From contig OZ245049.1 of the NCBI GenBank assembly GCA_965224465.1, positions 3,810,001 through 3,842,000 on the forward strand: a DNA stretch of 32,000 nucleotides. Direction: 5' to 3'. Below are positions 1-32,000 of this stretch, one piece after another. Below the pieces are notes generated by a model that did no database searches, was not told where the DNA came from, and saw only the letters and a program-made list of their open reading frames with translations. Positions within the stretch are counted from its first letter, which is position 1; the number at the start of each line of letters is the position of its first letter. Source of the DNA: Flavobacteriaceae bacterium (GTDB taxonomy: Bacteria > Bacteroidota > Bacteroidia > Flavobacteriales > Flavobacteriaceae). The translations under genes were made by a program, and so were the position numbers.

Positions 1-1229
1 CCTCCTATTGTTTCGTAGGCTTCCATTCTATATCGAATACTGGTGAGTAAATATTGAACCATTATAATGCTTATTTGTGCGATTTGAATATCAAAATTAG
101 TGGACTGACATTTTCCAAGACCAAACAACTGCTTAGCTTCTTTAAAAAACACTTCTATGGACCATCTGATACTGTATATTTCAATAGCCTTTACGAATTT
201 CAGTGTTGTGTCAGTTGATATTAACGTATGCCATTTGCCATTCTTTCCACGTTTTGAAATAAATACAGCAACCTTAAGACCGTCAATTTCAGTTATGTAA
301 TGATGGTAGTAATAATTGAATTTACGGCATCGTTTTGGTTTTATTTTCTGTTTTTTGAGTTGTGACAAGGTTTTAATCTTTGATTTAACTTCAATTTTAC
401 TGTTGTATTTATACATTCCTATAATATGAGTTAAGCTACTAATGTCCCGTAACTTTCTAAGTAATTTAACACTTGTAAACCAACTGTCTATTAAGATGTA
501 ATCTACAGGTACCTTACGTTTTATAAGCCTTGAGAACATTTGCACCAACAAGTCTGTTTTCTTTTTATTGAGTTCCTGATACCTTTTTGCTGCAATTGTT
601 TTACTACATCTCGGCGTTTTCTTTTGAAGTCTACGTTGCTTTGCTGTTAGTCCGTATTTTAATTTTGATGTTTTACTTTCACGGTGTAAACTAAAATCAA
701 CAGGAATAAATACACTTCCGTTCCAGTAACCAGCAACAAGTAGTTTATAACCTAGGTAATACGTTTTTGATACATGGTTGTATATTTTTGAAACACCTTC
801 AATTGTCTTTCCTGTTTTAGAAAGATCAGTATCATCAAAGATCAAGCATCTTGTAGCATCTTTAGATGGAGTAAAGAACTCTTCTTTTAATAGATATTGC
901 TTCACAAACTGAGCTAGAAAAACCCTCCAATTTATCTTTTGATTTGCTAGGATTCGATAGTATGAATCTTTACCAGACTGACCTAATCCTTTGTCTTTAT
1001 TGCTTGTAAGTCCATGAATAGAGTCAAATCCAATAATAGGTAAAATTAAAAGTGTAGAAATCAAATTACCGAATGAAATCCCCGATTTCTTACACCAACT
1101 AAACTTGTTTTTAATTTTATTGAATCCTAAAATATTTAGATGTGCTTGTAGGTATTCTGAACTAAGCCAAATCTTATTAAATTTTCCTTTTATCTCCTGT
1201 GTTTTTGTGATATCTTCGTGTTCTAGCAT
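1..1229 (-). CDS. IS4-family DDE transposase; the C-terminal end runs off the window start
   Basis: Absent from the ORF track because it has no stop in the window. Manual minus-strand translation from ATG (1229-1227) is open for 409 codons: MLEHEDITKTQEIKGKF... Catalytic blocks are CLIFDDTDLSKTGK (D), YILIDSWFTS (D) and YSIRWSIEVFFKEAKQLFGLGKCQS (E plus the Y-R-E-K signature typical of IS4/DDE_Tnp_1). Confidence 0.85.
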   Translation of the reverse strand, partial: MLEHEDITKTQEIKGKFNKIWLSSEYLQAHLNILGFNKIKNKFSWCKKSGISFGNLISTLLILPIIGFDSIHGLTSNKDKGLGQSGKDSYYRILANQKINWRVFLAQFVKQYLLKEEFFTPSKDATRCLIFDDTDLSKTGKTIEGVSKIYNHVSKTYYLGYKLLVAGYWNGSVFIPVDFSLHRESKTSKLKYGLTAKQRRLQKKTPRCSKTIAAKRYQELNKKKTDLLVQMFSRLIKRKVPVDYILIDSWFTSVKLLRKLRDISSLTHIIGMYKYNSKIEVKSKIKTLSQLKKQKIKPKRCRKFNYYYHHYITEIDGLKVAVFISKRGKNGKWHTLISTDTTLKFVKAIEIYSIRWSIEVFFKEAKQLFGLGKCQSTNFDIQIAQISIIMVQYLLTSIRYRMEAYETIG

Positions 1230-1342
1230 GTTTTGTACTTTCTTGTTCGTACTTAAAAGTACAATAAAACCAGGGGATTACCTTGGTTTTCATGCTATTT
1301 ATTTTCACTTAAACACCTGTAAATGATGGGTGCGAAACTTGA
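1..1342 (-). mobile_element. Partial insertion sequence (IS4 family). The inner boundary is approximate and the outer end lies outside the window.
   Basis: Transposase CDS plus ~110 nt of upstream non-coding sequence. The reading frame of the adjacent + strand gene opens abruptly at 1343, right after an in-frame TGA at 1340-1342. The terminal inverted repeat cannot be defined because the other end is not in the window. Confidence 0.55.
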
Positions 1343-1360
1343 GTTATTTATAATCCTCCA

Positions 1361-1993
1361 ATGTTAGATGATGGGGAAACCCCAGAATATGTTGGCAAAG
1401 AAAGTTATTCGGGTAGTTTTGAATTTGAAGCAACTTTACCTTATAAAAAAGAAGTTGATTGGTTTAAATTCGAAGATTTAAGGAATTCACCAAATATTCA
1501 ACAGGAAGTACTAGTAGCATACAAAGAAATAGGGCGGTTGTATGAAAGTGGGGATTTTGAAACTCTGTTACAACTATATGATCCCATATTTAAAACTGAG
1601 GCACAATCCACTTTTGCTACTAAAGAAAGATTAGACTATTTAAATGTTCCTGACAGGATTCACCCTTTTTTATATAAATCGAAAGTTGTATTAGATCCTA
1701 ATTATGAAATAAAATTTTATGCTGACGGAACATTAGTAGCTTTGAAAACGAAAACTTCTGAACGGAATTATTCTAAATCACCATTAACGATTAGATATGA
1801 TAAAGATTTTGATCTTTTGCCAGAGAGTGCAAATGTAAATTCTAAAGAATTAAAACTTAATCTCAGTGGTACGATTCCGAAAAAAGAAATGGAATTATAC
1901 TTATTCTTCTATAAACCAAAAGGATCAAATACTTTAAAATTAGCTACAGATATTTTTAGAGAGGAAAAATTATTAAATCCAATAGAAGATTAA
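1361..1993 (+). CDS. Hypothetical protein, probably a 5'-truncated remnant of a longer gene
   Basis: 210-aa ORF with normal-looking composition, no signal peptide and no recognisable domain. The frame is already open from 1343 (VIYNPP before the first Met) and abuts the IS. Its stop overlaps the next ATG (TAATG at 1991-1995). Confidence 0.5.
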   Translation: MLDDGETPEYVGKESYSGSFEFEATLPYKKEVDWFKFEDLRNSPNIQQEVLVAYKEIGRLYESGDFETLLQLYDPIFKTEAQSTFATKERLDYLNVPDRIHPFLYKSKVVLDPNYEIKFYADGTLVALKTKTSERNYSKSPLTIRYDKDFDLLPESANVNSKELKLNLSGTIPKKEMELYLFFYKPKGSNTLKLATDIFREEKLLNPIED

Positions 1994-2267
1994 TGAGATT
2001 AGGTAAACACATATTTCAGCATATAAAGATCATTTTTTTGATGAGTCTTGTTTTTTGCACCGCTTGTGGGCAAACAAAAAATCAAAAAAACGAGATGAAC
2101 ACTTAAATTCTGATTCTAAAACAACAAAGAATGAATGTAATGGTTCCGTAATTTCTAAAATTTCCTTGAAAGGTCAAGATACTAAAATGATATACAGGAG
2201 CGTTAGGTATGCGAAAAGCATGAAAAAAGAAGCTGTATTTTTAGAGTCTCGGATGCATAATTTATAA
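1993..2267 (+). pseudogene. Small lipoprotein gene, apparently frameshifted in an A-tract
   Basis: ATG 1993 encodes MRLGKHIFQHIKIIFLMSLVFCTACGQTKNQKNEMNT* (signal peptide with a lipobox-like TAC|G), stopping at 2104-2106. The track ORF 2055-2267 continues in another frame. One extra A in the A7 run (2084-2090) or the A6 run (2076-2081) would fuse them into a ~91-aa product. Confidence 0.35.
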
Positions 2268-2572
2268 AAAATAAAAACAGTATATAACGGGGCTTTTCCC
2301 TGTAAATACGAGTACTCTAATCATAGGGTTAGAGCGAAATTAATGGATATCTAGCTGTATTTTAAGGAAGAATACCATTGTATGAGAAGGGTTTTGGCAC
2401 TAAAAACATGTCGAATTTACATGTGAGTGTCTGTTATTCAGTTTTTTAGTGAAATTAGGAAATAGCGTCTGTTATTTTCGGAGATGATTTGATTTAAAAA
2501 CAAAAACCAACGATAGAAAAAAAGAAATTTAGAGGGGGGATTTAAAAAAGCTTACAACTAAAAAAAACTTAA

Positions 2573-2580
2573 TATATTTG
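2573..2580 (+). promoter_or_regulatory. Candidate Bacteroidota -7 promoter box (TATATTTG)
   Basis: Matches the TAnnTTTG consensus, 30 nt upstream of ATG 2610. No clear -33 TTG was seen. Confidence 0.35.
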
Positions 2581-2609
2581 ATGAAAATAACTGCTAATAA
2601 CTAAAAAAT

Positions 2610-3611
2610 ATGAGTGCAAATAAAAACAAAATGTCTAATCATTTAGACTCATCTGTAATCCGTTTCTTTATTCTTGCTTTTTTTGTTTCAGCTTCTGTTT
2701 TAGCTTATAGAGCAACACGATATTCTCCCTGTAAAGAAGTTGTATTTATTGTAAAAACAAAAGATCTTGTAGAAGGGAAACTTGTTAAATTTGTAGACAA
2801 TACTTCTAATGCTGTTTCGTGGGAATGGGATTTTGATGATGGTTCTAAAGTAATAACAAATAAGGAGGCTTTACATGTTTTTAAAAAACAAGGAGCGTAT
2901 AATGTAAGGTTGCGAGTGAATGGAATATGTCAAGAAGTTCAAAAAATAATTATAAAAGAAAGGCCATTTATTATAGATGTTACAAAACTGGCAGTGTTTA
3001 ATTTACCCGCATCTATTATTGTAGGCGAAGAACTTGTACTTAGTGATAAAACTCCGAATGCAACTACATGGGAGTGGCGTTTTGGGGAAACAGCAGGGGT
3101 TAACTCAAAAAAGAAGTTAGCAAAATACACCTATGAAACACCAGGTTTAAAAACGGTGTCTCTTATTGTCAATGGTGATATTAAACATGCTACTAATAAA
3201 AAAATTGATGTGTTGCCTTTAAGAAGGGAAGAGGTTCAAGTAAACGTAATCGCTTCGGTTAATAGAACTGTAGGGAGACGAATTTCTAACGCACCTACTT
3301 CGGAAGCTTTAGGGCAACATGCAAATGCCTCTAATACTGACAAGGATGAAATACCGTATATCACGGGGAATTCGTTTAAAAAGAAGCTAATGTTAGTTTC
3401 TCAAAAGAAATTAACTGCTGATGCTTTTAAAGAATATTTATGTGGTGATTTGAACAAAACTATTATTGTAAACGGAGAGAAAACTACCTTCTTAGAATTT
3501 TGTGAACTTATTAAAGAAAAAAATCTTAAAGTAAAAGAAGTTAAGCTATACAGAAATGATAACAACTGTATTACAAATATCACAATCAAAAGAAGTAAAT
3601 ACATCCTTTAA
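2610..3611 (+). CDS. Membrane-anchored protein with two PKD domains and an unassigned C-terminal domain
   Basis: 333 aa. Short basic N-terminus (MSANKNKMSNH), then one TM helix (VIRFFILAFFVSASVLAY). Two PKD-type repeats follow: FVDNTSNAVSWEWDFDDGS...GAYNVRLRVNG and LSDKTPNATTWEWRFGETAG...GLKTVSLIVNG. The last ~120 aa are unrecognised. Confidence 0.85.
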   Translation: MSANKNKMSNHLDSSVIRFFILAFFVSASVLAYRATRYSPCKEVVFIVKTKDLVEGKLVKFVDNTSNAVSWEWDFDDGSKVITNKEALHVFKKQGAYNVRLRVNGICQEVQKIIIKERPFIIDVTKLAVFNLPASIIVGEELVLSDKTPNATTWEWRFGETAGVNSKKKLAKYTYETPGLKTVSLIVNGDIKHATNKKIDVLPLRREEVQVNVIASVNRTVGRRISNAPTSEALGQHANASNTDKDEIPYITGNSFKKKLMLVSQKKLTADAFKEYLCGDLNKTIIVNGEKTTFLEFCELIKEKNLKVKEVKLYRNDNNCITNITIKRSKYIL

Positions 3612-3622
3612 AAATTAATGAC

Positions 3623-4783
3623 ATGAATACACCTGTTACAAAACATAGGGTTAATTGGATTGATGGAATGAAAATCAATAAAAATCATTTTATCGATTCA
3701 GAAAATTCATTATTATCATTGCTCGAAAGAAGTCTTAAAAATAGCATTACACCCATTAATTTCGGGATTATACCTATGTATAACGATGGGCAGGAATCCA
3801 TTGATATTTCTATATCTTTAGACGGTCAAGATTCGATAGAAGTTGTACTAAACGCATGTATAGGTATTACATTAAGTGGTAGTCTGGTCTATATTACACC
3901 AGAAACAAAAGAGTTGCTAGAGCAATCTGGTTATATATTAAAACACCAATACACGTTAAATAAAGAAGAGAAAGAATGGTATGTGGTTCTTACAGTAAAC
4001 CCTTACAATACGATTCCTGTTGGGAATGCAGATCCAGAGGAAGAGCCACCTAGACATCCAGGTACGTTACCGGAATATAAAATAAGTGTTTTGTCCAAAT
4101 CTGAAATAACAAGTAAAGAAATTGGCCTGTACCACCTTACTCTTGGGAAAATTATTTTAGTAGACGATGTGCCAAAGCTATGCGAAGATTTTATTCCGCC
4201 ATGTACCTCGGTACAAAGCCATGTAGATTTAAAATCCTCCTATACACAATTAGCTTCTTTTTTAAACCAAATGGAAGCGTATTGCATGCATATTATACAG
4301 AAAATACATCAAAAAAAACAAACCAACGATTTAGCACACATGGTGTTGCATGTTTCAGAAAGAACCTTGCAATATTTAAACAATACAATTTCCGAATTTA
4401 GGCTTGTAGACAAGTACGCACCACCTATAGAGATGGTAACAAAACAAATTAATTTGGCAAGAACCATTAAAAGCAGCTTAGATGTCTATATTGGTACTGG
4501 AAAAGAGGAATTGTTAAACTATTTGACCGATTGGTGTGATCTGAATCAAGGAGCGTTTGAAAATGTATTGATTGATATGATTGATCTAGAATATGTACAT
4601 ACGGATATAAATGTAGTATTACTAAAAACGGGATCGTTTACTAAATTAATGTTGTCCTTGTTTAAGAAATTAAACGAATTAGATTATATCGGTAAGAAGA
4701 ACGACTCAAATATATTTGTAAAAGAAGAAATAGTAAGTGCGGACAAGGAAATAAAAAACCGAAGAAGCTTTTTATTAGATTAA
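3623..4783 (+). CDS. TssK-like protein (type VI secretion baseplate subunit family), shorter than canonical
   Basis: 386 aa, starting 11 nt after the PKD gene stop. N-terminal HRVNWIDGMKINKNHF resembles the TssK N-terminal block (W-x-EGM-x-L-x-P-x-HF). CEDFIPPCTSVQSHVDL resembles the conserved TssK FIPP-x-L hinge between shoulder and neck. A helical-looking middle region follows. Confidence 0.6.
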   Translation: MNTPVTKHRVNWIDGMKINKNHFIDSENSLLSLLERSLKNSITPINFGIIPMYNDGQESIDISISLDGQDSIEVVLNACIGITLSGSLVYITPETKELLEQSGYILKHQYTLNKEEKEWYVVLTVNPYNTIPVGNADPEEEPPRHPGTLPEYKISVLSKSEITSKEIGLYHLTLGKIILVDDVPKLCEDFIPPCTSVQSHVDLKSSYTQLASFLNQMEAYCMHIIQKIHQKKQTNDLAHMVLHVSERTLQYLNNTISEFRLVDKYAPPIEMVTKQINLARTIKSSLDVYIGTGKEELLNYLTDWCDLNQGAFENVLIDMIDLEYVHTDINVVLLKTGSFTKLMLSLFKKLNELDYIGKKNDSNIFVKEEIVSADKEIKNRRSFLLD

Positions 4784-4922
4784 AAACGTACAACAAGAAG
4801 AATACTAAGCACAGTTTTAAAGCCTATTTATAGATAAACGGAGAAAGACCTCTAAAAAAAGAGAACTGCTGCTGCCGTGTTTCTAACTTGGGGTACTTCA
4901 GAAACAAATCCTTATAATAAAT

Positions 4923-4946
4923 TGGGACAACATTAATGTTGTCCCA
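4923..4946. terminator. Perfect palindromic hairpin downstream of the TssK-like gene
   Basis: tgggacaacattaatgttgtccca forms a ~10-bp stem. There is no strong T-tract on either side, so intrinsic-terminator function is uncertain. Confidence 0.3.
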
Positions 4947-5645
4947 AAAGATATAGAATACTTATTTAGCTAAAAACAGAACTTCTATTTGATGATATTG
5001 TTAAAGAGAATCTCTCTGAGGTAGTGCATAGGAATTCAAATGCTTAAAACTAAATAGAAACGCCTATTTTAAAGAAATAGAAGTTCCCTGTAAATTTAAA
5101 TATACAATTCCGTCTTCCTGTTTTTCGGATGAAATAATAGGGTTACAGGTGATGTTTTGTTGCCTATAGATGTTTCTACAACGCAGCGTGTTTTAGGAAC
5201 AGGTACCGCTGGTAAAAGTGTTTTTAGGGAAGACCCATCAAAAATAATAATTTGTGATAAAGCGATACAGAAAACGGATGTCGTACAAATTTAATCCCAC
5301 CAGTGGGTTTAATTCCCCGATGCTTACATCGAAATAATTAAGGTTTGTTCTTTTTCATGCCTCGTGGGCTTGCCCGAGGTTATTTACTAAGCATGCATAA
5401 ATATTCTTTGTTTTTAAATAGATTAGGGGTTATGAAGTGTTGGCGTACAGGTTGCAAAAGTTTTATTTCCAGAAAACAAAGGGTTCGCTTTGCGGCATCA
5501 TTAATTCCTACAGCGTTCCTACATCCTAAAAAAACACATAACAAGTCCAGGGGAAAAAGACAGCTGCTTTTGTTGTCAGATTAAGCGATCCTTTTCTGCG
5601 AAGGTTTAAAAAGAGGGGATAGGTATTTTTGAAGTATGTATGCCC

Positions 5646-6188
5646 TTATATTTCAAAATTTTCTCTAATGGTTCTAAAAGCTTTACTCATTTGTGCTTCT
5701 ACAGTTTTAACAGAGATATTCAAGGTGTCTCCAATTTCTTGGTAACGCAAGCCTTCTTTCTTACTCAGTAAAAATATTTCTTTACATTTCACAGGAAGCT
5801 TACTTATAATTTTTTTAATTTGTTGTAAGCGTTCTTTTTGATCGTTTTCTTGAAGGTCTATTCTTTCTAATAGCGCCTCGGATCTTAGTTGATCTAACAA
5901 TTCTAAACGGCTTTTTTCTTTGCGATATGCATCAATAAAATGATGGTAAACAGTACTGAATAAGTAGTTTTTTATGGAGGTATTGATCTCTATTGTGGCT
6001 CGTTTTTTCCACATATTTATAAAGGTTTCTTGCACGATATCAGCAGCTTTGTCTTTGTTATTTGTAAGTCCAGAAGCATAATAAAGTAAATCAGAGTAGT
6101 AGTGAGTAAACAAGAATTTATAGGCACTTTCATCTCCTGATTTTAGTGCTTTTACTAGGTTTTTATGATTGTTTAACACGGTTTTCAT
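5646..6188 (-). CDS. ECF-type RNA polymerase sigma-70 factor
   Basis: Region 2 (ADIVQETFINMWKK, YLFSTVYHHFIDAYRK) and a region 4 HTH (LRYQEIGDTLNISVKTVEAQMSKAFRTIRE). The start is set at the internal Met (MKTVLNNHKN, ATG 6188-6186). The track start at 6257 adds a low-complexity hydrophobic extension. Confidence 0.9.
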   Translation of the reverse strand: MKTVLNNHKNLVKALKSGDESAYKFLFTHYYSDLLYYASGLTNNKDKAADIVQETFINMWKKRATIEINTSIKNYLFSTVYHHFIDAYRKEKSRLELLDQLRSEALLERIDLQENDQKERLQQIKKIISKLPVKCKEIFLLSKKEGLRYQEIGDTLNISVKTVEAQMSKAFRTIRENFEI

Positions 6189-6337
6189 TAATAATAATTC
6201 CGATTTATACAAATAACTGAAAAATATCACAATTATAAAAATAAATAAATAAATCAATTTGTAAGGGTATTGTGTTTGAGTTGCGTCTTAAGAGTAATAA
6301 GGGTTAAATACACGCTTATGTTATTGAAAAGAAAGAA

Positions 6338-7534
6338 ATGGCGAGAAAAAATATCGATTTGTTAATAGTGAAATATTTTGACAATCAAATTACAGAAGTA
6401 GAGTTATTAGAGTTGCAAACGTGGGCACATAAAAATAAATCAGCTTTTAAGAGGGCTGTACAGTTGGATTTGGACATTCAAAAAAGTGTGAGTTCTAATA
6501 TGAATTCAGAAAAAGGTTTTGAAATATTCAAAGAAGAAATAACGTATGGTAAAGCAAGAGTGATGACACTATCAAAAAAAAGGTATTTAAAACAATTTTT
6601 GAAATATGCCGCACTTATATTGACTCTGTGTACTTTAGGATCATGGTATTTTTTCAGGAGTAATGAACGGAAACCTGCAATGGTTATAGTAGGAGTGTCT
6701 AAGGAAATTAAATTGGAGTTGGGAGACGGTTCTGTAAAAATTATTACAGAGGGGAAAGCGCAACAAATTCTAAATAATAAAGGAAAACTTATAAGTACTC
6801 AAGGAAAGGAAGTCCTTACTTATACCGCAACATCAACTAAAATGGAAATTTTAAAAGAAACGTATAATACTTTGTCTATTCCTTATGGAAGGACATTTAA
6901 GATAGTGCTGTCCGATGGTACAAGAGTAGCTTTGAATGCAGGCTCTTCTTTGCGATACCCTATTCGTTTTTGGAAAGAAGGACCGCGGAGAGTTTATTTA
7001 GATGGAGAGGGGTATTTTGAGGTAACTAAAAACACGGCTCAACCATTTATTGTCACTACAACTACACATGATATAAAAGTATTAGGGACTCGTTTTAATG
7101 TTAACTCGTACAAGGAAGAGAACACGATGGAAACTGTTTTGGTAGCGGGTGCAGTCGAAATTTATTCGCTAGATAAAACCTCAAAGAAAAACAAGGTGCT
7201 GTTGTTAAAACCAAAACAAAAAGCCTCTTGGGATTCTCTAAAAGGTCGGGTAACGGTTAGCTCTGTAGAAACAGCACAATACACGGCATGGGTGGACGGA
7301 GGTTTGCTATTTGTGAATACCCCGTTTTTAAAGATGATTCGACAAATAGAACGTCATTATAATGTGACTATTCAGAACAATTACAAGGCATTAGAAGGGT
7401 TTGTTTTTACAGCTACTTTTGAGCATGAAAATATTGATCAAGTGATGCGTGCAATCAAATTGTATGGACAGTTTTCTTATTCAATAAATAACAATCATAT
7501 AATCATTAATCAAACTTTAAATAACAAACGCTAA
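6338..7534 (+). CDS. FecR-family anti-sigma factor / transmembrane sensor
   Basis: 398 aa. N-terminal anti-sigma region, one TM helix (YAALILTLCTLGSWYFF) and a periplasmic FecR domain (YGRTFKIVLSDGTRVALNAGSSLRYP...VYLDGEGYFEV...HDIKVLGTRFNV). It is adjacent to an ECF sigma and an STN-bearing SusC. Confidence 0.9.
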   Translation: MARKNIDLLIVKYFDNQITEVELLELQTWAHKNKSAFKRAVQLDLDIQKSVSSNMNSEKGFEIFKEEITYGKARVMTLSKKRYLKQFLKYAALILTLCTLGSWYFFRSNERKPAMVIVGVSKEIKLELGDGSVKIITEGKAQQILNNKGKLISTQGKEVLTYTATSTKMEILKETYNTLSIPYGRTFKIVLSDGTRVALNAGSSLRYPIRFWKEGPRRVYLDGEGYFEVTKNTAQPFIVTTTTHDIKVLGTRFNVNSYKEENTMETVLVAGAVEIYSLDKTSKKNKVLLLKPKQKASWDSLKGRVTVSSVETAQYTAWVDGGLLFVNTPFLKMIRQIERHYNVTIQNNYKALEGFVFTATFEHENIDQVMRAIKLYGQFSYSINNNHIIINQTLNNKR

Positions 7535-7583
7535 TGAGAAAATAAGGACTATTATTTTTTACAAAAATAGACTTCACATAAAA

Positions 7584-7613
7584 AATCGGAAAATGTTGCA
7601 GCATTTCCCGATT
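7584..7613. terminator. Hairpin between the anti-sigma gene and repeat copy 1; the U-tract is only on the minus-strand side
   Basis: aatcggaaaatg / catttcccgatt pair at 11 of 12 positions with a 6-nt loop. The A6 run just upstream on the + strand gives a T-tail only for leftward transcription. Confidence 0.35.
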
Positions 7614-7628
7614 AGATGAAGTGATTTA

Positions 7629-7761
7629 ATACCAAATACATTTCCAAGTAACGGTTTAGAAATGGAATTATTTTTTGTTTTAGTTATCGTTTTATTTTTC
7701 AAAAACGCTAGAACGTAAAATAAACTATTTATATCGGTCATTTTGGATTGTAATTGGTGTA
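7629..7761 (+). repeat. MITE-like interspersed repeat, copy 1 (133 bp)
   Basis: ATACCAAATACATTTCCAAG...TTAGAAATGGAATTA...AAATAAACTATTTATATCGGTCATTTTGGATTGTAATTGGTGTA. The imperfect terminal inverted repeat is ATACCAAnTACA / TGTAnTTGGTrT. It is homologous to copies at 15359, 17451 and 24441. Confidence 0.85.
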
Positions 7762-7796
7762 AAATATTATTAAACCACAATTAACACCACAAAAGT

Positions 7797-10700
7797 ATGA
7801 AAAAAATCATATTTAATGGGGCGCTACATATAGTTCCCACTAAAATAAGTTTAAAAATGCGACTTACGACACTGTTACTGATAGTTTCACTGTTTAAGAT
7901 TCAGGCAAATACGTATTCTCAAAACACAAAAATTACGTTGAATTTAACAAACGTAACTGTATTGGATGTTTTGGAGAACATTGAATCTAAAAGTGAATTT
8001 AATTTTTTTTACAATAGCTCCGATTTTGATTTAAATAGAAGAGTTACCACACAAGTAAAAAAGAAATCTATCACTTATATTTTAGATCAACTATTTAAGA
8101 ATGTACCTGTTTTACATGCCGTTACAGATAGGCAAATTGTATTATATCCCAATCCGAATCCTAGTGTTCAAATAGAGCGTTCTGTGATTCGAAAAGCAAT
8201 AGAAATTAAAGGGATTGTAACAGATTCACAAGGGACTCCCTTGCCTGGGGTGAGTGTGGTTATTGTAGGGACAAGTAAAGGAGTAGAAACCGATTTTGAC
8301 GGGAATTTTACTATTGATGTGGATCTAGGAGATGTGTTAGAATTTTCATTTATTGGGATGAAAAAGGCGCGTGTTACTATAGGGATAAACACATTTATAA
8401 AAGTACAGTTAGAGGATGATGCAGCAGCACTGGAAGAAGTAGTTGTTGTGGGCTATGGCAGACAGAAAAAAGTAAATTTAACGGGAGCTGTAGGGATAGT
8501 CACAACAAAAGATATTGAAAACAAGCCCGTAACTAGTATTTCTAGCGCACTCCAAGGGACGGTTCCAGGAATGACTATTATTCAAAATAGTGGACAGCCA
8601 GGAAAAGATGGTGCGCAAATAAGAATACGTGGTATTGGGAGTTTAAATTCTTCTTCTAGCCCAATGATATTGGTGGATGGAATTCAATCTACTATGAATG
8701 ATATTGATCCAAATGATATTGCGAGTATATCAATTTTAAAAGATGCTGCTTCAGCCGCTATCTACGGAGTTAGAGCAGCGAATGGTGTCGTGTTAATTAC
8801 TACAAAAAAAGGAAGTAATACGCCTTTAAAACTCTCGTATAACTCATATGTTGGCTGGCAAAAAACCACACGTGAACCTAAAAAATTCTCATCAGCTGAG
8901 TATGCCGAGTTGTATAACGAAGCTTTGGTAAATTCTGGGAAACCTGTACTGTGGAGTAGCAGTGATATTTTGAAATTTAAAGACGGAAGTGATCCTGATA
9001 AATTTCCAAACACCAATTGGAGAGATTTGTTATATACGCAGTCGGGTATGCAACAGCAACATCACCTTAATGTTAAAGGAGGGAATAAAATATCACAATA
9101 TTCTTTTTCTATGGGGTATTTTAATCAGGAAGGTTTAATAAAAAATACAGCTACAAGAAGATATAATTTAAGAACTAATTTTAATCATAAAGTAAGTGAA
9201 AAACTGGATGTAGGAATGAATATTTCTTATAGTTTGACAAATACAATAGAGCCTACAAATCCATATGCAGGTGGATTAAGTCAAGTTATAAGACAGGTGA
9301 ATAGGATTGCTCCTTGGGTGCCTTATAAATACTCTGATGGTTCTTATGGTTATATTGGGGATGGGAATCCTATCGCTTGGTTAGAAAATGGAGGTACGAG
9401 TGATGTTGATTTATTAAGGAATACCATAATTGTGCATGGGGATTATAAAATACTTAAAGGACTTAAAGTGAGAGGACTAATGTCTTATAAAACCTTGTCT
9501 CATGTTATCGAGTCATTTACTAAAAGCATTCAGTTTTATGATTTTATATCTAAAGATCCTTCGTTATTTCAAGGGCCTAATGAGCAAAATGATTACCGTG
9601 CCAACACCTCTACCTTGGTTTTGAGGTATTTATTTGAATATGAAAAAGAAATAGAGGACCACACTATTAAAATATTAGCAGGGTACGAACAAGAAAACTA
9701 TAGGTTTGATTTTACCAGAGCTATTAGGAAGGATTTTTTAAATAATAAGCTTAAAGAAATTAATGCGGGATCAACTGATGGTCAAATTGGAAAAGGATCT
9801 GGGGAGGAATTGGCGTTGGAGTCTTATTTTGGAAGAATCAATTATGGCTATAAAGATACATATCTTTTAGAAGCAAATTTAAGACGTGATGGGTCTTCTA
9901 GATTTGCAAAAGATAATAGGTGGGGATTGTTTCCTGCTGTTTCTGCTGGATGGAGAATTTCTGAAGAAAGTTTTATGGAGGAATTGGAATATGTTTCCAG
10001 TTTAAAATTAAGAGCGTCTTGGGGATTGTTAGGGAATCAAAAGACTTCTTCTGGGTATTATCCTAGTATTTCAAGTGTTTCTTTGGGAGAAAATTATAAT
10101 TTTGGAGGAACAATTGCTCCAGGGGCATCCATTATAACGCCGGGAAATGCGGATATTCAATGGGAAACTACCGAGACCTATGATATTGGTTTAGACCTAT
10201 CATTATTGAATAATAGAATAACATTTTCTACAGATTATTTTAAAAAGAGAACAACCGATATTCTCTTGGATCTTCCTGTGTCAAAAATATTTGGGCTAAG
10301 TGCTCCAATTCAAAATGCGGGTACTGTAGAGAATAGTGGTTTTGAATTTCAGTTAGGTTTTAAAGGGAGATTGGATAAGGTTACCTATAATATTTCATCT
10401 AATATTTCATTTATAGATACAGAAATTATGGATTTAAAAGGTATAGATCCTGTTGTGAGAACCGGTGGAAGAACCGTTTGGGAAGTAGGCTTGCCTATAA
10501 ATACCTTTTATGGATATCAAAGTATGGGAATTTTTAATACAGCTGAGGAAGTGGCAAATCACGCGACCCAAAGAAGTGGAACCGGACCAGGGGACATTAT
10601 CTATAAAGATCAAAATAAGGATGGAAAGATCAATGGAGAAGATCGTGTAAGTTTAGGAAGTTGGGATCCAGGAATTACCTATAGTACAACCGTTAATTTG

Positions 10701-11156
10701 AATTATAAAAACGTTGATTTTAGTATTTTCCTACAAGGTGTTGCAGATGTAAAAGGATATGTTTGGGGAGAAGCTTTAGGTGGCATGAATGGATATACTT
10801 CAAATCCTTTAACTATTTATAAAGAGCGTTGGACGCCAGAAAATCACTCCAAAAAATTCCCGAGGTTATTGACAGCTTCAAATGTTCAAAATAGCCCAGG
10901 GAGAACTCCTTCTGATTTTTGGATACAAGATGCCTCTTATTTAAGATTAAAGAACCTTCAAATTGGATATAATATTCCGAAATATTTTTTGAAAAATTTG
11001 AATATTTCTAAGTTTAGATTTTATTATAGTGGGCAAAATTTAGTGACCTTAACTAATTTTATTGATGGTTTTGATCCAGAAGCTCCTGCAGGTACAAGAG
11101 GGAGCTACTACCCACAGGTAAAAACACATTCGTTAGGTATAAATGTTATATTTTAA
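7797..11156 (+). CDS. SusC/RagA-family TonB-dependent outer-membrane transporter with an N-terminal STN signalling domain
   Basis: 1119 aa. STN-like N-terminal extension (ITLNLTNVTVLDVLENIESKSEFNFFY...RQIVLYP). CarboxypepD_reg-like domain (IKGIVTDSQGTPLPGVSVVIVGTSKGVETDFDGNFTI). SusC plug signature (EEVVVVGYGRQKKVNLTGAV; ILKDAASAAIYGVRAANGVVLITTKKG). Terminal aromatic residue (...LGINVIF). Confidence 0.95.
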   Translation: MKKIIFNGALHIVPTKISLKMRLTTLLLIVSLFKIQANTYSQNTKITLNLTNVTVLDVLENIESKSEFNFFYNSSDFDLNRRVTTQVKKKSITYILDQLFKNVPVLHAVTDRQIVLYPNPNPSVQIERSVIRKAIEIKGIVTDSQGTPLPGVSVVIVGTSKGVETDFDGNFTIDVDLGDVLEFSFIGMKKARVTIGINTFIKVQLEDDAAALEEVVVVGYGRQKKVNLTGAVGIVTTKDIENKPVTSISSALQGTVPGMTIIQNSGQPGKDGAQIRIRGIGSLNSSSSPMILVDGIQSTMNDIDPNDIASISILKDAASAAIYGVRAANGVVLITTKKGSNTPLKLSYNSYVGWQKTTREPKKFSSAEYAELYNEALVNSGKPVLWSSSDILKFKDGSDPDKFPNTNWRDLLYTQSGMQQQHHLNVKGGNKISQYSFSMGYFNQEGLIKNTATRRYNLRTNFNHKVSEKLDVGMNISYSLTNTIEPTNPYAGGLSQVIRQVNRIAPWVPYKYSDGSYGYIGDGNPIAWLENGGTSDVDLLRNTIIVHGDYKILKGLKVRGLMSYKTLSHVIESFTKSIQFYDFISKDPSLFQGPNEQNDYRANTSTLVLRYLFEYEKEIEDHTIKILAGYEQENYRFDFTRAIRKDFLNNKLKEINAGSTDGQIGKGSGEELALESYFGRINYGYKDTYLLEANLRRDGSSRFAKDNRWGLFPAVSAGWRISEESFMEELEYVSSLKLRASWGLLGNQKTSSGYYPSISSVSLGENYNFGGTIAPGASIITPGNADIQWETTETYDIGLDLSLLNNRITFSTDYFKKRTTDILLDLPVSKIFGLSAPIQNAGTVENSGFEFQLGFKGRLDKVTYNISSNISFIDTEIMDLKGIDPVVRTGGRTVWEVGLPINTFYGYQSMGIFNTAEEVANHATQRSGTGPGDIIYKDQNKDGKINGEDRVSLGSWDPGITYSTTVNLNYKNVDFSIFLQGVADVKGYVWGEALGGMNGYTSNPLTIYKERWTPENHSKKFPRLLTASNVQNSPGRTPSDFWIQDASYLRLKNLQIGYNIPKYFLKNLNISKFRFYYSGQNLVTLTNFIDGFDPEAPAGTRGSYYPQVKTHSLGINVIF

Positions 11157-11159
11157 ATT

Positions 11160-12743
11160 ATGGAAAACATGAAAATTATTTTAAATTATAAAAGTATATT
11201 GTTTTTAGCGATCTTGTTCGTATTTGCCTCATGTGTGGATTTCGATAAAGAGCCTTTAGATGCTTTGTCTAAAGAAACATTTTGGTCCAATCAAAAAGAT
11301 GCAGTGACTGCTGTAAATGCGTGCTATAAAGGTTGGGAATCCGGAGGGAATATTATGTATTTGGATGCTGCTACAGATAATGCGTATAACCAATTCCCTT
11401 GGGAAGGGTATGCAGGTATTGGGAATGGTTCTTTTTCTCCAACGGATACTGGTGCAGCACGTTTTTCTTTTAAAACGATTAGAAAATGCAACGATGTATT
11501 AGAAAATATAGGAGGGATTGACATGGATGAAGCATTAAGAAACAGGCTGATTGGTGAAGTGCGTTTTTTAAGAGCGTATCAATATTTTATAATGACACAG
11601 TTTTATGGTGATATTCCTTTGGTTACAAGCGTTTTGACCTTGGACGAAGCAAATATGTCAAGAACATCAAAAACCGAAGTTGTTGCCTTTGTGATAAAAG
11701 AATTAGCAGAGGTGTCTCAAATGTTACCTCTTAGTTATTCAGGAGCTAACATGGGGAGGATAACAAAGGGAGCAGTACTAGGACTAAAAGCTCGAATGGA
11801 ATTGTTTGAAGAGAAATTTGAGGATGCTGCGACTACCGCAAAACAAATCATCAACCTTGGACGCTATAGCCTACTGCCAAGTTATATTGATTTATTTACC
11901 GAGGATTATGAAGATAATAACGAGGTTTTATTTGATGTTCAATATATAGAAAATGATTATTCAAACTGGTTACAAGGTGCTTTTTCTCCTGTTAAAGATG
12001 GTGGGTGGAGTTCTGTAACACCTACACAAAGCCTTGTAGATGCTTATGAATGTATCGACGGAAAAACAATTGTTGATTCTCCTCTGTATAATGTGGAACT
12101 GCCTTGTGCAAAAAGAGATCCTAGATTAGATGCAACCATCATATATCCTGGCGCAAAATGGGAAGGAAGATTTTACAATTCTATCGAAGAAGATTCTTCG
12201 GATTTCTACGAAAGGAATAATGCTTCTAAAACTGGATATAGCTCCAGAAAATACCTATATCCTTTGTCTGGATTTAATGATATGTGGAACAATGGGCTGA
12301 ATATTATGGCAATGAGATATGCAGAAGTACTGTTGATTTATGCAGAGGCTAAAGTAGAATCAAATCAAATGGATCATACAGTTATAGATGCATTAAATCA
12401 AATAAGAACAAGAGCAGGAATGCCTGTTGTTGACGAAGCTATTTATAACAATCAAACGAGTTTAAGAACTCTTATAAGACGTGAAAGAAGAGTAGAATTA
12501 GCAATGGAAGGTTTGCGTTGGTTTGATATTAAAAGATGGAAAATAGGAGAAGAGGTTTTAAGTAAACCTGTTACTGGATCAAGATTAGGAACAGTTAATT
12601 CCGATACTGGTGAAGTCAAATTTATTGGTTTAGATCATATTCAAGTAGAAAACAGAGTTTTTACGAGCCGTAATTATTTATGGCCTATTCCTCAATCAGA
12701 AATAGATATAAATTCAAATTTAACTCAGAACCCAGGCTACTAA
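11160..12743 (+). CDS. SusD/RagB-family nutrient-binding outer-membrane lipoprotein
   Basis: 527 aa, starting 3 nt after the susC-like stop. Lipoprotein signal (LFVFASC). SusD-type blocks: VRFLRAYQYF, MRYAEVLLIYAEA, IRRERRVELAMEGLRWFDIKRW, YLWPIPQSE. Confidence 0.95.
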   Translation: MENMKIILNYKSILFLAILFVFASCVDFDKEPLDALSKETFWSNQKDAVTAVNACYKGWESGGNIMYLDAATDNAYNQFPWEGYAGIGNGSFSPTDTGAARFSFKTIRKCNDVLENIGGIDMDEALRNRLIGEVRFLRAYQYFIMTQFYGDIPLVTSVLTLDEANMSRTSKTEVVAFVIKELAEVSQMLPLSYSGANMGRITKGAVLGLKARMELFEEKFEDAATTAKQIINLGRYSLLPSYIDLFTEDYEDNNEVLFDVQYIENDYSNWLQGAFSPVKDGGWSSVTPTQSLVDAYECIDGKTIVDSPLYNVELPCAKRDPRLDATIIYPGAKWEGRFYNSIEEDSSDFYERNNASKTGYSSRKYLYPLSGFNDMWNNGLNIMAMRYAEVLLIYAEAKVESNQMDHTVIDALNQIRTRAGMPVVDEAIYNNQTSLRTLIRRERRVELAMEGLRWFDIKRWKIGEEVLSKPVTGSRLGTVNSDTGEVKFIGLDHIQVENRVFTSRNYLWPIPQSEIDINSNLTQNPGY

Positions 12744-12755
12744 ATTGACATAGAT

Positions 12756-12796
12756 AAACCACCTGTTTAGATGATATCTAATGGGTGGTTTTTTTT
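12756..12796 (+). terminator. Rho-independent terminator after the SusD-like gene
   Basis: aaaccacctgtttagat...atctaatgggtggttt forms a long imperfect hairpin followed by a T8 run. Confidence 0.6.
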
Positions 12797-12839
12797 AGCT
12801 TAAAATTTAGAGGTCTATGAATGTAAAAAATGTATAGCA

Positions 12840-15356
12840 ATGAAAAACAATCAATTACGTATTATTTTGTACCTGTCTTTTGTGATTGTTCTTTTTACTC
12901 AATGTAAAAAAGTGACGCCACAGAACAAAACGTTATTTAATGCAGACTGGGAATTTATTCGATTGGATAAACAGGCAATTAATTCTGCTCAAATCCAAAA
13001 TCAAGGGACTGGCTGGAAGTCTCAATATAACGTAACTCATGTGGAGACTCATGATACTTTGAGTATTGACAAAGATGTATTAAAGAGAGAGTTTTCCCTT
13101 TTGGAATTTATTAAATGGGAAGCTATTACAATACCTCATACACCAAAAATTGAAGATTTAACAGTGCTAAAGCAATGGCAAGGGACTTGTTTTTATAGGA
13201 AAAAATTTAAAGCAGACCTGGACTGGAAAGAACACGTTTTATATATTGAATTTGAAGGTGCCATGCATTTGGCTGACATTTGGATCAATGGAAAACATGT
13301 TTTTCAACATGCAGGTGGGTATACCCCCTTTGTTATAGATGTTACAAGGGATTTAAATTTTGGAGTGTTTAATGAAATTATGGTTAGATTAGACAATAGG
13401 GACAATGCTCTAATCCCCCCGGGGAAACCAGTAAATAAATTGGACTTTAATTATTATGGAGGGATCTATCGCGATGTACATTTTATTATTAAAAATAAGA
13501 TTCACATAACACATCCATTATTAGCCAATGAAATAGCAGGAGGAGGGGTTTTTGTCAGCTATCCAGAAGTGACGAATAAAAAGGCATCAATACATATACA
13601 AACTCAGGTGCTTAACCAATTAGAAGTGTCGTCTGTTGTTGAAGTAAAACAAAAACTTATACAAATTGAGGGGCTTTTTAAAAACAGAAAAACAGGAATT
13701 GAAGTAGCTAGTACAAAAAAGTCTGTGCTCCTTTTAGCAGGGGAATCGTTACATGTTAAACAACAAATTTTGTTAAAAAATCCTAGGTTGTGGTCTCCAA
13801 ATGCACCTTATCTGTATGTATTAAAGACAGAAGTTATTAAAAATGGTGCAATTATAGACCGTGAGGAAAGACGTATTGGTATTCGGAAAATCAACTTTAC
13901 AAAAAAAAATGGATTCGAAATAAATGGAGAAAAAATAAGGTTGGTAGGAAGTAATAGACATATGGAATACCCATATATAGGCAATGCAATTTCCGATGAG
14001 GCACAATATAGAGATATGTACCATATCAAGGAAAGTGGATTTAATACGGTGAGATTGGGACATTATATACAAGACAAATCTGTATTAGATGCTTGTGATG
14101 AATTAGGGATTTTAGCCATTGAACCTATTCCTGGATGGCAATTTTTTAATGCAAATAAACAATTTTGTGACCTTAGCTATAGGGATATAAAATATATGAT
14201 TCGTAGGGATAGAAACCATCCTTCTATTATTATGTGGGAAGTGATTTTAAATGAAGCTTGGCCACCTACTTGGTGGAAAGATAAAGCGTATGCCGTTGCA
14301 CATGCAGAGTATCCAGGGAATCAGTTTTTTACTGCGGGTGATAGTTATGATTACTATGGATGGGATGTTCAATATAACGATTGGGAAGAGGGTTTTAAGA
14401 GACCAAATAATAGTGAAAAAGCGGGCTTTATAAGAGAGTATTATGATTACGAATTTGGAGGGCATTACAGTACAACTAGGGTTAAAAGAGGTGATGGAAA
14501 AAAGGCGCTTCAGCAAAATGCATGGAATGCCCAATGGTCTCATAATAGGTATAGAGCTATGTATCCTCAAACTTCGGGGGATGCAATTTGGAGTATGTAT
14601 GATTATAATAGAGGCTGTTGTGATAATATTTGTCTGAGTGGAATTGCAGATGTTTTTAGAATTAATAAGTTCAGTGTCCCTTTTTTTAAAAGTCAGATGT
14701 TTATAGGACAACCACTGCCTTCTGGACTGTTTAAACCATACATGTTTATTGCAGATTATTGGGATAAGGAGTTGGTTGATAATAAGATTGTAGTGTATGC
14801 CAATGTAGAAGAAGTGGCTTTGGAAATTAACGGAAAAGTAGTTGTGAAACAACAATGCGATGCCGGACCTAATAGTACGTATGGAAACGGAAAAGATTCG
14901 TGGCATGCTGGAGGGAATCCTTTTGATGGTGGGAATGTTATTAATTTAGAAAATCCTCCGTTTACTTTTAAAAATATAGCATGGGAAAAAGGAAGGTTAA
15001 GCGTGATTGGCTATATGGATGGAAAGCCCGTATCTACACATAAAATAGAGACTCCAGGAGTTCCTGCGAATTTAACAATCGATTATTTTGAGTCTGGAAA
15101 ACAGGCTTCTGTAAATGATGTTTTGATTGTTTATGTTAAAATTAAAGATGTAAATGCAACACTTTGTGTAAAAAATGCGTCTGAGATTGTTCTAAAAGTG
15201 ATTGAAGGAGGAGAAATAGTGGGGCCTGATAAGGTGAATGCGGAAGCTGGAATAGCTGCGTTTATTGTAAAAACAAATAATGTGAGTCAGTTAATTCTGA
15301 GTGCATCATCTGCATTTGCTCATAAAAAGAAAATGATTGCACTAAAAAACAAATAG
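12840..15356 (+). CDS. Glycoside hydrolase family 2 (beta-galactosidase / beta-glucuronidase-like) lipoprotein
   Basis: 838 aa. Lipoprotein signal (VLFTQC). GH2 sugar-binding block (FNADWEF...IEFEGAMHLADIWINGKHVFQHAGGYTPFVIDVT). TIM-barrel blocks (GSNRHMEYPYIGNA...GFNTVRLGHY, DRNHPSIIMWEVILNEA, FIREYYDYEFGG). Confidence 0.9.
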   Translation: MKNNQLRIILYLSFVIVLFTQCKKVTPQNKTLFNADWEFIRLDKQAINSAQIQNQGTGWKSQYNVTHVETHDTLSIDKDVLKREFSLLEFIKWEAITIPHTPKIEDLTVLKQWQGTCFYRKKFKADLDWKEHVLYIEFEGAMHLADIWINGKHVFQHAGGYTPFVIDVTRDLNFGVFNEIMVRLDNRDNALIPPGKPVNKLDFNYYGGIYRDVHFIIKNKIHITHPLLANEIAGGGVFVSYPEVTNKKASIHIQTQVLNQLEVSSVVEVKQKLIQIEGLFKNRKTGIEVASTKKSVLLLAGESLHVKQQILLKNPRLWSPNAPYLYVLKTEVIKNGAIIDREERRIGIRKINFTKKNGFEINGEKIRLVGSNRHMEYPYIGNAISDEAQYRDMYHIKESGFNTVRLGHYIQDKSVLDACDELGILAIEPIPGWQFFNANKQFCDLSYRDIKYMIRRDRNHPSIIMWEVILNEAWPPTWWKDKAYAVAHAEYPGNQFFTAGDSYDYYGWDVQYNDWEEGFKRPNNSEKAGFIREYYDYEFGGHYSTTRVKRGDGKKALQQNAWNAQWSHNRYRAMYPQTSGDAIWSMYDYNRGCCDNICLSGIADVFRINKFSVPFFKSQMFIGQPLPSGLFKPYMFIADYWDKELVDNKIVVYANVEEVALEINGKVVVKQQCDAGPNSTYGNGKDSWHAGGNPFDGGNVINLENPPFTFKNIAWEKGRLSVIGYMDGKPVSTHKIETPGVPANLTIDYFESGKQASVNDVLIVYVKIKDVNATLCVKNASEIVLKVIEGGEIVGPDKVNAEAGIAAFIVKTNNVSQLILSASSAFAHKKKMIALKNK

Positions 15357-15358
15357 TA

Positions 15359-15522
15359 ATACCAACTAAAATTCCAAGTGACGGTTTAGAAATGGAATTA
15401 ACTTTTGTTTTAGTTATGTAAAACAAAAGCTAAGGATAGCCTTAGTTATCGTTCTGTTTTTTAACAAGTCTAGCATGTAGAACAAACTATTTATATCGGT
15501 TATTTTGGATTTTAATAGGTAT
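15359..15522 (+). repeat. MITE-like interspersed repeat, copy 2 (164 bp, expanded centre)
   Basis: Starts 2 nt after the GH2 stop. It has the same ends and core blocks as copy 1. The centre carries two extra hairpins (cttttgtttta/taaaacaaaag and ctaagg/ccttag). Confidence 0.85.
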
Positions 15523-15945
15523 TGTTCCTCTGATTCTCTTGTTGATTTGTAGAATAAGAAAAATAATAGTGCACTAAAAAAGCAAGGTTTTCTACTTTTT
15601 TTTAAAATCTCAGTTGTGTAAAATATATTTGTAATGATATAAAAATGAAAAAGACTCGATTTATAGCAGTGTTTTGGGCTAAAAAGGCTTGAATGATTGC
15701 CCTGATATAAGAGTTGCTTATTTTTTGCGAGTGATAAGCGTATTTTGTACTTTTATCAAAATATACATTTGTTTTGCATTTCAAATTAGAGAAGGGATCC
15801 TTTTTACTAAAAACAGAATGGTTCTTTAGTGTATTTGATTTAGTCAAATTTTGAAGAGTACAAAACGCAAAGGTATAAAACAGAGTAGGAATAGGATTAA
15901 AGGCGTAAAATAAATCAGTAAAAACAGCTATAAAAAGCACAAATA

Positions 15946-17322
15946 ATGGACGTGAAGAAACTAGTTTTAGGGATGGCAATACTTGTAACTACCTTGTTAC
16001 AGGCTCAAGAAAAACCAAATATCATTTTAATTATGGCAGATGATTTGGGATGGGGAGATGTTGGATTTAACGGTCAGGATAAAATCAAAACACCTCATAT
16101 AGACCAATTGGCTAAAGAGGGAATTGTAATGAATAACTTTTATGCAGGGAGTGCTGTTTGTGGCCCGTCAAGAGCAAGTCTAATTACAGGGAAACACACA
16201 GGTCATGGTAGTGTAAGAGGCAATCCTAGATGGACCGCTTCAGGGAAGCCAGTAGATATTAAAGATCAAGAGATTACCTTGGCAGAAGAATTAAAGATGG
16301 CGGGTTATACCACAGGGATTATTGGGAAATGGGGCTTGGCAGAAAACTTAGGAGAAGGGAAGCCTAACAATCAGGGTTTTGACTATTTTTATGGATTCAA
16401 TCAACATTTGGCTGCACATCATTATTATCCAGATTCTATTTGGGAAAACAATAAAAAAGTGGTGATTAAAGGGAATAATTACAAACTTAAGGAAAAGCAT
16501 TATTCCCAAGATTTATTTACAGAAAAAGCTCAAAATTTTATTGAGAATAATAGTAAGAAACCTTTTTTCTTATACCTAGCCTATACAGTTCCTCATTTTG
16601 AATTGACTGTGCCTTCAGATTCTAAGAAACAATATGAGGACAAAGGATGGCCATTGCGAAAAATGAAACCAGGGCATTATTTACATGATTTAAATGGGCA
16701 TGTAACGTATGCGGCAATGGTTTCGAGAATGGATGGGTATATCGGTGATATTATGAAACAGTTAAAAGAATTGGGGATAGCAGATAATACGCTTGTTATT
16801 TTTACGAGTGATAATGGACATGAATACGATTCGTTGAGAAAAGAATTTTTTAACAGTAATGGCCCGTATAAAGGGATGAAAAGGGACTTGTATGAAGGTG
16901 GTATAAAAATGCCTTTTGTTGCAAAGTGGTCTGGAGTGATTGCTCCTGGAACTCGTAGCGATCATATTGCTGCTTTTTGGGATGTGTTGCCTACCTTTTG
17001 TGAGTTGGCAGGTGTTGAGGTGCGATCCAAAACGGATGGAATATCTTATTTGCCAGCGTTAAAAGGAAAACATCAAAAAAAACATGCATATCTCTATTGG
17101 GAATTTAATGAAGGACGTGGGCCTGTACAAGCATTAAGAAAAGGAGATTGGAAACTTGTAAAGAGATATCAGAAAGATATTGAATTGTACGATTTGTCCG
17201 TAGATCAAGGTGAACAAAACAATGTAGCACTTAGCCACCCAAGACGTTTGAAAAGGATGTTGAAAACATTAAAGAATGCACGTACAGAAAATGCAGAATT
17301 TCCATTGCGAAAACTGAATTAA
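15946..17322 (+). CDS. Cys-type (formylglycine-dependent) sulfatase, arylsulfatase family S1
   Basis: 458 aa. Signal peptide, metal-site block PNIILIMADDLGWGDVGFNG, C-x-P-S-R motif CGPSRASLITGK, and FTSDNGH. Confidence 0.92.
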   Translation: MDVKKLVLGMAILVTTLLQAQEKPNIILIMADDLGWGDVGFNGQDKIKTPHIDQLAKEGIVMNNFYAGSAVCGPSRASLITGKHTGHGSVRGNPRWTASGKPVDIKDQEITLAEELKMAGYTTGIIGKWGLAENLGEGKPNNQGFDYFYGFNQHLAAHHYYPDSIWENNKKVVIKGNNYKLKEKHYSQDLFTEKAQNFIENNSKKPFFLYLAYTVPHFELTVPSDSKKQYEDKGWPLRKMKPGHYLHDLNGHVTYAAMVSRMDGYIGDIMKQLKELGIADNTLVIFTSDNGHEYDSLRKEFFNSNGPYKGMKRDLYEGGIKMPFVAKWSGVIAPGTRSDHIAAFWDVLPTFCELAGVEVRSKTDGISYLPALKGKHQKKHAYLYWEFNEGRGPVQALRKGDWKLVKRYQKDIELYDLSVDQGEQNNVALSHPRRLKRMLKTLKNARTENAEFPLRKLN

Positions 17323-17410
17323 TTTTTCGCTTCTTTATACAAAACAAGACTCCCTAATAAAGGACAGAACACTGCGAAAAAAAAACGCACTCATAGCAAT
17401 ATCAAAAAAC

Positions 17411-17443
17411 AAAAAAACGCCCCTTATAACAAGGGGCGTTTTT
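17411..17443. terminator. Bidirectional rho-independent terminator between convergent transcription units
   Basis: acgcccctt-ataac-aaggggcgt forms a 9-bp GC-rich stem flanked by an A7 run upstream and a T-run downstream. Confidence 0.7.
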
Positions 17444-17450
17444 AAATATA

Positions 17451-17579
17451 ATACCAACTACATTTCCAAGGGATGTTTTAGAAATGGAATTATAGCCTTA
17501 GCTATTGTTCTGTTTTTCAACAACGCTAGCACGTAAAATAAACTATTTATATTGGTTGTTTTGGAGTGTAATTGGTATA
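17451..17579 (+). repeat. MITE-like interspersed repeat, copy 3 (129 bp)
   Basis: ATACCAACTACATTTCCAAGG...TTAGAAATGGAATTA...AAATAAACTATTTATATTGGTTGTTTTGGAGTGTAATTGGTATA. A by-eye alignment to copy 1 gives roughly four-fifths identity. Confidence 0.85.
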
Positions 17580-17695
17580 ATGTTCTATTAAATGGTATCT
17601 CTTTCACTATCTATTTGTAAAAATAGCTTAGCATAACAAAGGCTATGCTAAGTTATTTTAACTTTGATATTGTAACTACTAATTTAATTTCAACC

Positions 17696-17723
17696 AGAGA
17701 TACCAAATACATTTGGTGTCTCT
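17696..17723 (-). terminator. Hairpin immediately downstream of the RND pump stop codon
   Basis: agagatacc / ggtgtctct forms a 9-bp stem (one G-U pair on the + strand reading) with a 10-nt loop. It begins 1 nt after the stop at 17725-17727. No strong U-tract is present. Confidence 0.4.
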
Positions 17724-17724
17724 A

Positions 17725-20700
17725 TTATTTTTTACGATGCATTAAATGATACACGCAAGGAATTACAACTAGGTTTAAAATAGTTGCAGATAATAAACCT
17801 CCTAAAATTACGATTGCCATGGGACTTTGAATTTCATTTCCTGGTTCATCGCCTTTTAAGGCTAAAGGAATCAAGGCGAGTCCGGTGGTAAATGCGGTCA
17901 TTAGAATGGGGTTGAGTCGGTCAATAGCTCCGTCGATCAATAAGGAAACTCCTTGTGCTCCTTCTTTGCGCATATCTTCGTATCGCGAGACCAATAAAAT
18001 TCCATTTCGTGTGGCAATTCCAAACAGGCTAATAAATCCAATTGTGGCTGCAATGCTTACAATTCCAGAAGTAAAGTAGACCATTAAAATACCTCCAATC
18101 AATGCCAAGGGTAAATTTATCAGTACAATAAATGATAGTTTCACATTTTTGAATTCAGAAAATAGTAATAAAAAAATCACTAAAACAGCAAATATAGCTG
18201 ATACTAATAGGGATTTAGACGCTTTTGCTTCACTTTCAAATTGTCCTCCGTAAGCCACGTGATATCCTTCAGGGATATTTACTTGATTAGTTATGACTTT
18301 TTTAATATCATTTACAACAGAACGTAAATCACGTCCTTGGACATTGGCAGCTACTACTATTTTACGTTGCACGCCTTCTCTACTTATGGTGTTTGGACTG
18401 CTAACAGATAAAACGTCGGCGAGTTCTCCGAGGCTTATAAACCCTCCGTTTGGCAATTTAACCAAGGTGTTTTCGATGTTTTCTTTGGAATCTCTAGCCG
18501 CAGGTTGCATGCGGACAATTAAATCAAAATACTGTTGTCCTTCATATATTTCGCCTGCTTTTTCACCTGCAAAGGCGATGTCTATTTGCAACATTAAGTC
18601 ACCTACAGTCATGCCATAAGCAGCCAGTAAATCCCGTTTAGGTGAGATGCGTAATTGGGGAACTTCTATTTGTTGGTCTACAGCAACATCTACAATGCCT
18701 TCCAAGGATTTGATATTCGATTCAATACTTTTTCCTAGTTCAAATAAGCGTTGTAAATCGGATCCGAAAATCTTTATAGCAATATTCGCACGTGTTCCAG
18801 AAAGCATGTGGTCTATACGGTGAGCTATGGGTTGTCCAAGTGTGATGTTTACCCCAGGAACCAAACTTAATTTTTTACGCACTTCTTCAAAAAACACTTC
18901 TTTGGTTTTTCCGTTCAAGGTAAAAGGCACATCTATTTCTGCTGCATTTATCCCTTGGGCGTGTTCGTCTAATTCTGCTCTTCCAGTCCTTCTTGTTACC
19001 ACAGATACTTCCGGTAATTCAAGCAAGAGTTGTTCTACCATTGTCCCTATTTTATTACTTTCATCTAAGGACATTCCTGGGATTCCCACAGCGCTAATTA
19101 CCAAAGAACCTTCGTTAAATTCGGGTAAGAAACTACGTCCAAGTTGGGTGAATATTCCCATACTTATCGCAAAAGCTATTCCTGTGCTAAGGAGGATGGT
19201 TTTGGGCCTTTTTAAAGCGCCATTCAGAATTGTTGCATAGTGTTTTTGCAGCCATTTTTCTACCTTAGTACCGTCTGCCTGTTTTAATAATACAGCATCA
19301 CTTTTTAGTAAAAATGAACACAGGACAGGGGTGACAGTTACGGCTACAATAAGAGATGTTAATACGGAGGTAATAAAGGCAATTCCTAAAGGTTGTAATA
19401 AACGTCCTTCCATTCCGTTTAAAAAAAATAAAGGAATAAAAGAGACAATTACAATAAGGGTTGCGATAATAATAGAGCTACGCACCTCAATGGAAGCATC
19501 TTTTACAACTTTTAAAACAGGTTCGCGTTCTGATTTTGGCTTTTTTACATTTTGACGTAAGCGTTTGAATACGTTTTCTACATCTACGATTGCATCATCT
19601 ACTAAGGCTCCAATAGCTATTGCTATTCCTCCCAAACTCATGGTGTTAATAGTATACCCTAATAGTTTTAATACAATTATGGAGACTAAAATAGAGATAG
19701 GAATTGCCAATAATGAAATAATGGTAGTTCTCCAGTTCATTAAAAATATAAAGAGGATAATTACCACAAAAAAAGCGCCTTCTAGCAGTGTTTTGTTGAG
19801 GTTGTTAATGGATGCCTCAATAAAATCTGCCTGTCTAAAAATATGACTTTGTATGTGTACACTTTCGGGCAAGCTTGCTTTTAATTCCTCAATAGCTGTG
19901 TCCAGTTTTTTTGTCAAATCCAATGTGTTTACACCGGGTTGTTTAGAAATGGTTAAGATGACTGCTGGGGAAGCATTTAAAGAACCATCACCAATTTTGT
20001 CGGAACTGCCGATGCGTACTGTGGCAACATCTTTAATTTTGATGGTTTGCCCATGTACTTGTTTTAAAACGGATTCACTCAATTGCTCGATGGAATAAGC
20101 GCGTCCATTTCCTTTTATAATGTATTGGTTTCCGTACTGAGTTAAGGTTCCTCCCGGGGCATTTTTAGTAGCGTCTTCTACTTTTTCTAATAATTCGGGA
20201 AGACTAACATCGTAGAATTTTAGTTTTTCAGGATCTGCAAAAACTTGGTATTGTTTAAAGTCTCCTCCCGTAACTATTACATTTGCAATTCCTCCAATGG
20301 CTTTGATACGCGGCCTGATGGTCCAGTCGGAAAGGGTACGCAATTCCATGGCTGATAATTTATCAGAAGTAATTCCTAGTAATAGAATTTCTCCCATGAT
20401 AGAGGAAATGGGGGCCATTGTAGGTGCTCCAACTCCTTCGGGTAAATTTTCTCTTACCATAGGAATGCGTTCACTTACAATTTGTCGGGCGCGATAGATA
20501 TCCGTTCCCCATTCAAATTCTATCCAAACTATGGAGATTCCAGCAGCTGAAGAAGATCTAATTCTTCGCACATTTGGAGATCCATTCAGGGCAGTTTCTA
20601 ACTGATAGGTTACCAGTTTTTCTACTTCTTCAGATTCCATTCCGTGTGCCTCAGTTAATATAGTAACTGTAGGAGCTGTTAGGTCTGGGAATACGTCTAC

Positions 20701-20805
20701 GTTCATGGTTCGGGCAATATAGAAACCAGAAATACTTAATAGCACAGCAGCTAAAAGTACCATGAATCGGTTTTTAAGCGATATTGATAATATTTTATTT
20801 AACAT
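17725..20805 (-). CDS. CusA/CzcA-family heavy-metal efflux RND transporter (inner-membrane pump)
   Basis: 1026 aa with 12-TM RND architecture. Typical HME-RND blocks: MLNKILSISLKNRFMVLL, GGIAIAIGALVDDAIVDVENV, GIATRNGILLVS. Confidence 0.95.
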   Translation of the reverse strand: MLNKILSISLKNRFMVLLAAVLLSISGFYIARTMNVDVFPDLTAPTVTILTEAHGMESEEVEKLVTYQLETALNGSPNVRRIRSSSAAGISIVWIEFEWGTDIYRARQIVSERIPMVRENLPEGVGAPTMAPISSIMGEILLLGITSDKLSAMELRTLSDWTIRPRIKAIGGIANVIVTGGDFKQYQVFADPEKLKFYDVSLPELLEKVEDATKNAPGGTLTQYGNQYIIKGNGRAYSIEQLSESVLKQVHGQTIKIKDVATVRIGSSDKIGDGSLNASPAVILTISKQPGVNTLDLTKKLDTAIEELKASLPESVHIQSHIFRQADFIEASINNLNKTLLEGAFFVVIILFIFLMNWRTTIISLLAIPISILVSIIVLKLLGYTINTMSLGGIAIAIGALVDDAIVDVENVFKRLRQNVKKPKSEREPVLKVVKDASIEVRSSIIIATLIVIVSFIPLFFLNGMEGRLLQPLGIAFITSVLTSLIVAVTVTPVLCSFLLKSDAVLLKQADGTKVEKWLQKHYATILNGALKRPKTILLSTGIAFAISMGIFTQLGRSFLPEFNEGSLVISAVGIPGMSLDESNKIGTMVEQLLLELPEVSVVTRRTGRAELDEHAQGINAAEIDVPFTLNGKTKEVFFEEVRKKLSLVPGVNITLGQPIAHRIDHMLSGTRANIAIKIFGSDLQRLFELGKSIESNIKSLEGIVDVAVDQQIEVPQLRISPKRDLLAAYGMTVGDLMLQIDIAFAGEKAGEIYEGQQYFDLIVRMQPAARDSKENIENTLVKLPNGGFISLGELADVLSVSSPNTISREGVQRKIVVAANVQGRDLRSVVNDIKKVITNQVNIPEGYHVAYGGQFESEAKASKSLLVSAIFAVLVIFLLLFSEFKNVKLSFIVLINLPLALIGGILMVYFTSGIVSIAATIGFISLFGIATRNGILLVSRYEDMRKEGAQGVSLLIDGAIDRLNPILMTAFTTGLALIPLALKGDEPGNEIQSPMAIVILGGLLSATILNLVVIPCVYHLMHRKK

Positions 20806-20816
20806 ATTTTAGCTGT

Positions 20817-22325
20817 TTAGTGGGCATGTCCATGTGCGGGTGCAACTCCGGACATAGATGCCATTTTTACTTGGTATGCACCTGTAGTTACTACAACTTC
20901 TCCTTCGGATAAACCACTAGTAATCTCTATATAATTTCCATTTCTTTTTCCAACAGTCACCAGTCTACGTTCAAAACTTTCGCCTGTTAGTTGTACCATT
21001 ACAGTATAGTTTCCATAGTCTTCTAATAATGCATTTACAGGTATAACTATCGATTTTTCAGGGGTTCCAATAGTTACCTGTACAGGGGTGAAACTTCCTT
21101 TAGGCATGCTTACGGCGTCCGTTACTTTGGCAAATACAATCAATTGTGGTTGCTTGGCACTCACGCTTTTAGAGATGGTGTGTACGCTGCCTTTTGCAGT
21201 GATTAAATCTGACCAGACACCTGTTGTTGGTTGGTACCATATATTGTGAATGGTTTCTAATTCGCTGGCATAGCTTGCCGGTACTTGAACTTCTAAGATA
21301 CTGGTTGCTTCTTTTACAATACTTAATAAAGAGGCTCCTTGGGCGACAAAAGATCCGTTTTGGACATTTATAGATTGAATGTATCCATTAAAAGGTGCGG
21401 AGATATTTTTTCCTGCCGATGTATATCCTGCACTTAATGAAAGGTACTTTGATTTTGCGACTAAATACGTGCTTTTAACCTTGTTAAAGTCAGATTTTGA
21501 AATAATCTTTGAAGCGTATAATTCTTGTTTACGGCTGTAGATTACAGTTGCCTGTTCTAGTCTTATTTTTGCTTGTTGAATTTCTGTGCTTAAATTGTTT
21601 TTTGACAACTGATTGCTATTGATCCGAAGTAATAGTTGTCCTTTTTTTACTTTAGTTCCAATGGTTAAGTTATCGATGTTAAATAAGATACTTCCATTTG
21701 TTGTGGCACTGACCGTAGAAATATCTGAAGGCGCAGAAGACCAAACTCCGGATGTTTTTATAACTTGGTAAATTTCTCGCTTCTCTGCCATGGCAGTTTG
21801 AAAGGGCATCTTCCATGCTTGTTCTTTTAAAAACGAAATACGACCTTCGTCTTCTTTATGCCCAATGGTTTTGATGGCCTCGGATAAATGTGTAAATACA
21901 ACGACTTCTTTTATAATAATTTTCTCTTTAAATTGAGCTGTGTTTATTTCAAAAATAAGCTGATGAATGCCCGATGTTGTTGGTTTTAATGAGAGGTTAA
22001 AGATTCCAGGAGACGAGGGGCTTTCTACAGAAGTTCTCAGTCCTTTAGTTCCTTTTATTAAACTTACAGTTACCGATCCTTCTCGTACTGGTTGGTGTTT
22101 GTCTAGGAGGGTGAAATGTGCTGCAAATCTACTTGTTTTCCCCACAATTAAAGAAGGGTATTCTACAAATAATTCGATGTTTTTTGTCCATATTGTAGCG
22201 TTCAATCTTGGAGTTCCTTTAGGTTCTCCAAGATGTCCGCCTGCAGCATCATGTGCATGTTCTTCTTCTTTTGTAGGTTGGCAAGAAGCTACTACAAAAG
22301 CTATTATTAATAGTAAATATCGCAT
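20817..22325 (-). CDS. Efflux RND periplasmic adaptor (CzcB/CusB-like) lipoprotein with His-rich termini and an N-terminal extension
   Basis: 502 aa. Lipoprotein signal (FVVASC). His-rich N-terminus (EEEHAHDAAGGH) and C-terminus (APAHGHAH). MFP lipoyl/beta-barrel blocks (KKGQLLLRINS, APFNGYIQSINVQNGSFVAQGASLLSIV). Its start lies 11 nt upstream of the start of the pump gene. Confidence 0.9.
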   Translation of the reverse strand: MRYLLLIIAFVVASCQPTKEEEHAHDAAGGHLGEPKGTPRLNATIWTKNIELFVEYPSLIVGKTSRFAAHFTLLDKHQPVREGSVTVSLIKGTKGLRTSVESPSSPGIFNLSLKPTTSGIHQLIFEINTAQFKEKIIIKEVVVFTHLSEAIKTIGHKEDEGRISFLKEQAWKMPFQTAMAEKREIYQVIKTSGVWSSAPSDISTVSATTNGSILFNIDNLTIGTKVKKGQLLLRINSNQLSKNNLSTEIQQAKIRLEQATVIYSRKQELYASKIISKSDFNKVKSTYLVAKSKYLSLSAGYTSAGKNISAPFNGYIQSINVQNGSFVAQGASLLSIVKEATSILEVQVPASYASELETIHNIWYQPTTGVWSDLITAKGSVHTISKSVSAKQPQLIVFAKVTDAVSMPKGSFTPVQVTIGTPEKSIVIPVNALLEDYGNYTVMVQLTGESFERRLVTVGKRNGNYIEITSGLSEGEVVVTTGAYQVKMASMSGVAPAHGHAH

Positions 22326-22344
22326 AGTATACCTTTTTTAATAA

Positions 22345-22575
22345 TTAGTGTTTGTGGTTTGTATCATGTTCATCATGTTTGTGATCCTCTTTGCTTACTT
22401 CTGTTTTTAAAGAATCGTTTTTTACAGTAAACGCTTCTTGTTTTACGGGCGCATCTTCATGTACGTGTTCTTCACCAGCTTTGTGTTCATGGCCATGGTC
22501 ATTTGTTGCTTTTTTGGGAGTACAAGACACTGCAAATGCAATGGAAAGGGTAATTAATATACTTGAAATTTTCAT
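22345..22575 (-). CDS. Small His/Asp/Glu-rich lipoprotein, putative periplasmic metal-binding protein
   Basis: 76 aa. Lipoprotein signal (SIAFAVSC). The mature part has 10 His in HxH-type clusters (DHGHEH, EEHVHED, DHKHDEHDTNHKH). It is embedded between the OMF and MFP genes with 19-nt gaps on both sides. Confidence 0.7.
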   Translation of the reverse strand: MKISSILITLSIAFAVSCTPKKATNDHGHEHKAGEEHVHEDAPVKQEAFTVKNDSLKTEVSKEDHKHDEHDTNHKH

Positions 22576-22594
22576 AATTGTAATGTGTTTAAAT

Positions 22595-23779
22595 TTATAA
22601 TTGATGTTGTAATAAATCGGACATTAATAGCTGTACTTCTTTTTTTAATTGATTTTTGGTGTCTATTGCATTTCGGTAGTATTGTACCTCTACGTAATAG
22701 TCCATAAAAGAAATTTCACCTAATTCATAGGCTTTAAAAAGGAGTTGCTCACTATTTAATGTGTCCAATACTTGTTGGTACTTGGTATAATTGTTTTGCG
22801 ATATTTTATAGTTGTTATACACGTGTTGATACACTATTTTGGCTTTATTTAAGTGCGCTTCTAATAGTTGTTGTTTAAATGTATAATTGGCTTTTGCTGC
22901 ATTTACTTTGTGCTTGTTTTTCCAAATAGGCACTGTAATACCAGCAAAAACACCTGAATAATTAGATCCTGAAACACCTTGGTAGCTGTAACCAACTGTT
23001 ATGTTTGGTAAGGACAGGTTTTTGAATACGTTAATGGCTTGATTTGCAATTAATTCTTCCTGTTTTAATTGTTGTAATACAGGGTCTATTCCTGTCTTTT
23101 CTATCCAAAGGTTCTCAAACGGAAGTAACTTTTTAGGGTTTTTAAGGAGTACATGTTTTATGTCTACAGGTATGTTTCCATTCAGACTTTTTAGTATTTT
23201 TAAAGTTGTCTGTTGTTTTAATAAGAGTTTTTCTAAATTAAATTGGGCCTGAATCCATGCTATAGTTGCCTTGTTTAAAACAAGGATTCCCACTTCTTCT
23301 TTGTCAAACAATTCCCTAATTTGCGCATGTATTTTAGAGGCTTGTGTTAAACGTTCCTTCTCCAATACAAGCTTGTCTTGAAGGGAGAGGTACTCAATTC
23401 CTTGTTTTTGCGCTTTTAATAGTGTTTTTTGACGTAGGATACGTTGTGTTAAATCGGCGTTTTTCAGCTGTTTTTTCACTAAGTTTCTACGAGAACTATA
23501 CACTGTTGGGAATTCAAAAGACTGAGAGATTTCAATTTCTGAATAAGTACCACCGTCATGTGTTCCCCAAGGTAAAAAATAGGTGCTTATTTCAGGGTTT
23601 GAGAGATTGTTTGTTGCTTTTAGCTGCAGCTTATTGTACGCGTTTAAATGCGCATAAGCGTTTAATTCTTTATTGTTTTGTTCGATTTTTTGCAACAGCA
23701 TTTTAAGAGAACTATTTTGTGCAAATATACCAAACGATACAAGGTAAACGCCTATGGCGAATACTGTTTTTTTATACAT
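22595..23779 (-). CDS. TolC-family outer-membrane efflux protein (CzcC-like)
   Basis: 394 aa. Signal peptide, two-repeat OEP-like layout rich in Q/L/K coiled segments. It sits in the operon with the MFP and RND pump. Confidence 0.85.
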   Translation of the reverse strand: MYKKTVFAIGVYLVSFGIFAQNSSLKMLLQKIEQNNKELNAYAHLNAYNKLQLKATNNLSNPEISTYFLPWGTHDGGTYSEIEISQSFEFPTVYSSRRNLVKKQLKNADLTQRILRQKTLLKAQKQGIEYLSLQDKLVLEKERLTQASKIHAQIRELFDKEEVGILVLNKATIAWIQAQFNLEKLLLKQQTTLKILKSLNGNIPVDIKHVLLKNPKKLLPFENLWIEKTGIDPVLQQLKQEELIANQAINVFKNLSLPNITVGYSYQGVSGSNYSGVFAGITVPIWKNKHKVNAAKANYTFKQQLLEAHLNKAKIVYQHVYNNYKISQNNYTKYQQVLDTLNSEQLLFKAYELGEISFMDYYVEVQYYRNAIDTKNQLKKEVQLLMSDLLQHQL

Positions 23780-23845
23780 TTTATAAGGTGTTAGAATGAA
23801 TCAAGTTAGAAGGAAAACTAACAGTAGTTTTCGCGATTTATATGA

Positions 23846-24292
23846 TTATCCTAAGTATGGTGGGCCTCTTAAAGGAGTTTCTCCAATTATGGGAGCCTTG
23901 TAAAATACGTATTTGTAATGTGTAAATTGTGTGTGAAGTCTCTTCTGCTGAAATTGCAGGCTAGTTGTTATAAGAGGGTTACATACAGTTTTTAGTTGTT
24001 TTTTTACGTTTGTAGAAACAACTTGTTTTGCAATCTGAATACATTCATGAGAATGTACAGATTGTAAATGATGCTGTATTAAAAAATCAATAGAAAATCG
24101 AAATGCAGTTTTTTCTTGTTTTTCAGATGCAGGGTGATGGTGATCCGATTTGTTATGGTGATGCGTTGTCTTATGCGTGTTATCACTTATTTTTTGATGT
24201 AAATGATGCGCATGTGGTATTGCATTTAAAAGTGTTGTCAAAACAAGGACACTTATAAAAAACCAAGACTTTAGTTGAATCATTTTTTTCAT
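23846..24292 (-). CDS. His-rich small protein with an N-terminal signal/anchor; first gene of the metal-efflux operon
   Basis: 148 aa. Hydrophobic N-terminus (WFFISVLVLTTLL), then AIPHAHHLHQ...HKTTHHHNKSDHHHP, two Cys (HSHEC, VCNP) and the C-terminal ...GETPLRGPPYLG. No known domain was recognised with confidence. Confidence 0.6.
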   Translation of the reverse strand: MKKMIQLKSWFFISVLVLTTLLNAIPHAHHLHQKISDNTHKTTHHHNKSDHHHPASEKQEKTAFRFSIDFLIQHHLQSVHSHECIQIAKQVVSTNVKKQLKTVCNPLITTSLQFQQKRLHTQFTHYKYVFYKAPIIGETPLRGPPYLG

Positions 24293-24440
24293 CGTTGGTA
24301 AAAATACATATTTTTTTTGAATCCCTCATCGAGGGTTTAGTTTTCTGTGGGTTGGTCTCGAAACAGAAAAAAACATAAAGGAAGTACACCGTGTGTTCTT
24401 GGAGTGAGCGTGTTGATTAAAAGAGACGACTAATACAAAT

Positions 24441-24601
24441 TATACCAACTACAATCCAAAATGACAGATATAAATAGTTTATTTCACGTTCTATTGTTGT
24501 TAACAAATAGAACGATAGCAAGGATATCCATTCATTTTTTACCTAGCTATAACAAAAACTATTTCCATTTCTAAACCTTCACTTGGAAATGTGTTTGGTA
24601 T
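24441..24601 (-). repeat. MITE-like interspersed repeat, copy 4 (161 bp, inverted orientation, expanded centre)
   Basis: The reverse complement reads ATACCAAACACATTTCCAAGTGAAGGTTTAGAAATGGAAATA...GAAATAAACTATTTATATCTGTCATTTTGGATTGTAGTTGGTATA. Confidence 0.85.
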
Positions 24602-24792
24602 AAGTAGATTATTTACTGCGTTTTTTAGTTCTTATAATTGGCTGTAAACGATGTGGGTTATGTTGCTAATGAATGCTTATTTAGGTGCGGTAGTGTTGTG
24701 AGCTTGTTTGTTGAGTGGACTTGCTGTTATTTATTCTTTTTATAAACTCAGGGTTTTGTGTTTTTGTTAGGAGAAAATAAATTTCTTTCGAG

Positions 24793-24800
24793 TATCTTTG
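24793..24800 (+). promoter_or_regulatory. Candidate -7 promoter box (TATCTTTG)
   Basis: Matches TAnnTTTG, 25 nt upstream of ATG 24825. Confidence 0.4.
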
Positions 24801-24824
24801 TTTGTTAAAATAGGTGCGTTTTAG

Positions 24825-27140
24825 ATGAAAAACATTTTCTTTCTTTTTTTTGTAATACCAATGCTTCTTTTTTCTCAAGAAAAAGGCTTCTCTGATCAAT
24901 ATCGTTTGCAGAACGTTTCTGGAATCACGATTTCTGATGCTGAAAATAACAAAGCACTGCAAATTATCCGTCAAGCCATTACCTATAAAAAATACAACAA
25001 TCCAGAAGCTAGTTTGGGGTATTTTAATTACAAATCGTATCATAAAGTCATTGTTTCTGTTGATCCAACTGCTATTGATAGCCGGATAGATTCGGTGTTT
25101 CAAAGCGAAAGAGATGAACGTAAATTTATCCGTTTGGATTCGGCTAATTATAAGTTTAAAAGAGAACTAGAGAAACACCACCTGTATATAAGCGAAAAAA
25201 TATCTGAACATAGTTTTAAAAAAGGAAAAAAGCAAAACGAACATATTTTAGCCTTGCGAATGGCAGGGTTTAAAAACCCAGTTTATGAACTGCTCAAAGT
25301 AAAAATTCAAGATTTTTCTGTGTATAAGAAATATTACACCATTGCAGGCGCAAAATACAGCAATCCCATTGCAGAAAATGCGACTAAATCATATGTGTAC
25401 AAAATATTAGATACGGTAAAAACGAGCAATGGAAATGCTGTTAGGGTGTATTTTGAACCCAAAAAAAAGAAAAGTAAAATAGGACTGTTTGGGATATTAT
25501 CCATTGATCAATCGTCCTATGCAATTACAAATTTTGTTACGGCATTTAATGGTGCGATTACCTTGAAAGCCAGTCAGAAATTCAAGTTTTTTAAGCAAGA
25601 TAATGGTTGGTTTCCAATAGAAACTTCTGTGTTAATTAGCAATGGAGACAATTCTAAAGGTGTTCAGTTTTTTAATCGATTGATGGACTTTGATTCGCGC
25701 AATAAAAAGAAAAAAAAATACCAATATTCAGCAACTCAAACACCCTCTGACGTGGTGTTTTTAAGTGCAAAGAATTTTTTATTTGATATTCAGATAAATC
25801 AGCCTTTAAAAATTGAAAGGTCATCTTCAGTTATTACCATCGCAGCAAACGCAAATAAGGAACAGGCTTCTTTTTGGGACTTGTACCGTAAGGATTCTAT
25901 TACAAAGAGGGACAAAGAGACGTATCATTTAATTGATAGTATTTCCGAAAAGGATCATATAGAGCGAAAAATTAATGTGGCTCGTAATTTATTAAAAGGC
26001 TATTATCCACTAAAATATTTGAATCTTGATCTGGGTAAAATCATTAATCTAAATAATTACGAAGGCTTGAGAATAGGAATGGGAGGGGTGACAAATGCAC
26101 GTTTTTCAGATAAATTCCGAATAGAATCTTATGTTGCTTATGGAACAAAAGATGCAGCAATAAAATATAAAGTAGGAGCTGCTGTACGTTTGAATAATTT
26201 TGCCAATACATGGTTAGGAATTAATTATACAGATGATATTCAGGAATCTGCAGGAATTGATTTTATTATAAAAGGGAGTTCTTTTTCTCCAATCAATCCT
26301 AGGAATTTAAATTTAAGTCGTTTTTATAAATACAATACATGGGAAGTTTATATTTCACATGATATTCAGCCAAATTTTACGACAAAACTAAATCTTACTT
26401 CGGGATCTTATAGCTCAATGTTTGATTATAAATATATTTCAAACAAAAAAATGCTAAGCGATTATCATTTGAGCATGGCAACGGTAGCATTTAATTACAA
26501 CCCCAATAGTGAATATTTGATTTCGCCGATCGGTAAAATTAGAATTAAAAATGGCTACCCACAATACACGTTACAGCTGCGGAAAAGTTTTTCGCATCTG
26601 GCGCAAAGCGATTTTGGTTTTGGACAACTTAATTTTAAGGTAGAGCATCAAATCAAACCCTTAAAAAAAGGAGTCACACATTTATTAATGATGGGAGGTT
26701 TGACTTTTGGAGAAACACCACTTTCGCATTTGTACAATGCCACCCCAAATTATGTTTATGATCAACCGTATAGAAAACGAATTACCTTTGGTGGAAAGAA
26801 TAGCTTTGAAACGATGGGGTATAACGAGTTTATTTCGGATGCTTATGTTATGTTTCAATTTAAACATTTTTTAGAACCATTCCGTATTTCCAATGTTTTT
26901 AAACCTCATTTGAGTTTTATCACCCGTTTTGCAGTGGGCTGGATGAAAACTCCCATGAACCAAATAGTTGTTCCATTTAAAACCATGGAGAAAGGCTATA
27001 TAGAAAGTGGGGTGGAAATAAACCGACTGTTTAAGGGGTTTGGATTTAGTGGTTTTTATCGATATGGTCCTTATCAATTGGATACATGGAGTGATAATTT
27101 AGCCGTTAAACTCACCTATAGACTTAGTTTAGGATTTTAA
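24825..27140 (+). CDS. DUF5686-like outer-membrane beta-barrel protein
   Basis: 771 aa. Signal peptide (FFVIPMLLFSQ). N-terminal block ALQIIRQAITYKKYNNPEASLGYFNYKSYHKVIVSVDP resembles, from memory, the DUF5686 family. The Y/G/N-rich C-terminal half ends in ...LTYRLSLGF, a beta-barrel terminal aromatic. It lacks the carboxypeptidase-regulatory-like domain often found at the N-terminus of this family. Confidence 0.7.
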   Translation: MKNIFFLFFVIPMLLFSQEKGFSDQYRLQNVSGITISDAENNKALQIIRQAITYKKYNNPEASLGYFNYKSYHKVIVSVDPTAIDSRIDSVFQSERDERKFIRLDSANYKFKRELEKHHLYISEKISEHSFKKGKKQNEHILALRMAGFKNPVYELLKVKIQDFSVYKKYYTIAGAKYSNPIAENATKSYVYKILDTVKTSNGNAVRVYFEPKKKKSKIGLFGILSIDQSSYAITNFVTAFNGAITLKASQKFKFFKQDNGWFPIETSVLISNGDNSKGVQFFNRLMDFDSRNKKKKKYQYSATQTPSDVVFLSAKNFLFDIQINQPLKIERSSSVITIAANANKEQASFWDLYRKDSITKRDKETYHLIDSISEKDHIERKINVARNLLKGYYPLKYLNLDLGKIINLNNYEGLRIGMGGVTNARFSDKFRIESYVAYGTKDAAIKYKVGAAVRLNNFANTWLGINYTDDIQESAGIDFIIKGSSFSPINPRNLNLSRFYKYNTWEVYISHDIQPNFTTKLNLTSGSYSSMFDYKYISNKKMLSDYHLSMATVAFNYNPNSEYLISPIGKIRIKNGYPQYTLQLRKSFSHLAQSDFGFGQLNFKVEHQIKPLKKGVTHLLMMGGLTFGETPLSHLYNATPNYVYDQPYRKRITFGGKNSFETMGYNEFISDAYVMFQFKHFLEPFRISNVFKPHLSFITRFAVGWMKTPMNQIVVPFKTMEKGYIESGVEINRLFKGFGFSGFYRYGPYQLDTWSDNLAVKLTYRLSLGF

Positions 27141-27150
27141 GAGAAGCCCC

Positions 27151-27179
27151 TTGTGGCGTCAACATTTTTGCTAACTTTG
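27151..27179 (+). promoter_or_regulatory. Candidate Bacteroidota promoter (-33 TTG, 18-nt spacer, -7 TAACTTTG)
   Basis: TTG at 27151-27153 and TAACTTTG at 27172-27179. The ATG is at 27196. Confidence 0.45.
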
Positions 27180-27195
27180 CGCAAAAAGGATATTA

Positions 27196-29562
27196 ATGGA
27201 TTTTTGGCAACTAGTTTCGAGAGTTATTCTTAAGGGACGTTATTTTATACTGGTTTTAATTGCTGCGGCAACTTGTTTTTTGGCTTCACAAATGCAGTAC
27301 ATGCAGTTTTCGCATACGGAAGCAAACTTACTTCCGGAGGATCATCAAAGTAATATTGACTACGATCATTTTGTAGATATTTTTGGAGAAGAAGGGAATT
27401 TAATTATACTAGCAGTCAAAGATTCTACTATTTTTACGCCAGAAAAATTCAATGCTTGGAATGCTCTATCTAAGAAATTAGGAACCTATAAAGAGGTTGA
27501 TTTCACCATGTCTTTTGGTGATATTAAGAAATTAAAGTCCGATCCAAAAAATAAACGTTTTGTAGTGGAACCATTTTTTAAAGGAATCCCCAAAACGAAA
27601 GAAGAAATTCTTAAGGTTAAAAAAGAATTGTTTGAGCGCAATCCGTTTTTTGACAACCTCTTGTTTAATAAAAAAACAGGTACCATACAAACTGCTATTT
27701 ATTTAGATAAGAAAATCTTAAATACATCTGTTAGAAAAGATTTTATACTAAAAGATTTAATTCCAATAATTCACGCTTTTGAAAAGAAGTATGATATCAA
27801 TGTAAGGACTTCAGGGATGCCGTATATACGTACCTTGAATGCACAAAATATTGTGGATGAAATAGGATTGTTTGTAGGGCTTGCTCTCGCAGTTACCGCC
27901 TTTATCTTTTTCTTGTTTTTCAGATCCTTTAGAGCTACTTTTATTACCTTGCTAGTGGTGTGTATTGGGGTGGTTTGGTCCTTTGGATTTATAGGCTGGT
28001 TCCGTTACGAAATAAGTGTGTTAATGGCTTTGATTCCGCCCTTAATCATTGTGATTGGAGTTCCAAATGCGATTTTCTTGATTAATAAATATCAACAAGA
28101 AGTTAAAAAACATGGAAATCAAGCCAAATCATTGCAACGTGTAATTACTAAAATAGGGAATGCTACCTTAATGACCAACGTTACTACAGCGTCTGGATTT
28201 GCAACCTTTATTTTTACGAAAAGTCAGTTATTGGCAGAATTTGGTATTATTGCTTCTATTAATATTTTAGGGATTTTTGTCTTGGCAATTTTATTGATTC
28301 CAATTATATATAGTTTTATGCCATTGCCCAAAGAACAACATCTAAAACACTTAGATCGCAAGTGGATAGAAGCTATTGTGGGTTGGATGGAAAATATGGT
28401 ACGCAACCATCGCATCGCTATTTATGGAAGTTCTGTGGTGATTATCATCGTTAGTATGATTGGCGTTTATATGATTAAAGTCTCTGGTAGTATCATAGAA
28501 GACATGCCAAAAGATAAAGATTTTTACCATGATATTGTTTTCTTTGAAGAAGAATTTGGAGGAATTTTGCCTTTTGAAATTCTGATAGATACTAAAAAGA
28601 AAAATGGTGTGATGAAATTGAGTACGCTTAAGCGCATGGAGCGATTGAGTGAAACTATTGAAGAGATTCCACAGTTGTCTAGGCCTATTTCTGTCGTAGA
28701 TGTTATTAAATATACCAAACAGGCATTTTATAATGGCAATCCTAAATACTATCAATTGCCGACATCACAAGACAAAAATTTTATTTTAAGTTATACTAAA
28801 AATACTAAAAATAATTCCAATTTATTAAAAAATTATGTAGATTCAACAGGGCGTTATGCACGGATCACTACTTTTATGAAAGATGCTGGGACGGATAAAA
28901 TGGAATTGATCGAAACCCAATTAAAAAATAAAATAGCAAAAGAATTTCCGGAAAGTAAGTATGTTGTTACCATGACTGGAAAAGCATTGATTTTCTTAAA
29001 GGGAACTAATTATTTAATCCATAATTTAGTACTTTCTTTGTCTTTGGCAATTCTTTTGATTGCATTATTTATGGCGTTTATGTTCCGTTCTTTCCGAATG
29101 ATTTTAATCTCTCTAATTCCGAATATTTTTCCTTTATTGATTACAGCAGGATTAATGGGGTATTTAGGCGTGCCTATCAAACCATCTACCATCTTAGTTT
29201 TTAGCATCGCTTTTGGGATTTCGGTGGATGATACGATTCACTTTTTGGCAAAATACCGTCAAGAATTAAAGGCAAATAACTGGCGTATAAAAGTTTCTGT
29301 TTATGCCGCACTAAGAGAAACAGGAGTGAGTATGTTTTATACTTCCATTGTACTGTTTTTTGGATTCTTGGTGTTTGTTGTGTCGAGTTTTGGAGGGACT
29401 ATCGCTTTAGGAGGATTGGTTTCTATTACATTGCTGTTTGCCATGTTGTCCAATTTATTGCTGTTGCCATCGTTATTATTATCTTTAGAGGAAATTATTG
29501 CCAATAAAAAAACTTTTAAAGAGCCAACAGTAGAGATATTAACAGATAAGGAAGATAACTAA
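27196..29562 (+). CDS. RND-superfamily exporter (MMPL / COG1033-type, two 6-TM bundles)
   Basis: 788 aa. Pattern of N-terminal TM, soluble loop, 5-TM cluster (LFVGLALAVTAFIFFLFFRSFRATFITLLVV...) is repeated in the second half (LVLSLSLAILLIALFMAFMFRSFRMILISLIPN...FGISVDDTIHFL). Confidence 0.88.
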   Translation: MDFWQLVSRVILKGRYFILVLIAAATCFLASQMQYMQFSHTEANLLPEDHQSNIDYDHFVDIFGEEGNLIILAVKDSTIFTPEKFNAWNALSKKLGTYKEVDFTMSFGDIKKLKSDPKNKRFVVEPFFKGIPKTKEEILKVKKELFERNPFFDNLLFNKKTGTIQTAIYLDKKILNTSVRKDFILKDLIPIIHAFEKKYDINVRTSGMPYIRTLNAQNIVDEIGLFVGLALAVTAFIFFLFFRSFRATFITLLVVCIGVVWSFGFIGWFRYEISVLMALIPPLIIVIGVPNAIFLINKYQQEVKKHGNQAKSLQRVITKIGNATLMTNVTTASGFATFIFTKSQLLAEFGIIASINILGIFVLAILLIPIIYSFMPLPKEQHLKHLDRKWIEAIVGWMENMVRNHRIAIYGSSVVIIIVSMIGVYMIKVSGSIIEDMPKDKDFYHDIVFFEEEFGGILPFEILIDTKKKNGVMKLSTLKRMERLSETIEEIPQLSRPISVVDVIKYTKQAFYNGNPKYYQLPTSQDKNFILSYTKNTKNNSNLLKNYVDSTGRYARITTFMKDAGTDKMELIETQLKNKIAKEFPESKYVVTMTGKALIFLKGTNYLIHNLVLSLSLAILLIALFMAFMFRSFRMILISLIPNIFPLLITAGLMGYLGVPIKPSTILVFSIAFGISVDDTIHFLAKYRQELKANNWRIKVSVYAALRETGVSMFYTSIVLFFGFLVFVVSSFGGTIALGGLVSITLLFAMLSNLLLLPSLLLSLEEIIANKKTFKEPTVEILTDKEDN

Positions 29563-29607
29563 CTGAAAACGAATAAAAATAATTAATTTAATACAACGAG
29601 CAATCTG

Positions 29608-29615
29608 TATCTTTG
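29608..29615 (+). promoter_or_regulatory. Candidate -7 promoter box (TATCTTTG)
   Basis: Matches TAnnTTTG, 23 nt upstream of the asnS ATG at 29638. Confidence 0.4.
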
Positions 29616-29637
29616 CCGTTCATAAAATATTTTAATA

Positions 29638-31068
29638 ATGAGAAGTACTGTTTCAGAACTCTTAAGTTCAGACAAAATTTTACAAGAAGTATATTTAAAA
29701 GGATGGGTAAGAACCTTTAGAAGCAATCGTTTTATTGCGGTAAATGACGGGTCTACCATTAATAATATACAATGTGTAGTTGATTTTGAAAATACGGATG
29801 AAGCTATTTTGAAACGTATTTCAACAGGCGCTGCTGTAGCTATTACGGGAACTTTAGTAGAAAGTCAAGGAAAAGGACAAAAAGTAGAGGTGACTGTGAC
29901 CAAGTTAGAAGTGTTAGGAGATTCAAATGCCGATGAGTATCCGATTCAACCTAAAAAACACAGCTTAGAATTTCTAAGAGAAAATGCGCATTTGCGTATT
30001 CGTACCAATACTTTTAGTGCGGTAATGCGTTTGCGATCTTCGCTTTCTTTTGCAGTACATAAATATTTTACAGAGAATGGATTTTATAATTTTCATGCAC
30101 CTATTGTAACAGGATCTGATGCCGAAGGCGCAGGTGAAATGTTTAAGGTAACCACTTTTGAAGCGAATAAAGCGCCATTAACAGAAGCGGGTGATATAGA
30201 TTATTCAAAAGATTTTTTTGGAAAGGAAACCAATTTAACAGTTTCCGGACAATTAGAGGCAGAGACCTATGCAATGGCATTGGGTAAAGTATATACTTTT
30301 GGACCTACTTTTAGGGCTGAAAATTCGAATACTACACGTCATTTGGCAGAGTTTTGGATGATTGAACCAGAGGTTGCTTTTAACGATTTAGATGACAATA
30401 TGGATTTGGGAGAAGACTTTATAAAATCGGTCATCGCTTACGTATTGAAACATTGTAAGGATGATTTAAAGTTCTTAGAAGACCGTTTGTTGCAAGAAGA
30501 GAAATCTAAACCTCAAGCTCAGCGTAGCGAGTTGCCTTTGATTGAAAAATTAGAATTTATTACAGAAAATAATTTTAAAAGAGTTTCATACACAGAAGCG
30601 TATGAGATTTTAAAGAATTGTAAGCCTAATAAAAAGAAGAAATTCCAATTTCCTATTACAGAATGGGGCGTTGATTTACAAAGTGAACATGAGCGTTTTC
30701 TAGTTGAAAAACACTTTAAATGCCCTGTGATTTTGTTCGATTATCCAGCATCTATTAAAGCATTTTATATGCGTTTGAATGATGATGGAAAAACAGTGAG
30801 AGCTATGGATATTTTATTCCCAGGCATTGGAGAAATCGTTGGTGGATCACAGCGTGAAGAACGCCTAGATGTATTGAAAGAGAAAATGGCAGCCTTAGGA
30901 ATTGATGAGAAAGAGCTATGGTGGTATCTTGATACACGTAAGTTTGGAACCGCTGTTCACAGTGGGTTTGGACTTGGATTTGAGCGTTTGGTATTGTTTG
31001 TAACTGGAATGTCTAATATTAGAGACGTAATTCCTTTTCCTAGGTCACCACAAAACGCAGAATTTTAA
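29638..31068 (+). CDS. asnS: Asparagine--tRNA ligase
   Basis: 476 aa. OB-fold N-terminus ([22 protein letters not shown]). Class IIb motifs [41 protein letters not shown] and [15 protein letters not shown]. Confidence 0.96.
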
Positions 31069-31096
31069 GAATAATTATTCAGTAAAAACATTAAAA

Positions 31097-31128
31097 GGGA
31101 GAAACAATTGTGTTTTTCTCTTTTTTTT
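31097..31128 (+). terminator. Rho-independent terminator after asnS
   Basis: gggagaaaca...tgtttttctc forms an imperfect hairpin followed by a T8 run. Confidence 0.6.
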
Positions 31129-31164
31129 AATCCAATACCTATCTTACTTTTCTTATATTTGAAT

Positions 31165-32000
31165 ATGTTAAAGCAAAGTTTAAATTTCAAGTTATTACAA
31201 AAATTATCTCCTCAACAAATTCAGTTGATGAAGTTGATTCAGTTGCCTACGCAGGCTTTTGAGCAACGTATCAAGCAAGAATTGGAAGAAAATCCAGCCC
31301 TGGATAATGGGAAAGAAGAAGCCGATGAATTTGATGAGTTTCAGCAAGATGATTACGATGAAGGTGAGGGTTCTGAGATAATTGAAGCAGAAGATATTAA
31401 TATTGATGAGTATTTGAGTGATGATGAAATCCCTAATTATAAGACACAAGCAAATAATTATTCGGCAGACGATGAGGACAGACAAATTCCTTATGCTGCG
31501 GGAATATCTTTCAATCAGCATTTAAAAAATCAATTACGTACCGTGAGACTGACCGAAGAAGAGTCAGTTATCGCTGAATTTCTAGTAGGAAGCATTGATG
31601 AAAGTGGATATTTGAGAAGAGAGATTGTGGATGTTTTAGACGATTTAGCTTTTACACAGAATATTTTCACAGAAGAGGATCAGGTAGTTAAGATGTTGCG
31701 TGTGGTACAGCAATTAGACCCTGCAGGGGTTGGTGCTCAAAATTTGAGAGATTGCTTGTTAATTCAGTTAAAAAGAAAGAAAGTTACCAAAGATCGCGCG
31801 ATGGCAATTGCTATTATGGAGCAGTCTTTTGAGCATTTTGCTAAGAAGCATTATAAAAAACTTCTTCATAAATTTGATATCGACGAAACGCAATTAAGAG
31901 ATGCTATTTCAGAAATAGAGAAGTTAAATCCCAAGCCAGGAGGTGCCTATGTAGGTGCAAATAAAATAGCAGAGCAAATTGTTCCTGATTTTACGATACG
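31165..32000 (+). CDS. rpoN: RNA polymerase sigma-54 factor, N-terminal part (continues beyond the window)
   Basis: Absent from the ORF track because it has no stop in the window. Manual translation from ATG 31165 gives MLKQSLNFKLLQKLSPQQIQLMKLIQLPTQAFEQRIKQELEENPALD (region I), then an acidic linker and the core-binding block LDPAGVGAQNLRDCLLIQL. Confidence 0.93.
   Translation, partial: MLKQSLNFKLLQKLSPQQIQLMKLIQLPTQAFEQRIKQELEENPALDNGKEEADEFDEFQQDDYDEGEGSEIIEAEDINIDEYLSDDEIPNYKTQANNYSADDEDRQIPYAAGISFNQHLKNQLRTVRLTEEESVIAEFLVGSIDESGYLRREIVDVLDDLAFTQNIFTEEDQVVKMLRVVQQLDPAGVGAQNLRDCLLIQLKRKKVTKDRAMAIAIMEQSFEHFAKKHYKKLLHKFDIDETQLRDAISEIEKLNPKPGGAYVGANKIAEQIVPDFTI

Follow-up and report, generated by a model that had tools for sequence, protein, structure and literature searches.

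Two closely spaced genes in the genome of a Flavobacteriaceae bacterium encode a TssK-like protein and a membrane-anchored protein with two PKD repeats. They raise the question of whether a pair with no other type VI secretion system (T6SS) gene in view can belong to such a system. We consider it probable (roughly 0.85) that the pair represents the tssP and tssK genes of a Bacteroidota T6SS(iii) and that it is a satellite to a T6SS whose other genes lie elsewhere on the same chromosome. This reading is based on (i) homology, (ii) fold, (iii) domain architecture, (iv) synteny in relatives, (v) intactness of both genes, and (vi) purifying selection acting on them; by inference, the pair is expressed and assembles with components encoded at a distance. 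The tssP–tssK pair itself is real but ordinary: it represents already known biology, and no new biology is needed to account for it.

The window, that is, the whole 32,000-nucleotide stretch of DNA that was analyzed, contains the following features relevant to this question:

1..1229, minus strand: DDE transposase of an IS element, start codon at 1229 (translation; DDE_5, E=3e-13; DDE_Tnp_1, E=1.4e-10)
1361..1993, plus strand: 5'-truncated fragment of a lipoprotein family, 210 aa (alignment to longer homologs)
2556..2609, plus strand: conserved promoter-proximal tssP leader (blastn and alignment)
2610..3611, plus strand: tssP, T6SS(iii) membrane-complex subunit, 333 aa (ORF, PKD profiles, AF2, Foldseek, published architecture, synteny)
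3623..4783, plus strand: tssK, T6SS(iii) baseplate subunit, 386 aa (ORF, profiles, AF2, Foldseek, alignment, synteny)
4922..4947, no strand assigned: hairpin formed by a perfect 11-bp palindrome, 139 nt past the tssK stop codon (the terminator scan scored the minus strand; the sequence was read directly)

The ORF list confirmed the coordinates of the two genes, the lengths of their products, and the 11-nt spacer between them as given in a preliminary description of this window. Both genes are full length and retain every residue that is invariant in the family alignments. The dN/dS ratios against the closest relative are 0.055 for tssK and 0.21 for tssP, values that are averaged over the whole divergence and are silent on the time since arrival of the IS element. 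Thus, both genes are intact and under purifying selection.

Assignment of the 386-aa protein to TssK

The 386-aa protein matched the TssK profile TIGR03353 with E=1.8e-9 (37.3 bits; curated cutoff, 100), residues 8-255 aligning with positions 1-239 of the 429 profile positions, and the Pfam family PF05936 with E=0.0023 (17.2 bits; curated cutoff, 23.4). As judged from the sequence, the homology is significant, yet it falls outside the curated, Proteobacteria-centered boundaries of both families. A fold search was needed, because the family sequence profile retrieved no TssK from the PDB sequences, where the best matches were unrelated proteins with E=0.063 and above. The AF2 model (pLDDT 78.6, pTM 0.74) predicts a beta-rich domain at residues ~47-186 followed by long helices at 201-287, that is, the shoulder and helical-neck fold. 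In a Foldseek search of PDB with this model, TssK structures took the first 13 places, each with probability 1.00, with E-values between 2.9e-9 and 1.6e-5 and TM-scores of only 0.37-0.60; the next PDB match had E=0.017. The significant TIGR03353 homology and the 13 top-ranking structures uphold the family call that had been made from the letters of the sequence.

The protein is organized into an N-terminal motif (residues 10-23), a beta-rich shoulder extending to ~190 and ending with FIPPC (190-194), a helical neck (201-287), an additional helical region (294-352), and a tail that is disordered yet strongly conserved. We aligned 35 TssK sequences ranging from Flavobacteriaceae to Chitinophagaceae and Bacteroidales. 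Residues W12, G15, M16, I18, N19, K20, and F23 are invariant across this alignment, and I191, P192, P193, and C194 are conserved in at least 90% of the sequences. The two motifs on which the family call had been founded are therefore characteristic of the whole family rather than chance resemblances.

Homologs of the protein were found in large number (n=749), all of them ~385 aa long. Its identity to proteins encoded in T6SS(iii) loci is 35-83% over the full length, and the loci with TssK orthologs come from Flavobacteriaceae, Chitinophagaceae, Bacteroidales, Weeksellaceae, and Hymenobacteraceae. The best match in the genome-collection scan is the protein of Tenacibaculum geojense (77%), and orthologs from Bacteroidales MAGs are 37-39% identical.

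The C-terminal part of TssK

Canonical TssK has an alpha/beta head, as seen in the EAEC structure. In the protein encoded here, profile positions 240-429 of TIGR03353 found no match, and no canonical head of the kind that docks on TssL/TssM was recognized; the AF2 model has three helices at residues 294-352 and disorder at 360-386. The conserved tail contains the pattern IGKK..IFVKEE..RRSFLLD (in a fuller form, Y-I-G-K-K-x-D-S-x-I-F-V-K-E-E ... R-R-S-F-L-L-D). The preliminary description was correct in placing the protein some 60 aa below the length of canonical TssK: its 386 aa compare with 429 profile positions and with the 425-442 residues of the full-length 5y0e chains. The same description regarded the head as reduced or replaced; the difference is real, but it is not special to this locus and is usual for T6SS(iii) TssK, a family with lengths of 378-404 aa throughout.

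In Bacteroides fragilis, TssK was shown by co-purification to bind the cytoplasmic domain of TssN, and the way in which TssK adapted to TssN binding is a question left open in that work (Bongiovanni et al. 2024, PMC10781749). The T6SS(iii) TssK, linking the TssE/F/G wedge to the membrane complex, would dock on this TssN domain and not on TssL/M, which would explain why its C-terminal third is unlike the canonical head. We tentatively extend this to a proposal that we consider doubtful: in T6SS(iii) TssK, the head may have been replaced by a short helical domain and a strongly conserved, intrinsically disordered C-terminal peptide, and it may be this peptide through which the baseplate docks on the cytoplasmic, ubiquitin-like domain of TssN. 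In a more local form of the proposal, the genome studied here may possess a working T6SS whose tssP–tssK satellite locus was separated from all other components by an IS-mediated rearrangement. The docking-peptide idea concerns the whole T6SS(iii) TssK family and not this window alone; if true, it makes the question of TssK adaptation to TssN directly testable.

Assignment of the 333-aa protein to TssP

The product of the upstream gene has a short basic cytoplasmic N-terminus, a transmembrane (TM) helix at residues 14-37, two PKD-like domains at ~45-116 and 125-202, a disordered linker at 203-250, and a folded alpha/beta C-terminal domain at ~251-330. The PKD-like domains were detected by the Pfam families PKD_4 (E=1.3e-18, two stretches) and PKD (E=9.7e-14). 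A single N-terminal TM helix is supported by the Kyte-Doolittle profile (maximum of 2.0 at residue 14) and by the model helix 14-37. The AF2 model has a mean pLDDT of 86.9, and Foldseek returned tandem PKD/Ig domain matches; these dominated the search, which gave no assignment for the C-terminal domain. One TM helix, two PKD repeats, and a C-terminal domain had all been anticipated, and all were recovered.

The same protein had been described as an unassigned partner of TssK, and this point needs correction. In B. fragilis, TssP is a membrane-complex subunit in which a TM helix precedes two PKD-like domains and one more domain in the periplasm (Bongiovanni et al. 2024, PMC10781749). The matching architecture, together with synteny, identifies the 333-aa protein as this published subunit: at 55 of 87 T6SS(iii) loci, a TssP ortholog gene immediately precedes tssK, and in the Chitinophagaceae loci it directly follows tssO, an order also found in B. 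fragilis. As such, the protein would be the inner-membrane-anchored periplasmic subunit of the TssNQOPR membrane complex. B. fragilis TssP interacts with the lipoprotein TssR, and tssR is absent or unidentifiable in 31% of systems (Bongiovanni et al. 2024, PMC10781749); we identified no tssR-like gene near the pair in the Flavobacteriaceae loci.

Flanks of the pair and content of the window

The absence of other T6SS genes from the 32 kb was confirmed in two ways. Profile HMMs for TssB, TssC, TssE, TssF, TssN, TssO, the TssG candidate, Hcp, VgrG, and ClpV had no match among the ORFs of the window, and tblastn with the ORFs of the relatives' loci matched only the tssP–tssK pair. The remaining large ORFs, as classified by Pfam, encode a PUL, an RND efflux system, a DUF5686 protein, an MMPL protein, and a tRNA synthetase. 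The cluster ends, as previously described, at a convergent gene, which encodes an ECF sigma factor (5646-6257) and is separated from tssK by an 860-bp gap. An unfiltered profile search of six-frame translations and tblastn yielded only noise in this gap and in the 615-bp gap upstream of the pair, with no tssO or T6SS remnant. Rfam produced merely two chance matches, far below threshold, in positions 1-8000.

Upstream of the pair, the transposase gene extends beyond the window on the left, and the end of the IS element falls between 1229 and ~1340. An in-frame stop codon at 1340-1342 is located at this end. The adjacent fragment 1361..1993 aligns with proteins of 300-363 aa, but only over their last ~210 residues, and matched no Pfam or NCBIfam family. 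At locus L088, the gene of a full-length homolog follows a PAAR-like gene and a large gene for a putative effector; the fragment probably derives from an immunity-type gene that the IS element truncated. The preliminary description had offered, as one reading, the distal edge of a Bacteroidota T6SS(iii) locus cut by the IS element. The T6SS(iii) origin stands in essence, given the context at 86 of the 87 related loci and an intact tssC that the source chromosome very probably carries elsewhere; the cut did not affect any core T6SS gene, only the immunity-like lipoprotein gene.

Context of the pair in related genomes

At least one other T6SS(iii) gene is present at 86 of the 87 related loci, and three or more are present at 80 loci. 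The window is the sole locus of useful length, among 88, without a T6SS neighbor beside the pair. In Olleya and Aquimarina, the order TssE-TssF-TssP-TssK-TssO is found beside TssN, Hcp, VgrG, and TssC. Among the closest relatives (L086, L087, and L004), VgrG-Hcp-TssC-TssB-ClpV genes are divergent from TssP-TssK, and in L084 this position is occupied by ClpV alone. Two labels, those of the TssB-sized protein (150 aa) and the TssG candidate (304 aa), are based on size and position only, Pfam having found no match. In the closest relatives, too, the T6SS is split over several loci and tssO is not found beside tssP–tssK.

These observations suggest the following organization. In Flavobacteriaceae, tssP and tssK are tightly coupled neighbors. 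Within the Polaribacter/Tenacibaculum-like clade, which includes this genome, the T6SS is scattered across several loci, and the pair closes one sub-locus, preceded by a putative promoter of its own and with no tssO after it. In this genome, the IS element and the IS-truncated immunity-like gene appear to have taken the place of the usual divergent clpV (with or without tssB-tssC-hcp-vgrG), and because of this replacement the pair is interpreted as a satellite of a T6SS with its remaining genes at other places on the chromosome. Indirect evidence strongly indicates that an intact, full-length TssC of 447 aa (P0136, a singleton) is encoded elsewhere on the source chromosome.

Alternative explanations

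Since the pair abuts an IS element and a truncated gene, a recent rearrangement may have stranded it. According to this explanation, which we regard as unlikely but the best of the alternatives, an IS-mediated event separated the pair from its T6SS, leaving it non-functional (either unexpressed or serving an incomplete system) and intact only through recency. The unique lack of a T6SS neighbor among the 88 loci, the damaged upstream flank, the end of similarity to relatives 55 bp upstream of tssP, and the missing tssO all fit such a history. However, the closest relatives likewise lack tssO beside the pair and have a split system, and split loci are normal for T6SS(iii) (Bongiovanni et al. 2024, PMC10781749). 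Furthermore, both ORFs are full length with all invariant residues kept, a proximal promoter with a predicted -7 box is still present (see below), and an intact TssC is attributed to the same chromosome.

The second alternative, also put forward in the preliminary description, is a TssK-like/PKD envelope module that stands alone and acts outside type VI secretion. It draws on the absence of other T6SS genes within 32 kb, on TssK scores below the curated cutoffs, and on the non-canonical C-terminus of the protein. This C-terminus, however, is common to all the orthologs (35-83% identity) that are embedded in T6SS(iii) loci at 86 of 87 related loci, which leaves the idea of an independent module unsupported. 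A published survey never found membrane-complex genes without other T6SS genes, and none in T6SS-less genomes (Bongiovanni et al. 2024, PMC10781749). The TssC attributed to this chromosome likewise argues against such a module, and we consider it very improbable.

The TssK shoulder domain fold is linked to siphophage receptor-binding proteins (RBPs), and two phage proteins gave weak partial fold matches over ~175-195 columns, one a tail protein/putative RBP of a Lactobacillus phage (E=0.033) and the other from a Lactococcus phage (E=0.065), but a phage or tailocin receptor-binding or baseplate gene left by a prophage is rejected as scarcely credible, because neither TssK nor TssP has a PHROG family and the BFVD fold search gave no match at E<=0.001, compared with 13 TssK matches in PDB, and Pfam revealed no phage genes among the large ORFs of the window.

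Comparison with known systems and consequences for annotation

The system type is the same as that of the B. fragilis T6SS(iii) (TssK, BF9343_1924; TssP, BF9343_1920; Bongiovanni et al. 2024, Nat Commun 15:429, PMC10781749). Compared by description, the two TssP proteins share a four-part architecture of a TM helix, two PKD-like domains, and a further domain, and in both systems TssK is a baseplate subunit without the canonical head. The B. fragilis gene order tssG-like, tssN, tssK, tssO recurs at related loci of Bacteroidales and Chitinophagaceae; in the latter, tssP comes after tssO. Unlike the tssQOPR block of B. fragilis, tssP of Flavobacteriaceae is directly upstream of tssK; in addition, tssO is not beside the pair in this clade, and no other T6SS gene is near the pair in this genome.

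The TssK proteins of the proteobacterial T6SS(i) (PDB 5M30, 5MWN, 6N38, 6GIY, and 5Y0E) have the shoulder and the helical neck in common with the protein described here, both by sequence and by fold, including the N-terminal W-x-x-G-M...F motif and the FIPP hinge. In contrast to them, the T6SS(iii) protein is 40-60 residues shorter, the canonical profile does not match its last ~130 residues at the sequence level, and by analogy its partner would be TssN rather than TssL/TssM.

The nearest comparisons are the orthologous pairs of Olleya (CP058987, L001), Aquimarina (L002/L003), and Tenacibaculum geojense (L004), in which TssK is 58-77% identical, the proteins are of equal length, and the spacing is equally tight. 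The Olleya and Aquimarina loci carry tssE-tssF upstream and tssO downstream of the pair, and the Tenacibaculum locus carries clpV-tssB-tssC upstream, whereas the window has the IS element and the truncated immunity-like gene.

The main value of the locus is a lesson in annotation. Because the T6SS(iii) TssK falls below both curated cutoffs, and because Pfam and NCBIfam recognize only the PKD domains of TssP, whose public names read 'PKD domain-containing protein', most of the hundreds of orthologs are labeled hypothetical. As the T6SS(iii) genes are often scattered (Bongiovanni et al. 2024, PMC10781749), a normal component can look like an orphan in a view of the size of this window. For the genome itself, the pair suggests a type VI antibacterial weapon, with genes that are dispersed and partly reshuffled by an IS element.

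Promoter and terminator candidates

By blastn, the 55 nt in front of tssP are 84% identical to those of the Polaribacter relatives L084 and L085, and similarity ends there. The Bacteroidota -7 promoter consensus is TAnnTTTG. The leader contains the box TATATTTG at 2573-2580, 30 nt before the tssP start, which fits this consensus and is conserved in the alignment of the window with L084 and L086. A scan for sigma-70-type promoters was not enriched over shuffled sequences (11 found versus 15.9 expected). Downstream of tssK, the hairpin at 4922..4947 is a possible terminator.

Identification of TssK and TssP

The tandem 333-aa and 386-aa ORFs correspond to TssP and TssK, known components of the Bacteroidota-specific type VI secretion system, T6SS(iii), and both genes are real and intact. 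The features of their neighborhood are as follows.

Left window edge, minus strand: DDE transposase gene running past the edge (DDE_5, E = 3e-13; DDE_Tnp_1, E = 1.4e-10)
1361-1993: truncated gene (210-aa ORF) at the clpV position of relatives; in-frame stop 1340-1342 at the IS end
2610-3611, plus strand: tssP, 333 aa (ORF)
3623-4783, plus strand: tssK, 386 aa (ORF)
5646-6257, convergent to tssK: ECF sigma gene opening the polysaccharide-utilisation locus (domain matches)
5646-17322: polysaccharide-utilisation locus encoding ECF sigma, FecR-type anti-sigma, SusC-like TonB receptor with an STN domain, SusD, GH2 glycosidase, and sulfatase

The coordinates, lengths and 11-nt spacer of the two ORFs agree with the preliminary description. 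Residues 8-255 of the 386-aa protein align with positions 1-239 of the 429 in the NCBIfam TssK profile TIGR03353 (E = 1.8e-9; score 37 bits, curated cutoff 100), and its match to Pfam PF05936 is sub-threshold (E = 0.0023). Since a TssK-family profile recovered no TssK among PDB sequences, the fold was tested. An AlphaFold2 model built from 51 homologs (mean pLDDT 78.6, pTM 0.74) predicts a beta-rich N-terminal domain, long helices at 201-287, three further helices at 294-352, and a disordered tail. The best 13 Foldseek matches in PDB are all TssK (5y0e, 6n38, 5mwn, 5m30, and 6giy; E 2.9e-9 to 1.6e-5, probability 1.00), and the next hit has E = 0.017. As a multi-domain trimer subunit was modelled here as a monomer, the moderate TM-scores of the TssK matches (0.37-0.60) are no surprise. 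In an alignment of 35 TssK sequences spanning Flavobacteriaceae to Chitinophagaceae and Bacteroidales, W12, G15, M16, I18, N19, K20, and F23 are invariant, and I191-P192-P193-C194 is at least 90% conserved. The N-terminal and FIPP hinge motifs singled out from the sequence are therefore true family signatures, and the family call made on them holds in both the profile and the fold comparison: the protein is a TssK of the Bacteroidota type.

A phage origin is a weak alternative for this TssK-like protein: no BFVD hit reached E <= 0.001, the matches to two siphophage proteins, including a putative receptor-binding protein, were partial (E = 0.03-0.07), and the PHROG search returned no matching family.

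The 333-aa protein was correctly described as having a basic N-terminus, one transmembrane helix (Kyte-Doolittle maximum 2.0 at residue 14; model helix 14-37), and two PKD repeats (PKD_4, E = 1.3e-18; modelled beta domains 45-116 and 125-202). In the model (mean pLDDT 86.9), these are followed by a predicted disordered linker and a compact alpha/beta domain at approximately 251-330, and Foldseek returned tandem PKD/Ig matches. The published TssP has the same architecture: one transmembrane helix (1-32), PKD-like domains at 33-109 and 110-192, and a further periplasmic domain; it binds TssR and is required for T6SS(iii) function (Bongiovanni et al. 2024, PMC10781749). We conclude that the 333-aa protein is TssP.

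Public databases name such proteins only 'PKD domain-containing protein'. A total of 749 homologs of the 386-aa protein are detectable; the top 120 are all ~385 aa long, 57-83% identical, and mostly labelled hypothetical. At the cutoffs of the curated TssK models TIGR03353 and PF05936, the TssK of T6SS(iii) goes undetected, and there is no public model under the name TssP; hence, most orthologs are annotated as hypothetical or PKD domain-containing.

The C-terminus of TssK

The C-terminal ~130 residues of TssK have no match to the canonical profile TIGR03353. The suggestion that the head is reduced or replaced was correct, but this is a family trait (members are 378-404 aa long) and not a peculiarity of this locus; a short C-terminus is normal for the T6SS(iii) TssK. 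Bongiovanni et al. 2024 (PMC10781749) showed that in T6SS(iii) it is the cytoplasmic domain of TssN, and not TssL/M, that recruits TssK; by their account, the way in which TssK adapted to TssN is not known. Residues 353-386 are predicted to be disordered (pLDDT <50) yet are strongly conserved across Bacteroidota in the TssK alignment A1 (YIGKK..IFVKEE...RRSFLLD). This family-wide conserved tail, a candidate TssN-docking element, is the sole forward-looking point of the analysis.

Organization of T6SS(iii) loci in relatives

The preliminary description had also considered a stand-alone module with a non-T6SS role. This reading is not supported: at least one other T6SS gene is present in 86 of the 87 related loci and three or more in 80, the lone exception being a 2.5-kb contig with the pair alone. 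TssK is directly preceded by TssP in 55 loci and by TssN in 28, and TssO is next after it in 69. In Olleya and Aquimarina, the pair lies inside a full T6SS(iii) locus (TssE-TssF-TssP-TssK-TssO), with a divergent block of NlpC/P60, a 304-aa TssG candidate, TssN, two Hcp genes, VgrG, and TssC. The Chitinophagaceae order (TssG-like, TssN, TssK, TssO, TssP) mirrors tssN-tssK-(tssQ)-tssO-tssP of B. fragilis.

Several variations were observed among these loci. In some Aquimarina loci (L002/L003, 7745-9889; L044), tssK is preceded by a tandem of tssP paralogs encoding 339 and 329 aa. In Bizionia-type loci (L005, L006, L007, L010, L011, and L013), tssK is followed not by tssO but by a ~229-aa protein matching our Hcp profile, possibly a fusion protein or an Hcp with an extension. 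In most Flavobacteriaceae loci, the TssG-candidate gene and tssE are separated by a conserved gene for an NlpC/P60 peptidoglycan hydrolase (5440-6465 in the Olleya locus L001, where it additionally has a CarboxypepD_reg domain), an enzyme that may serve the apparatus by remodelling the cell wall.

The layout of the window becomes understandable from its closest relatives. In L086/L087 (TssK 77% identical), VgrG-Hcp-TssC-TssB-ClpV are on one strand and TssP-TssK are divergent, directly followed by housekeeping genes, without tssO. TssC (PF17541, E = 4.8e-234), a 150-aa TssB-sized gene, and a ClpV-type ATPase adjoin the pair in Tenacibaculum geojense (L004), only ClpV in the Polaribacter MAG L084 (83%), whereas L026 has TssP-TssK-TssO and nothing else of the T6SS. 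Given these partial sets, T6SS genes are scattered in this clade; a satellite position is common for T6SS(iii), and in the window it is made more extreme by the IS.

The remainder of the window and the source genome

As initially reported, other T6SS genes are absent from the 32 kb: our own profiles (TssB, TssC, TssE, TssF, TssN, TssO, a TssG candidate, Hcp, VgrG, and ClpV) had no matches among the window ORFs, and a tblastn search using all ORFs from four related loci found the pair alone. In the 860-bp gap between tssK and the ECF sigma gene (4784-5645), ORFs do not exceed 79 aa, Rfam gave no credible match, and neither tssO nor any other T6SS gene has left a remnant; a perfect 11-bp palindromic hairpin lies within the gap (4922-4947). 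The composition of the polysaccharide-utilisation locus points to a sulfated glycan substrate, typical of marine Flavobacteriaceae. Other large ORFs encode an RND efflux system, a DUF5686 protein, an MMPL transporter, and a class II tRNA synthetase.

The proteins of the window are singletons from one contig of 5,241,564 bp in NCBI and ENA. A search with the T. geojense TssC retrieved P0136, a full-length 447-aa TssC (89% identical) that by tblastn is not encoded within the window and is likewise a singleton in NCBI and ENA from a 5,241,564-bp contig. Because source and size are shared, the source chromosome very probably has an intact sheath gene outside the window. Membrane-complex genes without other T6SS genes were found in no genome (Bongiovanni et al. 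2024, PMC10781749). Neither tssP nor tssK is shortened or has lost an invariant residue, and their dN/dS values against the closest relative are 0.21 and 0.055, respectively.

DNA upstream of tssP

Upstream of tssP, similarity to the Polaribacter relatives is confined to the 55 bp next to the start codon (84% identity). Within this conserved stretch, a TATATTTG box at 2573-2580 conforms to TAnnTTTG, the Bacteroidota -7 promoter consensus. Farther upstream, the 210-aa ORF matches only the C-terminal ~210 residues of 300-363-aa proteins and is therefore a 5'-truncated gene. Its 363-aa full-length homolog P0347 has a lipoprotein-type N-terminus and is encoded in an array (L088, 2041-9092) headed by a gene of the PAAR-like DUF4280 family and a separate gene for a 995-aa protein. 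Directly after the 995-aa gene comes a 323-aa paralog, whose N-terminus is likewise of lipoprotein type, then another such protein of 447 aa, and finally the 363-aa homolog. Such an array is the usual layout of T6SS effector/immunity islands, and the L088 array looks like one. This single locus suggests that the DNA left of tssP is T6SS accessory DNA cut by the IS.

In the 1993-2267 region, stop and start codons overlap between the 210-aa ORF and a 37-aa ORF that encodes a lipoprotein-like signal (…LVFCTAC…). An out-of-frame 70-aa ORF comes next (2055-2267), and the two small ORFs may represent one frameshifted small lipoprotein gene.

Follow-up and report, generated by a model that had tools for sequence, protein, structure and literature searches.

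The repeats present in four copies within a 32,000-nt window of a Flavobacteriaceae genome very probably represent a fossil, non-autonomous DNA transposon (MITE) of the IS630-family (Tc1/mariner-type, DDE) clade. The window, by which we mean the whole stretch of DNA analysed, spans positions 3,810,001-3,842,000 of the source genome (G000), a single 5.24-Mb contig with a G+C content of 33.6%; the four congeners used for comparison are designated G001-G004. Besides the repeats, the window holds an IS4/IS701-like transposase, an ECF sigma/FecR-like anti-sigma pair, a susC/susD pair, GH2 and sulfatase genes, an RND efflux operon, asnS and rpoN.

An initial annotation of the window had proposed a repeat family of four members, and this proved sound: the four stretches can be aligned end to end, and each is matched by a covariance model (R1) made solely from relatives in other genera. 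The sizes given there (133, 164, 129 and 161 bp) belong to real copies but take in one to three flanking bases, and the limits used here exclude the duplicated target. Copy 1 (7630-7759, + strand, 130 bp, 60.9 bits) is an internal-deletion form that by alignment has lost ~29 nt of the central hairpin. It is flanked by a TAA target duplication (7627-7629 and 7760-7762) and lies between a FecR-like anti-sigma gene (6338-7534) and a susC-like gene that starts at 7797, filling half of the 7535-7796 spacer and ending 37 nt ahead of the susC start codon. Copy 2 (15360-15521, + strand, 162 bp, 75.1 bits) is full length with a variant centre; its left flank TAA (15357-15359) abuts the TAG stop codon of the GH2 gene, and its right flank TTG is a decayed duplication. 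Copy 3 (17452-17577, + strand, 126 bp, 37.8 bits) is again an internal-deletion form, with ~33 nt missing in the alignment, and sits between TAA duplications (17449-17451 and 17578-17580) in the convergent gap separating the sulfatase gene from an acrB-like gene. Copy 4 (24443-24600, − strand, 158 bp, 70.2 bits) is full length and occupies a divergent gap, 150 nt upstream of a gene for 148 amino acids (23846-24292); its flanks, TTA (24440-24442) and TAA (24601-24603) as read on the + strand, are now discordant. In G001 and G004 the gap orthologous to that of copy 4 is ~300 bp shorter, with divergence too high for a clean empty site.

The list of four copies was correct as far as it went, but it missed a fifth. 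At 17585-17697 (− strand), 7 nt after copy 3, the covariance model detected a decayed relic (33.6 bits; E = 4.6e-5 for the window as a whole) that belongs to a divergent subfamily of the same superfamily and has been reduced to its core (model positions 25-136), both ends being gone. The core of this relic is nearer to the cross-genus consensus (AGCATAGCCTTTGTTATGCT). Its presence indicates that the source genome was colonised by more than one subfamily. Every copy in the window is intergenic. With four copies in 17 kb, the family is roughly twice as dense here as in the genome on average (4.7 segments per 32 kb).

The family extends far beyond this region. A search of the source genome with a profile of the four copies (nhmmer) returned 788 hits, which resolve into 765 non-overlapping segments, 396 of them full length, at 641 loci; this number is far beyond chance, and the family makes up 1.7% of the genome. 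The usual form is 159 bp long, begins TACCAA, ends TTGGTA and contains no conserved ORF. According to the initial annotation the centre varied between copies such that structure rather than sequence was kept there; this did not hold, since the central sequence is conserved in the genome consensus and the shorter forms, copies 1 and 3 included, are internal deletions. Mini forms of ~60-90 bp also occur. The description of the family as non-coding and intergenic was borne out genome-wide: 97.6% of the element bases lie outside ORFs and 2.4% inside long ORFs, compared with 81% for the genome as a whole. Convergent gene gaps, a class that constitutes 13% of gaps, contain 30% of the loci (p = 2.5e-30). 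The imperfect terminal inverted repeat noted earlier is likewise real (TACCAAATACA / TGTAATTGGTA), but it corresponds to pairs 1-19 of a hairpin and is thus merely the outer part of a fold that takes in the whole element.

Both target duplications and empty sites, which the initial annotation had proposed to look for, were found. Full copies in the source genome are flanked mainly by TTA or TAA triplets, and the two flanks agree in 64 of the 83 TWA/TWA cases (TTA/TTA in 40 and TAA/TAA in 24, against 19 discordant; Fisher p = 2.8e-6); in other genera 52 of 58 such flank pairs are concordant. The duplication is of 3 bp, since the middle base of one flank varies together with that of the other. 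The orthologous FecR-like/susC-like spacer is present without copy 1 in G002 and G003, and there the empty site is precise, reading GATT-TAA-AACATT where the source genome has GATT-TAA-[element]-TAA-AATATT. The absence of copy 1 from this spacer means that the control region of the polysaccharide-utilisation locus differs between species. These data show that the MITE targets TTA/TAA for insertion and that the three target bases are duplicated. Inverted ends, a 3-bp duplication, an empty site and hundreds of copies together uphold the original assignment to the MITE class.

At many loci the element is found in arrays, in which repeated A units (positions 1-52) are followed by a full copy and then by repeated B units (positions 53-159), with TTA/TTA or TTC/GTA as the triplets at the junctions. 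The TTA/TTA junctions are as expected if one copy had inserted at the TTA inside another. Nested insertion alone does not explain the unequal numbers of A and B units, so that a further step such as unequal exchange is needed, and we propose that the arrays arose by insertion at the internal TTA followed by such exchange. The longest arrays, at positions 101784-102708 and 933489-934248 of the contig (G000:C1), contain 3 A and 7 B units and 2 A and 6 B units, respectively; their B units are near-identical with a period of 111 bp, and they look like recent local amplifications of half-elements.

No transposase capable of mobilising the family had been evident in the window, and this observation extends to the entire source genome, where no element was found that combines the MITE ends with a transposase gene. 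Pairs of 5′ and 3′ ends spaced 250-6000 bp apart enclosed either ordinary genes or an IS1182-like element inserted in two MITE copies; relaxed 11-nt ends with matching flanks yielded nothing, and clustering of stray ends turned up nothing beyond additional mini deletion forms and coding repeats that matched by chance. None of the multi-copy ISs of this genome, which were assigned to families by eye from their proteins (IS30 with 69 copies, IS66, IS4/IS701-like, IS256, IS1595, IS1182-like and ISL3), has TACCAA-like ends. Profile searches of G000 gave no match to DDE_Tnp_4 (PF13359) or DDE_3 (PF13358) and only sub-threshold matches to NF033545; the DDE_Tnp_1 (PF01609) elements are unrelated ISs with other ends, and Y1 transposase genes (PF01797) are present but none is bracketed by the MITE. 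The IS at the window start (3-1229, − strand) carries DDE_5/DDE_Tnp_1 domains and the ends ACTCAAGTTTCGCAC, confirming that it is unrelated to the repeats, as had been recognised before. The sole trace of an IS630-type transposase in the source genome, detected by tblastn, is a decayed relic at 3348903-3349231, with 33-39% identity over 60-76 amino acids, many stop codons and unrecognisable ends. Three of the congeners also lack a transposase with matching ends, although at a genome completeness of 62-82% absence is weak evidence there.

The source genome is otherwise very rich in ISs, with ~69 copies of an IS30-like element of ~1155 bp, ~27 of an IS66-like element of ~2025 bp and ~18 of an IS4/IS701-like element of ~1595 bp, to which the IS at the window start belongs; IS256-, IS1595- and ISL3-like elements and a group II intron are carried as well. 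Two separate MITE copies are interrupted, each at a different point, by the IS1182-like element (1745 bp, 522-aa transposase, 5 copies, ends TAGGGCTTGCTG...; G000:C1:1623145-1624891 and 2761797-2763541).

A full-length IS with the same ends, absent from the source genome, does exist in other Bacteroidota. The outer ~20 nt of the MITE match the inverted ends of IS630-family elements of 1.12-1.13 kb: the first ~19-21 nt are 86-89% identical to the IS630 ends in G011 and Ekhidna, and the source genome consensus matches the left end of the G011 element at 13 of 14 positions. Elements with such TACCAAT-type ends were delimited in Ekhidna (locus L201, 1379-2513, flanks TTA/TTA) and in three Flavobacteriaceae genomes, G011 (L206, 1424-2547, TAA/TAA), G400 (L211, 1384-2507, TAA/TAA) and G114 (L210, 963-2081, TTA/TTA). 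The Ekhidna genome is MITE-rich and contains 36 DDE_3 matches; its IS630 elements are ~1130 bp long, start with TACCAATTAGATTATAA and finish with TTATAATCAAATTGGTA. The L201 copy encodes an intact transposase of 328 amino acids that scores 150.9 bits against NF033545 (IS630 family; cut-off 100) and 60.5 bits against DDE_3. It is the one copy there with a single 328-aa frame; in most of the others (L194-L205, contig CBDHDT010000193.1) the transposase is split into frames of ~130 and ~190-225 amino acids, which could reflect frameshift-dependent expression or decay. An IS630 fragment in G024 has decayed too far for its ends to be visible.

The MITE and the transposase also occur together more often than expected. 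Among 401 Flavobacteriaceae genomes, the MITE is present in 24 and the transposase in 14, and both are found in 5, where 0.84 would be expected (Fisher p = 7e-4); in 19 of the 24 MITE-bearing genomes of this sample no partner is detectable. By BLAST, the similarity between MITE and IS is limited to the ends and does not continue further in. Derivation of the MITE core from the IS by deletion, or as the antisense of the transposase leader, was considered and rejected, as the core shows neither similarity nor complementarity to the IS630 interior. Taken together, IS630-type ends and a TWA duplication place the repeat among the IS630-type MITEs, in a clade whose target duplication is TWA and not TA.

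The MITE family is present in all four congeners and patchy elsewhere, occurring in 19 of 302 sampled Flavobacteriaceae genera, and a literature search found no description of it. A pattern search with the conserved interior recovered at least 120 stretches; among the matches listed, those from Flavobacteriaceae include Aquimarina, Maribacter, Algibacter, Winogradskyella, Bizionia, Nonlabens, Tenacibaculum, Polaribacter, Psychroflexus and Tamlana, and those from beyond include Ekhidna, Saprospiraceae and Bacteroidales-type genomes. The pattern also matched contigs labelled as a Nanoarchaeota MAG and as Eggerthellaceae (L069 and L089), probably by chance or because these are mis-binned Bacteroidota contigs.

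Across this range the element is conserved in two ways. In an alignment of 35 diverse members, pairwise <88% identical, the blocks TTGAATTATTTTTT, GCATAGCC.TAGCTACGG and AAAAAGAAAC are nearly invariant, whereas the arms vary widely and yet remain complementary. The source genome consensus forms one hairpin across its full length, with an internal loop TTGAATTA / GAAAC and a minimum free energy as RNA of -55.9 (with flanks) to -59 kcal/mol (z = -8.8), compared with -38.6 for the other strand. RNAalifold predicts 56 pairs for the 35 members, 42 of which show compensatory changes; with this structure 92.6% of cells pair, and sliding the partners lowers the figure to 43-52%. Covariation scores 0.461, compared with no more than 0.10, and none of 500 shuffles attained the observed values. 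Among the pairs with compensatory changes are stems lying 50-58 nt from the ends, a distance at which transposase binding to the ends cannot account for them. Moreover, the fold is specific to one strand: G·T combinations fill 215 cells and A·C combinations 25 in the 35-member alignment, and the + strand is the better folder in all 35 diverse members (-47.0 versus -29.7 kcal/mol) and in 202 of 214 copies from the source genome. The covariation that the initial annotation had proposed to test for in the central hairpin thus turned out to be real and to involve the whole element, but it is seen only between diverged subfamilies in other genera.

Resident copies behave differently. Full copies in the source genome are on average 89% identical to the consensus, and have diverged by 11.2% where paired and by 10.4% where unpaired; copies co-oriented with transcription retain pairing no better than antisense copies (p = 0.67). 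Equal divergence and the lack of an effect of co-orientation indicate that resident copies decay neutrally, which argues against an RNA function maintained by the host. Neutral decay, combined with the lack of an intact IS630 transposase, marks the MITE in this genome as an orphaned fossil. Constraint on the fold is thus seen between subfamilies and not among resident copies, from which it follows that the constraint most likely acts on propagation.

The orientation of the MITE tracks replication, independently of gene direction. With the origin at ~2.96 Mb and the terminus at ~0.31 Mb, as placed by cumulative GC skew of G000, the well-folding strand has the leading-strand sequence, i.e. is on the lagging-strand template, at 437 of 641 loci (437:204, p = 2e-20), and the polarity is seen in convergent (135:59) and divergent (45:24) gaps. 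It is 179:44, whatever the gene direction, at 0.75-1.75 and 4.25-5.0 Mb, regions that were chosen post hoc; where the genes of these regions are on the lagging strand, copies still follow replication (43:13). Across copy ages polarity runs from 64% to 77%, without a significant trend (p = 0.21). It is not evident in G301 (46 loci) or Ekhidna, which were scored without known origins and so provide no real test. Replication-orientation biases of ISs differ by family, with IS630 mixed, and have been attributed to contact with the replisome (Gomez et al, 2014; PMC3971601), so that polarity in itself is not unprecedented.

Part of this evidence could be read differently. The 3-bp TTA/TAA duplication is the hallmark of Tourist-like MITEs, which would be moved by an IS5-family or PIF/Harbinger-type transposase, and a TNA/TWA duplication is best known from the ISfinder groups IS1031/ISL2 and from PIF/Harbinger, elements with which the present MITE also shares short inverted ends and AT-rich targets. 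This explanation has, however, largely been refuted already and is extremely improbable: the source genome lacks any DDE_Tnp_4 match, neither a DDE_Tnp_1 element nor another multi-copy IS in it has TACCAA ends, and the MITE ends match IS630-family elements with the identical duplication. Unlike Tourist/IS5, both the ends and the co-occurring transposase are of the IS630 family (NF033545, DDE_3) rather than DDE_Tnp_4/IS5. Polarity and the covarying one-strand fold would instead suit a single-stranded-DNA element of the REP/BIME or IS200/IS605 kind, in which a Y1 (HUH) transposase recognises the folded strand on the lagging-strand template and the apparent duplication is a cleavage triplet carried by the element; Y1 transposase genes are present in the source genome, the tandem array units are bounded by TTA sites, and a strand-specific hairpin, tolerance of G·T pairs and a replication orientation bias are all shared with REP/RAYT and IS200/IS605. 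Yet the same ends and TWA flanks bracket complete IS630 elements encoding a DDE transposase, the Y1 genes are not bracketed by the MITE, and the MITE combines a genuine target duplication with terminal inverted repeats and a partner of the DDE type, whereas to our knowledge IS200/IS605 elements and REPs have neither duplications nor terminal inverted repeats. We therefore consider a single-stranded element of this kind highly improbable.

It had also been suggested that the repeats are a family of small RNA genes. In this case the copies would be kept by the host as RNA genes or as cis-acting RNA elements (terminator, stabiliser or processing site), with mobility secondary. The strong, strand-specific RNA fold with its many G·U pairs, the conserved unpaired blocks and the enrichment downstream of genes in convergent gaps (30% of loci versus 13% of gaps) speak for this reading. 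However, Rfam 15 gave no match at the gathering score and only chance-level matches up to E 10, and no conserved Bacteroidota promoter motif was seen when the alignment consensus was inspected by eye. Orientation follows replication even against genes in the strongly polarised regions, sense copies pair no better than antisense copies, and paired and unpaired positions are equally diverged. The suggestion of small RNA genes was thus not upheld, and host-kept RNA elements are very unlikely.

As an IS630-type MITE, the family resembles RUP of Streptococcus pneumoniae, a bacterial MITE derived from IS630-Spn1, and the eukaryotic Stowaway MITEs, which pair with Tc1/mariner elements. All are short, non-coding and of high copy number, can form a hairpin of the whole element, target a TA-containing site, and have ends in common with an IS630/Tc1-mariner partner to which the interior is unrelated. 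The present MITE differs in its 3-bp TTA/TAA duplication, in the absence of the partner from the genome, in a core conserved over several Bacteroidota orders with covarying stems and a strict one-strand fold, and in its replication polarity in G000. Like ERIC/IRU of enterobacteria and Correia/NEMIS of Neisseria, it is an imperfect palindrome of the 100-160 bp class that lies between genes, often where transcription passes, and comes in variants with internal deletions or insertions. We know of no transposase partner for ERIC/IRU or Correia, and these are restricted to narrow taxa, whereas here a partner family is identified and the one-strand fold is phylum-wide. The arrays recall BOX of S. 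pneumoniae (boxA-boxB(n)-boxC) and the BIMEs of E. coli in being modular, with variable tandem sub-units per locus; here, however, the sub-units are two parts of one MITE, split at the internal TTA, and the TTA/TTA junction triplets point to nested insertion and then unequal exchange.

We propose that an IS630 transposase acting in trans moved the MITE by cut-and-paste in a past burst and was lost later, and that the copies in G000 no longer move and are decaying. The inner ~120 nt would not derive from the IS and would constitute a conserved core within the whole-element hairpin, the fold of which would be preserved on one strand only, by compensatory changes between subfamilies. Since resident copies are unconstrained, the fold most likely aids propagation and not a host function. 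It may act through a single-stranded state, either on the lagging-strand template at the fork or as a cruciform that joins the ends of a very short element; the replication polarity in G000 fits this idea. Several points weigh against an IS630-type MITE. Neither G000 nor three of its congeners contains a transposase with matching ends, most MITE-bearing genomes of the sample have no detectable partner, and mobilisation in G000 is deduced from co-occurrence and shared ends. In addition, textbook IS630/Tc1-mariner elements duplicate the 2-bp TA and not 3 bp, and the MITE departs from this canonical duplication. Finally, double-stranded cut-and-paste gives no obvious reason why the fold should be kept on one strand or why a core without similarity to the IS interior should be conserved. 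A more speculative version, which we regard as unlikely but worth stating, is that this IS630-type MITE clade, and perhaps its transposase too, uses a folded single strand in transposition, most likely the lagging-strand template at the replication fork. If true, a strand-specific step coupled to replication would be common to a DDE cut-and-paste element and the IS200/IS605-type elements, and this would account both for the fold and for the 80% polarity over large parts of the chromosome.

As a MITE, the repeat is ordinary selfish DNA of a kind already known. It adds to the case for an IS630 clade with 3-bp duplications, elements that annotation may confuse with IS5/Harbinger. The covariance model can be used for masking or annotating these MITEs in Bacteroidota genomes, where unmasked copies may pass as regulatory RNAs or terminators. 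The source genome provides a clear example of a MITE family that has outlived its transposase and still occupies 1.7% of the genome. Conservation of the core over Bacteroidota orders, with covariation on one strand, is unexpected for a double-stranded cut-and-paste element, and the conserved one-strand fold opens the question of why MITEs are hairpins to direct test.
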